Part shown: positions 1 through 64,000 of the stretch, one piece after another
Position numbering within the stretch: the stretch's first letter is position 1
How the letters are laid out: every line of letters starts with the position of its first letter
Assembly (NCBI GenBank): GCA_000004985.1
Contig: GG738847.1
Source: Naegleria gruberi
Lineage: Eukaryota
Reading direction: 5' to 3' (one strand)
DNA length: 64,000 nt
The notes under the pieces: model-generated
What the model saw: the letters and a program-made list of their open reading frames with translations, nothing else
The model's database searches: none
Told to the model about the DNA's origin: nothing
Translations under genes and position numbers: made by a program

Positions 1-206
1 TTGTTGCTCAACCAGTTGCTGCTACTGTTGGAGGAAATGGTTTCTATGAACCAACTGGAAATGAACCAGTCAGTCAACCAGGTGTTAGTACTTTGCCATA
101 TCCACCAACTAATGATTTCAATCCTTATCAACCATTCAATCCTAATGCTAATTACAATCCAAATGCAGACAATAATCAATATATTTCTTATGGACCTACT
201 AATTAA
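1..206 (+). CDS. 3' end of a gene that starts upstream of the window; N/P/Q-rich C-terminal tail (...NPYQPFNPNANYNPNADNNQYISYGPTN*)
   Basis: Frame 3 (codons from nt 3) is open to the left edge and ends at TAA 204-206. It uses yeast-preferred codons (GTT GCT CAA CCA ACT GGT). The frame-1 ORF 1..270 in the track translates to low-complexity junk. No family identified. Confidence 0.4.
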   Translation, partial: VAQPVAATVGGNGFYEPTGNEPVSQPGVSTLPYPPTNDFNPYQPFNPNANYNPNADNNQYISYGPTN

Positions 207-493
207 CAAGTTATCAAATAGGAATTTATACAACTCAACTTTAGAAACTAGGTTTTTATCTATTGGTTAAACGGCCAATTGAATATCATCAAATTACAAT
301 ATTACTGGTAATTAAAAATAAATTAAATCTCTCAAATTATCTAAATATCATCTGATTCATACTAAAATCAAGAGATTTCTAAAATAGTCGTTTGTTCAAG
401 TCAACTTTTACATTGGGTGTACTGATGAACTTGCAACTTTAGTTGTACGAATTATCAAAAAGTATAATATTAAAGTTCACAAATCAAAAAAAA

Positions 494-1666
494 ATGTCAC
501 CTCCTATAGTCGTGATTGACTGTGGATCAACAATGTGCAAGGCAGGTTTTGCCGGAGAAGAAGCACCTATATCAACATTCCCTTCCGTTGTTGAATATCG
601 AAAGACGAAATCAATCATGCTCAACCAAAGGGAGAGAGTTGGGGATAGAGTATTCTCCCAGATTGGTGTAACTTGGGCCAAGCTTCCCATCGAACGTGGC
701 ACAATTGTGGATTGGGATGGCATGGAGAAGGTGTGGTATTACACATTTCATGATGAATTGAGAGTTGATCCTGAGAGCAATGGTGTGCTATTGACAGAGA
801 GTGTGTTGAATGACGATACAGCTCGTGAAAAGACAACACAGATCATGTTTGAAAAGTTTAATGTGCCCTCGTTGAATCTTGAAAATCAGGCAGTCTTGTC
901 ATTGGTTGCTTGTGATTGCCAAACTGGTGTTGTGTTGGAGAGTGGAGGTGGAATTACACAATCTGTTCCAATTTATGAAGGACGTGCCATTAAAGATGCA
1001 GTTTCTAGATTGGAATTGGGTGGAGAGGATTTGTCTGATTTGTTACATCAGATTCTAAACGAAAAGGGTAAAGTGACAAGGTATTTTGAAGAGATGTACT
1101 ATGGGGCAGAAACTAGAAGTGGACGTTGTATTTTGGAGAGTAATGGTAAGAAGGTAAATACGAATGAGAGACAGATGTCTGCAGAAATTAAGAAAAGTTG
1201 TTACGTTGCTTTGGATTTTGAAGAGGAGCTTAAACAATTCGATTCGAAAGATTATGAATTACCAGATGGAAACATGATCACGATTGAAAGTGAAAGATTC
1301 AGATGTCCAGAAGTATTGTTTCATCCAGAATCAATAGGAATGGATGTTGGTGGAATTCATGAAATGATATTCAACTCAATTGGAATGTGTAACCTTGAAT
1401 TAAGACCAGATCTTTTCAACAATGTTGTGCTTAGTGGTGGAAATACCATGTTTGAAGGTATTGGAAAAAGATTGCAAAAGGAATTATGTAGTTTAGCCCC
1501 TGTTTCCATGAATATCAAGGTTACTGCCCCACCAGAAAGACATTGCCTCAGTTGGATTGGTGGTTCAATAATGATGGCATCTTCTGCAAGCCAACAGCAG
1601 AATTTTATTTCAAAGCAAGAGTATGACGATATTGGTGCATCAATTGTTCACAGAAATTATTGTTGA
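494..1666 (+). CDS. ARP1: actin-related protein, Arp1/centractin-like
   Basis: The 390-aa product aligns along its full length with actin/centractin: VVIDCGS...KAGFAGEEAP, DWDGMEKVWYYTF, TQIMFEKFNVP, SGGGITQSVPIYEG, LSWIGGSIMMAS..QQ..ISKQEYDD..SIVHR. ATG at 494 (MSPPIVVID) is the likely start; the track ORF begins at a TTG at 443. Confidence 0.75.
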   Translation: MSPPIVVIDCGSTMCKAGFAGEEAPISTFPSVVEYRKTKSIMLNQRERVGDRVFSQIGVTWAKLPIERGTIVDWDGMEKVWYYTFHDELRVDPESNGVLLTESVLNDDTAREKTTQIMFEKFNVPSLNLENQAVLSLVACDCQTGVVLESGGGITQSVPIYEGRAIKDAVSRLELGGEDLSDLLHQILNEKGKVTRYFEEMYYGAETRSGRCILESNGKKVNTNERQMSAEIKKSCYVALDFEEELKQFDSKDYELPDGNMITIESERFRCPEVLFHPESIGMDVGGIHEMIFNSIGMCNLELRPDLFNNVVLSGGNTMFEGIGKRLQKELCSLAPVSMNIKVTAPPERHCLSWIGGSIMMASSASQQQNFISKQEYDDIGASIVHRNYC

Positions 1667-1838
1667 ACCAAATGAAAAAGAATACATGTAATACATTCAT
1701 TGCCACAATTTGTGATATTTTCATTAGCCGATTTACTATTCAATATATTAATCAATCAAAATGTAATTAAGGATTTTTTATATTAAGCACTCAATAACCC
1801 GAGATTTAAAAAGGCAGCATCTTGGAACTCTATTAAAA

Positions 1839-2396
1839 TTGTCGGTTGGAATTGAACGCAAGTTCCTTAACAAAAACAAAATGCCAACACATTCAACAAG
1901 CAATCAACACAATAACGCTCAAAAAAGCAATCAGTATCTTCATTCTCATCACGAATTAACCAAAGCCGACTCTAAAAGTTCAGATCTATCCAATGTCACT
2001 GTAGAAGTTATTGGTACGCATAAGGATATTCAATTGGATGATGATTCATTGGAGATTAAGGGAAATTTAAAGATTAAGAGAATTACACAGTCGATTGTCG
2101 AGTGGGATATTCCAATCTATGATGATATTATTATTGAGAGAATATACGGAGAGGGGAAATTGTATTATCATGATGATTATCAGACTAGTCATCATCATCA
2201 ACACGTACAAAATCCTCAACTCTTGAAACATCAACAATTAATTTATGATAGTCGTTCCTCTGATAGAATTCTATGCTCCAATACAAAATATATTCGCTTA
2301 CATAGTGGTCATGCCTATCTGTTCAAACTTGCAAAATATGAAGACTCGGATGAAATTGTGGTGCATTATAGAAATAAGTACTCTTTGGATCTGTAG
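1839..2396 (+). CDS. hypothetical protein (185 aa; alternative start at MPTHST, nt 1881)
   Basis: Intact ORF with yeast-like codon usage, His/Gln-rich. No family recognised. Confidence 0.4.
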   Translation: MSVGIERKFLNKNKMPTHSTSNQHNNAQKSNQYLHSHHELTKADSKSSDLSNVTVEVIGTHKDIQLDDDSLEIKGNLKIKRITQSIVEWDIPIYDDIIIERIYGEGKLYYHDDYQTSHHHQHVQNPQLLKHQQLIYDSRSSDRILCSNTKYIRLHSGHAYLFKLAKYEDSDEIVVHYRNKYSLDL

Positions 2397-2559
2397 CTTA
2401 ATTCTTTTTAACAAACAGCTATACTTCTTTAACATCAATATATTAGCTTAATCATTACCATCACCACTCTCCAACAACAATTCTCCACCAAATAAAAATT
2501 AAAGCCCAAATGAAATTATTCCGGTAATGATTGGCCTTTTTCGAGAATGAATATTCGCG

Positions 2560-4260
2560 ATGAATCTCCAATACAAAAAAAATATCTGTTATCCTCACAG
2601 CACAGGAGAGATGGTCAATGAAAAACAAACGGATAATCATCACGATTCCGAAAAAGATCACAAGCTTATTTATCAGCACCATCATCACGTAGCATTTAAT
2701 ATTAATCCTCCTACTGAAGATGAGAAGAATAATCAAGCCAATTCCACTACAATAGATGATCATTCATCAGAGAATAATTTATTACCCAAGATGTTATTAT
2801 TGCAACACAATCATCATCATCTTCACCATCACTTGGAAGAACACATGAGCACTGATGCTACTGATGTTACCTCTACTGATGATTTCACAGAGAGTACTGT
2901 CAATGGACATTCTCATGATGAGAGTGCTCAAGATGTTGCCATGCACAGGATTGAACAAGTTGCTGAACGTTTTGCAAATGTCACAAAAAAGAAGAGTAAG
3001 AAGGCTCTTAAATTACTGACAGAGAGTCCTTTCAATATTTTCAAAGAGATTATGGATGAAGAGGAGGAACAATCCTCTGGTGAGGAAGATTTGGAAAATA
3101 ACATACCAAAAACTGTTTCTCACTCGAGAACACAATCCATAGAATCACTTCCAAAAGAAGAAATAATTGAGGAAAATGGTGTAACAATTAATCAAACTAT
3201 TCCGAATGCTGTTGGTGACAGCAAGGAACAAAACCCTGAATCGAAGGCATTGGATGAATCCACTCACTTGGTTCAAGACACTGAATTCACTCCAAAGAAT
3301 ATTTATAATCAAGAAGATACAGGAAAGCCAATCAAATTCCACACCCACTTTTGTCTGTGCTCTTTTGATGAGACTCCTGATTTTTTGAGAAACAATCCAT
3401 TCATTAGAAATCACTATAGAAAATACTTTTCTTTCAAATTATGTCTCCAAAGTATCTTTAGATTACACAATGAAACTGTCAATATCTGGACACACATGCT
3501 TCCAATATTTGGATACGTTGCTCTCATATTCTATACCATTTACTTTATGGTTGCAGAGCATAATACTGGCTCATTCAGTGCACAAAACGTTTTGGACATG
3601 ATCATTGTTATCATTTATCTTGGATTTGCAATTAATTGCTTTTTCTGTTCATCAATGTATCACACCCTTAACTGTCACTCAAAGAAAATTTGGGGTATTT
3701 CGTACAGATGTGATGTGAGTGCCATTTCTGGACTTATTGGAAGTAGCATCATTCCAGCTCTGTACTTTAACTTGTATTGTTATGTTGGTTGGCAAATAGT
3801 TTACATTTCATCAATTGGTTTGTTTGCAGTTGTTGGAATGATTTTCCCATGCCTGCCATTCAAGAGTCCGCGTGCTCTCAAAATTTTTGGTATTGTGAGA
3901 ACTGTTTTATTCATTTCTATGGTTTTGAGTGCTATTATTCCAATTTCACACTTTTTACTTTTCATTCTTCCATTGAAACAAGAGTATACAGGTAGTTTCT
4001 ATTCGGATTACAATCAAGATTTCATGATTGGAATTATCATTGTGGTTTCATTGTATGGTCTTGGATTAGTTTTCTGGCTCACCAAATTCCCTGAAAGAGC
4101 CTTCCCTGGCAAATTTGACTTGTTCTTTTCATCACACAATATTTGGCATGCTTTCATTGTTGCTGCCAGCTCCTTATGGTATTATTATTGTCTGACTCTG
4201 TATGTTGTCAAGGTTGAAAAACTGAAACTTGGCCTCTCTTGTCCAAGTGATGCATTTTAA
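2560..4260 (+). CDS. PAQR/haemolysin-III family 7-TM protein with long His-rich N-terminal extension (Izh3-like)
   Basis: The C-terminal half carries PAQR signature motifs (HNETVNIWTHMLP; SSMYHTLNCHS; SSHNIWHAFIVAAS) and about 7 hydrophobic helices. The roughly 300-aa N-terminal extension with HHHH runs resembles S. cerevisiae Izh3 architecture. Confidence 0.75.
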   Translation: MNLQYKKNICYPHSTGEMVNEKQTDNHHDSEKDHKLIYQHHHHVAFNINPPTEDEKNNQANSTTIDDHSSENNLLPKMLLLQHNHHHLHHHLEEHMSTDATDVTSTDDFTESTVNGHSHDESAQDVAMHRIEQVAERFANVTKKKSKKALKLLTESPFNIFKEIMDEEEEQSSGEEDLENNIPKTVSHSRTQSIESLPKEEIIEENGVTINQTIPNAVGDSKEQNPESKALDESTHLVQDTEFTPKNIYNQEDTGKPIKFHTHFCLCSFDETPDFLRNNPFIRNHYRKYFSFKLCLQSIFRLHNETVNIWTHMLPIFGYVALIFYTIYFMVAEHNTGSFSAQNVLDMIIVIIYLGFAINCFFCSSMYHTLNCHSKKIWGISYRCDVSAISGLIGSSIIPALYFNLYCYVGWQIVYISSIGLFAVVGMIFPCLPFKSPRALKIFGIVRTVLFISMVLSAIIPISHFLLFILPLKQEYTGSFYSDYNQDFMIGIIIVVSLYGLGLVFWLTKFPERAFPGKFDLFFSSHNIWHAFIVAASSLWYYYCLTLYVVKVEKLKLGLSCPSDAF

Positions 4261-4308
4261 TAAGGCAAAAAGAAATACTAACGAACTAATGTAAATAGTT
4301 AAAATAAT

Positions 4309-7300
4309 TTATTGTGAATATTTTTCAATAGCCAAATTTTGTACAAGTGAACCAAGTTCAAAGACTGATTTGATTGCTATCAGTTCATCCTTTGGTTGAA
4401 CAAAAAGAGTATTAGCATCTCTTCCATTCTTTGAAAATGCTTCATCCAGTGAGTGATTCACAAATGGTGTGCATTTAGAAGTGAGAAGAGAATGTCTGCA
4501 TAAAACAAAGAGAGCTTTTCTAGCTGCAGACAAGGCAACAGATAATCTGTGAGGATCATTCAAGTGACCAGGATGGGTAGTTCTAACAGTTGAAAGAATG
4601 ACAATGTCATTAACTTGACCTTGATATCTATCAATGGTTGTTACCACTGGATAACCCAAAGATTCACATCTTTGTTTGAGAATATCCCTAATGAGAGTCT
4701 TCTGACCTTGGTATGAAGCAAGAATGGTAATAGAGTCAGAGGAGTGACCAATTAGACGCAAATACATGTACAGTGCTACAGCATATTCAGCCTCTCCTTG
4801 ATTTTGGTACATGTGAGAGGAGAGCAATGTTTCACCTCTTCCATTCAAATCTTCCACATTTACAAGTTGATAATTAAATTTGAATCCTTTCAATTTCTCT
4901 TCAGAATATGTTACATGATCATAAGTGTTTGGATAATTCCATTTGAATAGAGGTAGTAAGGATGAAGAAATTTGAGTTGAATCGAAAGGAAGTTTGATAA
5001 TATTCTCCTCATCAATGAATCTTCCAAAACGAGCAAATAAAGATTGACTCAAGTTGGAGAATGGCTCTATTTGTTTGTTATATACCACAGGTTTCATTTG
5101 ATTTAAATCTCCAATCAAGATTATTTTCTTAATTCTCTTAGATACTGTCATTGGGATGAAAGATTCAATTTCTGAAATTCTGCCAGCATCTTCAATGATT
5201 AATGTGTCAAAATTAAAATTGAGTTCTTGGAATTCCTTTCTCTTTACAGCCGCATGAGTGGAAGTCATGGCAACTACTCTTGATTGTTGAGTAAGAACGT
5301 GGTTACATCTCGATTGGTAGGCTCTGATATTCTCCAATACCTTACATTCGTTGATGAGTTCGAATAATAATTTCAATTCGGAATATAATTCGTGAGCCAT
5401 GTCTAAATTTTCATTAAATGACTCAGACGAGAACAAATGCTCTTCATTCATAACTTCTCTAAAGTAATTTTGGAATGGGAAGTTGGTCTCAAAGAATGAA
5501 AGACTTTCATTTTCCAATTCCTTATCCTTTGAACCACACAACTCCAGGAATGACTTCCAAAGAGAGTGAATATTACCAATAAAGAAATGAGAAGCTGTTT
5601 CACATGAAATATTAGTGAATTGAGGATAGCCAAGAGAAGTAGCCAACTGTTCTAGAGTTTTCAAAACTTCAATTCTTTTTTGAATGAGGTAATTGACTCT
5701 ACCGAATTTGCTATACTCATTCTTTTCACCGCCTAGTCTAAGTAAATGTCTTTCGTGTACTTTAGAATTCTCTAATTGTTCAAATACGCTATTCAAAGCT
5801 AAATTTGACCTAGCAATAATCACTGTTCTTTGATTTGGATTTGTAACATAAATATTCTCAATAATCTTTGTTAAAACGTTATGCTTTCCGCACCCTGGAG
5901 GAGCTTGAATATAGGTGAGTCCCTTTTCTGGGCTGGTTGCTGATCGAATGGCTCTTATTTGCTCCTTACTGAATCTATAACCAGTATCGGTTGCATTAGG
6001 TGATTTCAACTCTCTAGGAATGTATGATGAGTAGGCTGTAACATTCTTCTCCAAACCAAAGGTAACAGTGAAGTAATTAGAATTGGTTGGACTAGAAGCT
6101 TTCAAATTGCTTGGAACATCTAGAGATTCCCTAATATGGTCTTCATCTTGGAAAGAATTTCTAAAATCAACTGTACTCTCAGAAGAATCGAAAGAAGGTT
6201 CATAACCAAGAATATAATCTGATAACCAACTAACAAGGTTGTTTGTTCCATTATTCATTAAATTTCTCATGCTTTCGAGAACAGCTTTGAAATTATTATC
6301 TTTTGGTTTCTGTCTTACTACCAAGTTAAAGTGAGAATAAATGTCTACTCGTGACTTTTCTTGTTCCTTTCTATCAGCAAGATATTGAATCGGATCCAAT
6401 AAGACAACCAATCTACGTTCTGGTGTTGAAAGCTCAAATTCAAGGGTTTCGTCTTGCTCGGCAACCTTTGTTTGGTTGTTAATGACATTTCCATCCGCAT
6501 CCTCTTGCCTCAACAACTCACATCCTCTAATAGAGACAATGCCAAACTTTTCATCGAATTTGGCATTTTCATTGCTGTGCATTTTGGCCTTAATTTGAAC
6601 TAGGAAAAGAATATCATTCTTTCTAATATTTTCCCATTCCTCACGAATACTTTGTGATTCAATAGAGGAAAGATTAATCGTAATGGCTCCTTCAACCTTG
6701 GATGGTGAGGTTTCTCCGATACTTGGGGGAGCAACCTCAACAAGTTCAAAAGGAGAAGTCATCGGAAGGGCCATTCTAAATCCAGAATGAAATTGTGTCT
6801 TGCCAGTTGCAGGATTCTTAGAGTATTCCAAATTAGAAATAGTATTTTCAAGAGATTGTCTCAAGCTGTATGTCTTTTCAAGTTTGAAAAGCTCATAATT
6901 TCTGAGCAAATAGTCAAACAAGGAGAGATATTGAATTCCAAGTTTTGGAATAATATTTGGTAATCCTTTGTAAGCTAAATTGGTTTGAATAGATTCATCG
7001 GTAAGACCTTCAGCCCAAATGGTCTTTTCTGTTGGATAAAGAGAAGTGGTATTGATCTTTTCTATTGGGGATGGTTTTCTTTCGTGATTGGATACTATTA
7101 ATTCAATGAGAAGCTCCTCAGAAAAATCCTCTCCAGTTTCATACTTTCCCACTAAATCTAAATGTCTACACAAATCTACTAGCTCTTCCTTTTTAATTGA
7201 AGCGAGGATCTTTTCGAGGTAATCCCTAGATTGAACTGTAGCAACTGTCTGGACGGAAAGATCCTTTAAACTTTCAGTAAAATGTTGGAATGATATTAAT

Positions 7301-8417
7301 TGCAAATTTGCAACCTTTTCAGCATAAATACCTGCATATTCTGTTGCTGACAAGACTTCTCCTGTATCGTCATTAATATCGAAATGTAAATAGAACTCGT
7401 ATTTCTCTACCAAATCAAAAAACTTTGAAGACTGTGCGCCTGTTCTTAAAAACAATCTACAATGCTCCAAAACATGAGCATCTAACAAGTATAGACGTGA
7501 AAATTTTCTTGTTGGTATTTGAGAAAGTAAATCTATTAAAAATTCTAAAAATCTTTCACAGTATGTCATTAATTCATTATTATCACCTTCTACCAAACTC
7601 TTGAGAGATTCTAAAAAGTGAGTGACAAGAGATGGAACAAAGTTTGACTTGGAATCAGAATTGTTTTTCTTTGCAGAAAATTTTTTCCAATATTTTGTTA
7701 ATCCTCTCTTTGCTATTTCATTGTTTCTTCTAGAAGGATTAACATGAGTCCACAAAGGTAGTGACACATAATCCAAACACAATCTATTTATCAAATCAAT
7801 ATGAGAGAAACAATTAATCAGAAATACGATTAATATCAGTCTTTCCTTTGTATTCCTATATTCCAAATTAATTGCCAAATTATGTAATTGTTCGAATTTA
7901 CTATCAGTAGCAATATCCTTGAAATTAGTTTGATGACATTTTTCATTAATCATTACTATTAAAGATAATATAAATTCTCTAGAGTTTTTTCCATTATCAA
8001 AATTATTCCACAATACACTATTCATGTGTTAATCAATTCATTTCCTAAGAAAACTTACTGTTCAAAATAATTCGATGAAAATAATTGTGCAAATACTCCG
8101 CTAGATTCATTCAACAAATCCATACAAATAACATCAAATACTTGATTAATTAATTGTTCATCAAGAGCAATACACTTTTCCCATCGGGTTGATAAAACTC
8201 TAATTTGTTCATCATTGGCTTGATCCACCTTCATTTTCTTACTAGAGGCCTCTGAAGATCCTTCTTCCACAGTTGTTTGTTGATGATCATCACCATTCAT
8301 ACCATCACCATTATCAGGTAACACATTTTCCTCTGGATTTTTTCTCTTCATTTTTTTAATGCTGGAAAACAAGGTAAGAATAATGTGCTTGCTTGAAGGT
8401 GAATTGTTTTTCTTCAT
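4309..8417 (-). CDS. AQR: intron-binding protein Aquarius / Cwf11-family SF1-helicase-like spliceosomal protein; two exons (8417..8059 and 8017..4309), about 1355 aa
   Basis: The 1238-aa ORF aligns with human AQR (YCERFLEFLIDLL..PTRKF; LGIQYLSLFDYLLRNYELFKLEKTYSLRQSLEN vs [33 protein letters not shown]; Walker A region APPGCGKHNVLTKIIENIY vs GPPGTGKTDVAVQIISNIY). The upstream 120-aa ORF (8055..8417) supplies the conserved N-terminus (QLFSSNYFE / HVLWNNF vs human LEFSQYLENYLWMNY) once a 41-nt GTAAGT...AG intron is removed in frame. Confidence 0.8.
8018..8058 (-). other. spliceosomal intron (41 nt) of the Aquarius-like gene
   Basis: Minus-sense GTAAGTTTTCTTAGGAAATGAATTGATTAACACATGAATAG. The 5' site is GTAAGT, GATTAAC is the branch-like element, and the 3' site is AG. 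The splice joins CA|T into a His codon, restoring one frame and a conserved alignment. Confidence 0.65.
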
Positions 8418-8552
8418 GTATTATCATCATTAGTGTTTATTATTATTTACAATTTTAATTATTATTATTATTCTAATAGGTTGAGAGGAAGTAAAACCAC
8501 ACGTTTTTCTTCTTCATAATAAATTATATAATGGCCATCATCCTGGTGTGAA

Positions 8553-9371
8553 TTAATCATCTAATCCCATCTTATCCAGCAAGGCATCCAAGTCTGGTGT
8601 TGGGGAGAGTAGGCAATTGTCAGCATTTCCATTGTTGTTATTACGTTTCAATGGTGAAGTAAAACATGAGAAATCATCTTCATCAGAGGAATTTGTTGTT
8701 CTCTTCTCAACAACCTTTTCAGCATCCAATTTAACAGATAAACTATTGTTGGAGGCTCCTAGTACGGTGGATGCTACTGAATTCCACATGACATTATCAG
8801 AGGAGGTCCTTTCTGCCAATTCATCATACTGGTGCTTGAGTTTGTTGTATCTTTCCTTGGCAAACATCTTTTGTTCATGCATTTCTCTCACCTTCTCTTC
8901 TAATTGTTTAATGTATTCATCTTTGAGGTCATTGTCTCTTTGCAAGTCTTTAATTCTTTCCTTTTGTTGAAAGAGGAGGAGGGAAATGTCCTTGACAGCG
9001 TTGGCAGAGGTGTTTGAAGATGATTCTGGTGACAAATCTTGCAAATGCATGGTATGCTCAACTTGGTATGGAGAGGAAATTTCATGTTGTTTTGGTGTGG
9101 TTGTTTCAGGTGTTGGAGGTGAGTCTGGAATGTGAGGTTTAGTAGTGATAGAATACCATGAAAACCAGTTCAACCACGAATTGGATCTATTGTGTCTAGT
9201 TGGTGTTTCCTTCTTTGGAGTTACTTGTTCTTCAGATTCTGTTTCACTATCTGAATCATCGGAAGGAGCCAATAATTGAAGACGTTTCTGAAGGAGAGTA
9301 GAGTTTGAAACAACGTTATTCTTGTTGGATTCCTCTTCGGCAAGAGTTTTAACTGATTGGACAAGTGACAT
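8553..9371 (-). CDS. hypothetical Ser/Thr/Pro-rich protein with central coiled-coil segment
   Basis: 272-aa ORF with a heptad-like KDLQRDNDLKDEYIKQLEEKVREMHEQKMFAKERYNKLKHQYDELAER region. No family recognised. Confidence 0.45.
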   Translation of the reverse strand: MSLVQSVKTLAEEESNKNNVVSNSTLLQKRLQLLAPSDDSDSETESEEQVTPKKETPTRHNRSNSWLNWFSWYSITTKPHIPDSPPTPETTTPKQHEISSPYQVEHTMHLQDLSPESSSNTSANAVKDISLLLFQQKERIKDLQRDNDLKDEYIKQLEEKVREMHEQKMFAKERYNKLKHQYDELAERTSSDNVMWNSVASTVLGASNNSLSVKLDAEKVVEKRTTNSSDEDDFSCFTSPLKRNNNNGNADNCLLSPTPDLDALLDKMGLDD

Positions 9372-9437
9372 TTTTTTTAAATTTTAAATGTAACGGTAAG
9401 TTTATCAACTTTTGGTGGTTAAATTGCATTCCATGAA

Positions 9438-10367
9438 TTACTCCACAGATACATCAGAAAATACTGGTCCATCTGAATCATCGTCTCCACTGTAGTAATC
9501 GGAATTTCTTCTCATTATCTCAGCAAAATCTTGTAATCCCATTCTTCCTCCAGCAGATGCGTTCATTCTACCCAAATTCATGAATGGATTATTTGCAGCG
9601 TTTCCTCCCATAAAACTATTCATGAAAATGCTTGGGTCAATATTTGGTTGAGCTCCATTTGAGCCAGGCGTTCCAGAAGCTTGATTGAACATTGAATCAA
9701 ATGAAAAGAATGAAGAGAAATAACCAGACAATCCTAAATTCCAAGAACGGTCAATAGCAGTAAAAACTCCTTTCACAATTGTCCAATAGTCTTGAATTGA
9801 GGAGAATGGACCTCCAGGATTACTCGATTCCACATCAGATAATCCATGTTTACAATCTCTAAATACACGAATAATAATGAGTGTCACCAATAAATAATAA
9901 AACAAATTTTCAAAAAGAGTAGTCAATCCCAAATGCTTTCCTGTTGAAATAAAGTCATAAATGAAAAAGTATTCAAAAGGAACAATACTCAAAAGGAATG
10001 GGAATGAAAAGGATGTTGTGAAATAATTCTTCATCCACAATGCGAAATATCCCAAAGTAAAAACATTAAACCAATCCAACATTGAGTAGGGTTTTGCGTA
10101 ATCCTCCATTGTTAGCTGCAAACTATGTTCTGGCATTCTAACTAAATTATCAAAAAAGGGTTTGTGCACAAGATGAATTCTTCGGAACAGAGTTGTATCA
10201 TCACCGAATTCTTCTCCCAAGTAATCATGATTTTTAAACCATCCCAAGTAGATACTCGATATTAACAAGGCTGCACACACTCGAATTATACTACTCTTTC
10301 TAGATAACATTGAATTTACATTATTCACAGCAGAGAGTACTGAAAATACTCGATTGATTGTTGCCAT
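9438..10367 (-). CDS. hypothetical multi-pass membrane protein with Gly/Asn/Met-rich acidic C-terminal tail
   Basis: 309-aa ORF with several hydrophobic helices (LLISSIYLGWF; FTLGYFALWM; FPFLLSIVPFEYFFIYDFI; LFYYLLVTLIIIRVF). Family not recognised. Confidence 0.5.
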   Translation of the reverse strand: MATINRVFSVLSAVNNVNSMLSRKSSIIRVCAALLISSIYLGWFKNHDYLGEEFGDDTTLFRRIHLVHKPFFDNLVRMPEHSLQLTMEDYAKPYSMLDWFNVFTLGYFALWMKNYFTTSFSFPFLLSIVPFEYFFIYDFISTGKHLGLTTLFENLFYYLLVTLIIIRVFRDCKHGLSDVESSNPGGPFSSIQDYWTIVKGVFTAIDRSWNLGLSGYFSSFFSFDSMFNQASGTPGSNGAQPNIDPSIFMNSFMGGNAANNPFMNLGRMNASAGGRMGLQDFAEIMRRNSDYYSGDDDSDGPVFSDVSVE

Positions 10368-10663
10368 TAATTTTGATGAGAATTATTCCAAAATTATTGA
10401 TGAATAGAGAGTGGATGACGATATTTTTTATGAGAGTTCTTTTGTATGGAAAGAATCTTTCCTTTACAATTATTTTGCAACAATGATATCTTACTACACA
10501 AAGAATAATGAAATTTCACAATAATGATCTAATTGTCATTGTTGTTTTTGAAAATGTTTAAAATATCACCTTCACAGTTGAAGTACTCAACTTGAAATTG
10601 GCGCAAAGATTACTGTAAAAAACTAGCGGTTTCTCATTTTACATTAATAAAAAACTGAAAAAA

Positions 10664-13569
10664 ATGAGCCTTAATAATTTTGATGAGGCTTTACTTTCCT
10701 CCTCCGAAGAGGAAAGAATGTTGATGGAGAATGGAGAGGATGATTTAGATGTTCCAAAGGAATTATCGATCGATAATATCAGAGGGATGAAAGCTAGTAT
10801 TGAGAAGAATGTTAAAGACCTTGAGGAAGCTCTTGCGGAAGTAACCACATCAAACGAAGAACCAAATCATGAATTGATCAACGAGTTGAATTTAGCCTTA
10901 GTGCAAAGTAACTTGCTCCTGGAAAAAATAGTAATCATTGAAGATGGATACAAAAAGGCTATCAAAACCGATACTCTTCTCTCACAGGAAATAACTGATC
11001 TTGCCGAACAACTAGGCTTTATTGTACCTCTACACTTAACAAAGACAATAGAAGAAATTTCGGAAAGCGTATCACCCAATACACATCTCAACAATGAAGA
11101 AGAAGAAAATGGCTTAGAAGTTAGGGAGGGTGATTACAAGTTTGTTTCATTCGATGAGTTGGAGAAGTATTTGAACGAGCCGTTACTGCCAGAAGATAGG
11201 AATCAAACTCCAAAAGATAACACTCCCCAAAGGGCAGCAGTTTCAAGTACTTCCACACCAAGTACCAATATAGTCCCAATGCAATCACCAAAAATCACTA
11301 AATCATCACCACCACAATCTTCACAACATTCACCAGCAGATTCTTTAGAAGGTGAACCTGTAACACCAATTACATCAAGAGAAAAGGAATTAAGAAAGGA
11401 ATATTTGAAGAACAGTATTAATATGAGTAAGGTTTCCTTCTCCTCCCCAACCTCAACAGCATCAATCTTTTCCACACCAGCTGTTGAGAGGAGTGACAGG
11501 AAAAATTTAGAGGGAGATGAGTATATTGAGATTACACCAATTGTGGAGGAGGAAAATCCAACTCTAACTGAGGAACAGCAACAATTGATTGAAGAACAGG
11601 ATGTTAACAACCTGTTGGAGCAACTAATGATTTACACAAACGGATTGGATGAAGCAAAGAACTCACCTCGAAATAGACCACTTGGTGATTTGATAAAGGA
11701 TATCAAGGAAGAAGAAGGCACTCCTCAGGAGAACATCTCTTCTCCTAGCATCTTTTTGAGACAAGAAGGAAATGCATCCCCTCATTACACTAGAATTACA
11801 CCTAGAGAAACACCAAGAGAACTCCCAAAAGAAATACAAAGAGAACTTCAAAAGGAAGTTGTCAGAGAAATACCAAGAGAAACTCAAAGAGTGGTCGAGA
11901 GTCCACCTAAACTTTCTGCAACCAATTTGGAAAACGAATTCATGAAGAGAGATTTGGAAGATGCAAAGAGTCAAATAAGCGTATTGAAACAGCAAGTTGA
12001 ATTCCTTCAATCCAAGGTGGCTTCAACGGAAGCTGAAAATTCGGATCTTAAAATGACAATTGAAACTCTATACGAAGCAAAGAATCAGTTCGATGCTGAT
12101 ATGCAATCTATCAAAGAAAAAGAGTAAGTTTATCTGGGTTTACAGTTCACTAACTTTTTCATTTCAAAAGAGAAAAGATTAATTTAATTGCCTCTTCTTT
12201 AGGAGACCATATTGAATTTTTGCAAGGAATGGTTGATAAACTGAAAAATGAAAGAGACAATAAGGTAATCAAACAATCAGAACAATTAACAACCATAATA
12301 GAAACACTCATAAGAAAAGAAAACACTCTTCTCGAAACAGTAGTAAACCAAATGGAAAGTGAAATGAATAATAGAAAAGTAGTGTTGGACGAAGAAATGT
12401 TAAAACTTAAAAAGATTGTTGTTGAGTGTCTGGGCGATGAAGACGAAAGTTCTTCCAAAGAAATTAGCAATGAAACTCTTCATGCTCTTCAATCTGAACT
12501 TCAGACAGTTGCTGATGAACTGAGTGAAATCAACTACTTCCCTTCTGACCCTGATGATGATATCGATAATGCTGTGACCAGAACTTTGGAGTCTCTCGAG
12601 TGCCCTGTAACAATAGAGATTGAAAGAATTGGGTATGGAGAATATTACCTTGACAGAAAATTGTATATCAAACTTGGACCTAAGGGAGAACCTCTTGTAA
12701 AGAATGGAAATGGTTTTATCACATTAACATCGTACGTGAAGAGATTGTATGCTCCTTTCTTCACAACTGAAAAGTATATCAAAGAAGAAGAGCAATTAGA
12801 AATAGAGTCACAAGCTCTTCAATCATCCAAATTTGAATCTCTTCTCCAAAAACTTTCCAAGACCAGGGATTACATTAATAACTTACAAACAACCTCAAGA
12901 TCTGGATCTAACTCACCTCCAGCTTCACCTCCAAGAAGATCATCCCCTCTCAGAAACAATACTACTCTAAATCTTTCTCAATTAAATAACAGCAATGAGA
13001 GCCCTAAAGACTCCTCTTCAAAACTCAGCCCAAGAGATGGACCAAAGTTGATTCAAAAGAAAGAGAGGCAAGAGGATGACAACAAGGAAGGAAGACCAAG
13101 CTCTGCTCCTCCAAATACTAGGTACATTAATATTCTCCAAAGAGCAGAAAAGAATAAGAAGCTTTTGCCAATCAAGCCAACCCCACAAGTAAGAAGACCA
13201 CCTCCAAACAGCATGACCTTTGATAGAAGAAATAGTCCACTTCCACCAAATTATGTCATGCATAACAACAACCTCCTTTTTGTAAAACAACCAGCAACCT
13301 ATGAAAAACAACTCTCAAACTATGAGCAAGTTTTGGCTGCTCACCAATCTGTCAAGAAACCAATTGTTCCTCAAAAGTCTGCCTCAACAAATAACAGTAG
13401 AGCATCTTCACCAAGAAATCATCCATCACAGCAGCAACAACAGCCACAAACCATCAAGTCAACAATGTTTGGTTCTATTGATTTGGGTGATCCAAAGCAA
13501 TTGGAAAAATTGAAGAAACAAGCCCTAAGAATGCAAATCCAACAATTTAGTCAAAAACCAATTCATTAA
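10664..13569 (+). CDS. large coiled-coil / Ser-Pro-rich protein; two exons (10664..12123 and 12171..13569), about 950 aa
   Basis: ORFs 10664..12127 and 12220..13569 join in frame after removal of a 47-nt GTAAGT...CACTAAC...AG intron; the second ORF's frame is already open from 12154. The product has coiled-coil N-terminal and central regions, PRE(T/L)P(K/R)E-type short repeats and an S/P/N-rich C-terminus. Confidence 0.6.
12124..12170 (+). other. spliceosomal intron (47 nt)
   Basis: GTAAGTTTATCTGGGTTTACAGTTCACTAACTTTTTCATTTCAAAAG. The 5' site GTAAGT is at 12124, the branch-like CACTAAC at 12148-12154 and the 3' AG at 12169-12170. Exon 1 ends in phase 2 (GA) and exon 2 supplies A, giving GAA, then continues in the frame of the downstream ORF. 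Confidence 0.65.
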
Positions 13570-13576
13570 AATTCAT

Positions 13577-14076
13577 TTATTTCATATGTTCATCCATCAA
13601 TTGTCTAATGTCCTTCAATTCATTATGTAAAATTCTAAACTTGTCAGCAGACATTTCAAATCTTTCGTGAGTTGTAATTGATCCATCCTCTTCAGAGTGA
13701 AGAATTTTCAAGTTGAGTTGAACTGTTGGTTCATTCATTGTTTTTAAGGTTGATGATGATAAGACTAAATCTACTCTCCATTTTAATTCCTCAATTTTAG
13801 GCACTGTTAATATTTGGTAAGTTGCATGATAAAATCCAACCACTTACATCTCAAAGTTTTAGTTTTAAAATGCTGTATCAGTTTTTCCTTATAATTTTTA
13901 TATGATCTACACAAAGATTCACTGCTTTCTTTTGGTAAACCGATTTGTTGCAATTCGAGTGACAATTGTTGTTCTTCAACATTGAATCTGGCAGAATTAG
14001 AAATAATATATAAAATAGAAGCAATAGCACTCTTGACTTCCTTAATATCTTTACAAGATCCTTCAGTTCTCTTCAA
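13577..14076 (-). CDS. COMM domain-containing protein; two exons (14076..13848 and 13803..13577), about 151 aa
   Basis: The C-terminal ORF encodes a COMM-domain-like sequence (EELKWRVDLVLSSSTLKTMNEPTVQLNLKIL....FEMSADKFRILHNELKDIRQLMDE). The two overlapping minus-strand ORFs are joined by a 44-nt GTAAGT...TATTAACAG intron; the junction codon is T|TG = Leu. Confidence 0.6.
13804..13847 (-). other. spliceosomal intron (44 nt) of the COMM-domain gene
   Basis: Minus-sense GTAAGTGGTTGGATTTTATCATGCAACTTACCAAATATTAACAG. The splice is phase 1 and puts the conserved W-R-V-D COMM motif in frame. Confidence 0.6.
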
Positions 14077-14672
14077 TGCTTTATCATACTATTCCACAAT
14101 CAACAAAATAATTTCGGAAATTAATACATACATCAAATTCTTCTGATTCAATAATTTCCTTCATTACAGCAATTGATAAGAATTTCAATTGAACTGATGA
14201 CTAATAAAAATCCAATTTAATATTCCAATTTAACTGTAAAAACCTACAATATTTGCTAAAATAGCCATATTGGCCAAAAGCCAATCAGGGGCATCCAAAC
14301 CTCCACAAAAGTGAAATCTCTAAGATCGGAATTAATTCTCTCATCAATATTATTTCCAAAGATCAAAACATACCATCCTTCTTTAAATAATTTAATATGG
14401 TACACAAAAGATTTTTTCAACTATCCACACAGTGATGATGGCAAGATTTTAAATCTATTCGTTTTTTTTAAAAAAGAATTATTGAATTTTTAATAATATT
14501 CATAAAATATGAATCATAGCCAAGATACAAGTCAATCCATCGGATCTGATGACAATTACACTATTCACCATCATGGTGGTCATTAACTCTTTCCTATCAT
14601 CACATCATTAGCTATTTCTTAGTTGAAGCACAAAATTTGAAATTTATTGCTTTAAAAAAATATTTTAGAAAA

Positions 14673-15470
14673 ATGTTGCGTGCTGCTCTCACTTCTTCAA
14701 CAAAGGCCCGTCTTTGTTCAAAGAATGTTATTCATTCCTCTCAATTAGTATCATCATCAATTTCCTATACATTCATGAAGAGTTCTAATAACTCTCTTTT
14801 GCTCACGCTGCCATCTAAACAAATAAGGTTCTACGCCGAAGCACAAAGAGAAAAATCACCAAAGAGTAAACATGGAAAGGAATCAAGCTTTAAACGTTTG
14901 TGTAAGTATTAAAATTGTAGCGGAATATGTGATTGTAACAATTTTACCTTCATCACACACATTGGAATTGTCAAAATTATTTCAAATTAATTTTCATACT
15001 ATTATTTACTATCTTTAACAACAACAGCCCACGAGGAATGTGTTCAAGTTTATGACTTTTGGAAGAGCCAAGGAAAACAAATTAATTTTACATTCTATAG
15101 ACAATTCTTGCAACATTGTAATACACTCTGTTGGGACCACCCACAATATGTTGAAAAGGCCCTCTCAATTGCTGAAGACATGAAAAAGGACGGTATTGCT
15201 TGGAATCTTGAAGTTTACTTTATTTTGATCCAATGTTGCATCCGTAGTAAATCACCACAAAATTTAGACAAGGCTTTTGCTCTCCAATCTGAAATGGAAA
15301 AGTCTGGTATTCAATCAACTCAACTTATCTACAATTCACTCATTCGTGGTTGTGCTCTTTTGGATCAAGTGGAAAGAGCCAAGCCAGTTTTTACTGAAAT
15401 GATGAAGTTAAAGGATATTCCACAAGGAATCAAATTTGATGATGTCTATAAGCATCTTAAGGAATTGTAA
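14673..15470 (+). CDS. small mitochondrial PPR-repeat protein; two exons (14673..14901 and 15028..15470), about 223 aa
   Basis: Exon 1 begins with a presequence-like MLRAALTSSTKARLCSK. Exon 2 carries PPR-like 35-aa repeats (QLIYNSLIRGCALLDQVERAKPVFTEM). A 126-nt intron (GTAAGT at 14902, CAG at 15025-15027) joins the ORFs in frame, with junction codon T|CC = Ser. Confidence 0.55.
14902..15027 (+). other. spliceosomal intron (126 nt)
   Basis: Starts GTAAGTATTAAAATTG and ends ..TTTACTATCTTTAACAACAACAG, with a TTTAAC branch-like element. The intron is phase 1 and the downstream frame is open from 15030. Confidence 0.55.
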
Positions 15471-15723
15471 ATTGGAATATTTGACAACCAGTATAACTCC
15501 TACTCTAAATTTTTCAAACTAGAAAATGATAAAAAAACTTTATTTAAATTCAATTTATTGGCTATTATCAATTCTTCCCTTAATTGTTGGAAATTTAAAA
15601 TAAAATTCAATCAATTTTAGTAATTTTTAACCTCTCACTTTAGAAAGTCGTTTTTTTATGTTTATTTATTCAAATTGAAAATTAGGTAACAAATCCTCCT
15701 CGAAATATTTAATTTTCTAATAA

Positions 15724-16233
15724 TTATATGTTTTGCGATGATGCAAGTTTAGAAGTTTCTTCGTTCAAAATACTTTGGATGAGCAATTCATCTTCATGAA
15801 CGTTATTGCTCATTATCGTTTGAGATGTAATAGTCTTAGATTCGAGTGTAGCATTATTTTGTGGTGTAAGAAGCATATCTTCTCCTTGGTACATATCCTC
15901 ATGAATTGTTTGTTCTTCGTAAACTTGTCTGAATTGATCCTTTTGTTTGTAGCAAGCCCAACGGAATATTTGTTGGTCCTTTCTCATTTGTTCATTGAGT
16001 TCTTTAACACAAGTTGGTGAGGCATCGAACAACATCATGACCCATCTTCCCTTGAAATGTTTTTCTCTGTGTCTATACATCGGATAGGCAAGAGGTAAAA
16101 TACCCATATTATCAAGACGACGGATTACTCCCTTATTTTCAAAAACAACTTGAGCATTTCTCTTCATGACTTGGGCGACTGTTGGTAGAGCAGCCTTTGG
16201 ATTCACGAGGTACACCAATTCGTACAATGGCAT
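15724..16233 (-). CDS. MRP17: mitochondrial ribosomal protein bS6m (Mrp17-like)
   Basis: The N-terminus (MPLYELVYLVNP...) and central block (EKHFKGRWVMMLFDASP) resemble the bS6/Mrp17 family (yeast MLYELIGLV... HFRAYHFLMLFDSS). Confidence 0.6.
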   Translation of the reverse strand: MPLYELVYLVNPKAALPTVAQVMKRNAQVVFENKGVIRRLDNMGILPLAYPMYRHREKHFKGRWVMMLFDASPTCVKELNEQMRKDQQIFRWACYKQKDQFRQVYEEQTIHEDMYQGEDMLLTPQNNATLESKTITSQTIMSNNVHEDELLIQSILNEETSKLASSQNI

Positions 16234-16456
16234 GATGTTGTTGGTGATGATGATGAAATATTTTTTTGAATTTAGAAAATAAATAAAAATAAATCATTTT
16301 AAATTAAATTTCAGGCTTCTCTAATAACCTTTCAAATATTAGAAATGAATGACCAAGAAGATGACTGTTTACTTGTTGAAATGAAGTACTTAACATGCTT
16401 ACCGCGGACGAGGATATAAATATTTAAGTAAGTTATTTTAGAAATCTTAATGTAAA

Positions 16457-16527
16457 TCGGGTGTGGTATAGTGGTAGCATTCCAGACTGTCACTCTGGCG
16501 ACCCGGGTTCAATTCCCGGCACTCGAG
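16457..16527 (+). tRNA. tRNA-Asp (anticodon GTC)
   Basis: Folds as a cloverleaf. Acceptor TCGGGTG/CACTCGA with U1:A72 and a G4:U wobble, anticodon stem CCAGA/TCTGG, loop CTGTCAC (U33, GTC, A37) and T-arm CCGGGTTCAATTCCCGG. Discriminator is G73 and CCA is not encoded. U1:A72 and G73 match known yeast tRNA-Asp features. Confidence 0.85.
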
Positions 16528-16532
16528 TAGAA

Positions 16533-16538
16533 TTTTTT
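16533..16538 (+). terminator. RNA polymerase III terminator (T6) 5 nt downstream of tRNA-Asp
   Basis: TTTTTT run immediately after the tRNA 3' end. Confidence 0.5.
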
Positions 16539-16743
16539 GTTAAACAATTCAATTATCATTATCATATTACTGGTTTTCATAATTTTGTAATAAACACTAG
16601 TTTATAGATATTTGTGTTTTTATTTTTGATTAAAATTGAGTATTACCTTTTTTAGAAGCCTCTGATTTCTCATGCCAAATGTTGCTCAATAAAAAATATG
16701 TGGTACTGAAAAAGTTTAGCACTGTTTTATAATTTTATTAAAT

Positions 16744-17982
16744 TTACAACAAGTTACAAATAATCAAGGAAATCAAAACAAGCAAGAAGCTAATCAATGA
16801 TTGAGAGCTAGCACCGCTAGTGGCAGCCAAATAATTTGAATTTTCACTAGAACCACTTGAAGGATCCCAAATTACATTTTCAACTCTTTCAGTCAATGAA
16901 ACCCAGAAACGAGCAACAACAGCATTGGAAGCTTCAGACTTATCCTTGATAAATTGTTCATCAGAATTCAAACTACCTTCAATATTTCTGAATGGAGTGT
17001 AAATTAACTTGCCACGAGTAACAACAGTTGGTGAACTAGAAGAATATTTGGAAATAAACTTTTGGAAACTGAAGAATGGTTTTGGAAGAATTGCTTGATT
17101 GCCATCTAATTGAGTATTCAAATCATTATCAAATTGAGAAACAGCTTGATCATCATTGGCATCATCTGGCTTTTCAACAGCTGATGATTCTCTTGTTCCA
17201 GAGCTTGGCTTTAAGGTTTCATTTTCACCTGATGATTTTTCACGTCTTGAACCACGGAATGCAACAATTGTACCCAAAGCAATCAATGAATTAGATTGAG
17301 AATATTGAATATTAGCCAATTCGAAAGAAACCTTCAATGAGGATGGATTCAATACTTGAACAACACCAGCACGAGAGGCAAACTTTGAGCTATCAATTTG
17401 AACAGTGGCAGTTGAAATGACAGCACTCATTCTAACAGTACAGAAATTGGTAATATTAGTTTCAACCAAAGCATGATAAATATATGAATTATCACTGTCG
17501 TTGAGAAGCTTCTTTGATAAATCAACAATCTTCCATGTTTGTTCACGTAAATTGTAAATCTTTACAACAGTGTCATTACCTGGTTGATAACCTTCAACTC
17601 CACTTGTCTCTTGATATTCAATAATTCTATCGACACCAAATGCAGATCCAACTACAATGGCCAACTCACGTTCAATCTTGGTAATTGGTGTGACAATCTT
17701 GATAGCAGTCTTGGCCTTCATGGCAATGAGTGGAAATCTTTCGAGTGAGGCCAGAAATTCCATCTCTGAGAAGGAACCAACAGCAGTGGCATTGAGTCTG
17801 TCCAATGTACACAAGGCCTTGCTGGTAAACTTGATGGTCTTTTCGTTTCTGTCGACTTCAATCTTTCTACGGCAGAATTTGTTGGTTGGGAAGAGTTTTG
17901 GTGTAATGTCGAAGGAGGTTGATTGAGCTGAGAGGAGAGTGGCCAAACAGCTGAGAATTACAATGAGGAATAAGAGTTTCAT
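16744..17982 (-). CDS. GPI-anchored secreted / cell-surface protein
   Basis: N-terminal signal peptide (MKLLFLIVILSCLATLLSAQS), a Ser/Asn-rich body with many N-X-S/T sites, and a C-terminal omega-like region (ATSGASSQS) followed by a hydrophobic tail (LISFLLVLISLIICNLL). Confidence 0.6.
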   Translation of the reverse strand: MKLLFLIVILSCLATLLSAQSTSFDITPKLFPTNKFCRRKIEVDRNEKTIKFTSKALCTLDRLNATAVGSFSEMEFLASLERFPLIAMKAKTAIKIVTPITKIERELAIVVGSAFGVDRIIEYQETSGVEGYQPGNDTVVKIYNLREQTWKIVDLSKKLLNDSDNSYIYHALVETNITNFCTVRMSAVISTATVQIDSSKFASRAGVVQVLNPSSLKVSFELANIQYSQSNSLIALGTIVAFRGSRREKSSGENETLKPSSGTRESSAVEKPDDANDDQAVSQFDNDLNTQLDGNQAILPKPFFSFQKFISKYSSSSPTVVTRGKLIYTPFRNIEGSLNSDEQFIKDKSEASNAVVARFWVSLTERVENVIWDPSSGSSENSNYLAATSGASSQSLISFLLVLISLIICNLL

Positions 17983-18249
17983 ATTGTTTTTTTTTGTTGT
18001 GGAATATTTGTTGTATTGCTGAACATTTTAAAGGATTGTAATGGAGGGCACCTGTCGTTTGTCAATGAGTGAGTTCATGTCATGAACAAGTTGGTTGTTC
18101 TGCAACGATGAACTGCATTGTTGAAACTGGAAGTTAGAATATTCAACACTTAGAGTTCGTGGAAGGAAGAAAGAGTTCACAAGTTTGTTATTTACAATGA
18201 TTACTGTAGTTGATTGACAGGTGTATTAATTTCTTTTGCTTTCTGAATC

Positions 18250-19269
18250 TTAGCACAACATGCATTTTTCCTTTTTGTTTAGAACTGGAGCTTTGATAAG
18301 TTTCGAATAGATAAACGTCTTGACAATCAAATCTTCCAATTCTTCCAGTCCAACAAACTCTCTTGAAGATGTTGTCACATAGCTCACAGCACCCATCCGC
18401 TGAGATAGTTTCTTTCCATACGAATCATACTTTTTACACAAATAACTATTCCAATATTTTCCCAAATGAAAATCTCCTGGTTTTGAATAATCACAAATAT
18501 CAGATTTTGTTCCAACGACCAATACTGATCTGTTGTAATCCAAAAATGGTTGAATTTCTGGAAGAAATCTATCAGAAAAATCCTTCAAACACTTATTCAT
18601 CATTACTGGATTTGATATTGAATAGCACATTATAAAAATGTGACACTTGGATGGTGTATCATAAGAATAAGGAGTGTCTACTAATTGTAAACAATAACCT
18701 TCAATCCTCTTAATATCACACGAATTATAGTAACGGGGAACAGAAAAACCCTCTTCCGAATCATTGTATCTTTCATACCTAAGGTGAAGATAGTAACACA
18801 GAGTGGTCTTTCCAATACCATGTGGCCCAATGAAGCAACATCGAATTGGCTCTGATTCTTTCAGTAAATTTGCATATTCCTCCAATTTGAAATTCTCACA
18901 AAATGTCTCAAAGTTTTCAATTTCTTCCGAATATGAACTCCAAGTGTTTTTGAGTTTTTTAATTTTCTTACATTCTTTCAATTTATATGTTCGATCGACC
19001 GATTCCTTGGTTTCTCTATAAATTTTCATTAGAATTTCTCTAATATTCGTACTTTCTGCACGGAGTTTAATGGGTTCTTCTCTATTGAGCAACTTGCCAT
19101 GAATCGAAAGTTGACAGTCGAGTTGTGTTATTCTTCCTCGCCACATCCAATCACTATTTAAAAGATTGAACCAAATGGTATTGACCAACATAAGTTGGAG
19201 ATGTTCGGAAAATGAAAGAAATTTATCAACGATCGTGATGGTATCCAGTGGCAAGAGATTTAATGACAT
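18250..19269 (-). CDS. F-box-like N-terminal domain fused to a divergent Rho-family (pseudo)GTPase domain, polybasic-CMLC C-terminus
   Basis: The N-terminus LNLLPLDTITIVDKFLSFSEHLQLMLVNTIWFNLL fits the F-box consensus (LPxEIL..I...L....L.....V.K.W..L). Residues 140 onward align with Rho: P-loop GPHGIGKTT; effector FSVPRYYNS; Rho-type IFIMCYSISNPVMMNKCL..F...LPEIQPF; VLVVGTKSDI. Switch II is DTPYSYD instead of DTAGQE (A59P, G60Y, Q61S) and NKxD is TKSD. Ends KKEKCMLC. Confidence 0.6.
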   Translation of the reverse strand: MSLNLLPLDTITIVDKFLSFSEHLQLMLVNTIWFNLLNSDWMWRGRITQLDCQLSIHGKLLNREEPIKLRAESTNIREILMKIYRETKESVDRTYKLKECKKIKKLKNTWSSYSEEIENFETFCENFKLEEYANLLKESEPIRCCFIGPHGIGKTTLCYYLHLRYERYNDSEEGFSVPRYYNSCDIKRIEGYCLQLVDTPYSYDTPSKCHIFIMCYSISNPVMMNKCLKDFSDRFLPEIQPFLDYNRSVLVVGTKSDICDYSKPGDFHLGKYWNSYLCKKYDSYGKKLSQRMGAVSYVTTSSREFVGLEELEDLIVKTFIYSKLIKAPVLNKKEKCMLC

Positions 19270-19302
19270 TTTTTGATATTATTGAAGAAAATAAAGATGG
19301 TT

Positions 19303-19345
19303 AAAAAACAGTCCGATGAGACGGAATCGAACCGCCGACCACAGG
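19303..19345 (-). pseudogene. tRNA 3'-half fragment (T-arm plus 3' acceptor strand) followed by a T-run; no matching 5' half
   Basis: Minus-sense ...GGTCGGCGGTTCGATTCCGTCTCATCGGACTGTTTTTT. A canonical T-arm (GGCGG/TTCGATT/CCGTC), a 7-nt 3' acceptor strand and a T6 terminator are present. No complementary 5' acceptor strand, D-arm or anticodon stem lies within 100 nt upstream, and a 50-N gap starts about 125 bp away. Confidence 0.35.
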
Positions 19346-19471
19346 ATGACAGTTGTTCTTGCTACAGTCCACTTTTATTGTCAAGAAATCTGTAGGTAGA
19401 GAAGGAAGCCAGGTAAAAAAATAATGAAATGGAATAACAAGAACCCTTCAAAATATGCAACAAACACAATA

Positions 19472-19521
19472 NNNNNNNNNNNNNNNNNNNNNNNNNNNNN
19501 NNNNNNNNNNNNNNNNNNNNN
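19472..19521. other. assembly gap (50 N)
   Basis: Run of N. Confidence 1.
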
Positions 19522-19662
19522 GACAGTAAAATCCTGTACATTACAATGAAAAATAATTAACTTCTGACCCCTCTTCATTGTTCCTTGAAATTCAACTTGA
19601 TATTGAACTTTAACACTTGACAATATCAACTTCCAACTTCCCAAGCAAGCTCTACAAAAAAA

Positions 19663-20265
19663 ATGTCTCAAAACCTTCTCACGGCTGCCACTACCATGAA
19701 CAATCACGAAGAAGAGCTTGAAGTTCCAGGCTTTTCATGGATTATAGAATCGGAATTGGCTGGTATGAAATTTCCATCCCTTCCCGAACATTACAAAAAT
19801 TTAAATCATCATCACATTGGTTTGGTGATTTGTGTGAATGAGAGGGTAGCTTCCTTTGTTGAACAATTACCTCATTCAGAATATTTTAATTTAATTTCTA
19901 AAAAATTACAAAAAATAGAAAATTGTGAAGAATTTACTTATAATGTTGGAAAATTGAATATTGCTCATTTTCCTATTAATGATTATGGAGTTCCTAATAT
20001 GGAATTAATGAATGAAATGATAAAATTGGTAGAATATGTGAGAAAGGTGGATTCGAACAGGGGAATTGTTGTGCATTGCATGGCTGGACTTTCTAGGACT
20101 GGAATGATTCTGGCATGTTTGTTGGTGAGAGTATGGAAAATGACATTTGAGGAGTCAATCAAGTTGGTCAATCAGAAGAGAGGAAGAAATGGTAGAGGAG
20201 TAATGACTAGCAAGCAAGAAGCATTTGTGGAAGATTTTTCAAAGACTATTCCTAATATTCAATAA
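19663..20265 (+). CDS. dual-specificity protein phosphatase, DUSP23/VHZ-like
   Basis: CX5R active site VHCMAGLSRTGMILACLLV, plus N-terminal PGFSWIIESELAGMKFPSLPEHYKNL matching DUSP23 (PGFSWALPGRLAGLALPRLPAHYQFL). 200 aa. Confidence 0.75.
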   Translation: MSQNLLTAATTMNNHEEELEVPGFSWIIESELAGMKFPSLPEHYKNLNHHHIGLVICVNERVASFVEQLPHSEYFNLISKKLQKIENCEEFTYNVGKLNIAHFPINDYGVPNMELMNEMIKLVEYVRKVDSNRGIVVHCMAGLSRTGMILACLLVRVWKMTFEESIKLVNQKRGRNGRGVMTSKQEAFVEDFSKTIPNIQ

Positions 20266-20410
20266 GATTACTATTTTTAAATACTATTTCGAATCTTACT
20301 AATTAAGAGCTAAAAATTTACTTCTTGAATGCGTCGACCGGGAATTGAAATTTCCTTTTTTGGAATTCATTTAACTTTTAATTTTATGATGAAATTATGA
20401 ATGTTTTATT

Positions 20411-20500
20411 TTAATATTATTCATGATGTGAAACATCATGTTGAATTCTGTTCATAATATTTAATTCATGATGTGAAACATCATGTTGAATTATTAACAA
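20411..20500. repeat. tandem duplication of an approximately 45-bp unit, each copy with a 7-bp-stem hairpin (CATGATG-TGAAA-CATCATG)
   Basis: attcatgatgtgaaacatcatgttgaatt occurs at 20419-20447 and again at 20464-20492 with similar flanks (taatatt...). Confidence 0.7.
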
Positions 20501-20520
20501 ATGTTGTTCTTCAATTTTTA

Positions 20521-20590
20521 ATTGAATGTTGTTCTTTCATTGAATGTTGGAAATATTGGAAAGTTGGAAATAAAAGTTGGAAGTTAGGTA
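20521..20590. repeat. short direct repeats (ATTGAATGTTG x2; GTTGGAA(A/G) x4) in AT-rich sequence next to the large gap
   Basis: Direct reading: attgaatgttg at 20521 and 20539; gttggaa-type motifs at 20546, 20557, 20563 and 20576. Nearby GGAATT/GGAAATTCC-like palindromic motifs lie at 20341-20355, 20600-20606 and 20738-20749. Confidence 0.5.
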
Positions 20591-20806
20591 ACGGGTTATG
20601 GAATTACCTAATGTGGAAATTGAATTCAATTTTGAAATTGAATTAATACAATGTTTTTTAAATTATTATTATTTAAATGTATTTCACACATTAATTTTGA
20701 TAATGTAATATTAAAGATATTGATAATTGGGTATAGGGAAACGGAATTTCCTAATTGGGAGTCATCACACAATAAATTAAATTTATTATTTATTCATTGA
20801 TGATGT

Positions 20807-23800
20807 NNNNNNNNNNNNNNNNNNNNNNNNNNNNNNNNNNNNNNNNNNNNNNNNNNNNNNNNNNNNNNNNNNNNNNNNNNNNNNNNNNNNNNNNNNNNNN
20901 NNNNNNNNNNNNNNNNNNNNNNNNNNNNNNNNNNNNNNNNNNNNNNNNNNNNNNNNNNNNNNNNNNNNNNNNNNNNNNNNNNNNNNNNNNNNNNNNNNNN
21001 NNNNNNNNNNNNNNNNNNNNNNNNNNNNNNNNNNNNNNNNNNNNNNNNNNNNNNNNNNNNNNNNNNNNNNNNNNNNNNNNNNNNNNNNNNNNNNNNNNNN
21101 NNNNNNNNNNNNNNNNNNNNNNNNNNNNNNNNNNNNNNNNNNNNNNNNNNNNNNNNNNNNNNNNNNNNNNNNNNNNNNNNNNNNNNNNNNNNNNNNNNNN
21201 NNNNNNNNNNNNNNNNNNNNNNNNNNNNNNNNNNNNNNNNNNNNNNNNNNNNNNNNNNNNNNNNNNNNNNNNNNNNNNNNNNNNNNNNNNNNNNNNNNNN
21301 NNNNNNNNNNNNNNNNNNNNNNNNNNNNNNNNNNNNNNNNNNNNNNNNNNNNNNNNNNNNNNNNNNNNNNNNNNNNNNNNNNNNNNNNNNNNNNNNNNNN
21401 NNNNNNNNNNNNNNNNNNNNNNNNNNNNNNNNNNNNNNNNNNNNNNNNNNNNNNNNNNNNNNNNNNNNNNNNNNNNNNNNNNNNNNNNNNNNNNNNNNNN
21501 NNNNNNNNNNNNNNNNNNNNNNNNNNNNNNNNNNNNNNNNNNNNNNNNNNNNNNNNNNNNNNNNNNNNNNNNNNNNNNNNNNNNNNNNNNNNNNNNNNNN
21601 NNNNNNNNNNNNNNNNNNNNNNNNNNNNNNNNNNNNNNNNNNNNNNNNNNNNNNNNNNNNNNNNNNNNNNNNNNNNNNNNNNNNNNNNNNNNNNNNNNNN
21701 NNNNNNNNNNNNNNNNNNNNNNNNNNNNNNNNNNNNNNNNNNNNNNNNNNNNNNNNNNNNNNNNNNNNNNNNNNNNNNNNNNNNNNNNNNNNNNNNNNNN
21801 NNNNNNNNNNNNNNNNNNNNNNNNNNNNNNNNNNNNNNNNNNNNNNNNNNNNNNNNNNNNNNNNNNNNNNNNNNNNNNNNNNNNNNNNNNNNNNNNNNNN
21901 NNNNNNNNNNNNNNNNNNNNNNNNNNNNNNNNNNNNNNNNNNNNNNNNNNNNNNNNNNNNNNNNNNNNNNNNNNNNNNNNNNNNNNNNNNNNNNNNNNNN
22001 NNNNNNNNNNNNNNNNNNNNNNNNNNNNNNNNNNNNNNNNNNNNNNNNNNNNNNNNNNNNNNNNNNNNNNNNNNNNNNNNNNNNNNNNNNNNNNNNNNNN
22101 NNNNNNNNNNNNNNNNNNNNNNNNNNNNNNNNNNNNNNNNNNNNNNNNNNNNNNNNNNNNNNNNNNNNNNNNNNNNNNNNNNNNNNNNNNNNNNNNNNNN
22201 NNNNNNNNNNNNNNNNNNNNNNNNNNNNNNNNNNNNNNNNNNNNNNNNNNNNNNNNNNNNNNNNNNNNNNNNNNNNNNNNNNNNNNNNNNNNNNNNNNNN
22301 NNNNNNNNNNNNNNNNNNNNNNNNNNNNNNNNNNNNNNNNNNNNNNNNNNNNNNNNNNNNNNNNNNNNNNNNNNNNNNNNNNNNNNNNNNNNNNNNNNNN
22401 NNNNNNNNNNNNNNNNNNNNNNNNNNNNNNNNNNNNNNNNNNNNNNNNNNNNNNNNNNNNNNNNNNNNNNNNNNNNNNNNNNNNNNNNNNNNNNNNNNNN
22501 NNNNNNNNNNNNNNNNNNNNNNNNNNNNNNNNNNNNNNNNNNNNNNNNNNNNNNNNNNNNNNNNNNNNNNNNNNNNNNNNNNNNNNNNNNNNNNNNNNNN
22601 NNNNNNNNNNNNNNNNNNNNNNNNNNNNNNNNNNNNNNNNNNNNNNNNNNNNNNNNNNNNNNNNNNNNNNNNNNNNNNNNNNNNNNNNNNNNNNNNNNNN
22701 NNNNNNNNNNNNNNNNNNNNNNNNNNNNNNNNNNNNNNNNNNNNNNNNNNNNNNNNNNNNNNNNNNNNNNNNNNNNNNNNNNNNNNNNNNNNNNNNNNNN
22801 NNNNNNNNNNNNNNNNNNNNNNNNNNNNNNNNNNNNNNNNNNNNNNNNNNNNNNNNNNNNNNNNNNNNNNNNNNNNNNNNNNNNNNNNNNNNNNNNNNNN
22901 NNNNNNNNNNNNNNNNNNNNNNNNNNNNNNNNNNNNNNNNNNNNNNNNNNNNNNNNNNNNNNNNNNNNNNNNNNNNNNNNNNNNNNNNNNNNNNNNNNNN
23001 NNNNNNNNNNNNNNNNNNNNNNNNNNNNNNNNNNNNNNNNNNNNNNNNNNNNNNNNNNNNNNNNNNNNNNNNNNNNNNNNNNNNNNNNNNNNNNNNNNNN
23101 NNNNNNNNNNNNNNNNNNNNNNNNNNNNNNNNNNNNNNNNNNNNNNNNNNNNNNNNNNNNNNNNNNNNNNNNNNNNNNNNNNNNNNNNNNNNNNNNNNNN
23201 NNNNNNNNNNNNNNNNNNNNNNNNNNNNNNNNNNNNNNNNNNNNNNNNNNNNNNNNNNNNNNNNNNNNNNNNNNNNNNNNNNNNNNNNNNNNNNNNNNNN
23301 NNNNNNNNNNNNNNNNNNNNNNNNNNNNNNNNNNNNNNNNNNNNNNNNNNNNNNNNNNNNNNNNNNNNNNNNNNNNNNNNNNNNNNNNNNNNNNNNNNNN
23401 NNNNNNNNNNNNNNNNNNNNNNNNNNNNNNNNNNNNNNNNNNNNNNNNNNNNNNNNNNNNNNNNNNNNNNNNNNNNNNNNNNNNNNNNNNNNNNNNNNNN
23501 NNNNNNNNNNNNNNNNNNNNNNNNNNNNNNNNNNNNNNNNNNNNNNNNNNNNNNNNNNNNNNNNNNNNNNNNNNNNNNNNNNNNNNNNNNNNNNNNNNNN
23601 NNNNNNNNNNNNNNNNNNNNNNNNNNNNNNNNNNNNNNNNNNNNNNNNNNNNNNNNNNNNNNNNNNNNNNNNNNNNNNNNNNNNNNNNNNNNNNNNNNNN
23701 NNNNNNNNNNNNNNNNNNNNNNNNNNNNNNNNNNNNNNNNNNNNNNNNNNNNNNNNNNNNNNNNNNNNNNNNNNNNNNNNNNNNNNNNNNNNNNNNNNNN

Positions 23801-26800
23801 NNNNNNNNNNNNNNNNNNNNNNNNNNNNNNNNNNNNNNNNNNNNNNNNNNNNNNNNNNNNNNNNNNNNNNNNNNNNNNNNNNNNNNNNNNNNNNNNNNNN
23901 NNNNNNNNNNNNNNNNNNNNNNNNNNNNNNNNNNNNNNNNNNNNNNNNNNNNNNNNNNNNNNNNNNNNNNNNNNNNNNNNNNNNNNNNNNNNNNNNNNNN
24001 NNNNNNNNNNNNNNNNNNNNNNNNNNNNNNNNNNNNNNNNNNNNNNNNNNNNNNNNNNNNNNNNNNNNNNNNNNNNNNNNNNNNNNNNNNNNNNNNNNNN
24101 NNNNNNNNNNNNNNNNNNNNNNNNNNNNNNNNNNNNNNNNNNNNNNNNNNNNNNNNNNNNNNNNNNNNNNNNNNNNNNNNNNNNNNNNNNNNNNNNNNNN
24201 NNNNNNNNNNNNNNNNNNNNNNNNNNNNNNNNNNNNNNNNNNNNNNNNNNNNNNNNNNNNNNNNNNNNNNNNNNNNNNNNNNNNNNNNNNNNNNNNNNNN
24301 NNNNNNNNNNNNNNNNNNNNNNNNNNNNNNNNNNNNNNNNNNNNNNNNNNNNNNNNNNNNNNNNNNNNNNNNNNNNNNNNNNNNNNNNNNNNNNNNNNNN
24401 NNNNNNNNNNNNNNNNNNNNNNNNNNNNNNNNNNNNNNNNNNNNNNNNNNNNNNNNNNNNNNNNNNNNNNNNNNNNNNNNNNNNNNNNNNNNNNNNNNNN
24501 NNNNNNNNNNNNNNNNNNNNNNNNNNNNNNNNNNNNNNNNNNNNNNNNNNNNNNNNNNNNNNNNNNNNNNNNNNNNNNNNNNNNNNNNNNNNNNNNNNNN
24601 NNNNNNNNNNNNNNNNNNNNNNNNNNNNNNNNNNNNNNNNNNNNNNNNNNNNNNNNNNNNNNNNNNNNNNNNNNNNNNNNNNNNNNNNNNNNNNNNNNNN
24701 NNNNNNNNNNNNNNNNNNNNNNNNNNNNNNNNNNNNNNNNNNNNNNNNNNNNNNNNNNNNNNNNNNNNNNNNNNNNNNNNNNNNNNNNNNNNNNNNNNNN
24801 NNNNNNNNNNNNNNNNNNNNNNNNNNNNNNNNNNNNNNNNNNNNNNNNNNNNNNNNNNNNNNNNNNNNNNNNNNNNNNNNNNNNNNNNNNNNNNNNNNNN
24901 NNNNNNNNNNNNNNNNNNNNNNNNNNNNNNNNNNNNNNNNNNNNNNNNNNNNNNNNNNNNNNNNNNNNNNNNNNNNNNNNNNNNNNNNNNNNNNNNNNNN
25001 NNNNNNNNNNNNNNNNNNNNNNNNNNNNNNNNNNNNNNNNNNNNNNNNNNNNNNNNNNNNNNNNNNNNNNNNNNNNNNNNNNNNNNNNNNNNNNNNNNNN
25101 NNNNNNNNNNNNNNNNNNNNNNNNNNNNNNNNNNNNNNNNNNNNNNNNNNNNNNNNNNNNNNNNNNNNNNNNNNNNNNNNNNNNNNNNNNNNNNNNNNNN
25201 NNNNNNNNNNNNNNNNNNNNNNNNNNNNNNNNNNNNNNNNNNNNNNNNNNNNNNNNNNNNNNNNNNNNNNNNNNNNNNNNNNNNNNNNNNNNNNNNNNNN
25301 NNNNNNNNNNNNNNNNNNNNNNNNNNNNNNNNNNNNNNNNNNNNNNNNNNNNNNNNNNNNNNNNNNNNNNNNNNNNNNNNNNNNNNNNNNNNNNNNNNNN
25401 NNNNNNNNNNNNNNNNNNNNNNNNNNNNNNNNNNNNNNNNNNNNNNNNNNNNNNNNNNNNNNNNNNNNNNNNNNNNNNNNNNNNNNNNNNNNNNNNNNNN
25501 NNNNNNNNNNNNNNNNNNNNNNNNNNNNNNNNNNNNNNNNNNNNNNNNNNNNNNNNNNNNNNNNNNNNNNNNNNNNNNNNNNNNNNNNNNNNNNNNNNNN
25601 NNNNNNNNNNNNNNNNNNNNNNNNNNNNNNNNNNNNNNNNNNNNNNNNNNNNNNNNNNNNNNNNNNNNNNNNNNNNNNNNNNNNNNNNNNNNNNNNNNNN
25701 NNNNNNNNNNNNNNNNNNNNNNNNNNNNNNNNNNNNNNNNNNNNNNNNNNNNNNNNNNNNNNNNNNNNNNNNNNNNNNNNNNNNNNNNNNNNNNNNNNNN
25801 NNNNNNNNNNNNNNNNNNNNNNNNNNNNNNNNNNNNNNNNNNNNNNNNNNNNNNNNNNNNNNNNNNNNNNNNNNNNNNNNNNNNNNNNNNNNNNNNNNNN
25901 NNNNNNNNNNNNNNNNNNNNNNNNNNNNNNNNNNNNNNNNNNNNNNNNNNNNNNNNNNNNNNNNNNNNNNNNNNNNNNNNNNNNNNNNNNNNNNNNNNNN
26001 NNNNNNNNNNNNNNNNNNNNNNNNNNNNNNNNNNNNNNNNNNNNNNNNNNNNNNNNNNNNNNNNNNNNNNNNNNNNNNNNNNNNNNNNNNNNNNNNNNNN
26101 NNNNNNNNNNNNNNNNNNNNNNNNNNNNNNNNNNNNNNNNNNNNNNNNNNNNNNNNNNNNNNNNNNNNNNNNNNNNNNNNNNNNNNNNNNNNNNNNNNNN
26201 NNNNNNNNNNNNNNNNNNNNNNNNNNNNNNNNNNNNNNNNNNNNNNNNNNNNNNNNNNNNNNNNNNNNNNNNNNNNNNNNNNNNNNNNNNNNNNNNNNNN
26301 NNNNNNNNNNNNNNNNNNNNNNNNNNNNNNNNNNNNNNNNNNNNNNNNNNNNNNNNNNNNNNNNNNNNNNNNNNNNNNNNNNNNNNNNNNNNNNNNNNNN
26401 NNNNNNNNNNNNNNNNNNNNNNNNNNNNNNNNNNNNNNNNNNNNNNNNNNNNNNNNNNNNNNNNNNNNNNNNNNNNNNNNNNNNNNNNNNNNNNNNNNNN
26501 NNNNNNNNNNNNNNNNNNNNNNNNNNNNNNNNNNNNNNNNNNNNNNNNNNNNNNNNNNNNNNNNNNNNNNNNNNNNNNNNNNNNNNNNNNNNNNNNNNNN
26601 NNNNNNNNNNNNNNNNNNNNNNNNNNNNNNNNNNNNNNNNNNNNNNNNNNNNNNNNNNNNNNNNNNNNNNNNNNNNNNNNNNNNNNNNNNNNNNNNNNNN
26701 NNNNNNNNNNNNNNNNNNNNNNNNNNNNNNNNNNNNNNNNNNNNNNNNNNNNNNNNNNNNNNNNNNNNNNNNNNNNNNNNNNNNNNNNNNNNNNNNNNNN

Positions 26801-29800
26801 NNNNNNNNNNNNNNNNNNNNNNNNNNNNNNNNNNNNNNNNNNNNNNNNNNNNNNNNNNNNNNNNNNNNNNNNNNNNNNNNNNNNNNNNNNNNNNNNNNNN
26901 NNNNNNNNNNNNNNNNNNNNNNNNNNNNNNNNNNNNNNNNNNNNNNNNNNNNNNNNNNNNNNNNNNNNNNNNNNNNNNNNNNNNNNNNNNNNNNNNNNNN
27001 NNNNNNNNNNNNNNNNNNNNNNNNNNNNNNNNNNNNNNNNNNNNNNNNNNNNNNNNNNNNNNNNNNNNNNNNNNNNNNNNNNNNNNNNNNNNNNNNNNNN
27101 NNNNNNNNNNNNNNNNNNNNNNNNNNNNNNNNNNNNNNNNNNNNNNNNNNNNNNNNNNNNNNNNNNNNNNNNNNNNNNNNNNNNNNNNNNNNNNNNNNNN
27201 NNNNNNNNNNNNNNNNNNNNNNNNNNNNNNNNNNNNNNNNNNNNNNNNNNNNNNNNNNNNNNNNNNNNNNNNNNNNNNNNNNNNNNNNNNNNNNNNNNNN
27301 NNNNNNNNNNNNNNNNNNNNNNNNNNNNNNNNNNNNNNNNNNNNNNNNNNNNNNNNNNNNNNNNNNNNNNNNNNNNNNNNNNNNNNNNNNNNNNNNNNNN
27401 NNNNNNNNNNNNNNNNNNNNNNNNNNNNNNNNNNNNNNNNNNNNNNNNNNNNNNNNNNNNNNNNNNNNNNNNNNNNNNNNNNNNNNNNNNNNNNNNNNNN
27501 NNNNNNNNNNNNNNNNNNNNNNNNNNNNNNNNNNNNNNNNNNNNNNNNNNNNNNNNNNNNNNNNNNNNNNNNNNNNNNNNNNNNNNNNNNNNNNNNNNNN
27601 NNNNNNNNNNNNNNNNNNNNNNNNNNNNNNNNNNNNNNNNNNNNNNNNNNNNNNNNNNNNNNNNNNNNNNNNNNNNNNNNNNNNNNNNNNNNNNNNNNNN
27701 NNNNNNNNNNNNNNNNNNNNNNNNNNNNNNNNNNNNNNNNNNNNNNNNNNNNNNNNNNNNNNNNNNNNNNNNNNNNNNNNNNNNNNNNNNNNNNNNNNNN
27801 NNNNNNNNNNNNNNNNNNNNNNNNNNNNNNNNNNNNNNNNNNNNNNNNNNNNNNNNNNNNNNNNNNNNNNNNNNNNNNNNNNNNNNNNNNNNNNNNNNNN
27901 NNNNNNNNNNNNNNNNNNNNNNNNNNNNNNNNNNNNNNNNNNNNNNNNNNNNNNNNNNNNNNNNNNNNNNNNNNNNNNNNNNNNNNNNNNNNNNNNNNNN
28001 NNNNNNNNNNNNNNNNNNNNNNNNNNNNNNNNNNNNNNNNNNNNNNNNNNNNNNNNNNNNNNNNNNNNNNNNNNNNNNNNNNNNNNNNNNNNNNNNNNNN
28101 NNNNNNNNNNNNNNNNNNNNNNNNNNNNNNNNNNNNNNNNNNNNNNNNNNNNNNNNNNNNNNNNNNNNNNNNNNNNNNNNNNNNNNNNNNNNNNNNNNNN
28201 NNNNNNNNNNNNNNNNNNNNNNNNNNNNNNNNNNNNNNNNNNNNNNNNNNNNNNNNNNNNNNNNNNNNNNNNNNNNNNNNNNNNNNNNNNNNNNNNNNNN
28301 NNNNNNNNNNNNNNNNNNNNNNNNNNNNNNNNNNNNNNNNNNNNNNNNNNNNNNNNNNNNNNNNNNNNNNNNNNNNNNNNNNNNNNNNNNNNNNNNNNNN
28401 NNNNNNNNNNNNNNNNNNNNNNNNNNNNNNNNNNNNNNNNNNNNNNNNNNNNNNNNNNNNNNNNNNNNNNNNNNNNNNNNNNNNNNNNNNNNNNNNNNNN
28501 NNNNNNNNNNNNNNNNNNNNNNNNNNNNNNNNNNNNNNNNNNNNNNNNNNNNNNNNNNNNNNNNNNNNNNNNNNNNNNNNNNNNNNNNNNNNNNNNNNNN
28601 NNNNNNNNNNNNNNNNNNNNNNNNNNNNNNNNNNNNNNNNNNNNNNNNNNNNNNNNNNNNNNNNNNNNNNNNNNNNNNNNNNNNNNNNNNNNNNNNNNNN
28701 NNNNNNNNNNNNNNNNNNNNNNNNNNNNNNNNNNNNNNNNNNNNNNNNNNNNNNNNNNNNNNNNNNNNNNNNNNNNNNNNNNNNNNNNNNNNNNNNNNNN
28801 NNNNNNNNNNNNNNNNNNNNNNNNNNNNNNNNNNNNNNNNNNNNNNNNNNNNNNNNNNNNNNNNNNNNNNNNNNNNNNNNNNNNNNNNNNNNNNNNNNNN
28901 NNNNNNNNNNNNNNNNNNNNNNNNNNNNNNNNNNNNNNNNNNNNNNNNNNNNNNNNNNNNNNNNNNNNNNNNNNNNNNNNNNNNNNNNNNNNNNNNNNNN
29001 NNNNNNNNNNNNNNNNNNNNNNNNNNNNNNNNNNNNNNNNNNNNNNNNNNNNNNNNNNNNNNNNNNNNNNNNNNNNNNNNNNNNNNNNNNNNNNNNNNNN
29101 NNNNNNNNNNNNNNNNNNNNNNNNNNNNNNNNNNNNNNNNNNNNNNNNNNNNNNNNNNNNNNNNNNNNNNNNNNNNNNNNNNNNNNNNNNNNNNNNNNNN
29201 NNNNNNNNNNNNNNNNNNNNNNNNNNNNNNNNNNNNNNNNNNNNNNNNNNNNNNNNNNNNNNNNNNNNNNNNNNNNNNNNNNNNNNNNNNNNNNNNNNNN
29301 NNNNNNNNNNNNNNNNNNNNNNNNNNNNNNNNNNNNNNNNNNNNNNNNNNNNNNNNNNNNNNNNNNNNNNNNNNNNNNNNNNNNNNNNNNNNNNNNNNNN
29401 NNNNNNNNNNNNNNNNNNNNNNNNNNNNNNNNNNNNNNNNNNNNNNNNNNNNNNNNNNNNNNNNNNNNNNNNNNNNNNNNNNNNNNNNNNNNNNNNNNNN
29501 NNNNNNNNNNNNNNNNNNNNNNNNNNNNNNNNNNNNNNNNNNNNNNNNNNNNNNNNNNNNNNNNNNNNNNNNNNNNNNNNNNNNNNNNNNNNNNNNNNNN
29601 NNNNNNNNNNNNNNNNNNNNNNNNNNNNNNNNNNNNNNNNNNNNNNNNNNNNNNNNNNNNNNNNNNNNNNNNNNNNNNNNNNNNNNNNNNNNNNNNNNNN
29701 NNNNNNNNNNNNNNNNNNNNNNNNNNNNNNNNNNNNNNNNNNNNNNNNNNNNNNNNNNNNNNNNNNNNNNNNNNNNNNNNNNNNNNNNNNNNNNNNNNNN

Positions 29801-32800
29801 NNNNNNNNNNNNNNNNNNNNNNNNNNNNNNNNNNNNNNNNNNNNNNNNNNNNNNNNNNNNNNNNNNNNNNNNNNNNNNNNNNNNNNNNNNNNNNNNNNNN
29901 NNNNNNNNNNNNNNNNNNNNNNNNNNNNNNNNNNNNNNNNNNNNNNNNNNNNNNNNNNNNNNNNNNNNNNNNNNNNNNNNNNNNNNNNNNNNNNNNNNNN
30001 NNNNNNNNNNNNNNNNNNNNNNNNNNNNNNNNNNNNNNNNNNNNNNNNNNNNNNNNNNNNNNNNNNNNNNNNNNNNNNNNNNNNNNNNNNNNNNNNNNNN
30101 NNNNNNNNNNNNNNNNNNNNNNNNNNNNNNNNNNNNNNNNNNNNNNNNNNNNNNNNNNNNNNNNNNNNNNNNNNNNNNNNNNNNNNNNNNNNNNNNNNNN
30201 NNNNNNNNNNNNNNNNNNNNNNNNNNNNNNNNNNNNNNNNNNNNNNNNNNNNNNNNNNNNNNNNNNNNNNNNNNNNNNNNNNNNNNNNNNNNNNNNNNNN
30301 NNNNNNNNNNNNNNNNNNNNNNNNNNNNNNNNNNNNNNNNNNNNNNNNNNNNNNNNNNNNNNNNNNNNNNNNNNNNNNNNNNNNNNNNNNNNNNNNNNNN
30401 NNNNNNNNNNNNNNNNNNNNNNNNNNNNNNNNNNNNNNNNNNNNNNNNNNNNNNNNNNNNNNNNNNNNNNNNNNNNNNNNNNNNNNNNNNNNNNNNNNNN
30501 NNNNNNNNNNNNNNNNNNNNNNNNNNNNNNNNNNNNNNNNNNNNNNNNNNNNNNNNNNNNNNNNNNNNNNNNNNNNNNNNNNNNNNNNNNNNNNNNNNNN
30601 NNNNNNNNNNNNNNNNNNNNNNNNNNNNNNNNNNNNNNNNNNNNNNNNNNNNNNNNNNNNNNNNNNNNNNNNNNNNNNNNNNNNNNNNNNNNNNNNNNNN
30701 NNNNNNNNNNNNNNNNNNNNNNNNNNNNNNNNNNNNNNNNNNNNNNNNNNNNNNNNNNNNNNNNNNNNNNNNNNNNNNNNNNNNNNNNNNNNNNNNNNNN
30801 NNNNNNNNNNNNNNNNNNNNNNNNNNNNNNNNNNNNNNNNNNNNNNNNNNNNNNNNNNNNNNNNNNNNNNNNNNNNNNNNNNNNNNNNNNNNNNNNNNNN
30901 NNNNNNNNNNNNNNNNNNNNNNNNNNNNNNNNNNNNNNNNNNNNNNNNNNNNNNNNNNNNNNNNNNNNNNNNNNNNNNNNNNNNNNNNNNNNNNNNNNNN
31001 NNNNNNNNNNNNNNNNNNNNNNNNNNNNNNNNNNNNNNNNNNNNNNNNNNNNNNNNNNNNNNNNNNNNNNNNNNNNNNNNNNNNNNNNNNNNNNNNNNNN
31101 NNNNNNNNNNNNNNNNNNNNNNNNNNNNNNNNNNNNNNNNNNNNNNNNNNNNNNNNNNNNNNNNNNNNNNNNNNNNNNNNNNNNNNNNNNNNNNNNNNNN
31201 NNNNNNNNNNNNNNNNNNNNNNNNNNNNNNNNNNNNNNNNNNNNNNNNNNNNNNNNNNNNNNNNNNNNNNNNNNNNNNNNNNNNNNNNNNNNNNNNNNNN
31301 NNNNNNNNNNNNNNNNNNNNNNNNNNNNNNNNNNNNNNNNNNNNNNNNNNNNNNNNNNNNNNNNNNNNNNNNNNNNNNNNNNNNNNNNNNNNNNNNNNNN
31401 NNNNNNNNNNNNNNNNNNNNNNNNNNNNNNNNNNNNNNNNNNNNNNNNNNNNNNNNNNNNNNNNNNNNNNNNNNNNNNNNNNNNNNNNNNNNNNNNNNNN
31501 NNNNNNNNNNNNNNNNNNNNNNNNNNNNNNNNNNNNNNNNNNNNNNNNNNNNNNNNNNNNNNNNNNNNNNNNNNNNNNNNNNNNNNNNNNNNNNNNNNNN
31601 NNNNNNNNNNNNNNNNNNNNNNNNNNNNNNNNNNNNNNNNNNNNNNNNNNNNNNNNNNNNNNNNNNNNNNNNNNNNNNNNNNNNNNNNNNNNNNNNNNNN
31701 NNNNNNNNNNNNNNNNNNNNNNNNNNNNNNNNNNNNNNNNNNNNNNNNNNNNNNNNNNNNNNNNNNNNNNNNNNNNNNNNNNNNNNNNNNNNNNNNNNNN
31801 NNNNNNNNNNNNNNNNNNNNNNNNNNNNNNNNNNNNNNNNNNNNNNNNNNNNNNNNNNNNNNNNNNNNNNNNNNNNNNNNNNNNNNNNNNNNNNNNNNNN
31901 NNNNNNNNNNNNNNNNNNNNNNNNNNNNNNNNNNNNNNNNNNNNNNNNNNNNNNNNNNNNNNNNNNNNNNNNNNNNNNNNNNNNNNNNNNNNNNNNNNNN
32001 NNNNNNNNNNNNNNNNNNNNNNNNNNNNNNNNNNNNNNNNNNNNNNNNNNNNNNNNNNNNNNNNNNNNNNNNNNNNNNNNNNNNNNNNNNNNNNNNNNNN
32101 NNNNNNNNNNNNNNNNNNNNNNNNNNNNNNNNNNNNNNNNNNNNNNNNNNNNNNNNNNNNNNNNNNNNNNNNNNNNNNNNNNNNNNNNNNNNNNNNNNNN
32201 NNNNNNNNNNNNNNNNNNNNNNNNNNNNNNNNNNNNNNNNNNNNNNNNNNNNNNNNNNNNNNNNNNNNNNNNNNNNNNNNNNNNNNNNNNNNNNNNNNNN
32301 NNNNNNNNNNNNNNNNNNNNNNNNNNNNNNNNNNNNNNNNNNNNNNNNNNNNNNNNNNNNNNNNNNNNNNNNNNNNNNNNNNNNNNNNNNNNNNNNNNNN
32401 NNNNNNNNNNNNNNNNNNNNNNNNNNNNNNNNNNNNNNNNNNNNNNNNNNNNNNNNNNNNNNNNNNNNNNNNNNNNNNNNNNNNNNNNNNNNNNNNNNNN
32501 NNNNNNNNNNNNNNNNNNNNNNNNNNNNNNNNNNNNNNNNNNNNNNNNNNNNNNNNNNNNNNNNNNNNNNNNNNNNNNNNNNNNNNNNNNNNNNNNNNNN
32601 NNNNNNNNNNNNNNNNNNNNNNNNNNNNNNNNNNNNNNNNNNNNNNNNNNNNNNNNNNNNNNNNNNNNNNNNNNNNNNNNNNNNNNNNNNNNNNNNNNNN
32701 NNNNNNNNNNNNNNNNNNNNNNNNNNNNNNNNNNNNNNNNNNNNNNNNNNNNNNNNNNNNNNNNNNNNNNNNNNNNNNNNNNNNNNNNNNNNNNNNNNNN

Positions 32801-35800
32801 NNNNNNNNNNNNNNNNNNNNNNNNNNNNNNNNNNNNNNNNNNNNNNNNNNNNNNNNNNNNNNNNNNNNNNNNNNNNNNNNNNNNNNNNNNNNNNNNNNNN
32901 NNNNNNNNNNNNNNNNNNNNNNNNNNNNNNNNNNNNNNNNNNNNNNNNNNNNNNNNNNNNNNNNNNNNNNNNNNNNNNNNNNNNNNNNNNNNNNNNNNNN
33001 NNNNNNNNNNNNNNNNNNNNNNNNNNNNNNNNNNNNNNNNNNNNNNNNNNNNNNNNNNNNNNNNNNNNNNNNNNNNNNNNNNNNNNNNNNNNNNNNNNNN
33101 NNNNNNNNNNNNNNNNNNNNNNNNNNNNNNNNNNNNNNNNNNNNNNNNNNNNNNNNNNNNNNNNNNNNNNNNNNNNNNNNNNNNNNNNNNNNNNNNNNNN
33201 NNNNNNNNNNNNNNNNNNNNNNNNNNNNNNNNNNNNNNNNNNNNNNNNNNNNNNNNNNNNNNNNNNNNNNNNNNNNNNNNNNNNNNNNNNNNNNNNNNNN
33301 NNNNNNNNNNNNNNNNNNNNNNNNNNNNNNNNNNNNNNNNNNNNNNNNNNNNNNNNNNNNNNNNNNNNNNNNNNNNNNNNNNNNNNNNNNNNNNNNNNNN
33401 NNNNNNNNNNNNNNNNNNNNNNNNNNNNNNNNNNNNNNNNNNNNNNNNNNNNNNNNNNNNNNNNNNNNNNNNNNNNNNNNNNNNNNNNNNNNNNNNNNNN
33501 NNNNNNNNNNNNNNNNNNNNNNNNNNNNNNNNNNNNNNNNNNNNNNNNNNNNNNNNNNNNNNNNNNNNNNNNNNNNNNNNNNNNNNNNNNNNNNNNNNNN
33601 NNNNNNNNNNNNNNNNNNNNNNNNNNNNNNNNNNNNNNNNNNNNNNNNNNNNNNNNNNNNNNNNNNNNNNNNNNNNNNNNNNNNNNNNNNNNNNNNNNNN
33701 NNNNNNNNNNNNNNNNNNNNNNNNNNNNNNNNNNNNNNNNNNNNNNNNNNNNNNNNNNNNNNNNNNNNNNNNNNNNNNNNNNNNNNNNNNNNNNNNNNNN
33801 NNNNNNNNNNNNNNNNNNNNNNNNNNNNNNNNNNNNNNNNNNNNNNNNNNNNNNNNNNNNNNNNNNNNNNNNNNNNNNNNNNNNNNNNNNNNNNNNNNNN
33901 NNNNNNNNNNNNNNNNNNNNNNNNNNNNNNNNNNNNNNNNNNNNNNNNNNNNNNNNNNNNNNNNNNNNNNNNNNNNNNNNNNNNNNNNNNNNNNNNNNNN
34001 NNNNNNNNNNNNNNNNNNNNNNNNNNNNNNNNNNNNNNNNNNNNNNNNNNNNNNNNNNNNNNNNNNNNNNNNNNNNNNNNNNNNNNNNNNNNNNNNNNNN
34101 NNNNNNNNNNNNNNNNNNNNNNNNNNNNNNNNNNNNNNNNNNNNNNNNNNNNNNNNNNNNNNNNNNNNNNNNNNNNNNNNNNNNNNNNNNNNNNNNNNNN
34201 NNNNNNNNNNNNNNNNNNNNNNNNNNNNNNNNNNNNNNNNNNNNNNNNNNNNNNNNNNNNNNNNNNNNNNNNNNNNNNNNNNNNNNNNNNNNNNNNNNNN
34301 NNNNNNNNNNNNNNNNNNNNNNNNNNNNNNNNNNNNNNNNNNNNNNNNNNNNNNNNNNNNNNNNNNNNNNNNNNNNNNNNNNNNNNNNNNNNNNNNNNNN
34401 NNNNNNNNNNNNNNNNNNNNNNNNNNNNNNNNNNNNNNNNNNNNNNNNNNNNNNNNNNNNNNNNNNNNNNNNNNNNNNNNNNNNNNNNNNNNNNNNNNNN
34501 NNNNNNNNNNNNNNNNNNNNNNNNNNNNNNNNNNNNNNNNNNNNNNNNNNNNNNNNNNNNNNNNNNNNNNNNNNNNNNNNNNNNNNNNNNNNNNNNNNNN
34601 NNNNNNNNNNNNNNNNNNNNNNNNNNNNNNNNNNNNNNNNNNNNNNNNNNNNNNNNNNNNNNNNNNNNNNNNNNNNNNNNNNNNNNNNNNNNNNNNNNNN
34701 NNNNNNNNNNNNNNNNNNNNNNNNNNNNNNNNNNNNNNNNNNNNNNNNNNNNNNNNNNNNNNNNNNNNNNNNNNNNNNNNNNNNNNNNNNNNNNNNNNNN
34801 NNNNNNNNNNNNNNNNNNNNNNNNNNNNNNNNNNNNNNNNNNNNNNNNNNNNNNNNNNNNNNNNNNNNNNNNNNNNNNNNNNNNNNNNNNNNNNNNNNNN
34901 NNNNNNNNNNNNNNNNNNNNNNNNNNNNNNNNNNNNNNNNNNNNNNNNNNNNNNNNNNNNNNNNNNNNNNNNNNNNNNNNNNNNNNNNNNNNNNNNNNNN
35001 NNNNNNNNNNNNNNNNNNNNNNNNNNNNNNNNNNNNNNNNNNNNNNNNNNNNNNNNNNNNNNNNNNNNNNNNNNNNNNNNNNNNNNNNNNNNNNNNNNNN
35101 NNNNNNNNNNNNNNNNNNNNNNNNNNNNNNNNNNNNNNNNNNNNNNNNNNNNNNNNNNNNNNNNNNNNNNNNNNNNNNNNNNNNNNNNNNNNNNNNNNNN
35201 NNNNNNNNNNNNNNNNNNNNNNNNNNNNNNNNNNNNNNNNNNNNNNNNNNNNNNNNNNNNNNNNNNNNNNNNNNNNNNNNNNNNNNNNNNNNNNNNNNNN
35301 NNNNNNNNNNNNNNNNNNNNNNNNNNNNNNNNNNNNNNNNNNNNNNNNNNNNNNNNNNNNNNNNNNNNNNNNNNNNNNNNNNNNNNNNNNNNNNNNNNNN
35401 NNNNNNNNNNNNNNNNNNNNNNNNNNNNNNNNNNNNNNNNNNNNNNNNNNNNNNNNNNNNNNNNNNNNNNNNNNNNNNNNNNNNNNNNNNNNNNNNNNNN
35501 NNNNNNNNNNNNNNNNNNNNNNNNNNNNNNNNNNNNNNNNNNNNNNNNNNNNNNNNNNNNNNNNNNNNNNNNNNNNNNNNNNNNNNNNNNNNNNNNNNNN
35601 NNNNNNNNNNNNNNNNNNNNNNNNNNNNNNNNNNNNNNNNNNNNNNNNNNNNNNNNNNNNNNNNNNNNNNNNNNNNNNNNNNNNNNNNNNNNNNNNNNNN
35701 NNNNNNNNNNNNNNNNNNNNNNNNNNNNNNNNNNNNNNNNNNNNNNNNNNNNNNNNNNNNNNNNNNNNNNNNNNNNNNNNNNNNNNNNNNNNNNNNNNNN

Positions 35801-38800
35801 NNNNNNNNNNNNNNNNNNNNNNNNNNNNNNNNNNNNNNNNNNNNNNNNNNNNNNNNNNNNNNNNNNNNNNNNNNNNNNNNNNNNNNNNNNNNNNNNNNNN
35901 NNNNNNNNNNNNNNNNNNNNNNNNNNNNNNNNNNNNNNNNNNNNNNNNNNNNNNNNNNNNNNNNNNNNNNNNNNNNNNNNNNNNNNNNNNNNNNNNNNNN
36001 NNNNNNNNNNNNNNNNNNNNNNNNNNNNNNNNNNNNNNNNNNNNNNNNNNNNNNNNNNNNNNNNNNNNNNNNNNNNNNNNNNNNNNNNNNNNNNNNNNNN
36101 NNNNNNNNNNNNNNNNNNNNNNNNNNNNNNNNNNNNNNNNNNNNNNNNNNNNNNNNNNNNNNNNNNNNNNNNNNNNNNNNNNNNNNNNNNNNNNNNNNNN
36201 NNNNNNNNNNNNNNNNNNNNNNNNNNNNNNNNNNNNNNNNNNNNNNNNNNNNNNNNNNNNNNNNNNNNNNNNNNNNNNNNNNNNNNNNNNNNNNNNNNNN
36301 NNNNNNNNNNNNNNNNNNNNNNNNNNNNNNNNNNNNNNNNNNNNNNNNNNNNNNNNNNNNNNNNNNNNNNNNNNNNNNNNNNNNNNNNNNNNNNNNNNNN
36401 NNNNNNNNNNNNNNNNNNNNNNNNNNNNNNNNNNNNNNNNNNNNNNNNNNNNNNNNNNNNNNNNNNNNNNNNNNNNNNNNNNNNNNNNNNNNNNNNNNNN
36501 NNNNNNNNNNNNNNNNNNNNNNNNNNNNNNNNNNNNNNNNNNNNNNNNNNNNNNNNNNNNNNNNNNNNNNNNNNNNNNNNNNNNNNNNNNNNNNNNNNNN
36601 NNNNNNNNNNNNNNNNNNNNNNNNNNNNNNNNNNNNNNNNNNNNNNNNNNNNNNNNNNNNNNNNNNNNNNNNNNNNNNNNNNNNNNNNNNNNNNNNNNNN
36701 NNNNNNNNNNNNNNNNNNNNNNNNNNNNNNNNNNNNNNNNNNNNNNNNNNNNNNNNNNNNNNNNNNNNNNNNNNNNNNNNNNNNNNNNNNNNNNNNNNNN
36801 NNNNNNNNNNNNNNNNNNNNNNNNNNNNNNNNNNNNNNNNNNNNNNNNNNNNNNNNNNNNNNNNNNNNNNNNNNNNNNNNNNNNNNNNNNNNNNNNNNNN
36901 NNNNNNNNNNNNNNNNNNNNNNNNNNNNNNNNNNNNNNNNNNNNNNNNNNNNNNNNNNNNNNNNNNNNNNNNNNNNNNNNNNNNNNNNNNNNNNNNNNNN
37001 NNNNNNNNNNNNNNNNNNNNNNNNNNNNNNNNNNNNNNNNNNNNNNNNNNNNNNNNNNNNNNNNNNNNNNNNNNNNNNNNNNNNNNNNNNNNNNNNNNNN
37101 NNNNNNNNNNNNNNNNNNNNNNNNNNNNNNNNNNNNNNNNNNNNNNNNNNNNNNNNNNNNNNNNNNNNNNNNNNNNNNNNNNNNNNNNNNNNNNNNNNNN
37201 NNNNNNNNNNNNNNNNNNNNNNNNNNNNNNNNNNNNNNNNNNNNNNNNNNNNNNNNNNNNNNNNNNNNNNNNNNNNNNNNNNNNNNNNNNNNNNNNNNNN
37301 NNNNNNNNNNNNNNNNNNNNNNNNNNNNNNNNNNNNNNNNNNNNNNNNNNNNNNNNNNNNNNNNNNNNNNNNNNNNNNNNNNNNNNNNNNNNNNNNNNNN
37401 NNNNNNNNNNNNNNNNNNNNNNNNNNNNNNNNNNNNNNNNNNNNNNNNNNNNNNNNNNNNNNNNNNNNNNNNNNNNNNNNNNNNNNNNNNNNNNNNNNNN
37501 NNNNNNNNNNNNNNNNNNNNNNNNNNNNNNNNNNNNNNNNNNNNNNNNNNNNNNNNNNNNNNNNNNNNNNNNNNNNNNNNNNNNNNNNNNNNNNNNNNNN
37601 NNNNNNNNNNNNNNNNNNNNNNNNNNNNNNNNNNNNNNNNNNNNNNNNNNNNNNNNNNNNNNNNNNNNNNNNNNNNNNNNNNNNNNNNNNNNNNNNNNNN
37701 NNNNNNNNNNNNNNNNNNNNNNNNNNNNNNNNNNNNNNNNNNNNNNNNNNNNNNNNNNNNNNNNNNNNNNNNNNNNNNNNNNNNNNNNNNNNNNNNNNNN
37801 NNNNNNNNNNNNNNNNNNNNNNNNNNNNNNNNNNNNNNNNNNNNNNNNNNNNNNNNNNNNNNNNNNNNNNNNNNNNNNNNNNNNNNNNNNNNNNNNNNNN
37901 NNNNNNNNNNNNNNNNNNNNNNNNNNNNNNNNNNNNNNNNNNNNNNNNNNNNNNNNNNNNNNNNNNNNNNNNNNNNNNNNNNNNNNNNNNNNNNNNNNNN
38001 NNNNNNNNNNNNNNNNNNNNNNNNNNNNNNNNNNNNNNNNNNNNNNNNNNNNNNNNNNNNNNNNNNNNNNNNNNNNNNNNNNNNNNNNNNNNNNNNNNNN
38101 NNNNNNNNNNNNNNNNNNNNNNNNNNNNNNNNNNNNNNNNNNNNNNNNNNNNNNNNNNNNNNNNNNNNNNNNNNNNNNNNNNNNNNNNNNNNNNNNNNNN
38201 NNNNNNNNNNNNNNNNNNNNNNNNNNNNNNNNNNNNNNNNNNNNNNNNNNNNNNNNNNNNNNNNNNNNNNNNNNNNNNNNNNNNNNNNNNNNNNNNNNNN
38301 NNNNNNNNNNNNNNNNNNNNNNNNNNNNNNNNNNNNNNNNNNNNNNNNNNNNNNNNNNNNNNNNNNNNNNNNNNNNNNNNNNNNNNNNNNNNNNNNNNNN
38401 NNNNNNNNNNNNNNNNNNNNNNNNNNNNNNNNNNNNNNNNNNNNNNNNNNNNNNNNNNNNNNNNNNNNNNNNNNNNNNNNNNNNNNNNNNNNNNNNNNNN
38501 NNNNNNNNNNNNNNNNNNNNNNNNNNNNNNNNNNNNNNNNNNNNNNNNNNNNNNNNNNNNNNNNNNNNNNNNNNNNNNNNNNNNNNNNNNNNNNNNNNNN
38601 NNNNNNNNNNNNNNNNNNNNNNNNNNNNNNNNNNNNNNNNNNNNNNNNNNNNNNNNNNNNNNNNNNNNNNNNNNNNNNNNNNNNNNNNNNNNNNNNNNNN
38701 NNNNNNNNNNNNNNNNNNNNNNNNNNNNNNNNNNNNNNNNNNNNNNNNNNNNNNNNNNNNNNNNNNNNNNNNNNNNNNNNNNNNNNNNNNNNNNNNNNNN

Positions 38801-41800
38801 NNNNNNNNNNNNNNNNNNNNNNNNNNNNNNNNNNNNNNNNNNNNNNNNNNNNNNNNNNNNNNNNNNNNNNNNNNNNNNNNNNNNNNNNNNNNNNNNNNNN
38901 NNNNNNNNNNNNNNNNNNNNNNNNNNNNNNNNNNNNNNNNNNNNNNNNNNNNNNNNNNNNNNNNNNNNNNNNNNNNNNNNNNNNNNNNNNNNNNNNNNNN
39001 NNNNNNNNNNNNNNNNNNNNNNNNNNNNNNNNNNNNNNNNNNNNNNNNNNNNNNNNNNNNNNNNNNNNNNNNNNNNNNNNNNNNNNNNNNNNNNNNNNNN
39101 NNNNNNNNNNNNNNNNNNNNNNNNNNNNNNNNNNNNNNNNNNNNNNNNNNNNNNNNNNNNNNNNNNNNNNNNNNNNNNNNNNNNNNNNNNNNNNNNNNNN
39201 NNNNNNNNNNNNNNNNNNNNNNNNNNNNNNNNNNNNNNNNNNNNNNNNNNNNNNNNNNNNNNNNNNNNNNNNNNNNNNNNNNNNNNNNNNNNNNNNNNNN
39301 NNNNNNNNNNNNNNNNNNNNNNNNNNNNNNNNNNNNNNNNNNNNNNNNNNNNNNNNNNNNNNNNNNNNNNNNNNNNNNNNNNNNNNNNNNNNNNNNNNNN
39401 NNNNNNNNNNNNNNNNNNNNNNNNNNNNNNNNNNNNNNNNNNNNNNNNNNNNNNNNNNNNNNNNNNNNNNNNNNNNNNNNNNNNNNNNNNNNNNNNNNNN
39501 NNNNNNNNNNNNNNNNNNNNNNNNNNNNNNNNNNNNNNNNNNNNNNNNNNNNNNNNNNNNNNNNNNNNNNNNNNNNNNNNNNNNNNNNNNNNNNNNNNNN
39601 NNNNNNNNNNNNNNNNNNNNNNNNNNNNNNNNNNNNNNNNNNNNNNNNNNNNNNNNNNNNNNNNNNNNNNNNNNNNNNNNNNNNNNNNNNNNNNNNNNNN
39701 NNNNNNNNNNNNNNNNNNNNNNNNNNNNNNNNNNNNNNNNNNNNNNNNNNNNNNNNNNNNNNNNNNNNNNNNNNNNNNNNNNNNNNNNNNNNNNNNNNNN
39801 NNNNNNNNNNNNNNNNNNNNNNNNNNNNNNNNNNNNNNNNNNNNNNNNNNNNNNNNNNNNNNNNNNNNNNNNNNNNNNNNNNNNNNNNNNNNNNNNNNNN
39901 NNNNNNNNNNNNNNNNNNNNNNNNNNNNNNNNNNNNNNNNNNNNNNNNNNNNNNNNNNNNNNNNNNNNNNNNNNNNNNNNNNNNNNNNNNNNNNNNNNNN
40001 NNNNNNNNNNNNNNNNNNNNNNNNNNNNNNNNNNNNNNNNNNNNNNNNNNNNNNNNNNNNNNNNNNNNNNNNNNNNNNNNNNNNNNNNNNNNNNNNNNNN
40101 NNNNNNNNNNNNNNNNNNNNNNNNNNNNNNNNNNNNNNNNNNNNNNNNNNNNNNNNNNNNNNNNNNNNNNNNNNNNNNNNNNNNNNNNNNNNNNNNNNNN
40201 NNNNNNNNNNNNNNNNNNNNNNNNNNNNNNNNNNNNNNNNNNNNNNNNNNNNNNNNNNNNNNNNNNNNNNNNNNNNNNNNNNNNNNNNNNNNNNNNNNNN
40301 NNNNNNNNNNNNNNNNNNNNNNNNNNNNNNNNNNNNNNNNNNNNNNNNNNNNNNNNNNNNNNNNNNNNNNNNNNNNNNNNNNNNNNNNNNNNNNNNNNNN
40401 NNNNNNNNNNNNNNNNNNNNNNNNNNNNNNNNNNNNNNNNNNNNNNNNNNNNNNNNNNNNNNNNNNNNNNNNNNNNNNNNNNNNNNNNNNNNNNNNNNNN
40501 NNNNNNNNNNNNNNNNNNNNNNNNNNNNNNNNNNNNNNNNNNNNNNNNNNNNNNNNNNNNNNNNNNNNNNNNNNNNNNNNNNNNNNNNNNNNNNNNNNNN
40601 NNNNNNNNNNNNNNNNNNNNNNNNNNNNNNNNNNNNNNNNNNNNNNNNNNNNNNNNNNNNNNNNNNNNNNNNNNNNNNNNNNNNNNNNNNNNNNNNNNNN
40701 NNNNNNNNNNNNNNNNNNNNNNNNNNNNNNNNNNNNNNNNNNNNNNNNNNNNNNNNNNNNNNNNNNNNNNNNNNNNNNNNNNNNNNNNNNNNNNNNNNNN
40801 NNNNNNNNNNNNNNNNNNNNNNNNNNNNNNNNNNNNNNNNNNNNNNNNNNNNNNNNNNNNNNNNNNNNNNNNNNNNNNNNNNNNNNNNNNNNNNNNNNNN
40901 NNNNNNNNNNNNNNNNNNNNNNNNNNNNNNNNNNNNNNNNNNNNNNNNNNNNNNNNNNNNNNNNNNNNNNNNNNNNNNNNNNNNNNNNNNNNNNNNNNNN
41001 NNNNNNNNNNNNNNNNNNNNNNNNNNNNNNNNNNNNNNNNNNNNNNNNNNNNNNNNNNNNNNNNNNNNNNNNNNNNNNNNNNNNNNNNNNNNNNNNNNNN
41101 NNNNNNNNNNNNNNNNNNNNNNNNNNNNNNNNNNNNNNNNNNNNNNNNNNNNNNNNNNNNNNNNNNNNNNNNNNNNNNNNNNNNNNNNNNNNNNNNNNNN
41201 NNNNNNNNNNNNNNNNNNNNNNNNNNNNNNNNNNNNNNNNNNNNNNNNNNNNNNNNNNNNNNNNNNNNNNNNNNNNNNNNNNNNNNNNNNNNNNNNNNNN
41301 NNNNNNNNNNNNNNNNNNNNNNNNNNNNNNNNNNNNNNNNNNNNNNNNNNNNNNNNNNNNNNNNNNNNNNNNNNNNNNNNNNNNNNNNNNNNNNNNNNNN
41401 NNNNNNNNNNNNNNNNNNNNNNNNNNNNNNNNNNNNNNNNNNNNNNNNNNNNNNNNNNNNNNNNNNNNNNNNNNNNNNNNNNNNNNNNNNNNNNNNNNNN
41501 NNNNNNNNNNNNNNNNNNNNNNNNNNNNNNNNNNNNNNNNNNNNNNNNNNNNNNNNNNNNNNNNNNNNNNNNNNNNNNNNNNNNNNNNNNNNNNNNNNNN
41601 NNNNNNNNNNNNNNNNNNNNNNNNNNNNNNNNNNNNNNNNNNNNNNNNNNNNNNNNNNNNNNNNNNNNNNNNNNNNNNNNNNNNNNNNNNNNNNNNNNNN
41701 NNNNNNNNNNNNNNNNNNNNNNNNNNNNNNNNNNNNNNNNNNNNNNNNNNNNNNNNNNNNNNNNNNNNNNNNNNNNNNNNNNNNNNNNNNNNNNNNNNNN

Positions 41801-44800
41801 NNNNNNNNNNNNNNNNNNNNNNNNNNNNNNNNNNNNNNNNNNNNNNNNNNNNNNNNNNNNNNNNNNNNNNNNNNNNNNNNNNNNNNNNNNNNNNNNNNNN
41901 NNNNNNNNNNNNNNNNNNNNNNNNNNNNNNNNNNNNNNNNNNNNNNNNNNNNNNNNNNNNNNNNNNNNNNNNNNNNNNNNNNNNNNNNNNNNNNNNNNNN
42001 NNNNNNNNNNNNNNNNNNNNNNNNNNNNNNNNNNNNNNNNNNNNNNNNNNNNNNNNNNNNNNNNNNNNNNNNNNNNNNNNNNNNNNNNNNNNNNNNNNNN
42101 NNNNNNNNNNNNNNNNNNNNNNNNNNNNNNNNNNNNNNNNNNNNNNNNNNNNNNNNNNNNNNNNNNNNNNNNNNNNNNNNNNNNNNNNNNNNNNNNNNNN
42201 NNNNNNNNNNNNNNNNNNNNNNNNNNNNNNNNNNNNNNNNNNNNNNNNNNNNNNNNNNNNNNNNNNNNNNNNNNNNNNNNNNNNNNNNNNNNNNNNNNNN
42301 NNNNNNNNNNNNNNNNNNNNNNNNNNNNNNNNNNNNNNNNNNNNNNNNNNNNNNNNNNNNNNNNNNNNNNNNNNNNNNNNNNNNNNNNNNNNNNNNNNNN
42401 NNNNNNNNNNNNNNNNNNNNNNNNNNNNNNNNNNNNNNNNNNNNNNNNNNNNNNNNNNNNNNNNNNNNNNNNNNNNNNNNNNNNNNNNNNNNNNNNNNNN
42501 NNNNNNNNNNNNNNNNNNNNNNNNNNNNNNNNNNNNNNNNNNNNNNNNNNNNNNNNNNNNNNNNNNNNNNNNNNNNNNNNNNNNNNNNNNNNNNNNNNNN
42601 NNNNNNNNNNNNNNNNNNNNNNNNNNNNNNNNNNNNNNNNNNNNNNNNNNNNNNNNNNNNNNNNNNNNNNNNNNNNNNNNNNNNNNNNNNNNNNNNNNNN
42701 NNNNNNNNNNNNNNNNNNNNNNNNNNNNNNNNNNNNNNNNNNNNNNNNNNNNNNNNNNNNNNNNNNNNNNNNNNNNNNNNNNNNNNNNNNNNNNNNNNNN
42801 NNNNNNNNNNNNNNNNNNNNNNNNNNNNNNNNNNNNNNNNNNNNNNNNNNNNNNNNNNNNNNNNNNNNNNNNNNNNNNNNNNNNNNNNNNNNNNNNNNNN
42901 NNNNNNNNNNNNNNNNNNNNNNNNNNNNNNNNNNNNNNNNNNNNNNNNNNNNNNNNNNNNNNNNNNNNNNNNNNNNNNNNNNNNNNNNNNNNNNNNNNNN
43001 NNNNNNNNNNNNNNNNNNNNNNNNNNNNNNNNNNNNNNNNNNNNNNNNNNNNNNNNNNNNNNNNNNNNNNNNNNNNNNNNNNNNNNNNNNNNNNNNNNNN
43101 NNNNNNNNNNNNNNNNNNNNNNNNNNNNNNNNNNNNNNNNNNNNNNNNNNNNNNNNNNNNNNNNNNNNNNNNNNNNNNNNNNNNNNNNNNNNNNNNNNNN
43201 NNNNNNNNNNNNNNNNNNNNNNNNNNNNNNNNNNNNNNNNNNNNNNNNNNNNNNNNNNNNNNNNNNNNNNNNNNNNNNNNNNNNNNNNNNNNNNNNNNNN
43301 NNNNNNNNNNNNNNNNNNNNNNNNNNNNNNNNNNNNNNNNNNNNNNNNNNNNNNNNNNNNNNNNNNNNNNNNNNNNNNNNNNNNNNNNNNNNNNNNNNNN
43401 NNNNNNNNNNNNNNNNNNNNNNNNNNNNNNNNNNNNNNNNNNNNNNNNNNNNNNNNNNNNNNNNNNNNNNNNNNNNNNNNNNNNNNNNNNNNNNNNNNNN
43501 NNNNNNNNNNNNNNNNNNNNNNNNNNNNNNNNNNNNNNNNNNNNNNNNNNNNNNNNNNNNNNNNNNNNNNNNNNNNNNNNNNNNNNNNNNNNNNNNNNNN
43601 NNNNNNNNNNNNNNNNNNNNNNNNNNNNNNNNNNNNNNNNNNNNNNNNNNNNNNNNNNNNNNNNNNNNNNNNNNNNNNNNNNNNNNNNNNNNNNNNNNNN
43701 NNNNNNNNNNNNNNNNNNNNNNNNNNNNNNNNNNNNNNNNNNNNNNNNNNNNNNNNNNNNNNNNNNNNNNNNNNNNNNNNNNNNNNNNNNNNNNNNNNNN
43801 NNNNNNNNNNNNNNNNNNNNNNNNNNNNNNNNNNNNNNNNNNNNNNNNNNNNNNNNNNNNNNNNNNNNNNNNNNNNNNNNNNNNNNNNNNNNNNNNNNNN
43901 NNNNNNNNNNNNNNNNNNNNNNNNNNNNNNNNNNNNNNNNNNNNNNNNNNNNNNNNNNNNNNNNNNNNNNNNNNNNNNNNNNNNNNNNNNNNNNNNNNNN
44001 NNNNNNNNNNNNNNNNNNNNNNNNNNNNNNNNNNNNNNNNNNNNNNNNNNNNNNNNNNNNNNNNNNNNNNNNNNNNNNNNNNNNNNNNNNNNNNNNNNNN
44101 NNNNNNNNNNNNNNNNNNNNNNNNNNNNNNNNNNNNNNNNNNNNNNNNNNNNNNNNNNNNNNNNNNNNNNNNNNNNNNNNNNNNNNNNNNNNNNNNNNNN
44201 NNNNNNNNNNNNNNNNNNNNNNNNNNNNNNNNNNNNNNNNNNNNNNNNNNNNNNNNNNNNNNNNNNNNNNNNNNNNNNNNNNNNNNNNNNNNNNNNNNNN
44301 NNNNNNNNNNNNNNNNNNNNNNNNNNNNNNNNNNNNNNNNNNNNNNNNNNNNNNNNNNNNNNNNNNNNNNNNNNNNNNNNNNNNNNNNNNNNNNNNNNNN
44401 NNNNNNNNNNNNNNNNNNNNNNNNNNNNNNNNNNNNNNNNNNNNNNNNNNNNNNNNNNNNNNNNNNNNNNNNNNNNNNNNNNNNNNNNNNNNNNNNNNNN
44501 NNNNNNNNNNNNNNNNNNNNNNNNNNNNNNNNNNNNNNNNNNNNNNNNNNNNNNNNNNNNNNNNNNNNNNNNNNNNNNNNNNNNNNNNNNNNNNNNNNNN
44601 NNNNNNNNNNNNNNNNNNNNNNNNNNNNNNNNNNNNNNNNNNNNNNNNNNNNNNNNNNNNNNNNNNNNNNNNNNNNNNNNNNNNNNNNNNNNNNNNNNNN
44701 NNNNNNNNNNNNNNNNNNNNNNNNNNNNNNNNNNNNNNNNNNNNNNNNNNNNNNNNNNNNNNNNNNNNNNNNNNNNNNNNNNNNNNNNNNNNNNNNNNNN

Positions 44801-47800
44801 NNNNNNNNNNNNNNNNNNNNNNNNNNNNNNNNNNNNNNNNNNNNNNNNNNNNNNNNNNNNNNNNNNNNNNNNNNNNNNNNNNNNNNNNNNNNNNNNNNNN
44901 NNNNNNNNNNNNNNNNNNNNNNNNNNNNNNNNNNNNNNNNNNNNNNNNNNNNNNNNNNNNNNNNNNNNNNNNNNNNNNNNNNNNNNNNNNNNNNNNNNNN
45001 NNNNNNNNNNNNNNNNNNNNNNNNNNNNNNNNNNNNNNNNNNNNNNNNNNNNNNNNNNNNNNNNNNNNNNNNNNNNNNNNNNNNNNNNNNNNNNNNNNNN
45101 NNNNNNNNNNNNNNNNNNNNNNNNNNNNNNNNNNNNNNNNNNNNNNNNNNNNNNNNNNNNNNNNNNNNNNNNNNNNNNNNNNNNNNNNNNNNNNNNNNNN
45201 NNNNNNNNNNNNNNNNNNNNNNNNNNNNNNNNNNNNNNNNNNNNNNNNNNNNNNNNNNNNNNNNNNNNNNNNNNNNNNNNNNNNNNNNNNNNNNNNNNNN
45301 NNNNNNNNNNNNNNNNNNNNNNNNNNNNNNNNNNNNNNNNNNNNNNNNNNNNNNNNNNNNNNNNNNNNNNNNNNNNNNNNNNNNNNNNNNNNNNNNNNNN
45401 NNNNNNNNNNNNNNNNNNNNNNNNNNNNNNNNNNNNNNNNNNNNNNNNNNNNNNNNNNNNNNNNNNNNNNNNNNNNNNNNNNNNNNNNNNNNNNNNNNNN
45501 NNNNNNNNNNNNNNNNNNNNNNNNNNNNNNNNNNNNNNNNNNNNNNNNNNNNNNNNNNNNNNNNNNNNNNNNNNNNNNNNNNNNNNNNNNNNNNNNNNNN
45601 NNNNNNNNNNNNNNNNNNNNNNNNNNNNNNNNNNNNNNNNNNNNNNNNNNNNNNNNNNNNNNNNNNNNNNNNNNNNNNNNNNNNNNNNNNNNNNNNNNNN
45701 NNNNNNNNNNNNNNNNNNNNNNNNNNNNNNNNNNNNNNNNNNNNNNNNNNNNNNNNNNNNNNNNNNNNNNNNNNNNNNNNNNNNNNNNNNNNNNNNNNNN
45801 NNNNNNNNNNNNNNNNNNNNNNNNNNNNNNNNNNNNNNNNNNNNNNNNNNNNNNNNNNNNNNNNNNNNNNNNNNNNNNNNNNNNNNNNNNNNNNNNNNNN
45901 NNNNNNNNNNNNNNNNNNNNNNNNNNNNNNNNNNNNNNNNNNNNNNNNNNNNNNNNNNNNNNNNNNNNNNNNNNNNNNNNNNNNNNNNNNNNNNNNNNNN
46001 NNNNNNNNNNNNNNNNNNNNNNNNNNNNNNNNNNNNNNNNNNNNNNNNNNNNNNNNNNNNNNNNNNNNNNNNNNNNNNNNNNNNNNNNNNNNNNNNNNNN
46101 NNNNNNNNNNNNNNNNNNNNNNNNNNNNNNNNNNNNNNNNNNNNNNNNNNNNNNNNNNNNNNNNNNNNNNNNNNNNNNNNNNNNNNNNNNNNNNNNNNNN
46201 NNNNNNNNNNNNNNNNNNNNNNNNNNNNNNNNNNNNNNNNNNNNNNNNNNNNNNNNNNNNNNNNNNNNNNNNNNNNNNNNNNNNNNNNNNNNNNNNNNNN
46301 NNNNNNNNNNNNNNNNNNNNNNNNNNNNNNNNNNNNNNNNNNNNNNNNNNNNNNNNNNNNNNNNNNNNNNNNNNNNNNNNNNNNNNNNNNNNNNNNNNNN
46401 NNNNNNNNNNNNNNNNNNNNNNNNNNNNNNNNNNNNNNNNNNNNNNNNNNNNNNNNNNNNNNNNNNNNNNNNNNNNNNNNNNNNNNNNNNNNNNNNNNNN
46501 NNNNNNNNNNNNNNNNNNNNNNNNNNNNNNNNNNNNNNNNNNNNNNNNNNNNNNNNNNNNNNNNNNNNNNNNNNNNNNNNNNNNNNNNNNNNNNNNNNNN
46601 NNNNNNNNNNNNNNNNNNNNNNNNNNNNNNNNNNNNNNNNNNNNNNNNNNNNNNNNNNNNNNNNNNNNNNNNNNNNNNNNNNNNNNNNNNNNNNNNNNNN
46701 NNNNNNNNNNNNNNNNNNNNNNNNNNNNNNNNNNNNNNNNNNNNNNNNNNNNNNNNNNNNNNNNNNNNNNNNNNNNNNNNNNNNNNNNNNNNNNNNNNNN
46801 NNNNNNNNNNNNNNNNNNNNNNNNNNNNNNNNNNNNNNNNNNNNNNNNNNNNNNNNNNNNNNNNNNNNNNNNNNNNNNNNNNNNNNNNNNNNNNNNNNNN
46901 NNNNNNNNNNNNNNNNNNNNNNNNNNNNNNNNNNNNNNNNNNNNNNNNNNNNNNNNNNNNNNNNNNNNNNNNNNNNNNNNNNNNNNNNNNNNNNNNNNNN
47001 NNNNNNNNNNNNNNNNNNNNNNNNNNNNNNNNNNNNNNNNNNNNNNNNNNNNNNNNNNNNNNNNNNNNNNNNNNNNNNNNNNNNNNNNNNNNNNNNNNNN
47101 NNNNNNNNNNNNNNNNNNNNNNNNNNNNNNNNNNNNNNNNNNNNNNNNNNNNNNNNNNNNNNNNNNNNNNNNNNNNNNNNNNNNNNNNNNNNNNNNNNNN
47201 NNNNNNNNNNNNNNNNNNNNNNNNNNNNNNNNNNNNNNNNNNNNNNNNNNNNNNNNNNNNNNNNNNNNNNNNNNNNNNNNNNNNNNNNNNNNNNNNNNNN
47301 NNNNNNNNNNNNNNNNNNNNNNNNNNNNNNNNNNNNNNNNNNNNNNNNNNNNNNNNNNNNNNNNNNNNNNNNNNNNNNNNNNNNNNNNNNNNNNNNNNNN
47401 NNNNNNNNNNNNNNNNNNNNNNNNNNNNNNNNNNNNNNNNNNNNNNNNNNNNNNNNNNNNNNNNNNNNNNNNNNNNNNNNNNNNNNNNNNNNNNNNNNNN
47501 NNNNNNNNNNNNNNNNNNNNNNNNNNNNNNNNNNNNNNNNNNNNNNNNNNNNNNNNNNNNNNNNNNNNNNNNNNNNNNNNNNNNNNNNNNNNNNNNNNNN
47601 NNNNNNNNNNNNNNNNNNNNNNNNNNNNNNNNNNNNNNNNNNNNNNNNNNNNNNNNNNNNNNNNNNNNNNNNNNNNNNNNNNNNNNNNNNNNNNNNNNNN
47701 NNNNNNNNNNNNNNNNNNNNNNNNNNNNNNNNNNNNNNNNNNNNNNNNNNNNNNNNNNNNNNNNNNNNNNNNNNNNNNNNNNNNNNNNNNNNNNNNNNNN

Positions 47801-50800
47801 NNNNNNNNNNNNNNNNNNNNNNNNNNNNNNNNNNNNNNNNNNNNNNNNNNNNNNNNNNNNNNNNNNNNNNNNNNNNNNNNNNNNNNNNNNNNNNNNNNNN
47901 NNNNNNNNNNNNNNNNNNNNNNNNNNNNNNNNNNNNNNNNNNNNNNNNNNNNNNNNNNNNNNNNNNNNNNNNNNNNNNNNNNNNNNNNNNNNNNNNNNNN
48001 NNNNNNNNNNNNNNNNNNNNNNNNNNNNNNNNNNNNNNNNNNNNNNNNNNNNNNNNNNNNNNNNNNNNNNNNNNNNNNNNNNNNNNNNNNNNNNNNNNNN
48101 NNNNNNNNNNNNNNNNNNNNNNNNNNNNNNNNNNNNNNNNNNNNNNNNNNNNNNNNNNNNNNNNNNNNNNNNNNNNNNNNNNNNNNNNNNNNNNNNNNNN
48201 NNNNNNNNNNNNNNNNNNNNNNNNNNNNNNNNNNNNNNNNNNNNNNNNNNNNNNNNNNNNNNNNNNNNNNNNNNNNNNNNNNNNNNNNNNNNNNNNNNNN
48301 NNNNNNNNNNNNNNNNNNNNNNNNNNNNNNNNNNNNNNNNNNNNNNNNNNNNNNNNNNNNNNNNNNNNNNNNNNNNNNNNNNNNNNNNNNNNNNNNNNNN
48401 NNNNNNNNNNNNNNNNNNNNNNNNNNNNNNNNNNNNNNNNNNNNNNNNNNNNNNNNNNNNNNNNNNNNNNNNNNNNNNNNNNNNNNNNNNNNNNNNNNNN
48501 NNNNNNNNNNNNNNNNNNNNNNNNNNNNNNNNNNNNNNNNNNNNNNNNNNNNNNNNNNNNNNNNNNNNNNNNNNNNNNNNNNNNNNNNNNNNNNNNNNNN
48601 NNNNNNNNNNNNNNNNNNNNNNNNNNNNNNNNNNNNNNNNNNNNNNNNNNNNNNNNNNNNNNNNNNNNNNNNNNNNNNNNNNNNNNNNNNNNNNNNNNNN
48701 NNNNNNNNNNNNNNNNNNNNNNNNNNNNNNNNNNNNNNNNNNNNNNNNNNNNNNNNNNNNNNNNNNNNNNNNNNNNNNNNNNNNNNNNNNNNNNNNNNNN
48801 NNNNNNNNNNNNNNNNNNNNNNNNNNNNNNNNNNNNNNNNNNNNNNNNNNNNNNNNNNNNNNNNNNNNNNNNNNNNNNNNNNNNNNNNNNNNNNNNNNNN
48901 NNNNNNNNNNNNNNNNNNNNNNNNNNNNNNNNNNNNNNNNNNNNNNNNNNNNNNNNNNNNNNNNNNNNNNNNNNNNNNNNNNNNNNNNNNNNNNNNNNNN
49001 NNNNNNNNNNNNNNNNNNNNNNNNNNNNNNNNNNNNNNNNNNNNNNNNNNNNNNNNNNNNNNNNNNNNNNNNNNNNNNNNNNNNNNNNNNNNNNNNNNNN
49101 NNNNNNNNNNNNNNNNNNNNNNNNNNNNNNNNNNNNNNNNNNNNNNNNNNNNNNNNNNNNNNNNNNNNNNNNNNNNNNNNNNNNNNNNNNNNNNNNNNNN
49201 NNNNNNNNNNNNNNNNNNNNNNNNNNNNNNNNNNNNNNNNNNNNNNNNNNNNNNNNNNNNNNNNNNNNNNNNNNNNNNNNNNNNNNNNNNNNNNNNNNNN
49301 NNNNNNNNNNNNNNNNNNNNNNNNNNNNNNNNNNNNNNNNNNNNNNNNNNNNNNNNNNNNNNNNNNNNNNNNNNNNNNNNNNNNNNNNNNNNNNNNNNNN
49401 NNNNNNNNNNNNNNNNNNNNNNNNNNNNNNNNNNNNNNNNNNNNNNNNNNNNNNNNNNNNNNNNNNNNNNNNNNNNNNNNNNNNNNNNNNNNNNNNNNNN
49501 NNNNNNNNNNNNNNNNNNNNNNNNNNNNNNNNNNNNNNNNNNNNNNNNNNNNNNNNNNNNNNNNNNNNNNNNNNNNNNNNNNNNNNNNNNNNNNNNNNNN
49601 NNNNNNNNNNNNNNNNNNNNNNNNNNNNNNNNNNNNNNNNNNNNNNNNNNNNNNNNNNNNNNNNNNNNNNNNNNNNNNNNNNNNNNNNNNNNNNNNNNNN
49701 NNNNNNNNNNNNNNNNNNNNNNNNNNNNNNNNNNNNNNNNNNNNNNNNNNNNNNNNNNNNNNNNNNNNNNNNNNNNNNNNNNNNNNNNNNNNNNNNNNNN
49801 NNNNNNNNNNNNNNNNNNNNNNNNNNNNNNNNNNNNNNNNNNNNNNNNNNNNNNNNNNNNNNNNNNNNNNNNNNNNNNNNNNNNNNNNNNNNNNNNNNNN
49901 NNNNNNNNNNNNNNNNNNNNNNNNNNNNNNNNNNNNNNNNNNNNNNNNNNNNNNNNNNNNNNNNNNNNNNNNNNNNNNNNNNNNNNNNNNNNNNNNNNNN
50001 NNNNNNNNNNNNNNNNNNNNNNNNNNNNNNNNNNNNNNNNNNNNNNNNNNNNNNNNNNNNNNNNNNNNNNNNNNNNNNNNNNNNNNNNNNNNNNNNNNNN
50101 NNNNNNNNNNNNNNNNNNNNNNNNNNNNNNNNNNNNNNNNNNNNNNNNNNNNNNNNNNNNNNNNNNNNNNNNNNNNNNNNNNNNNNNNNNNNNNNNNNNN
50201 NNNNNNNNNNNNNNNNNNNNNNNNNNNNNNNNNNNNNNNNNNNNNNNNNNNNNNNNNNNNNNNNNNNNNNNNNNNNNNNNNNNNNNNNNNNNNNNNNNNN
50301 NNNNNNNNNNNNNNNNNNNNNNNNNNNNNNNNNNNNNNNNNNNNNNNNNNNNNNNNNNNNNNNNNNNNNNNNNNNNNNNNNNNNNNNNNNNNNNNNNNNN
50401 NNNNNNNNNNNNNNNNNNNNNNNNNNNNNNNNNNNNNNNNNNNNNNNNNNNNNNNNNNNNNNNNNNNNNNNNNNNNNNNNNNNNNNNNNNNNNNNNNNNN
50501 NNNNNNNNNNNNNNNNNNNNNNNNNNNNNNNNNNNNNNNNNNNNNNNNNNNNNNNNNNNNNNNNNNNNNNNNNNNNNNNNNNNNNNNNNNNNNNNNNNNN
50601 NNNNNNNNNNNNNNNNNNNNNNNNNNNNNNNNNNNNNNNNNNNNNNNNNNNNNNNNNNNNNNNNNNNNNNNNNNNNNNNNNNNNNNNNNNNNNNNNNNNN
50701 NNNNNNNNNNNNNNNNNNNNNNNNNNNNNNNNNNNNNNNNNNNNNNNNNNNNNNNNNNNNNNNNNNNNNNNNNNNNNNNNNNNNNNNNNNNNNNNNNNNN

Positions 50801-53800
50801 NNNNNNNNNNNNNNNNNNNNNNNNNNNNNNNNNNNNNNNNNNNNNNNNNNNNNNNNNNNNNNNNNNNNNNNNNNNNNNNNNNNNNNNNNNNNNNNNNNNN
50901 NNNNNNNNNNNNNNNNNNNNNNNNNNNNNNNNNNNNNNNNNNNNNNNNNNNNNNNNNNNNNNNNNNNNNNNNNNNNNNNNNNNNNNNNNNNNNNNNNNNN
51001 NNNNNNNNNNNNNNNNNNNNNNNNNNNNNNNNNNNNNNNNNNNNNNNNNNNNNNNNNNNNNNNNNNNNNNNNNNNNNNNNNNNNNNNNNNNNNNNNNNNN
51101 NNNNNNNNNNNNNNNNNNNNNNNNNNNNNNNNNNNNNNNNNNNNNNNNNNNNNNNNNNNNNNNNNNNNNNNNNNNNNNNNNNNNNNNNNNNNNNNNNNNN
51201 NNNNNNNNNNNNNNNNNNNNNNNNNNNNNNNNNNNNNNNNNNNNNNNNNNNNNNNNNNNNNNNNNNNNNNNNNNNNNNNNNNNNNNNNNNNNNNNNNNNN
51301 NNNNNNNNNNNNNNNNNNNNNNNNNNNNNNNNNNNNNNNNNNNNNNNNNNNNNNNNNNNNNNNNNNNNNNNNNNNNNNNNNNNNNNNNNNNNNNNNNNNN
51401 NNNNNNNNNNNNNNNNNNNNNNNNNNNNNNNNNNNNNNNNNNNNNNNNNNNNNNNNNNNNNNNNNNNNNNNNNNNNNNNNNNNNNNNNNNNNNNNNNNNN
51501 NNNNNNNNNNNNNNNNNNNNNNNNNNNNNNNNNNNNNNNNNNNNNNNNNNNNNNNNNNNNNNNNNNNNNNNNNNNNNNNNNNNNNNNNNNNNNNNNNNNN
51601 NNNNNNNNNNNNNNNNNNNNNNNNNNNNNNNNNNNNNNNNNNNNNNNNNNNNNNNNNNNNNNNNNNNNNNNNNNNNNNNNNNNNNNNNNNNNNNNNNNNN
51701 NNNNNNNNNNNNNNNNNNNNNNNNNNNNNNNNNNNNNNNNNNNNNNNNNNNNNNNNNNNNNNNNNNNNNNNNNNNNNNNNNNNNNNNNNNNNNNNNNNNN
51801 NNNNNNNNNNNNNNNNNNNNNNNNNNNNNNNNNNNNNNNNNNNNNNNNNNNNNNNNNNNNNNNNNNNNNNNNNNNNNNNNNNNNNNNNNNNNNNNNNNNN
51901 NNNNNNNNNNNNNNNNNNNNNNNNNNNNNNNNNNNNNNNNNNNNNNNNNNNNNNNNNNNNNNNNNNNNNNNNNNNNNNNNNNNNNNNNNNNNNNNNNNNN
52001 NNNNNNNNNNNNNNNNNNNNNNNNNNNNNNNNNNNNNNNNNNNNNNNNNNNNNNNNNNNNNNNNNNNNNNNNNNNNNNNNNNNNNNNNNNNNNNNNNNNN
52101 NNNNNNNNNNNNNNNNNNNNNNNNNNNNNNNNNNNNNNNNNNNNNNNNNNNNNNNNNNNNNNNNNNNNNNNNNNNNNNNNNNNNNNNNNNNNNNNNNNNN
52201 NNNNNNNNNNNNNNNNNNNNNNNNNNNNNNNNNNNNNNNNNNNNNNNNNNNNNNNNNNNNNNNNNNNNNNNNNNNNNNNNNNNNNNNNNNNNNNNNNNNN
52301 NNNNNNNNNNNNNNNNNNNNNNNNNNNNNNNNNNNNNNNNNNNNNNNNNNNNNNNNNNNNNNNNNNNNNNNNNNNNNNNNNNNNNNNNNNNNNNNNNNNN
52401 NNNNNNNNNNNNNNNNNNNNNNNNNNNNNNNNNNNNNNNNNNNNNNNNNNNNNNNNNNNNNNNNNNNNNNNNNNNNNNNNNNNNNNNNNNNNNNNNNNNN
52501 NNNNNNNNNNNNNNNNNNNNNNNNNNNNNNNNNNNNNNNNNNNNNNNNNNNNNNNNNNNNNNNNNNNNNNNNNNNNNNNNNNNNNNNNNNNNNNNNNNNN
52601 NNNNNNNNNNNNNNNNNNNNNNNNNNNNNNNNNNNNNNNNNNNNNNNNNNNNNNNNNNNNNNNNNNNNNNNNNNNNNNNNNNNNNNNNNNNNNNNNNNNN
52701 NNNNNNNNNNNNNNNNNNNNNNNNNNNNNNNNNNNNNNNNNNNNNNNNNNNNNNNNNNNNNNNNNNNNNNNNNNNNNNNNNNNNNNNNNNNNNNNNNNNN
52801 NNNNNNNNNNNNNNNNNNNNNNNNNNNNNNNNNNNNNNNNNNNNNNNNNNNNNNNNNNNNNNNNNNNNNNNNNNNNNNNNNNNNNNNNNNNNNNNNNNNN
52901 NNNNNNNNNNNNNNNNNNNNNNNNNNNNNNNNNNNNNNNNNNNNNNNNNNNNNNNNNNNNNNNNNNNNNNNNNNNNNNNNNNNNNNNNNNNNNNNNNNNN
53001 NNNNNNNNNNNNNNNNNNNNNNNNNNNNNNNNNNNNNNNNNNNNNNNNNNNNNNNNNNNNNNNNNNNNNNNNNNNNNNNNNNNNNNNNNNNNNNNNNNNN
53101 NNNNNNNNNNNNNNNNNNNNNNNNNNNNNNNNNNNNNNNNNNNNNNNNNNNNNNNNNNNNNNNNNNNNNNNNNNNNNNNNNNNNNNNNNNNNNNNNNNNN
53201 NNNNNNNNNNNNNNNNNNNNNNNNNNNNNNNNNNNNNNNNNNNNNNNNNNNNNNNNNNNNNNNNNNNNNNNNNNNNNNNNNNNNNNNNNNNNNNNNNNNN
53301 NNNNNNNNNNNNNNNNNNNNNNNNNNNNNNNNNNNNNNNNNNNNNNNNNNNNNNNNNNNNNNNNNNNNNNNNNNNNNNNNNNNNNNNNNNNNNNNNNNNN
53401 NNNNNNNNNNNNNNNNNNNNNNNNNNNNNNNNNNNNNNNNNNNNNNNNNNNNNNNNNNNNNNNNNNNNNNNNNNNNNNNNNNNNNNNNNNNNNNNNNNNN
53501 NNNNNNNNNNNNNNNNNNNNNNNNNNNNNNNNNNNNNNNNNNNNNNNNNNNNNNNNNNNNNNNNNNNNNNNNNNNNNNNNNNNNNNNNNNNNNNNNNNNN
53601 NNNNNNNNNNNNNNNNNNNNNNNNNNNNNNNNNNNNNNNNNNNNNNNNNNNNNNNNNNNNNNNNNNNNNNNNNNNNNNNNNNNNNNNNNNNNNNNNNNNN
53701 NNNNNNNNNNNNNNNNNNNNNNNNNNNNNNNNNNNNNNNNNNNNNNNNNNNNNNNNNNNNNNNNNNNNNNNNNNNNNNNNNNNNNNNNNNNNNNNNNNNN

Positions 53801-56800
53801 NNNNNNNNNNNNNNNNNNNNNNNNNNNNNNNNNNNNNNNNNNNNNNNNNNNNNNNNNNNNNNNNNNNNNNNNNNNNNNNNNNNNNNNNNNNNNNNNNNNN
53901 NNNNNNNNNNNNNNNNNNNNNNNNNNNNNNNNNNNNNNNNNNNNNNNNNNNNNNNNNNNNNNNNNNNNNNNNNNNNNNNNNNNNNNNNNNNNNNNNNNNN
54001 NNNNNNNNNNNNNNNNNNNNNNNNNNNNNNNNNNNNNNNNNNNNNNNNNNNNNNNNNNNNNNNNNNNNNNNNNNNNNNNNNNNNNNNNNNNNNNNNNNNN
54101 NNNNNNNNNNNNNNNNNNNNNNNNNNNNNNNNNNNNNNNNNNNNNNNNNNNNNNNNNNNNNNNNNNNNNNNNNNNNNNNNNNNNNNNNNNNNNNNNNNNN
54201 NNNNNNNNNNNNNNNNNNNNNNNNNNNNNNNNNNNNNNNNNNNNNNNNNNNNNNNNNNNNNNNNNNNNNNNNNNNNNNNNNNNNNNNNNNNNNNNNNNNN
54301 NNNNNNNNNNNNNNNNNNNNNNNNNNNNNNNNNNNNNNNNNNNNNNNNNNNNNNNNNNNNNNNNNNNNNNNNNNNNNNNNNNNNNNNNNNNNNNNNNNNN
54401 NNNNNNNNNNNNNNNNNNNNNNNNNNNNNNNNNNNNNNNNNNNNNNNNNNNNNNNNNNNNNNNNNNNNNNNNNNNNNNNNNNNNNNNNNNNNNNNNNNNN
54501 NNNNNNNNNNNNNNNNNNNNNNNNNNNNNNNNNNNNNNNNNNNNNNNNNNNNNNNNNNNNNNNNNNNNNNNNNNNNNNNNNNNNNNNNNNNNNNNNNNNN
54601 NNNNNNNNNNNNNNNNNNNNNNNNNNNNNNNNNNNNNNNNNNNNNNNNNNNNNNNNNNNNNNNNNNNNNNNNNNNNNNNNNNNNNNNNNNNNNNNNNNNN
54701 NNNNNNNNNNNNNNNNNNNNNNNNNNNNNNNNNNNNNNNNNNNNNNNNNNNNNNNNNNNNNNNNNNNNNNNNNNNNNNNNNNNNNNNNNNNNNNNNNNNN
54801 NNNNNNNNNNNNNNNNNNNNNNNNNNNNNNNNNNNNNNNNNNNNNNNNNNNNNNNNNNNNNNNNNNNNNNNNNNNNNNNNNNNNNNNNNNNNNNNNNNNN
54901 NNNNNNNNNNNNNNNNNNNNNNNNNNNNNNNNNNNNNNNNNNNNNNNNNNNNNNNNNNNNNNNNNNNNNNNNNNNNNNNNNNNNNNNNNNNNNNNNNNNN
55001 NNNNNNNNNNNNNNNNNNNNNNNNNNNNNNNNNNNNNNNNNNNNNNNNNNNNNNNNNNNNNNNNNNNNNNNNNNNNNNNNNNNNNNNNNNNNNNNNNNNN
55101 NNNNNNNNNNNNNNNNNNNNNNNNNNNNNNNNNNNNNNNNNNNNNNNNNNNNNNNNNNNNNNNNNNNNNNNNNNNNNNNNNNNNNNNNNNNNNNNNNNNN
55201 NNNNNNNNNNNNNNNNNNNNNNNNNNNNNNNNNNNNNNNNNNNNNNNNNNNNNNNNNNNNNNNNNNNNNNNNNNNNNNNNNNNNNNNNNNNNNNNNNNNN
55301 NNNNNNNNNNNNNNNNNNNNNNNNNNNNNNNNNNNNNNNNNNNNNNNNNNNNNNNNNNNNNNNNNNNNNNNNNNNNNNNNNNNNNNNNNNNNNNNNNNNN
55401 NNNNNNNNNNNNNNNNNNNNNNNNNNNNNNNNNNNNNNNNNNNNNNNNNNNNNNNNNNNNNNNNNNNNNNNNNNNNNNNNNNNNNNNNNNNNNNNNNNNN
55501 NNNNNNNNNNNNNNNNNNNNNNNNNNNNNNNNNNNNNNNNNNNNNNNNNNNNNNNNNNNNNNNNNNNNNNNNNNNNNNNNNNNNNNNNNNNNNNNNNNNN
55601 NNNNNNNNNNNNNNNNNNNNNNNNNNNNNNNNNNNNNNNNNNNNNNNNNNNNNNNNNNNNNNNNNNNNNNNNNNNNNNNNNNNNNNNNNNNNNNNNNNNN
55701 NNNNNNNNNNNNNNNNNNNNNNNNNNNNNNNNNNNNNNNNNNNNNNNNNNNNNNNNNNNNNNNNNNNNNNNNNNNNNNNNNNNNNNNNNNNNNNNNNNNN
55801 NNNNNNNNNNNNNNNNNNNNNNNNNNNNNNNNNNNNNNNNNNNNNNNNNNNNNNNNNNNNNNNNNNNNNNNNNNNNNNNNNNNNNNNNNNNNNNNNNNNN
55901 NNNNNNNNNNNNNNNNNNNNNNNNNNNNNNNNNNNNNNNNNNNNNNNNNNNNNNNNNNNNNNNNNNNNNNNNNNNNNNNNNNNNNNNNNNNNNNNNNNNN
56001 NNNNNNNNNNNNNNNNNNNNNNNNNNNNNNNNNNNNNNNNNNNNNNNNNNNNNNNNNNNNNNNNNNNNNNNNNNNNNNNNNNNNNNNNNNNNNNNNNNNN
56101 NNNNNNNNNNNNNNNNNNNNNNNNNNNNNNNNNNNNNNNNNNNNNNNNNNNNNNNNNNNNNNNNNNNNNNNNNNNNNNNNNNNNNNNNNNNNNNNNNNNN
56201 NNNNNNNNNNNNNNNNNNNNNNNNNNNNNNNNNNNNNNNNNNNNNNNNNNNNNNNNNNNNNNNNNNNNNNNNNNNNNNNNNNNNNNNNNNNNNNNNNNNN
56301 NNNNNNNNNNNNNNNNNNNNNNNNNNNNNNNNNNNNNNNNNNNNNNNNNNNNNNNNNNNNNNNNNNNNNNNNNNNNNNNNNNNNNNNNNNNNNNNNNNNN
56401 NNNNNNNNNNNNNNNNNNNNNNNNNNNNNNNNNNNNNNNNNNNNNNNNNNNNNNNNNNNNNNNNNNNNNNNNNNNNNNNNNNNNNNNNNNNNNNNNNNNN
56501 NNNNNNNNNNNNNNNNNNNNNNNNNNNNNNNNNNNNNNNNNNNNNNNNNNNNNNNNNNNNNNNNNNNNNNNNNNNNNNNNNNNNNNNNNNNNNNNNNNNN
56601 NNNNNNNNNNNNNNNNNNNNNNNNNNNNNNNNNNNNNNNNNNNNNNNNNNNNNNNNNNNNNNNNNNNNNNNNNNNNNNNNNNNNNNNNNNNNNNNNNNNN
56701 NNNNNNNNNNNNNNNNNNNNNNNNNNNNNNNNNNNNNNNNNNNNNNNNNNNNNNNNNNNNNNNNNNNNNNNNNNNNNNNNNNNNNNNNNNNNNNNNNNNN

Positions 56801-59800
56801 NNNNNNNNNNNNNNNNNNNNNNNNNNNNNNNNNNNNNNNNNNNNNNNNNNNNNNNNNNNNNNNNNNNNNNNNNNNNNNNNNNNNNNNNNNNNNNNNNNNN
56901 NNNNNNNNNNNNNNNNNNNNNNNNNNNNNNNNNNNNNNNNNNNNNNNNNNNNNNNNNNNNNNNNNNNNNNNNNNNNNNNNNNNNNNNNNNNNNNNNNNNN
57001 NNNNNNNNNNNNNNNNNNNNNNNNNNNNNNNNNNNNNNNNNNNNNNNNNNNNNNNNNNNNNNNNNNNNNNNNNNNNNNNNNNNNNNNNNNNNNNNNNNNN
57101 NNNNNNNNNNNNNNNNNNNNNNNNNNNNNNNNNNNNNNNNNNNNNNNNNNNNNNNNNNNNNNNNNNNNNNNNNNNNNNNNNNNNNNNNNNNNNNNNNNNN
57201 NNNNNNNNNNNNNNNNNNNNNNNNNNNNNNNNNNNNNNNNNNNNNNNNNNNNNNNNNNNNNNNNNNNNNNNNNNNNNNNNNNNNNNNNNNNNNNNNNNNN
57301 NNNNNNNNNNNNNNNNNNNNNNNNNNNNNNNNNNNNNNNNNNNNNNNNNNNNNNNNNNNNNNNNNNNNNNNNNNNNNNNNNNNNNNNNNNNNNNNNNNNN
57401 NNNNNNNNNNNNNNNNNNNNNNNNNNNNNNNNNNNNNNNNNNNNNNNNNNNNNNNNNNNNNNNNNNNNNNNNNNNNNNNNNNNNNNNNNNNNNNNNNNNN
57501 NNNNNNNNNNNNNNNNNNNNNNNNNNNNNNNNNNNNNNNNNNNNNNNNNNNNNNNNNNNNNNNNNNNNNNNNNNNNNNNNNNNNNNNNNNNNNNNNNNNN
57601 NNNNNNNNNNNNNNNNNNNNNNNNNNNNNNNNNNNNNNNNNNNNNNNNNNNNNNNNNNNNNNNNNNNNNNNNNNNNNNNNNNNNNNNNNNNNNNNNNNNN
57701 NNNNNNNNNNNNNNNNNNNNNNNNNNNNNNNNNNNNNNNNNNNNNNNNNNNNNNNNNNNNNNNNNNNNNNNNNNNNNNNNNNNNNNNNNNNNNNNNNNNN
57801 NNNNNNNNNNNNNNNNNNNNNNNNNNNNNNNNNNNNNNNNNNNNNNNNNNNNNNNNNNNNNNNNNNNNNNNNNNNNNNNNNNNNNNNNNNNNNNNNNNNN
57901 NNNNNNNNNNNNNNNNNNNNNNNNNNNNNNNNNNNNNNNNNNNNNNNNNNNNNNNNNNNNNNNNNNNNNNNNNNNNNNNNNNNNNNNNNNNNNNNNNNNN
58001 NNNNNNNNNNNNNNNNNNNNNNNNNNNNNNNNNNNNNNNNNNNNNNNNNNNNNNNNNNNNNNNNNNNNNNNNNNNNNNNNNNNNNNNNNNNNNNNNNNNN
58101 NNNNNNNNNNNNNNNNNNNNNNNNNNNNNNNNNNNNNNNNNNNNNNNNNNNNNNNNNNNNNNNNNNNNNNNNNNNNNNNNNNNNNNNNNNNNNNNNNNNN
58201 NNNNNNNNNNNNNNNNNNNNNNNNNNNNNNNNNNNNNNNNNNNNNNNNNNNNNNNNNNNNNNNNNNNNNNNNNNNNNNNNNNNNNNNNNNNNNNNNNNNN
58301 NNNNNNNNNNNNNNNNNNNNNNNNNNNNNNNNNNNNNNNNNNNNNNNNNNNNNNNNNNNNNNNNNNNNNNNNNNNNNNNNNNNNNNNNNNNNNNNNNNNN
58401 NNNNNNNNNNNNNNNNNNNNNNNNNNNNNNNNNNNNNNNNNNNNNNNNNNNNNNNNNNNNNNNNNNNNNNNNNNNNNNNNNNNNNNNNNNNNNNNNNNNN
58501 NNNNNNNNNNNNNNNNNNNNNNNNNNNNNNNNNNNNNNNNNNNNNNNNNNNNNNNNNNNNNNNNNNNNNNNNNNNNNNNNNNNNNNNNNNNNNNNNNNNN
58601 NNNNNNNNNNNNNNNNNNNNNNNNNNNNNNNNNNNNNNNNNNNNNNNNNNNNNNNNNNNNNNNNNNNNNNNNNNNNNNNNNNNNNNNNNNNNNNNNNNNN
58701 NNNNNNNNNNNNNNNNNNNNNNNNNNNNNNNNNNNNNNNNNNNNNNNNNNNNNNNNNNNNNNNNNNNNNNNNNNNNNNNNNNNNNNNNNNNNNNNNNNNN
58801 NNNNNNNNNNNNNNNNNNNNNNNNNNNNNNNNNNNNNNNNNNNNNNNNNNNNNNNNNNNNNNNNNNNNNNNNNNNNNNNNNNNNNNNNNNNNNNNNNNNN
58901 NNNNNNNNNNNNNNNNNNNNNNNNNNNNNNNNNNNNNNNNNNNNNNNNNNNNNNNNNNNNNNNNNNNNNNNNNNNNNNNNNNNNNNNNNNNNNNNNNNNN
59001 NNNNNNNNNNNNNNNNNNNNNNNNNNNNNNNNNNNNNNNNNNNNNNNNNNNNNNNNNNNNNNNNNNNNNNNNNNNNNNNNNNNNNNNNNNNNNNNNNNNN
59101 NNNNNNNNNNNNNNNNNNNNNNNNNNNNNNNNNNNNNNNNNNNNNNNNNNNNNNNNNNNNNNNNNNNNNNNNNNNNNNNNNNNNNNNNNNNNNNNNNNNN
59201 NNNNNNNNNNNNNNNNNNNNNNNNNNNNNNNNNNNNNNNNNNNNNNNNNNNNNNNNNNNNNNNNNNNNNNNNNNNNNNNNNNNNNNNNNNNNNNNNNNNN
59301 NNNNNNNNNNNNNNNNNNNNNNNNNNNNNNNNNNNNNNNNNNNNNNNNNNNNNNNNNNNNNNNNNNNNNNNNNNNNNNNNNNNNNNNNNNNNNNNNNNNN
59401 NNNNNNNNNNNNNNNNNNNNNNNNNNNNNNNNNNNNNNNNNNNNNNNNNNNNNNNNNNNNNNNNNNNNNNNNNNNNNNNNNNNNNNNNNNNNNNNNNNNN
59501 NNNNNNNNNNNNNNNNNNNNNNNNNNNNNNNNNNNNNNNNNNNNNNNNNNNNNNNNNNNNNNNNNNNNNNNNNNNNNNNNNNNNNNNNNNNNNNNNNNNN
59601 NNNNNNNNNNNNNNNNNNNNNNNNNNNNNNNNNNNNNNNNNNNNNNNNNNNNNNNNNNNNNNNNNNNNNNNNNNNNNNNNNNNNNNNNNNNNNNNNNNNN
59701 NNNNNNNNNNNNNNNNNNNNNNNNNNNNNNNNNNNNNNNNNNNNNNNNNNNNNNNNNNNNNNNNNNNNNNNNNNNNNNNNNNNNNNNNNNNNNNNNNNNN

Positions 59801-60636
59801 NNNNNNNNNNNNNNNNNNNNNNNNNNNNNNNNNNNNNNNNNNNNNNNNNNNNNNNNNNNNNNNNNNNNNNNNNNNNNNNNNNNNNNNNNNNNNNNNNNNN
59901 NNNNNNNNNNNNNNNNNNNNNNNNNNNNNNNNNNNNNNNNNNNNNNNNNNNNNNNNNNNNNNNNNNNNNNNNNNNNNNNNNNNNNNNNNNNNNNNNNNNN
60001 NNNNNNNNNNNNNNNNNNNNNNNNNNNNNNNNNNNNNNNNNNNNNNNNNNNNNNNNNNNNNNNNNNNNNNNNNNNNNNNNNNNNNNNNNNNNNNNNNNNN
60101 NNNNNNNNNNNNNNNNNNNNNNNNNNNNNNNNNNNNNNNNNNNNNNNNNNNNNNNNNNNNNNNNNNNNNNNNNNNNNNNNNNNNNNNNNNNNNNNNNNNN
60201 NNNNNNNNNNNNNNNNNNNNNNNNNNNNNNNNNNNNNNNNNNNNNNNNNNNNNNNNNNNNNNNNNNNNNNNNNNNNNNNNNNNNNNNNNNNNNNNNNNNN
60301 NNNNNNNNNNNNNNNNNNNNNNNNNNNNNNNNNNNNNNNNNNNNNNNNNNNNNNNNNNNNNNNNNNNNNNNNNNNNNNNNNNNNNNNNNNNNNNNNNNNN
60401 NNNNNNNNNNNNNNNNNNNNNNNNNNNNNNNNNNNNNNNNNNNNNNNNNNNNNNNNNNNNNNNNNNNNNNNNNNNNNNNNNNNNNNNNNNNNNNNNNNNN
60501 NNNNNNNNNNNNNNNNNNNNNNNNNNNNNNNNNNNNNNNNNNNNNNNNNNNNNNNNNNNNNNNNNNNNNNNNNNNNNNNNNNNNNNNNNNNNNNNNNNNN
60601 NNNNNNNNNNNNNNNNNNNNNNNNNNNNNNNNNNNN
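20807..60636. other. assembly gap (39,830 N)
   Basis: Uninterrupted N run; its non-round length suggests an estimated scaffold gap. Confidence 1.
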
Positions 60637-60652
60637 AATCTACTAGTAGTTA

Positions 60653-61000
60653 ATGGAACCTTCAGACAATTTCACAATTTCAATTGCATTCAATGCATCC
60701 AAAGAACAATCAATGCATGAGGAAAGAGCAGTCAAAGCTTGTGTAGATTTGAGCTCAAGGTTGGCAGACTTACAAAAAAACAAATGGAATCAGATGGCCA
60801 ATAGTCACTCTTTGAATACTTGTCAGTTTAGGTTAGCTATTTATGTTCAACAATGTTTGTGTGGAAATGTGGGGACTAATGATAAAAGATTGTTCAAAAT
60901 TTTAGAAAATCTAAATATTTTGCTAGTAAGGTTGCTCGATTCTCTTTCCATACAAGATTTGTTTCATTTATTAATCTTCAAAATGATAATAATACTGTGA
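60653..61000 (+). CDS. hypothetical 115-aa ORF immediately after the gap (may be a gene fragment)
   Basis: ATG at 60653 is preceded by in-frame stops (tag tag). Hydrophobic C-terminus. No family recognised. Confidence 0.25.
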   Translation: MEPSDNFTISIAFNASKEQSMHEERAVKACVDLSSRLADLQKNKWNQMANSHSLNTCQFRLAIYVQQCLCGNVGTNDKRLFKILENLNILLVRLLDSLSIQDLFHLLIFKMIIIL

Positions 61001-61044
61001 AAAATAGAAAAGTGTTTGAAATAGGAGCAAAAATTAAAGTGTCT

Positions 61045-61900
61045 CTATGAATTAGCAAATAAATCAATTAGATTGTGGAATGGCTTTACAATTTTAAATG
61101 AAGAGAATACACCAAGAAGAACTCCCATCACAACAATAACAATAGATGATGCCAGAGCTGCAATGATAGCAATAATCATGGTTCCTAGATAGTTCCATTG
61201 AGGAACTGAAAATACAAATAACCTGTCAAGAAGCAGTGTCATTGGGAAAATAAGGAATCATCATACTTACCAATTTACATTAGCAGAATTACATAACCTG
61301 TACATTAAAAAATCTGTCCCCGAAAGATAAAAACTTGAATGAATCGCAGCTAAGTGAGTCCAACTTGCTTTGATACCTCGTATATATAAAGTTACCAACA
61401 GTTTCTACTTCTAAAACACCAAAATTTGTTGCCTTCTTACGCTCTTGATTTCCCTTATCATCCCACTTGGCTACAGGAACTTCAGGATAACTAGAGGCCA
61501 CGATAAACTCAGTTTCAATTTCAATGACAAAGGCAAGTGAACCAGTTATTTAACTTGTGATTTCCTTCAGATAGCTACTAATTGTAGCCACAGAAATATC
61601 AAAACCAAAATACCAATCAAAGTTGAATCCTGTGGCCGTTTGATTTCTAGATGGTCTTGAATTGACCAAACTCATAAAGGTAATGGAAGGAAGTGTTGGG
61701 TCAGTGTAGGAGAGCGTAAAAGTTGGTTTGTTCACTTGGTCCGATGCCACTCCTAGAATGTAACTCATATCAAATGGTGGTAACTGTACATCTGGTTCCC
61801 TAGATTGTGTATGACAATATTCATACAATGTCATATTATCACAATAGGTCCAAAACTGACCTGTTGAATTCACAAACAATATGCTTGGAATTCTCACCAT
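61045..61900 (-). pseudogene. claudin-like (Fig1/Sur7-type) membrane protein gene interrupted by an in-frame TAA and a frame change; pseudogene, draft-sequence error, or unresolved introns
   Basis: Three consecutive minus-strand ORFs. ORF 61550..61900 and ORF 61289..61501 are in the same frame, separated only by TAA at 61550-61552 (...KEITS*ITGSLAFVIEIETEFIVASSYPEV...). ORF 61045..61242 continues in another frame after a T6 run and encodes a C-terminal TM helix. The first ORF has the claudin/Fig1-type motif G-Q-F-W-T-Y-C-x8-C. Confidence 0.4.
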
Positions 61901-62614
61901 TCATCATCTTTCCCTTATTTCCTTCGTATGGATCTCCAACATACGAATCTATCATTAAAGTGGAGAGGAATTGGTATTAAGATTTGAAAATCTTGTAGGT
62001 GATCGGGTTAATCCAATCAGTGTTCGCATAATCCAAGTCCCACTAAAAGTTTACATCCTTTTAAATCATACTTGGGTTTTCGGGAGATTTTACCAACATT
62101 CAATATAAAATAAAAAATAAATACAGACACTTAGATTTGAGAATCCAAATTATATATTTTATCTTGAGATAATCTCTTATTTGTTATTCCAAGAGATGAT
62201 CCTCGCCAAAAACTACACATTAATATTGCGAGTCCCAAAGCATGACATTTGACAGTTGCTGAGGGATGTGTTTGACTTGTATACGTGAACATCATTCTAT
62301 ATTACCTTATAATATTAAGCGTTGGTTCATGTATTGCTCTCTTTATCACTAAATAAAAAGTTGAATGATGTATAGACAACTTTCGTGTAAAAACTTGTTC
62401 TCCAGACATGCTCATCTCCTAAATGAAAAGATAAAAATCTTTGAACAAAGTGCGCCAGGTTTCGAGATGAAAAAGTTGTCAATATTTCATTATTCTGTTA
62501 TCTCTAATGATGGCAGGTTTTGGGATAACAATTTCAAGGATTAGGAAATTGAGTGTGTTTGCATAGAATCACAATACATCAACAAGCAAAGTTCTTTTAG
62601 TTGCAGCAAACATT

Positions 62615-64000
62615 TTAATTCAATTTTCTTACAATTAAGGGCCAACCAACTTGTATCACTGTATACTTATGAATGCTTTTTGATTTGTCAGCATCATTTT
62701 CATATTGAGCATATTGTTTGACTTGAGAAATTGCAGAATTCAAAATTGATCTGGCTACAACTTTCTCTTTGGCATGAGTAAGTACTTCCATTTCTAATAA
62801 TTCTTCATCAGTTTGTTTAGATAAATCTTTAAATATATTTTTAAAAATTTGCGGATTCCAATATTCAATATTGGAATATTTTGTTAAAGAATTTGGTCTA
62901 ATATGTTTGAATTCAATTATTAATACTTTTTTAGAAGTTCTTATCACAAGATCAGCACGTTTGATGTATTCCTTATTGTTAGAATTCTTTACATGATATT
63001 CCTTTTCAGCTTGAATTTTCAATTCTTTGTTTCTAAATAAACAATATGCTCTTAATGCAGATTCAATACTTGCTTGTAAACCTCCTTCAGACATTGAATT
63101 GTCATAAATAGTTTCTTGTTTTTCTAAAATATTATTGAGTAACATTCTCAAATTATCTTGGGTAGGTTCATTAATAAAAGTTGATACATCTTTTTCATGT
63201 AGAGATATAAGTCTACGTAACTGCTCTAAATATTGGACTTTTGCAATTTCATTTGGAATTAACAATTGTTTTGGGTTCATCTGTTTTGATGATTCTTTTG
63301 TGAAGGTAACCATACCGTGATAATACATGAATGATAAAGCATTATCACGAATCTTTTGTATATCTTCTTCATTGGATGGTGGATCAATAATCTCTCTTAA
63401 TTTCAGTGAAGGATAAATTGACTCTGTTACTTCTACATAATCTTTTGAAAGTAATTGTTGAATAATATCATTCGATACAACTGATGATGCCAAAGTTGCA
63501 AAAACGTTCTCACTGATCATTGTGTTGGTATCTGTTAATATTGATAATGGAATTTCTTGTTTTTGTAGAACAGCATTTCTGAAAGGTTCATCTTTTACAA
63601 GTTTGTTCAAAAAGAACATTGAAAGAGTTGTGTTGAATAGAGCATGTTTTGAACCAGGAAAATGATAACCTTTATAATACTTTTTCATGGTTGAAATGGT
63701 AATATCTTGATCATTTCCAATAATATCAATGTTATTTAATGCCATTCTCAAATCATTTTCTGTAAAACCAACCAAACCACCAAATATCTTATCAGAGGAA
63801 ATATTACTGGAAACATTATATCCAGATGCATCAGCAAGAGCAATAGGAGTGATACCAGTGATGATACTACGAAAATCTTGTAAACCAGTAGCGGAAGACT
63901 CTTTCAATCTTTCAAAGAAAGAACGAATTGGTGAAGATGTTGGATCTCCTCTCTTTCCTTCAACTATTAATTGATATTTTTCAGGATTTTCAAACATTAA
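62615..64000 (-). CDS. partial (N-terminus lies beyond the window) AAA-ATPase-like / C-terminal PD-(D/E)XK nuclease-like (DUF1703 / PDDEXK_9-type) domain protein
   Basis: The C-terminal RADLVIRTSKKVLIIEFKHI.....AISQVKQYAQY...YTVIQVG matches the D..(I/L)(I/V)..ExK core and the A.eQIk.k.Y tail typical of the DUF1703 family. The frame is still open at the window edge (the codon before the first ATG is TTA). Confidence 0.5.
   Translation of the reverse strand, partial: LMFENPEKYQLIVEGKRGDPTSSPIRSFFERLKESSATGLQDFRSIITGITPIALADASGYNVSSNISSDKIFGGLVGFTENDLRMALNNIDIIGNDQDITISTMKKYYKGYHFPGSKHALFNTTLSMFFLNKLVKDEPFRNAVLQKQEIPLSILTDTNTMISENVFATLASSVVSNDIIQQLLSKDYVEVTESIYPSLKLREIIDPPSNEEDIQKIRDNALSFMYYHGMVTFTKESSKQMNPKQLLIPNEIAKVQYLEQLRRLISLHEKDVSTFINEPTQDNLRMLLNNILEKQETIYDNSMSEGGLQASIESALRAYCLFRNKELKIQAEKEYHVKNSNNKEYIKRADLVIRTSKKVLIIEFKHIRPNSLTKYSNIEYWNPQIFKNIFKDLSKQTDEELLEMEVLTHAKEKVVARSILNSAISQVKQYAQYENDADKSKSIHKYTVIQVGWPLIVRKLN

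Follow-up and report, generated by a model that had tools for sequence, protein, structure and literature searches.

Aquarius proteins and the Naegleria gruberi gene

Human Aquarius (AQR) contacts the intron upstream of the branch point. Human AQR/IBP160 (4PJ3; 5MQF, chain U) and Schizosaccharomyces pombe Cwf11 (3JB9, chain X) have a common domain order, consisting of the Aquarius N-terminal domain, a beta-barrel and an SF1 helicase core, and we found the same order in a protein encoded on the minus strand of a 64,000-nt stretch of DNA from Naegleria gruberi NEG-M (the window). PF16399 and PF21143 (Aquarius N-terminal domain and beta-barrel) scored 221.4 bits (cut-off 26.6) and 136.4 bits (cut-off 21.5). 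The Pfam matches comprise Aquarius_N_1st, Aquarius_N_2nd, AAA_11 (82.3 bits) and AAA_12 (80.8 bits), while Aquarius_N_3rd had no Pfam match at E<=0.01. The helicase region aligned with residues 784-1294 of human AQR at E=1.5e-111 and with Cwf11 at 4.4e-52, the N-terminal region with human AQR at E=5.9e-46. The protein thus carries the N-terminal domain and beta-barrel of the Aquarius family as well as its C-terminal SF1 (Upf1-like) helicase core, and the Pfam matches and human AQR alignments bear out an earlier note on this DNA, which had taken the fused product for an Aquarius orthologue.

The N. gruberi protein differs from its described relatives in other respects as well. Its first ~60 residues are not alignable with human AQR or Cwf11, and its Walker A motif reads APPGCGKH (5904..5881, minus strand), compared with GPPGTGKT in human AQR and TPPSCGKY in Naegleria lovaniensis. 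The N. gruberi motif departs from the canonical GxxxxGK[T/S] in that other residues stand in place of the first Gly and the Thr, the Lys being retained. Read from the sequence, this deviation is a matter of predicted catalytic activity and not of family membership by homology; the substitutions raise the question of ATPase activity in Naegleria Aquarius.

The coding sequence, join(8351..8059, 8017..4309) on the minus strand, specifies 1333 aa. The coding part of exon 1 (8059..8351, minus strand) begins with the ATG at 8351..8349 and comprises 97 codons plus the CA of a split His codon, its last full codon being the invariant Glu of a YLE-x-x-LW motif. Exon 2 (4309..8017, minus strand) holds the rest of the aquarius coding sequence including the stop (4309..4311). 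Read from its second ATG (8351, M23), where the RefSeq protein also starts, the spliced product is letter-identical to EFC49677.1 / XP_002682421.1 / D2V097 (D2V097_NAEGR), whose name in the first two records is "intron-binding protein aquarius". An exact look-up of the unspliced 1238-aa ORF, in contrast, returned no record. Neighbouring ORFs of the window correspond to D2V098, D2V099, D2V0A0 and D2V0A2-A5, which are consecutive N. gruberi entries from one and the same scaffold of 941,567 bp.

The intron between the two exons is therefore not new, since the peptide NYFEHVLWNN can be obtained from this DNA only by a GT-AG splice that removes 8058..8018. We deduce the public splice from this exact protein identity and not from annotated exon coordinates. 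The intron has been part of the public N. gruberi annotation since 2010, and its description as unannotated in the earlier note does not hold. As XP_002682421.1 is a gene prediction of 2010, the identity proves that the intron was already annotated, not that it is spliced.

The sole difference from the public model D2V097 concerns the start codon, because the earlier note had begun the frame at an upstream in-frame ATG (8417..8415) that is unused there. This ATG and its 22 codons (8352..8417, minus strand) are probably 5' UTR. A second N. gruberi strain, represented by the ENA metagenome contig ERR1078381 k127_83487 (L002, 6980 nt), is ~99.7% identical to the window, with 22 mismatches and 4 indels over ~6.9 kb. 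All four indels relative to NEG-M (about 8369, 8515, 8539 and 10433) lie outside coding sequence, and the one at ~8369 is a 4-nt insertion between ATG 8417 and ATG 8351. This insertion puts ATG 8417 out of frame, which points to ATG 8351 as the likely coding start. The beginning of the N. lovaniensis protein, MPPKRKN, resembles the N. gruberi MKRKNPEE by eye, upstream of residue 44, at which the BLASTP alignment begins.

The coding part of exon 1 and the 41-nt intron are unchanged in the second strain, and an assembly error at the intron is thereby excluded. The gene calls on this contig were made in prokaryote style and consist of a 98-aa ORF (exon 1 plus Gln and a stop) and a partial ORF of 892 aa. 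They are a real case of the "spurious small gene" that the earlier note had predicted from intron-blind annotation. Its expectation of a truncated protein beside such a gene was thus correct, while the loss of about 120 conserved N-terminal residues that it foresaw was overestimated, as the coding part of exon 1 has 97 codons.

The probable 41-nt intron and its splice junction

The segment between the two exons is very probably a GT-AG spliceosomal intron of phase 2 (8018..8058, minus strand), running from GTAAGT to AATAG, and the earlier note had placed it accurately to the base. In the minus-strand reading, TCA TCG AAT TAT TTT GAA CA is followed by GTAAGTTTTCTTAGGAAATGAATTGATTAACACATGAATAG and then by T GTA TTG TGG AAT AAT TTT. 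Excision of 8058..8018 joins SSNYFE to HVLWNNF in frame, with the split codon CA/T coding for His, and leaves an open frame of 1355 codons when counted from the first ATG (8417). The length of 41 nt leaves a remainder of 2 on division by three, and retention leads at once to an in-frame TAA that is made by the donor itself (CAG TAA). The unspliced upstream frame is the mechanical 120-aa ORF (8055..8417), and the mechanical 1238-aa ORF opens with an ATG (8023..8025, minus strand) that lies inside the intron and is not a real start. GC content is 27% in the intron and 33-34% in the exons.

The splice signals are the 5' splice site GTAAGT (8053..8058, minus strand), the 3' splice site AATAG (8018..8022, minus strand; terminal AG 8019..8018) and a candidate branch-point element of the yTnAy type, GATTAAC (8028..8034, minus strand). 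The earlier note had seen this GATTAAC but set it 10 nt from the AG; its candidate branch A, 8029, lies 29 nt past the first intron base, at a distance of 11 nt from the 3' end. A yTnAy scan of the 41 nt returned this TTAAC and also TTGAT, with its A 15 nt from that end. The hexamer GTAAGT is not enriched in the window, where 11 copies occur on both strands against 8.4 +/- 3.1 expected. What goes beyond chance is that the donor stands exactly at the end of the ORF, that the frame is restored, and that the conserved pattern S-x-Y-x-E / x-x-L-W is regained without a gap.

Several properties of a U2-type intron are found together here: the 5' GT lies within the U1-complementary consensus (GTAAGT/GTATGT), the 3' end is AG, the frame is continuous with a product collinear with its homologues, and position and phase are shared with the orthologue of N. 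lovaniensis. We put the probability that 8058..8018 is a real, constitutively removed U2-type (GT-AG) intron of N. gruberi aquarius at about 0.93. We infer from sequence that the intron is spliced in vivo, which A serves as branch point and where translation starts. U1 would base-pair with the GTAAGT donor, the branch A would most likely be the one in TTAAC (8029), 11 nt upstream of the AATAG acceptor, and the first AG past the branch-like element (8018) would be taken as acceptor. Splicing would then create the CA/T His codon within the conserved YLE-x-x-LW motif of the Aquarius N-terminal domain, and removal of the intron would yield the full-length Aquarius protein of 1333 aa.

Homology to Aquarius proteins of other eukaryotes runs through this junction. 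Pfam Aquarius_N_1st matches residues 109-434 of the spliced product over profile positions 44-392 (221.4 bits), compared with positions 55-392 and 213.8 bits for the 1238-aa ORF alone. The phmmer alignments with human AQR (5mqf_U, 4pj3_A) begin at residues 112-113 and cross the junction at residue 120, and that with the Caenorhabditis elegans protein (8ro0_Q) begins at residue 85 and spans the same point. When the N-termini of ten AQR sequences were aligned, only two columns were invariant, and one of them is the Glu of the last exon-1 codon; the third and fourth residues of exon 2, Leu and Trp, are nearly invariant, and the junction is free of indels. The alignment of the spliced product to AQR/Cwf11 orthologues, which the earlier note had proposed as a check, therefore passes the junction without interruption, and the segment behaves as a canonical GT-AG intron, in agreement with the note, with the frame restored and homology gapless.

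Exon 1 itself gives a fainter signal. The similarity of KKMKVDQANDEQIRVLSTRWEKC to the AQR N-terminus, also put forward in the earlier note, is visible in the multiple alignment, where IRVLSTRW falls under ITQVAAEYW and LDEQLINQVF under FDANVVAEIY, but it is not statistically significant on its own. Exon 1 alone returned no AQR match at E<=10 in a phmmer search of the PDB, which yielded nothing but chance matches to an unrelated protein of Plasmodium (E about 0.8). A comparison by hhalign of a profile from the two Naegleria exon-1 peptides with other AQR N-termini was likewise not significant (E=0.023, probability 2%); its alignment covers 33 columns in the expected register, with both sides ending at the invariant Glu. 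The conserved part of exon 1 amounts to about the last 75 of its 97 codons, and this conservation is with N. lovaniensis only. No transcript-derived protein spanning the junction was among the relatives returned by the protein search. The spliced junction 25-mer had no matches in JGI metagenome contigs, a count that is uninformative on splicing.

The closest protein in the database is N. lovaniensis C9374_006069 (P0001; locus L001, 6001..9523), with 56% identity; a BLASTP alignment of the two proteins (48% identity overall) is continuous from residue 44 through the junction. Its gene model is 58 nt longer than its coding sequence, and the sole single GT-AG removal that gives the N. lovaniensis protein is that of a 58-nt intron, GTATGT...TTTCAG (L001, 6336..6393). 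Like the N. gruberi intron, this annotated intron is of phase 2 and splits the codon after the homologous Glu (KLIE/N FVFKY). It is 58 nt long instead of 41, its branch candidate is a CTCAC at 16 nt from the 3' end, and it shows no sequence similarity to the N. gruberi intron beyond the splice signals. In both species the length is not a multiple of three and retention would lead to early stops. An ancient, widely shared intron position was considered and rejected, as the motif is uninterrupted in three further eukaryotic AQR loci, all from metagenomes. The position is accordingly common within Naegleria and not universal.

At its other end, the N. lovaniensis aquarius gene (PYSW02000026.1) is annotated as two genes, one of 1154 aa and one of 183 aa. 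A one-base change of frame falls within CCTGAATTTATGATCATGTG (L001, about 9500..9525), near the C-terminus, and past the shift the other frame reads YDHVIPTETKLNGFRFNYQ, which matches the N. gruberi YDHVTYSEEKLKGFKFNYQ. This break probably reflects either a 1-nt indel of the assembly or a frameshift that is real.

If there were no intron at 8058..8018, the same DNA would hold two genes, an ORF of 98 or 120 aa and a 1238-aa Aquarius starting at ATG 8025. Both ORFs are indeed open and each has an ATG, and the prokaryote-style caller produced exactly such a pair on the ENA contig. Two genes would, however, separate the invariant Glu, left in the small ORF, from the LW of the large ORF, although homology to human, nematode and other AQR proteins spans the junction. 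They would also turn a perfect GTAAGT donor into the TAA stop of the small ORF, and they disregard the annotated intron of N. lovaniensis at the same codon and phase. We therefore consider this arrangement highly improbable. The donor might instead be joined to another acceptor, for example by removal of 8058..7979 (80 nt) or in a longer in-frame option, or it might be spliced alternatively. In-frame YAG trinucleotides for such events exist at 7979, 7901, 7856 and 7784, but each would cost at least 13 residues, among them the nearly invariant L-W and, in the FILSLIVMINEK block, a conserved stretch with an alignment to human AQR. The AATAG at 8018 is the sole acceptor that preserves the conserved E-x-x-L-W spacing; it is the first AG downstream of the branch-like element and the one used in the RefSeq product, so that another acceptor appears extremely improbable.

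A third alternative is partial retention of the intron as a regulatory device, in which the TAA right at the donor would be a premature stop that could tune the output of Aquarius, itself a spliceosome component. Among eukaryotes other than animals, and also in N. gruberi, intron retention is reported to be the dominant form of alternative splicing (PMC6142364); PRJEB23822 is an N. gruberi RNA-seq project (PMC6142364). No observation particular to 8058..8018 counts against retention. The splice signals of this intron are strong, though, it resembles the neighbouring short introns, and apart from the splice signals it has no sequence conservation with its N. lovaniensis counterpart; we consider partial retention extremely improbable.

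Short introns and neighbouring gene models

Introns in N. gruberi have a median length near 60 bp. Their mean length is 203 bp, with 1.7 exons per gene, and a minimum intron length of 30 bp has been used for read mapping in Naegleria fowleri (PMC8296547). The earlier note had called the aquarius intron unusually short, a view that its surroundings contradict. A COMMD4-like gene (13577..14376, minus strand) contains four short, homology-supported introns 6 kb from the aquarius intron: a 54-nt intron directly after the ATG (14373..14320), followed by introns of 47 nt (14247..14201), 43 nt (14131..14089) and 44 nt (13847..13804), the last with a GTAAGT donor. A further intron of 47 nt lies 4 kb away. 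The reconstructed 203-aa COMMD4-like protein shows the expected succession of HN and COMM domains and aligns end-to-end with human COMMD4 (8f2r_D; query 1-199, chain 1-196, E=1.4e-43). Neither the full model nor one with an alternative start had an exact match in the public protein collection, which means that the public model, if any, differs.

The window's other short introns (43-54 nt) have a GTAAGT or GTATGT donor, an AT-rich body and a YAG or AAG acceptor. GTAAGT also opens the 126-nt intron of D2V0A2 and the 47-nt intron at 12124. In the aquarius intron as well as the other short introns, the A of yTnAy lies 11-17 nt from the 3' end. Its distance from the 5' end is ~30-32 nt in the aquarius intron, in COMMD4-like introns 3 and 4 and in the 47-nt intron at 12124, and 42 nt in the 54-nt intron. 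The aquarius intron is the shortest of this set by 2 nt, and it belongs to the normal short class in N. gruberi.

The 47-nt intron (12124..12170, plus strand; GTAAGT...TTCACTAAC...AAAAG, phase 2) is absent from public gene models. At this position, GTAAGTTTATCTGGGTTTACAGTTCACTAACTTTTTCATTTCAAAAG overlaps the stop of XP_002682235.1 (D2V099, 487 aa, 10664..12127), and its excision extends the frame into XP_002682236.1 (D2V0A0, 405 aa, 12352..13569, ATG 12352). An intron missing from the public models thus probably separates NAEGRDRAFT_62218 (D2V099) from NAEGRDRAFT_62219 (D2V0A0), and its removal would fuse both into a protein of 952 aa. The fused product corresponds to a single 848-aa protein of N. 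fowleri, FDP41_003061, with 43% identity over 97% of its length and an alignment that is gapless over the junction. The 60 codons at 12172..12351, outside both RefSeq coding sequences, are highly conserved with FDP41_003061, and the annotation of the N. fowleri gene includes a 50-nt intron that agrees with it in codon and phase.

The opposite error may be present in XP_002682422.1 (558 aa), which joins two complete ORFs, 9438..10367 and 8553..9371, via a predicted 138-nt intron (9353..9490, minus strand). This intron has a weak donor, GTGGAG, its length is divisible by 3, and the 40 nt before its 3' end contain no yTnAy motif. A separate ATG opens the second ORF, in an aaaaaaaATG context that resembles the aquarius start, and XP_002682422.1 may be an over-fusion of two genes. 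Scaffold gaps account for 39,880 of the 64,000 positions of the window (N at 19472..19521 and 20807..60636), and the real sequence of ~24 kb comprises 1..19471, 19522..20806 and 60637..64000. The "13307 aa" ORF at 20797..60720 and other gap-spanning mechanical ORFs are artefacts.

Implications for Naegleria annotation and Aquarius function

The aquarius intron is an ordinary and already known result, which matters as quality control only. Applied to the neighbourhood, the same logic yielded 12124..12170, a short intron that the public models do lack. Our results show that introns of 41-54 nt are normal in the N. gruberi genome and should not be scored as unusual.

A more far-reaching reading would connect the intron, or the protein, to the function of Aquarius itself. 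Retention could be regulated, with Aquarius feeding back on its own mRNA via the TAA, or the Naegleria protein could act as a scaffold only, without ATPase activity. We regard this reading as very unlikely. If the scaffold-only version were true, it would fit the many introns of 41-54 nt, which have no room for a contact of the human AQR type upstream of the branch point.

Follow-up and report, generated by a model that had tools for sequence, protein, structure and literature searches.

A full-length, five-exon COMMD4 orthologue in Naegleria gruberi with an ATG-only first coding exon

Introduction

Two minus-strand ORFs (13577..13843, 88 aa, and 13807..14076, 89 aa) overlap by 37 nt in different frames in the stretch of Naegleria gruberi DNA analysed here (64,000 nt of contig GG738847.1; 'the window'). 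An initial annotation, made from the letters alone, joined them across a 44-nt intron into a 151-aa COMM-domain protein and placed the gene in a yeast-like genome, where a COMMD gene would be a surprise. The locus therefore raises the questions of whether a COMM-domain protein is encoded, how far its gene extends, which COMMD it represents and whether its presence is unexpected. The region 13577-14376 (minus strand) is almost certainly the N. gruberi orthologue of COMMD4, with five exons encoding 203 aa arranged as an HN (helical N-terminal) domain followed by a COMM domain. The evidence below establishes the gene structure, the domain content, the orthology to COMMD4, purifying selection and the species of origin.

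Results

Gene structure

The peptides quoted in the initial annotation (EELKWRVDLVLSSS... and FEMSADKFRILHNELKDIRQLMDE) were located in the two ORFs, and excision of the 44-nt intron (13847-13804; GTAAGTGGTTGGATTTTATCATGCAACTTACCAAATATTAACAG) fuses both frames as had been described. In a Pfam profile search the resulting spliced product matched COMM_domain (PF07258; 62.5 bits, E 4.3e-17; gathering cut-off 22.4 bits), and each ORF also scored by itself: the downstream ORF on PF07258 (64 bits, E 1.4e-17) and the upstream ORF on COMM_HN (PF21672; 54.7 bits, cut-off 23 bits). The COMM-domain call is far beyond chance, and the identification of a COMM-domain protein gene is borne out by the profile score, with the alignment to human COMMD4 and the predicted fold in agreement.

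The match of this first spliced model to COMM_HN began at profile position 31 of 103, so N-terminal sequence was missing from it. The TTG at 14076 was rejected as the start because it stems from listing ORFs in the bacterial style: the frame runs on upstream through a GTATGT...AATAG intron. The 151-aa product is indeed obtained from this TTG after intron excision, but it is truncated, 52 N-terminal residues short, and 13577-14076 covers only part of the gene, as the CDS reaches 14376 with further exons and introns upstream (Table 1). With exons 1-3 added, the COMM_HN match scored 99.5 bits (E 1.8e-28) instead of 64 and spanned the whole profile (positions 1-103 of 103), while the 203-aa product retained a complete match to PF07258 (61.9 bits, E 6.6e-17; positions 1-64 of 64).

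The CDS comprises 612 nt including the stop codon, in exons of 3, 72, 69, 241 and 227 nt (stop within the last) separated by four introns of 54, 47, 43 and 44 nt (phases 0/0/0/1); without splicing, stop codons abound in the sequence. An in-frame TAG lies directly 5′ of the RFHF codons and corresponds to the end of intron 1, the donor of which follows immediately after the ATG (14376-14374). Because of this TAG, the ATG can be joined to exon 2 by splicing only. Introns placed straight after the start codon are known from other eukaryotic genes. Exon 2 also aligns to the N-termini of homologues P0002, P0003, P0004, P0008 and P0012, and the alignment of the product to human COMMD4 shows no gap at any of the four exon junctions. 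The four predicted splice junctions are thus supported by comparative and homology evidence. For the 13847->13804 splice in particular, the frames join, N. fowleri and N. lovaniensis each have a phase-1 intron at this position, and no gap interrupts the human COMMD4 alignment there; the ACTAAC box attributed to the introns of this region is absent from this intron, the closest branch-like motif being ATTAAC.

Table 1 Features of the N. gruberi COMMD4 locus (window coordinates; domain and residue numbering refers to the 203-aa product).
Feature	Position	Strand	Basis
Coding exon 1, ATG alone	14374..14376	-	Gene model; M1 aligns to human COMMD4 M1
Intron 1, 54 nt, GTATGT...CTTAG, phase 0	14320..14373	-	Position conserved in two sister species
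Coding exon 2, 72 nt, 24 aa	14248..14319	-	Aligns to human COMMD4 residues 2-25
Intron 2, 47 nt, GTAGGT...ATTAG, phase 0	14201..14247	-	Gene model; conserved in sister species
Coding exon 3, 69 nt, SSVQLKFLSIAVMKEIIESEEFD	14132..14200	-	First exon of public partial model P0001
Intron 3, 43 nt, GTATGT...AATAG, phase 0	14089..14131	-	Implied by public model P0001; overlooked in the initial annotation
Coding exon 4, 241 nt, most of HN domain	13848..14088	-	Contains upstream ORF from TTG 14076
Intron 4, 44 nt, GTAAGT...AACAG, phase 1	13804..13847	-	Intron of the initial annotation; position and phase conserved in sister species
Coding exon 5, 224 nt plus TAA stop (13577-13579), COMM domain	13577..13803	-	Gene model
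HN domain, aa 9-111, spans introns 2 and 3	13900..14298	-	PF21672 match
COMM domain, aa 128-194, spans intron 4	13607..13851	-	PF07258 match
W137 codon, in KWRVD	13778..13780	-	Alignment of homologues and human COMMD4

The gene is already present in public annotation. The N. gruberi model P0001 ('predicted protein, partial'; 178 aa) matches the product with 100% identity from exon 3 to exon 5 and already contains introns 3 and 4, but the 25 aa of exons 1 and 2 and a start codon are missing from it. An ORF-only scan would miss the gene, as the initial annotation had warned, but the intron that it reported is already part of this public model. The full-length model with its ATG-only first exon is the sole, small new item.

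Conserved residues and predicted fold

The conserved tryptophan ascribed to the COMM domain was identified as W137, invariant across 12 homologues and aligned to the W of GWRVD in human COMMD4; a strictly conserved Trp in the first strand of the COMM domain is a feature of the COMMD family (PMC10187114). The AlphaFold2 (AF2) model, a monomer of the 178-aa public fragment with moderate confidence (mean pLDDT 68.5), has five helices, three beta-strands and a terminal helix. It is helical over residues 2-101 of the fragment, followed by strands at 106-115, 130-141 and 144-155 and a helix at 156-177 (fragment numbering; pLDDT ~56-75), so that the COMM fold, three antiparallel beta-strands and then a C-terminal helix, is found in the model at moderate confidence. 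A Foldseek search against the PDB gave human COMMD4 as top match (E 1.6e-13, 38% identity), and the 24 best matches were all COMMD or prokaryotic COMMD-like chains. Isolated COMM domains (8f2r_F, 6bp6_A and 8p0w_F) match the model with TMt 0.66-0.77; as the two domains are oriented differently to each other in the model, its global rmsd to solved chains is high, at 12-15 Å.

Orthology to COMMD4

Against PDB sequences, the 203-aa product matched human COMMD4 (8f2r_D) with E 1.4e-43 (151.9 bits; residues 1-199 versus 1-196 of 199), and the next paralogues were COMMD10 (7e-06, 29 bits), COMMD2 (3e-05) and COMMD3 (8e-05). Placement outside the COMMD4 clan is unlikely because of this gap of 37 orders in E-value. 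The ranking of paralogues is identical with the 178-aa fragment and Foldseek agrees. The closest homologues are all from heteroloboseans: N. lovaniensis (89%), N. fowleri (87%), Willaertia magna (74%) and Acrasis kona (54%), the last carrying the name commd4; further homologues are metagenomic proteins.

Conservation in sister species

The counterparts in N. fowleri (FDP41_004724) and N. lovaniensis (C9374_006478), each entered in UniRef as a COMM domain-containing protein, have 203 aa, like N. gruberi COMMD4. When homologues P0002 (N. lovaniensis) and P0003 (N. fowleri) were mapped exactly onto their own loci (L002 and L001, respectively), the annotated genes had exons of 3/72/69/241/224 nt (plus stop) and phases 0/0/0/1, as in the N. 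gruberi model. All four intron positions are conserved in the three species, since exon sizes and phases are identical, and the ATG-only first coding exon is common to all of them. The introns themselves differ two- to four-fold in length (43-54 nt in N. gruberi, 64-164 nt in N. fowleri and N. lovaniensis). Nei-Gojobori estimates over the whole CDS put dN/dS at ~0.03 for each of the three species pairs; synonymous sites are close to saturation when N. gruberi is compared with either sister species (pS 0.71).

These comparisons bear on whether the locus might instead be a decaying pseudogene, or an N-terminally truncated gene of 151 or 178 aa. Such a reading could draw on the public N. gruberi model, which is flagged partial and begins at exon 3, on the failure to find the exact 203-aa N. 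gruberi sequence in a collection of 15 billion proteins, and on the 3-nt first coding exon, an unusual arrangement that is difficult to predict. Exons 1 and 2 are nonetheless intact and encode residues that align to positions 1-25 of human COMMD4, first and second exons of 3 and 72 nt are likewise annotated in both sister species, and the match to the HN profile reaches full length only with these two exons. The shorter alternatives themselves begin at a TTG (151 aa) or have no start codon at all (178 aa), and the dN/dS of 0.03 extends across the whole CDS. Decay or truncation is accordingly very improbable, and the locus is a functional COMMD4 gene under strong constraint rather than a pseudogene.

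Species of origin and genomic context

The initial annotation preferred to see a COMMD gene kept in a budding-yeast-like or other fungal genome, a surprising relic of Commander in fungi. The neighbours are superficially yeast-like (mitochondrial ribosomal protein S6, an HlyIII/PAQR or Izh-like protein), as are the short GTAAGT/GTATGT introns and the G+C content of ~34%. Against this, five proteins of the window, the COMMD4 product and four neighbours on the same 941,567-bp contig (ribosomal protein S6, a predicted secreted protein, a Rho-family GTPase and a dual-specificity phosphatase; EFC49680-82, EFC49479), are 100% identical to N. gruberi NEG-M proteins. No fungal sequence is among the hits with a source-given name, the closest homologues being all heterolobosean as listed above, and the gene pair formed by COMMD4 and its divergent PPR-protein neighbour is syntenic in N. 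gruberi, N. fowleri and N. lovaniensis. The identity of these proteins to N. gruberi accessions refutes a fungal origin, which is left with next to no probability; the fallback offered at the time, that the lineage may not be a budding yeast, was correct. Short GTAAGT introns and AT-rich, compact gene spacing are, as a caution, no proof of yeast.

Beyond the conserved pair, gene order differs between the species. In N. fowleri (L001, 7405-7920) and N. lovaniensis (L002, 7397-7906) the gene immediately 3′ of COMMD4, in convergent orientation, encodes a mitochondrial-type ribosomal protein S6, whereas in N. gruberi the S6 gene (15724-16233, minus strand) is found on the other side of COMMD4, past the PPR gene. 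The change amounts to a minor local rearrangement, with the divergent PPR-COMMD4 pair retained. The PPR gene appears to be split by an intron (ORFs 14637-14912 and 15108-15470, plus strand), and the ~260 bp between it and the COMMD4 ATG (14377-14636) probably act as a shared bidirectional promoter region.

On the 3′ side, a convergent ORF (12220-13569, plus strand; 449 aa, low-complexity, Ser/Pro/Asn-rich) without a Pfam match ends 7 nt from the COMMD4 stop; with the stops this close, the 3′ UTRs of COMMD4 and of the convergent gene must enter each other's gene. This ORF and ORF 10664-12127 (plus strand) may be one gene. Further away, a 1,238-aa ORF (4309-8025, minus strand) with Aquarius N-terminal domains and a superfamily-1 helicase core is an intron-binding spliceosomal helicase, of which a 120-aa ORF (8055-8417) may be an upstream exon. 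About 62% of the window is scaffold gap (39,830 N at 20807-60636 and 50 N at 19472-19521), leaving ~24 kb of real sequence. The dual-specificity phosphatase ORF (19663-20262, plus strand) lies between both gaps and matches EFC49479/XP_002682223 and EFC49494/XP_002682238 exactly; as these are two separate accession pairs, the gene is present twice in the assembly. Past the large gap, a 460-aa ORF (62615-63997, minus strand) gave no Pfam match at E <= 0.001.

Discussion

Once the genome is recognized as that of N. gruberi and not of a yeast, the phylogenetic surprise is gone. All ten COMMDs, CCDC22 and CCDC93 have been reconstructed in LECA (Healy et al. 2023, PMC10187114), every COMMD clan has representatives from all eukaryotic supergroups (PMC10187114) and Commander subunits are broadly retained across eukaryotes (PMC10187114, PMC13392464), including the CCC complex in parabasalids and Anaeramoeba (PMC11267458). 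In fungi and flowering plants the absence of Commander is due to secondary loss (PMC13392464), so the initial annotation was right that fungi lack COMMDs. As COMMDs were present in LECA and the fungal absence is secondary, COMMD4 is to be expected in Naegleria, and the gene is not phylogenetically informative in the way that had been suggested (PMC10187114, PMC13392464). The literature and supplements searched gave general, eukaryote-wide conservation, with no explicit statement on COMMD or Commander subunits of Naegleria such as COMMD8, CCDC22, CCDC93, VPS35L, VPS26C or DENND10; WASH complex subunits have been reported for N. gruberi (PMC7594500), and the WASH complex co-evolved with Commander (PMC13392464). 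The practical yield is a corrected, five-exon COMMD4 model of 203 aa in place of the 178-aa 'partial' one. It carries little weight beyond annotation and leaves the known picture of Commander ancestry and fungal loss unchanged.

Naegleria probably assembles a canonical Commander complex and uses COMMD4 in it. COMMDs are arranged in a ring in the order (1-6)-(4-8)-(2-3)-(10-5)-(7-9), in which the COMM domain of human COMMD4 pairs with COMMD8 and its HN domain touches CCDC93 at the CH domain and the linker (PMC10187114). By homology with the human structures, the COMM domain of Naegleria COMMD4 would pair with COMMD8 as a heterodimer, and five COMMD heterodimers would close into the hetero-decameric ring of the CCC complex with COMMD4 at a fixed position. 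Its HN domain would help to anchor CCDC93, and COMMD4 may in this way take part, with the WASH complex, in the recycling of endosomal cargo that depends on Commander.

COMMD4 might alternatively act outside canonical Commander in Naegleria, as a homo-oligomer like prokaryotic COMMD-like proteins or within a reduced COMMD set. Single COMMDs have been lost in particular lineages, namely parabasalids (PMC11267458) and a moss (PMC10187114), and the title of PMC12370252 refers to a Commander-independent role of COMMD3. The N. gruberi protein is, on the other hand, collinear with human COMMD4 at 38% identity and under strong constraint, which fits a conserved hetero-oligomeric interface, and a role of this kind is judged improbable. 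Similarly improbable is the pair of more speculative ideas that the ATG-only first exon might mark a functionally constrained 5′ intron (e.g. for expression) and that Naegleria might possess, instead of the 16-subunit Commander, a COMMD assembly that is reduced or non-canonical; an ordinary COMMD4 working in a conventional Commander is more probable than either.

For the ordinary COMMD4 favoured here, the closest known system is human COMMD4 (UniProt Q9H0A8; chain D of PDB 8F2R, 8F2U and 8P0W). Unlike the human protein, Naegleria COMMD4 belongs to a heterolobosean amoeboflagellate and is known here from its sequence and predicted fold. The loop between beta-strands 2 and 3 is two residues longer than in human COMMD4. 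The two proteins are of similar length (203 aa versus 199 aa) and align end to end, both have the HN domain followed by the COMM domain, and the motifs MRFxFCGxLDxPDW, ELQQxGLPKE and WRVD are common to both.

What the first reader, a model, noticed from the sequence alone, without database searches (positions are those of the whole stretch)
18250..19269. F-box-like domain fused to a catalytically degenerate Rho-family GTPase
This single 339-aa ORF has a good F-box consensus at its N-terminus and a clearly Rho-like G domain at its C-terminus. The G domain carries the Rho-specific CYSISNP...LPEIQPF block and ends in a polybasic-Cys tail. Its switch II is DTPYSYD (no Gly60 or Gln61 equivalents) and G4 is TKSD instead of NKxD, so it is predicted to be a pseudoGTPase or locked-state GTPase. 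A Rho module fused to an SCF substrate-adaptor module parallels RhoBTB (Rho plus a Cul3 adaptor), but I do not know of a described F-box-Rho architecture. It could couple membrane targeting to ubiquitin ligase recruitment.
Basis: partly seen in the sequence, partly recalled or inferred. Interest (0 to 1): 0.65.

Follow-up and report, generated by a model that had tools for sequence, protein, structure and literature searches.

The report
Naegleria F-box–Rho protein lacking switch II
This is a real Naegleria gruberi gene that joins a divergent F-box (a ubiquitin-ligase docking module) to a lipid-anchored Rho/Rac-like domain; this architecture is already published for Naegleria, and this copy differs in having lost its GTPase "switch II" through an 87-base deletion that also removed an intron.

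Summary
The 339-aa ORF at 18250-19269(-) is real. It is identical to N. gruberi XP_002682426.1, annotated "rho family member".

- **G domain:** It is Rho/Rac-type by sequence and by predicted fold. It has a Rho-length insert and a conserved CaaX end.
- **F-box:** The N-terminus falls below Pfam's F-box thresholds. A profile-profile match, PDB hits and a predicted fold whose 41 PDB matches are, by their descriptions, all F-box proteins or Skp1/SCF complexes support it.
- **Switch II:** It is truly missing. Compared with a paralogue that keeps DTPGQEDYDRLRPL, this copy lacks 87 nt, made up of a 57-nt intron plus 10 flanking codons.
- **Other motifs:** Gly12 and Thr35 equivalents are also replaced. 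TKSD is the normal Rac-type G4, not a defect.
- **Constraint:** The ORF is intact, all indels against the paralogue are in frame, and dN/dS is 0.44. A truncated sister copy has frameshifts. The gene is probably still constrained.
- **Novelty:** The novelty claim fails. Herman et al. 2021 report F-box fused to Rho, Rab, Ran and Gα domains in Naegleria. They list this gene as "Rac" but give it no F-box flag.

Verdict: a previously unflagged, switch-II-less member of a known lineage-specific family. Interest is modest.

The parts
18250..19269 (-). Complete single-exon CDS, 339 aa plus stop; equals N. gruberi XP_002682426.1
19135..19260 (-). Divergent F-box, aa 4-45 (LP at aa 6-7; predicted helices 8-17, 20-29, 31-37; conserved W33 and W43)
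   Evidence: Pfam is sub-threshold. hhalign against Naegleria F-box segments gives P=8.6e-5, and 0 of 300 shuffles reach the score. The AF2 model has pLDDT 72, and all 41 Foldseek PDB hits are F-box/Skp1-complex entries.
18853..19134 (-). Linker, aa 46-139, predicted to be largely one long helix (aa 76-126) at low confidence
   Evidence: AF2. The linker aligns with the equivalent region of the distant full-length homologues P0023 and P0010.
18295..18852 (-). Rho/Rac-like G domain, aa 140-325
   Evidence: Pfam Ras. PDB phmmer top hits are TC10, Rac1, RhoU and RhoA. The Foldseek top 50 are all RhoA, Rac, Cdc42 or EhRho1.
18805..18828 (-). P-loop GPHGIGKT (GxxxxGKT retained; the Gly12 equivalent is His)
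18727..18747 (-). Switch I region FSVPRYY. The Thr35 equivalent is Arg here and His in the paralogue.
   Evidence: alignment to Rac1
18658..18684 (-). Deletion scar LVDTP-YSYD. It lacks 87 nt that are present in the paralogue: 11 nt of exon, a 57-nt GT..AG intron and 19 nt of exon. This removes GQEDYDRLRP, i.e. the DxxG glycine, Gln61 and the start of helix alpha2.
18499..18510 (-). G4 motif TKSD, which is Rac-type (Rac1 has TKLD)
18415..18498 (-). Rho-insert-length segment between G4 and G5. The G4-to-G5 spacing is 46 aa, against 43 in Rac1 and 29 in H-Ras.
   Evidence: the AF2 confidence here is low
18364..18372 (-). G5 motif TSS (S301 is invariant in the family alignment)
18253..18279 (-). 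Short basic patch NKKEK followed by the CaaX box CMLC. The Cys is invariant across homologues.

Best explanation
The gene is a member of the Naegleria-specific family of F-box-Rho (Rac-like) proteins.

Shown here:
- It has a divergent F-box at aa 4-45, a helical linker of about 95 aa, a Rho-type G domain and a conserved CaaX box.
- The same end-to-end layout occurs in homologues that are only about 24% identical.
- In this copy an 87-nt genomic deletion removed a 57-nt intron plus 10 flanking codons (GQEDYDRLRP). This eliminated the DxxG glycine, the catalytic Gln61 equivalent and the start of the switch II helix.
- The Gly12 and Thr35 equivalents are also substituted.

Inferred:
- The protein is prenylated and sits on membranes.
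- Its F-box docks it onto Skp1-Cul1.
- The Rho-like domain acts as the protein-binding (substrate-receptor or regulatory) module of an SCF ligase.
- The P-loop, TKxD and G5 survive while switch II and the hydrolysis residues are gone. The domain may therefore still hold a nucleotide but cannot cycle or hydrolyse. It would be a pseudoGTPase-type adaptor that does not depend on nucleotide state.
- It is probably still under selection and not yet a dead gene.
For: - **Identity and Rho class:**. Herman et al. list the gene as 'Rac'.
- **F-box:** Two Pfam F-box models are the only N-terminal hits, both at aa 5-44 (E 0.03-0.15). A four-sequence family profile hits the F-boxes of FBXW12, 21, 19 and 24 in the PDB (E 0.04-0.5). 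hhalign of the family N-terminus against 17 F-box segments of Naegleria GTPases gives P=8.6e-5 and score 22.5, while 300 column shuffles give mean 9.3 and maximum 16. Of those 17 segments, 14 pass Pfam F-box at E<=0.01. The AF2 model of aa 1-70 has pLDDT 72 and the F-box helix pattern. All 41 Foldseek PDB matches are, by their descriptions, F-box proteins or Skp1/SCF complexes (Skp2, Fbw7, beta-TrCP, FBXL17, AnkB-Skp1 and others). Most align about 40 residues at rmsd 1.5-2.4 A.
- **Single gene:** The ORF is continuous. Homologues P0010 and P0023 align over aa 11-339 and 30-329.
- **Deletion:**
- **Constraint:** All indels against the paralogue are in frame. dN/dS is 0.435 (28 synonymous, 52 non-synonymous; p=0.001 against neutrality), and 0.225 for the C-terminal part of the G domain. 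A sister copy, L002, carries the same deletion but is truncated. It has 5 frameshifting indels and 14 substitutions, against 0 indels and 4 substitutions on the window branch.
- **Mechanism:** The idea of 'GTPase-dependent ubiquitination' is the one proposed for this family by Herman et al..
Against: - The Pfam F-box scores are below the gathering thresholds.
- The individual Foldseek and PDB E-values are above 0.01, because the domain is short.
- AF2 used shallow alignments (7-19 sequences).
- There are no expression, Skp1-binding, nucleotide-binding or prenylation data.
- The pairwise dN/dS cannot be assigned to the window lineage alone. Only 4 substitutions are specific to the window branch (3 non-synonymous, 1 synonymous).
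- dN/dS is 0.8 for the stretch from the P-loop to switch I.
- Losing 10 residues at switch II could destabilise the fold.
- The family shows birth-and-death turnover with several fragments and pseudogenes.
Confidence: 0.6

Rival explanations
1. The gene is a young, not yet disrupted pseudogene. The intron-spanning deletion destroyed the GTPase, and the copy is drifting towards loss as part of birth-and-death turnover in the expanded Naegleria Rho family.
For: - Switch II is deleted, and Thr35 and Gly12 are substituted.
- A frameshifted, truncated copy with the same deletion exists as L002.
- Fragments of the family are embedded in the chimeric gene models XP_002668755 and XP_002672299.
- dN/dS is 0.8 for aa 140-200.
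- Three of the 4 window-branch substitutions are non-synonymous.
- Herman et al. describe birth-and-death evolution in the related F-box-Rab clades.
Against: - The 1020-nt ORF is intact in a genome of about 35% GC.
- All four indels against the paralogue are multiples of three.
- Overall dN/dS is 0.435, which differs significantly from 1 (p=0.001).
- The window branch has far fewer changes than the pseudogene sister: 4 substitutions and 0 indels against 14 substitutions and 5 frameshifts.
- Herman et al. did not flag the gene as a pseudogene.
Confidence: 0.25
2. The F-box does not make the protein a substrate receptor. Instead it serves mainly to couple the Rho-like protein itself to SCF for rapid turnover, as was suggested for the F-box of trypanosome TbFRP.
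For: The TbFRP authors propose that the F-box is linked to rapid proteolysis of the GTPase (PMC3593210). F-box proteins are commonly auto-ubiquitinated (established knowledge).
Against: There is no direct evidence either way. The architecture, with an N-terminal F-box, a linker and a C-terminal interaction domain, is the canonical substrate-receptor layout.
Confidence: 0.1
3. The N-terminal 45 residues are an unrelated helical extension that only resembles an F-box by chance, so the protein is simply an atypical Rho with an N-terminal tail.
For: The Pfam scores are below threshold. Herman et al. gave this gene and its paralogue no extra-domain flag.
Against: Independent methods agree on the same 40 residues. 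The shuffle control gives 0 of 300. All 41 of 41 structural hits are F-box entries.
Confidence: 0.05

Closest known systems
Naegleria F-box-Rac/Rho proteins (Herman et al. 2021, BMC Biol, Additional file 4 and Table S8)
   Same: Same species and same architecture: N-terminal F-box, linker, Rac-like G domain and CaaX. The gene is listed next to the flagged F-box 'Rac' entries. The N-terminus aligns to their F-boxes with hhalign P=8.6e-5.
   Different: This gene and its paralogue XP_002668220 were not flagged as F-box in Table S8. This copy alone lacks switch II because of the 87-nt deletion. It is only about 20-25% identical to the flagged members.
RhoBTB (Rho domain plus BTB Cul3 adaptor; metazoa, Dictyostelium, Naegleria)
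   Same: An atypical, hydrolysis-deficient Rho domain is fused to a cullin-RING ligase adaptor module. The likely logic is to link Rho-type interactions to ubiquitination.
   Different: The adaptor here is an F-box (Skp1/Cul1) at the N-terminus, not tandem BTB domains (Cul3) at the C-terminus. There is no BTB Pfam hit. This protein has a CaaX box.
TbFRP (FYVE-F-box-Ras-like GTPase, Euglenozoa; PMC3593210)
   Same: An F-box lies upstream of a small GTPase domain in a discoban protist. The function of the F-box is unresolved.
   Different: TbFRP has a FYVE domain and a Rab-like G domain and targets membranes through PI3P. The window protein has no FYVE domain, has a Rho-like G domain and has a CaaX box. 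The TbFRP authors found no orthologue in N. gruberi.
PseudoGTPases and GTPase-deficient Rho proteins (Rnd/RhoE, RhoH, RhoBTB)
   Same: Substitutions at the Gly12 and Gln61 equivalents predict no hydrolysis, so any regulation must come from something other than cycling.
   Different: Those proteins keep an intact switch II backbone. Here 10 residues of switch II are physically deleted.

Membership tests
F-box domain (Pfam PF00646 / PF12937) | Score above the Pfam gathering threshold | tested here: not met
   PF00646 scores 12.8-14.8 bits against 20.5, and PF12937 scores 12.3-14.0 against 24.3, at aa 5-44.
F-box domain (Pfam PF00646 / PF12937) | Profile-level homology to bona fide F-boxes, including the LP motif and the conserved hydrophobic and Trp positions | tested here: met
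   hhalign gives P=8.6e-5 over aa 4-45 against 17 Naegleria F-box segments, 14 of which pass Pfam. The score is 22.5 against a shuffle maximum of 16.
F-box domain (Pfam PF00646 / PF12937) | Fold of about 40 aa with three helices, superimposable on Skp1-bound F-boxes | tested here: met
   The AF2 model of aa 1-70 has pLDDT 72. All 41 Foldseek PDB matches are, by description, F-box proteins or Skp1/SCF complexes. Most align about 40 residues at rmsd 1.5-2.4 A, although the individual E-values are 0.3 or higher.
F-box domain (Pfam PF00646 / PF12937) | Binds Skp1 | not testable with these tools
   No complex prediction or experiment was available.
Rho family of small GTPases | Ras-superfamily G domain | tested here: met
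   Pfam Ras scores 24.7 bits against 21.6, E=2e-5.
Rho family of small GTPases | Closer to Rho/Rac/Cdc42 than to the other Ras subfamilies | tested here: met
   The top 50 PDB sequence hits are all Rho family, and the first non-Rho hit has E=0.024. The Foldseek top 50 are all Rho family. Herman et al. annotate the gene as 'Rac'.
Rho family of small GTPases | Rho insert between G4 and G5 | tested here: met
   The G4-to-G5 spacing is 46 aa, against 43 in Rac1 and 29 in H-Ras. The sequence of the insert is not conserved and the AF2 confidence there is low.
Rho family of small GTPases | Intact G1-G5 motifs and switch regions (Thr35, DxxG, Gln61) | tested here: not met
   G1, G4 and G5 are present. 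Thr35 is replaced by Arg and Gly12 by His. The DxxGQ motif and 10 residues of switch II are deleted.
Rho family of small GTPases | C-terminal CaaX prenylation signal | tested here: met
   CMLC lies at the C-terminus and the Cys is invariant in the family alignments. Prenylation itself was not tested.
RhoBTB | Tandem BTB domains C-terminal to the Rho domain | tested here: not met
   There is no BTB hit in Pfam, and the protein ends 14 aa after the G domain.
TbFRP-type FYVE-F-box-GTPase | N-terminal FYVE domain and a Rab-like G domain | tested here: not met
   There is no FYVE hit, and the G domain is Rho-like.
PseudoGTPase | G-domain fold with loss of the residues needed for hydrolysis or switching | tested here: met
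   Established by sequence only. Nucleotide binding and hydrolysis cannot be tested here.

The most novel reading that the evidence does not exclude
A prenylated Rho-fold pseudoGTPase that has physically lost switch II is kept by selection as a membrane-anchored SCF substrate receptor that does not depend on nucleotide state. It targets Rho-pathway partners for ubiquitination. It arose in a single step, from an intron-spanning in-frame genomic deletion in a canonical F-box-Rac paralogue. That would be a natural example of converting a GTP-gated ligase adaptor into a constitutive one.
Probability: 0.25. Interest if true: 0.5.

Novelty: new member of a known kind. Interest (0 to 1): 0.3.

Why it matters
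F-box-GTPase fusions suggest that Naegleria wires small-GTPase signalling directly into SCF ubiquitin ligases. This idea has been published but has not been tested experimentally. This locus adds a member that earlier domain scans missed. Together with its canonical paralogue XP_002668220 it forms a natural matched pair, one with switch II and one without. That pair could be used to ask whether partner binding or ubiquitination by these proteins depends on nucleotide state. The locus is also a clear example of intron loss by an imprecise genomic deletion that kept the reading frame. Beyond that, the gene is one of more than 80 Rho-family genes in a family with rapid turnover.

Tried and rejected
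- **Exact-sequence look-ups:** Look-ups of the window protein, P0002 and P0003 in the contig collection found nothing. N. gruberi paralogue DNA was therefore unavailable. I used two ENA metagenome contigs from a closely related Naegleria instead.
- **Word-indexed searches:** The homologue searches found only N. gruberi paralogues. The exhaustive HMMER search found 18 hits, of which only two distant ones were full-length.
- **Structure prediction:** The full-length AF2 model left the N-terminus at pLDDT about 55, so I modelled aa 1-70 separately.
- **Hidden intron:** I considered whether a missed intron could restore switch II in the window gene. I rejected this because the coding sequence is contiguous and the 87 nt are simply absent.
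- **Two separate genes:** I considered whether the N-terminal part and the G domain are separate genes. I rejected this because the ORF is continuous and the layout is conserved in distant homologues.
- **L002 locus:** I considered whether L002 is the same locus as XP_002668755. I rejected this because the upstream genes are unrelated.
- **Upstream tRNA-like sequence:** Rfam and default ARAGORN found nothing there. Only a relaxed ARAGORN run calls a degenerate tRNA-Asp.
- **Literature:** A full-text search for F-box, Ras superfamily and Heterolobosea returned nothing, because the relevant text is in a supplement.

Full report
**What is at the coordinates**

The window is Naegleria gruberi DNA. 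The ORF at 18250-19269 on the minus strand encodes 339 aa and starts at the first start codon after an upstream stop. It is 100% identical to XP_002682426.1 / EFC49682.1, 'rho family member [Naegleria gruberi]', on a 941-kb scaffold. The gene lies among ordinary eukaryotic genes:
- a mitochondrial-type ribosomal protein S6;
- a secreted or GPI-like 412-aa protein with no Pfam hit;
- a dual-specificity phosphatase;
- a tRNA-Asp gene.

**The G domain**

- Pfam Ras matches aa 144-316 above its curated threshold (24.7 bits against 21.6, E=2e-5).
- Against PDB sequences, the best 50 hits are all Rho family. They include TC10 at 7e-5, Rac1 at 2e-4 to 8e-4, RhoU and RhoA. The first non-Rho hit has E=0.024.
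- An AlphaFold2 model (mean pLDDT 65; G-domain blocks mostly 65-90) retrieves only RhoA, Rac1/2/3, Cdc42 and EhRho1 among its top 50 Foldseek PDB matches.
- The G4-to-G5 spacing is 46 residues, against 43 in Rac1 and 29 in H-Ras. This fits a Rho insert.
- The C-terminal CaaX cysteine is invariant across all aligned relatives.

TKSD is not a degenerate G4, because Rac1 has TKLD at that position. The P-loop Gly12 equivalent is His (GPHGIGKT). The switch I Thr35 equivalent is Arg here and His in the paralogue.

**The F-box**

Pfam's two F-box models are the only N-terminal hits and cover exactly aa 5-44. They are below threshold, with E of 0.03-0.15 for this protein and 0.018 for the paralogue. 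I therefore tested the claim in three further ways.

1. A four-sequence profile of the N-terminal 140 aa of this subfamily was searched against PDB sequences. It returned seven hits, five of which are F-box proteins matched at their F-boxes (FBXW12, 21, 19, 24 and a relative; E 0.04-0.5).
2. I took 17 F-box segments from the corrected Naegleria GTPase sequences in Table S8 of Herman et al. 2021. Fourteen of them pass Pfam F-box at E<=0.01, the best at 1.4e-10.
   - hhalign of the window-family N-terminus against this alignment gives P=8.6e-5 and score 22.5. It aligns aa 4-45 with the LP motif and the terminal Trp in register.
   - Three hundred column shuffles gave a mean of 9.3, an sd of 2.2 and a maximum of 16.0. 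The reversed sequence scored 7.5.
3. AlphaFold2 on aa 1-70 with a 7-sequence alignment gave pLDDT 72 and helices at 8-17, 20-29, 31-37 and 40-60.
   - Foldseek against the PDB returned 41 matches. Every one is, by its description, an F-box protein or a Skp1/SCF complex. Examples are Skp2, Fbw7, beta-TrCP, FBXL17, FBXO31, Fbx4, KDM2A/B, SLY1, MAX2 and Legionella AnkB-Skp1.
   - Most align about 40 residues at rmsd 1.5-2.4 A, with probabilities up to 0.97. The individual E-values are 0.3 or higher, as expected for such a short domain.

Taken together these results support the F-box call. Skp1 binding itself remains untested.

**One gene, and a conserved layout**

The ORF is continuous. The exhaustive HMMER search found two distant relatives, P0010 and P0007/P0023, which are about 24% identical and come from metagenomes. 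They align over aa 11-339 and 30-329. Both have the same order of parts: an F-box-like N-terminus, a linker of about 90 aa, a Rho domain and a CaaX box. A Willaertia magna Kelch-F-box-Rac protein also appears among the hits.

**Origin of the aberrant switch II**

The closest paralogue is XP_002668220. Its gene model was corrected by Herman et al., and its counterpart lies on an ENA metagenome contig, L001. It reads LQLVDTPGQEDYDRLRPLSYDKPSK.

On L001 a 57-nt GTAAGT...CAG intron interrupts the Asp codon that follows GQE. The window gene reads LQLVDTP-YSYDTPSK. It lacks 87 contiguous nucleotides relative to L001: 11 nt of exon, the 57-nt intron and 19 nt of exon.

The distant homologues and all canonical Rho proteins keep this segment, so the window state is a derived deletion. 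It is an imprecise intron loss that stayed in frame. It removed the DxxG glycine, the catalytic Gln and the start of helix alpha2. In the AF2 model, strands beta3 (193-198) and beta4 (211-217) are joined by a short loop.

**Alive or decaying**

Evidence that the gene is still constrained:
- Window against spliced L001 gives dS=0.155, dN=0.067 and dN/dS=0.435. The counts are 28 synonymous and 52 non-synonymous changes, with binomial p=0.001 against neutrality.
- By region, dN/dS is 0.225 for aa 201-339, 0.8 for aa 140-200 and about 0.5 for the N-terminal part.
- All indels between the two genes are multiples of three.
- A second metagenome contig, L002, carries a copy with the same deletion that starts only at about aa 131. 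It has five frameshifting indels and a disrupted 3' end.
- With L001 as outgroup, the window branch has 4 substitutions and no indels. The L002 branch has 14 substitutions, some of them next to indels, and 5 frameshifts.

Evidence for turnover in the family:
- Two NCBI models contain C-terminal fragments of this subfamily fused to unrelated domains. XP_002668755 has DUF4116 plus the C-terminal half of the deletion type, at 97% identity. XP_002672299 has NHL/EGF domains plus the C-terminal half of the canonical type.

So the subfamily is turning over by duplication and decay, while the window copy behaves as if it is still constrained. With only four branch-specific substitutions, this is suggestive and not proven.

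**Comparison with what is known**

Herman et al. 2021 (PMC8296547, Additional file 4) report more than 80 Rho-family genes in N. gruberi. [quoted passage not shown]

Their Table S8 flags about a dozen 'Rac' entries as F-box, some also with Kelch or BTB domains. It lists XP_002682426.1 as 'Rac' with no pseudogene flag and no extra-domain flag. Even their flagged F-box-Rac proteins score only 18-21 bits in Pfam, which explains why this weaker one was missed.

[quoted passage not shown] RhoBTB is the Cul3 analogue. The architecture is therefore not new. What this analysis adds is the F-box assignment for this gene and its paralogue, and the mechanism and consequences of the switch II loss.

**Most likely mechanism**

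All steps here are inferred unless marked as shown. CaaX prenylation anchors the protein to membranes. The F-box binds Skp1-Cul1-Rbx1. The Rho-fold domain provides the interaction surface that selects partners, or it regulates the ligase.

It is shown by sequence that the Gly12, Thr35 and Gln61 equivalents and switch II are lost. From this I infer that the domain cannot hydrolyse GTP or undergo the canonical switch, so any binding would be independent of nucleotide state.

The rivals are a young pseudogene (about 0.25), an F-box used only for self-turnover (about 0.1) and a chance F-box resemblance (about 0.05).

**Verdict**

The gene is an unflagged, switch-II-less member of a published Naegleria-specific family. 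Interest is modest (0.3).

Noticed in passing
window 19311-19384 (-), immediately upstream of the ATG at 19269: A degenerate tRNA-Asp(GTC)-like remnant with an intact-looking T-arm (GGTTCGATTCC), followed by a T-run. Only a relaxed ARAGORN run calls it (with a 5-nt 'intron'); default ARAGORN and Rfam do not. It is probably a decayed tRNA gene or a tRNA-derived element.
   Followed up: partly
window 16457-16527 (+): A bona fide tRNA-Asp(GTC) gene (Rfam 57 bits, ARAGORN). It has the same anticodon as the degenerate remnant about 2.8 kb away.
   Followed up: yes
window 19472-19521 and 20807-60636: Two runs of N, 50 nt and 39,830 nt long. They are scaffold gaps. The second makes up 62% of the window and produces a spurious 13,307-aa 'ORF' in the mechanical ORF list.
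   Followed up: yes
window 16744-17982 (-): A 412-aa ORF with an N-terminal signal-peptide-like segment and a hydrophobic C-terminal end (GPI-anchor-like). It is rich in Ser and has no Pfam hit. It may be a lineage-specific surface protein.
   Followed up: no
window 19663-20265 (+) and 15724-16233 (-): The divergently oriented neighbour is a 200-aa dual-specificity phosphatase (DSPc / PTP-SAK, E about 1e-13). Downstream lies a mitochondrial-type ribosomal protein S6 (E=1e-21).
   Followed up: partly
N. gruberi proteins XP_002668755.1 (P0003) and XP_002672299.1 (P0022), outside the window: These NCBI gene models fuse C-terminal halves of this Rho subfamily to unrelated N-terminal parts (DUF4116 repeats; NHL and EGF repeats). 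They are probably gene-model chimeras built over dispersed gene fragments.
   Followed up: partly
L001 987-1043 and L002 2446-3241 (ENA metagenome ERZ929261 contigs): An environmental metagenome contains a Naegleria closely related to NEG-M. L001 holds the canonical paralogue with a 57-nt intron inside the switch II coding region. L002 holds a truncated, frameshifted copy of the deletion-bearing gene, next to two ORFs with no Pfam hits.
   Followed up: yes
Paralogue XP_002668220.1 (P0002), outside the window: The NCBI model stops at DTPGQEE because it reads into the intron. The downstream exon is called separately as a 115-aa ORF (P0005). Herman et al. had already corrected this model.
   Followed up: yes

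Follow-up and report, generated by a model that had tools for sequence, protein, structure and literature searches.

The closest described relatives of the Naegleria gruberi protein analysed in our study are the DUF1703 proteins of bacteria and, in a few cases, archaea (PF09820, AAA-ATPase_like, plus PF08011, PDDEXK_9). The AAA+ module of this family was defined by an atypical Walker A motif, RPRRFGKS, together with the Walker B motif DEYD (PMC1913061, Knizewski et al. 2007). The DUF1703 literature describes bacterial proteins, mostly from Bacteroidetes, along with Methanospirillum; it does not mention eukaryotes and demonstrates no biochemical activity for any member. The Naegleria protein was found to share with DUF1703 the AAA+ domains 1 and 2, the helical linker, the alpha-beta3-alpha-beta2 nuclease, the atypical Walker A pattern R-P-x-R-x-G-K-S, the Walker B motif DEYD and the nuclease motifs I–IV (E, D, ExK and Q). 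It differs from DUF1703 in being eukaryotic and nuclear-encoded, in possessing a 77-aa N-terminal leader (24–100 aa in its clade) and in containing a 48-aa insertion following the ExK strand. Its Walker A motif reads RPPRWGKS instead of RPRRFGKS (R to P and F to W), and the proteins of the eukaryotic clade are 640–800 aa long, whereas those of DUF1703 are about 570–600 aa long. The best prokaryotic members are 27–35% identical to it.

The ORC/Cdc6 proteins, the PF01637-type ATPases (SSO1545, 2fna; PAB2304, 2qen), BrxC and the STAND NTPases showed 7–14% identity and low TM-scores (0.19–0.46), and membership of the Naegleria protein in any of these groups was undetected at the sequence level. 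They are devoid of the nuclease domain that the Naegleria protein carries. The sensor-1 residue of the Naegleria protein is Gly, as in DUF1703 (PMC1913061) and unlike in the ORC/Cdc6, PF01637 and STAND group. The Cas4/RecB-family nucleases (SSO0001, Pcal Cas4, AddA, Dna2 and MGME1), BpuSI and CinB showed 10–21% identity. Unlike the Cas4/RecB family, the Naegleria protein contains no Fe-S cluster cysteine motif and its core is broken by a helical insertion; its nuclease is fused to an AAA+ switch and not, as in this wider set, to a helicase or methyltransferase. MGME1, the human mitochondrial genome maintenance exonuclease 1, contains no ATPase module and has no detectable sequence homology; the analogy with it rests on the inferred location of the Naegleria protein.

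The gene already has a database entry, under the name of a hypothetical "AAA-ATPase-like domain-containing protein". No literature on NAEGRDRAFT_78045, the annotated N. gruberi protein, was found, and searches with the product name matched whitefly papers only. What is new here is the recognition of the C-terminus, which carried no annotation, as a DUF1703-type nuclease, of the eukaryote-only clade, of the insertion specific to that clade and of the import-like leader.

The gene and its domains

The gene lies on the minus strand at the end of the window, by which we mean the whole stretch of 64,000 nucleotides that was analysed. The open reading frame from 62615 to 64000 contains 461 codons corresponding to residues 245–705 of NAEGRDRAFT_78045 (P0001, 705 aa), with 99% identity across the entire frame and six amino-acid differences. 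P0001 is annotated on a 941-kb N. gruberi scaffold. The TAA stop was found at 62615–62617. The frame continues open through base 64000, where the last codon (63998–64000) encodes Leu, and therefore the ATG at 63997 represents the internal Met246 and not the start. A 7.5-kb metagenome contig (L001) was collinear with nucleotides 60637–64000 of the window and contained the whole gene as an uninterrupted, intronless frame of 2115 nucleotides, which places the true start codon about 729 nucleotides past the window edge. The features of the gene within the window were as follows.

62615–64000, minus strand: protein-coding gene, 3' two-thirds, single exon; residues 245–705 and the TAA stop
63830–64000, minus strand: C-terminal end of the PF09820 domain, aa 245–301, with invariant R288 and the "ITGITP" strand (G293) at the sensor-1 position
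63113–63829, minus strand: mostly helical middle, aa 302–540, comprising the AAA+ lid and the ATPase-nuclease linker
62618–63112, minus strand: predicted PD-(D/E)XK (restriction-endonuclease-like) nuclease domain, aa 541–705, of alpha-beta-beta-beta-(insert)-alpha-beta-beta topology
63086–63088, minus strand: motif I Glu, E549, in the first core helix (metal binding); invariant in the 16-sequence alignment, codon checked
62951–62953, minus strand: motif II Asp, D594 ("RADLVI"); supported by conservation and codon check
62906–62914, minus strand: motif III, E607-F-K609 ("LIIEFK"), with E607 at 62912–62914 and K609 at 62906–62908
62756–62899, minus strand: clade-specific helical insertion, aa 612–659 (48 aa), between the ExK strand and the Q..Y helix
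62711–62725, minus strand: motif IV, Q670...Y674 ("SQVKQY"), in the second core helix, with Q670 at 62723–62725 and Y674 at 62711–62713

The window was found to be AT-rich (GC 0.30–0.36), the GC of the gene itself being 0.29, and contained a run of 39,830 N bases from 20807 to 60636. In the leftmost 20 kb of the window lay genes of the actin family, HlyIII/PAQR, Aquarius (spliceosomal helicase), a Ras-like GTPase and a dual-specificity phosphatase, which are connected to the ATPase-nuclease gene only across the N gap. The immediate flanking frames (60653–61900) had no match in Pfam, and the resemblance to nucleotide cyclases seen there is a by-eye impression only. A preliminary description of the locus had allowed for a bacterial contaminant; the eukaryotic genes at the Naegleria and Willaertia loci excluded bacterial contamination. 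The gene is a genuine nuclear gene of N. gruberi.

The protein is a DUF1703-type fusion of a switch-type AAA+ ATPase, a helical linker and a C-terminal PD-(D/E)XK nuclease. In full-length P0001, the PF09820 (AAA-ATPase_like) domain was found at aa 79–301, with a score of 142 bits against a cutoff of 26.1 (E 2.4e-41). Pfam did not detect PF09820 in the window fragment alone, which holds only aa 245–301 of it. The Walker A (RPPRWGKS) and Walker B (DEYD, in LIDEYD) motifs were present in both P0001 and L001, beyond the window edge. The ATPase had been predicted to lie just upstream of the window, and that is where it was found; extension of the gene led into PF09820 and not into an unrelated architecture. 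All the ATPase motif residues were intact in P0001, and across 46 sequences the Walker residues were kept almost without exception (K in 46/46, D in 46/46 and E in 45/46). The AAA+ module belongs to the switch type of the ORC/Cdc6, archaeal-ATPase and STAND neighbourhood, and in the structure comparison it was nearest to BrxC (BREX), STAND/NLR/Avs and ORC-like switch ATPases.

The C-terminus is, by sequence and structural model, a DUF1703-type PD-(D/E)XK nuclease domain in which the predicted catalytic set of E549, D594, E607-x-K609, Q670 and Y674 is intact. The D-hydrophobic-E-F-K core that had been noticed by eye was present as RADLVIRTSKKVLIIEFK, holding D594, E607 and K609, and the A.SQVKQYAQY tail was present as SAISQVKQYAQY, holding Q670 and Y674. 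In an alignment of 16 sequences, containing eukaryotic and canonical prokaryote-type members, E549, D594, E607, Q670 and Y674 were invariant. The E-D-E-K-Q-Y set was largely kept in 46 eukaryote-type sequences, with E at the E549 position in 41/46, and was complete in the protein of the window. When the profile of the domain was compared by hhalign with the C-terminal domain of 34 PF08011-bearing proteins, a probability of 97.6% was obtained (E 4e-12, 117 aligned columns); the E, D, ExK and Q..Y motifs were all in register, and a gap faced the helical insertion. The motifs are therefore not chance matches, given the invariant residues and this alignment.

The preliminary description had named both Pfam domains as the check on its assignment. 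PF09820 was significant, whereas PF08011 stayed below the Pfam gathering score: the window gave 16.8 bits (E 0.0068) and P0001 16.0 bits, against a cutoff of 25.5, and the sub-threshold match spanned only profile positions 57–101, in the tail. The weak score is explained by the insertion, which splits the nuclease domain and is absent from the canonical PF08011 proteins. The other sub-threshold PD-(D/E)XK matches of the window fragment in Pfam, SduA_C and NERD, were weaker than PF08011; NCBIfam gave no match for the fragment, and phmmer against PDB sequences gave nothing relevant. The predicted structure of the window sequence contained H30–48, E53–63, E69–79, E83–92, the insert, H141–162, E167–176 and E180–185. 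The model, made from the window's own sequence, was confident and showed the restriction-endonuclease-like core fold, with the insertion forming helices at 627–646. The profile-profile and fold evidence thus overrides the sub-threshold PF08011 score.

A eukaryotic branch of the family

The architecture had been described as mostly bacterial, and prokaryotes indeed make up the overwhelming majority of the family. When 1.84 billion cluster representatives were searched by phmmer, 6652 of them matched at E <= 1e-3, and only about 30 of these aligned end to end with the Naegleria protein. The matches of the profile search fell into two tiers, the top one containing proteins of 600–800 aa with PF09820 only (640–800 aa in the clade itself) and the lower one containing prokaryote-like proteins of about 570–600 aa with both PF09820 and PF08011. 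In 185,579 prokaryotic species genomes, 585 relatives were detected. For the best 80 of these 585, the identity over aa 78–509 was 25–35%, and they were distributed among Desulfobacterota, Chromatiales/Thiotrichales, Chloroflexota, Ignavibacteria, Bacteroidota and Clostridia.

Sequence comparison places the gene in a monophyletic, eukaryote-only branch of this otherwise prokaryotic family. A phylogeny against the bacterial homologues, as proposed in the preliminary description, was obtained by neighbor joining (NJ) from 123 sequences and 553 columns. The 33 eukaryote-type sequences formed one bipartition against 90 prokaryote-type sequences in 100/100 bootstraps, in a rough distance method and with the eukaryote-type group pre-selected by profile score; Heterolobosea were monophyletic within that bipartition, and its sister in the NJ tree was a mixture of Desulfobacterota, Chromatiales/Thiotrichales and Chloroflexota sequences. 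The shared characters agreed with the NJ clade, namely the RPP-R-(W/F)-GKS motif, the nuclease insertion and the greater length.

The named members of the clade were Naegleria spp., Willaertia, Balamuthia mandrillaris, Clydonella, Flabellula, Amoeboaphelidium, Pyropia and MMETSP transcripts; the groups represented belong to several supergroups and include Heterolobosea, Amoebozoa (Clydonella and Flabellula), an aphelid (Amoeboaphelidium, Holomycota) and a red alga (Pyropia). Homologues were present in N. fowleri, in N. lovaniensis (three copies) and in Willaertia magna. Willaertia contained two tandem paralogues on a 474-kb contig, between RhoGAP/WW, RCC1-WD40 and BSD/TLD genes. Two metagenome members also had a eukaryotic context, the neighbours being ROCO kinase, SH3, PH and DEP genes in one and Ras and Integrator-8 (INTS8) genes in the other. 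No Acanthamoeba homologue appeared in a search with the Balamuthia protein. The branch is old and undescribed. Of the two origins that had been suggested for the gene, a little-studied eukaryotic nuclease family fits best, and horizontal acquisition holds only as old bacterial ancestry.

The leader and the proposed function

The eukaryote-type proteins were found to contain 24–100 residues before the conserved "FPYG..F" motif, against 3–11 residues in the prokaryote-type proteins. The leader of P0001 was 77 aa long and was disordered over aa 1–77 in the AF2 model; it must be translated, since no other Met is present ahead of Walker A. The leaders were compared with the criteria for presequences, which are basic, acid-free, hydroxylated and amphipathic and carry R-2/R-3 cleavage motifs. 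The eukaryote-type leaders were unconserved in sequence and alike in character, being basic and Ser/Thr-rich with a net charge of +4 to +8. Most of them contained no acidic residue in the first 20–40 aa; in P0001 the first acidic residue was at position 34, and many homologues had none. Presequence-like patterns such as "ML..RR..." and "..R.FSTT" were present (...IRSFSTT and ...IRKFSTT in Naegleria), and many leaders resembled textbook presequences, e.g., MLVRRVFAGHRFLSTTTRPVY, MLRRSAQRSAQHFAGAPRPPTT and MLSVRRGAVVPRFARGAGFPRLMSTT. The hydrophobic moment of the leaders was indistinguishable from that of shuffles and supports neither side. One subclade (P0018, P0019, P0024, P0029 and P0030) contained acidic or hydrophobic leaders, unlike presequences. 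The protein was absent, by identifier and by sequence fragments, from the searched portion of the published mitochondrial proteome of N. gruberi (PMC8134430, Horvathova et al. 2021, Supplementary Data 2), which is weakly negative, and the family was unmentioned in the Andalucia mitochondrial-proteome paper. Judged by its composition, the leader is a putative mitochondrial import presequence, and the enzyme is probably imported into mitochondria.

Taken as a whole, the best reading, which we consider probable on balance, is that the Naegleria protein is an ATP-gated DNA nuclease of an ancient eukaryotic branch and is probably mitochondrial. The AAA+ module would bind or hydrolyse ATP and thereby control assembly on DNA, and this nucleotide-dependent assembly would license Mg2+-dependent DNA cleavage by the nuclease domain. 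Such gating is proposed by analogy with the way in which ORC/Cdc6-, STAND- and BrxC-like ATPases and PD-(D/E)XK enzymes generally behave. The leader would import the enzyme into mitochondria, and mitochondrial DNA, a substrate suggested by the leader, would be processed, recombined or repaired, or would be cleared where damaged or foreign. A more far-reaching version of the proposal is put forward tentatively, with its full set of claims somewhat doubtful. It holds that an unrecognised DUF1703-type nuclease clade of bacterial origin was acquired early in eukaryote evolution, is imported into mitochondria and acts on organellar DNA. The clade would be scattered over the supergroups, with a patchy presence in Heterolobosea, Amoebozoa, aphelids, red algae and other protists, and would provide an organellar maintenance factor or an organelle-level defence factor without a counterpart in animals, fungi and plants.

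Alternative readings and wider meaning

The main rival to a mitochondrial enzyme is a defence-like role, which is plausible by analogy with the structural neighbours BrxC, Avs/NLR, CinB, Cas4 and Shedu, and which we regard as unlikely, though deserving serious weight. The same ATPase-nuclease would then be non-organellar. Located in the cytosol or nucleus of phagotrophic amoebae, it would serve as an innate-immunity-like effector, sensing and cutting foreign DNA from giant viruses, endosymbionts or plasmids, like the bacterial NTPase-nuclease defence proteins. The nearest structural neighbours of the ATPase module, the resemblance of the nuclease domain to CinB, Cas4 and Shedu SduA, and the PF09820 matches that a review reports in RADAR RdrA, PARIS and Old-tin proteins all point in this direction, as do the mostly bacterivorous amoebae among the taxa, the patchy distribution, the expanded paralogues, the decayed active sites and the subclade with non-presequence leaders. 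Against it, no PADLOC family model matched the eukaryotic proteins or the canonical ones closest to them: at E <= 0.01–0.1, PADLOC-DB v2 gave no match for P0001, P0005, P0023 and P0041 or for the canonical P0063, P0081, P0090 and P0119, and the only matches seen were at chance level (DndE for the window fragment, E 0.011; PDC-M62A and Cas11a for P0088, E 0.002–0.007). The leaders were gained specifically in the eukaryotic branch and have the composition of import presequences with no evident other role, and neither partner genes nor an island-like context was visible at the loci of the L001 contig and Willaertia. The decayed active sites also bear on the reading of the gene as a relic that is decaying or no longer catalytic, either an ATPase scaffold with a dead nuclease or a copy drifting to a pseudogene. 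The nuclease site was degenerate in P0004 (D-R-D-K-Q-C, with E to G in Walker B as well) and in P0008 and P0027 (E-S-E-T-R-Q). Catalytic residues have been lost in Willaertia and N. lovaniensis paralogues. Between the window and L001 there were 9 nonsynonymous and 3 synonymous codon differences, six of the nonsynonymous ones clustered at aa 275–292; these small counts show no sign of strong recent constraint. The divergence is mosaic in aa 170–292. The low GC3 and the lack of a match in the searched portion of the mitochondrial proteome table also favour a relic. Against this, three independent sequences of the N. gruberi type keep the frame intact across 705 codons, the window copy retains all six residues of the nuclease motifs and P0001 all those of the ATPase motifs, the motif residues of both domains are conserved across supergroups, and the window's own sequence yields a confident structural model. 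Decay is unlikely for the window copy, and we consider a relic improbable.

The origin of the gene could also be read differently. It is very improbable that a mobile genetic element was inserted at the locus with this gene as its cargo or its nuclease. The by-eye cyclase-like gene fragments on both sides of the gene in L001 and the tandem duplication in Willaertia would suit such an element, but in the 7.5-kb contig the gene was not bracketed by terminal repeats, whether inverted or direct, the matches seen being short, imperfect, AT-rich and at chance level; there were no tandem repeats, no transposase, integrase or reverse transcriptase was found nearby, and the gene is low-copy per genome. 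That Naegleria received the gene from bacteria by recent horizontal transfer, or that the region stems from a bacterial contaminant contig, can hardly be credited. The overwhelmingly prokaryotic family, the bacterial and mostly Bacteroidetes membership given in the DUF1703 literature, the intronless gene and its GC3 of 0.18, below the 0.28–0.33 of eight other window frames, would speak for such an origin. A comparison of composition with the neighbours had been proposed as a check in the preliminary description, but composition is not read here as a sign of foreign origin because the offsets have opposite signs: in Willaertia the GC3 is 0.21 against 0.09–0.20 for neighbours, the paralogues standing above most of the genes around them. 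The overall GC of 0.29 is usual for AT-rich Naegleria DNA and unlike that of the bacterial relatives. The 99% identity to a gene annotated on a 941-kb N. gruberi scaffold, the orthologues and paralogues in N. fowleri, N. lovaniensis and Willaertia with eukaryotic flanks at the Willaertia locus examined, the identity of only 27–35% to the best prokaryotic relatives, and the 100/100 bootstraps of the eukaryotic clade effectively refute the recent-transfer and contaminant reading. We infer that the ancestry of the gene is bacterial but ancient, and not a recent transfer into Naegleria.

For sequence annotation, the result means that the Pfam PF08011 model misses the eukaryotic branch, the cause being the domain insertion. 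DUF1703 is a large family without a demonstrated function, and its eukaryotic branch with an import-like leader provides the first concrete cell-biological hypothesis for the family. If the Naegleria protein is mitochondrial, as we favour, it would add a candidate without a human homologue to the factors of mtDNA maintenance in free-living protists, a toolkit that is poorly known; these protists include organisms related to the pathogens Naegleria fowleri and Balamuthia mandrillaris. If it is cytosolic, it would instead illustrate how amoebae have kept an immune module of the bacterial NTPase-nuclease type.

Genomic surroundings of the ATPase-nuclease gene

The left part of the window (443-20265) was found to have clearly eukaryotic gene content, as seen from its ORFs and Pfam matches, and it is connected with the gene encoding the AAA-ATPase_like and PD-(D/E)XK nuclease domains (62615-64000, minus strand) solely by a scaffold gap. 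The genes and the runs of undetermined bases are as follows.

443-1666, actin-family ORF (Pfam)
2560-4260, HlyIII/PAQR ORF (Pfam)
4309-8025, minus strand, intron-binding helicase Aquarius (Pfam)
16457-16527, plus strand, tRNA-Asp (GTC) (ARAGORN)
18250-19269, minus strand, Ras-like GTPase (Pfam)
19472-19521, N run of 50 bases
19663-20265, dual-specificity phosphatase (Pfam)
20807-60636, N run of 39,830 bases

Five more ORFs of 270-490 aa in the left part gave no Pfam match, and the tRNA-Asp was the only tRNA that ARAGORN found across the window. An apparent ORF of 13,307 aa spanning the large N run was discarded as spurious.

The ATPase-nuclease gene was flanked on both sides by ORFs resembling, by eye, fragments of Naegleria-type adenylate/guanylate cyclase genes, as listed below for the window and for L001, a 7.5-kb metagenome contig collinear with window 60637-64000.

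Window 60653-61900, cyclase-like ORFs
L001 1952-2401, cyclase-like ORF
L001 6939-7379, cyclase-like ORF

One of these ORFs showed a weak, sub-threshold match to Peripla_BP_A-cyclase (E 2.4e-4) and the remaining ones had no Pfam match. A 2OG-Fe(II) oxygenase gene was present farther from the ATPase-nuclease gene on L001.

Differences between the window and L001

The window gene differed from L001 3908-5293 at 12 codons, nine of them nonsynonymous, and six of these nine changes were grouped at aa 275-292 (window 63857-63910; numbering of P0001, the full-length NAEGRDRAFT_78045 protein). P0001 and P0002, the protein of L001, diverged strongly at aa 170-230 whereas the rest of the two proteins was nearly identical. 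This mosaic of clustered changes and local divergence suggests recombination or gene conversion among alleles or strains. A segment of about 90 nt (window 61730-61819) had no counterpart in the otherwise collinear L001, and past this segment the identity fell from 99.2% to 94.5%.

Composition and variant members of the family

In Willaertia magna, tandem paralogues were found on the 474-kb contig L002.

L002 5853-7868, paralogue
L002 8001-10046, paralogue

The GC3 of this pair (5853-10046) was about 0.21 vs 0.09-0.20 in the adjoining genes, and that of the ATPase-nuclease gene was 0.18 vs 0.28-0.33 in eight other window ORFs. The GC content of the orthologues was similar (about 0.29), although the background composition of their genomes differs.

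The metagenome protein P0151 (1428 aa) contained the entire ATPase-nuclease module at residues 809-1427, aligned with query aa 84-704 and preceded by an 800-aa N-terminal fusion.

The intact nuclease set, E549-D594-E607-K609-Q670-Y674, was degenerate in the Willaertia paralogue P0004 (D-R-D-K-Q-C), where the Walker B motif (DEYD) also carried an E to G change, and it read E-S-E-T-R-Q in the N. lovaniensis paralogues P0008 and P0027. Judged from these degenerate motifs, the family probably includes catalytically dead paralogues.
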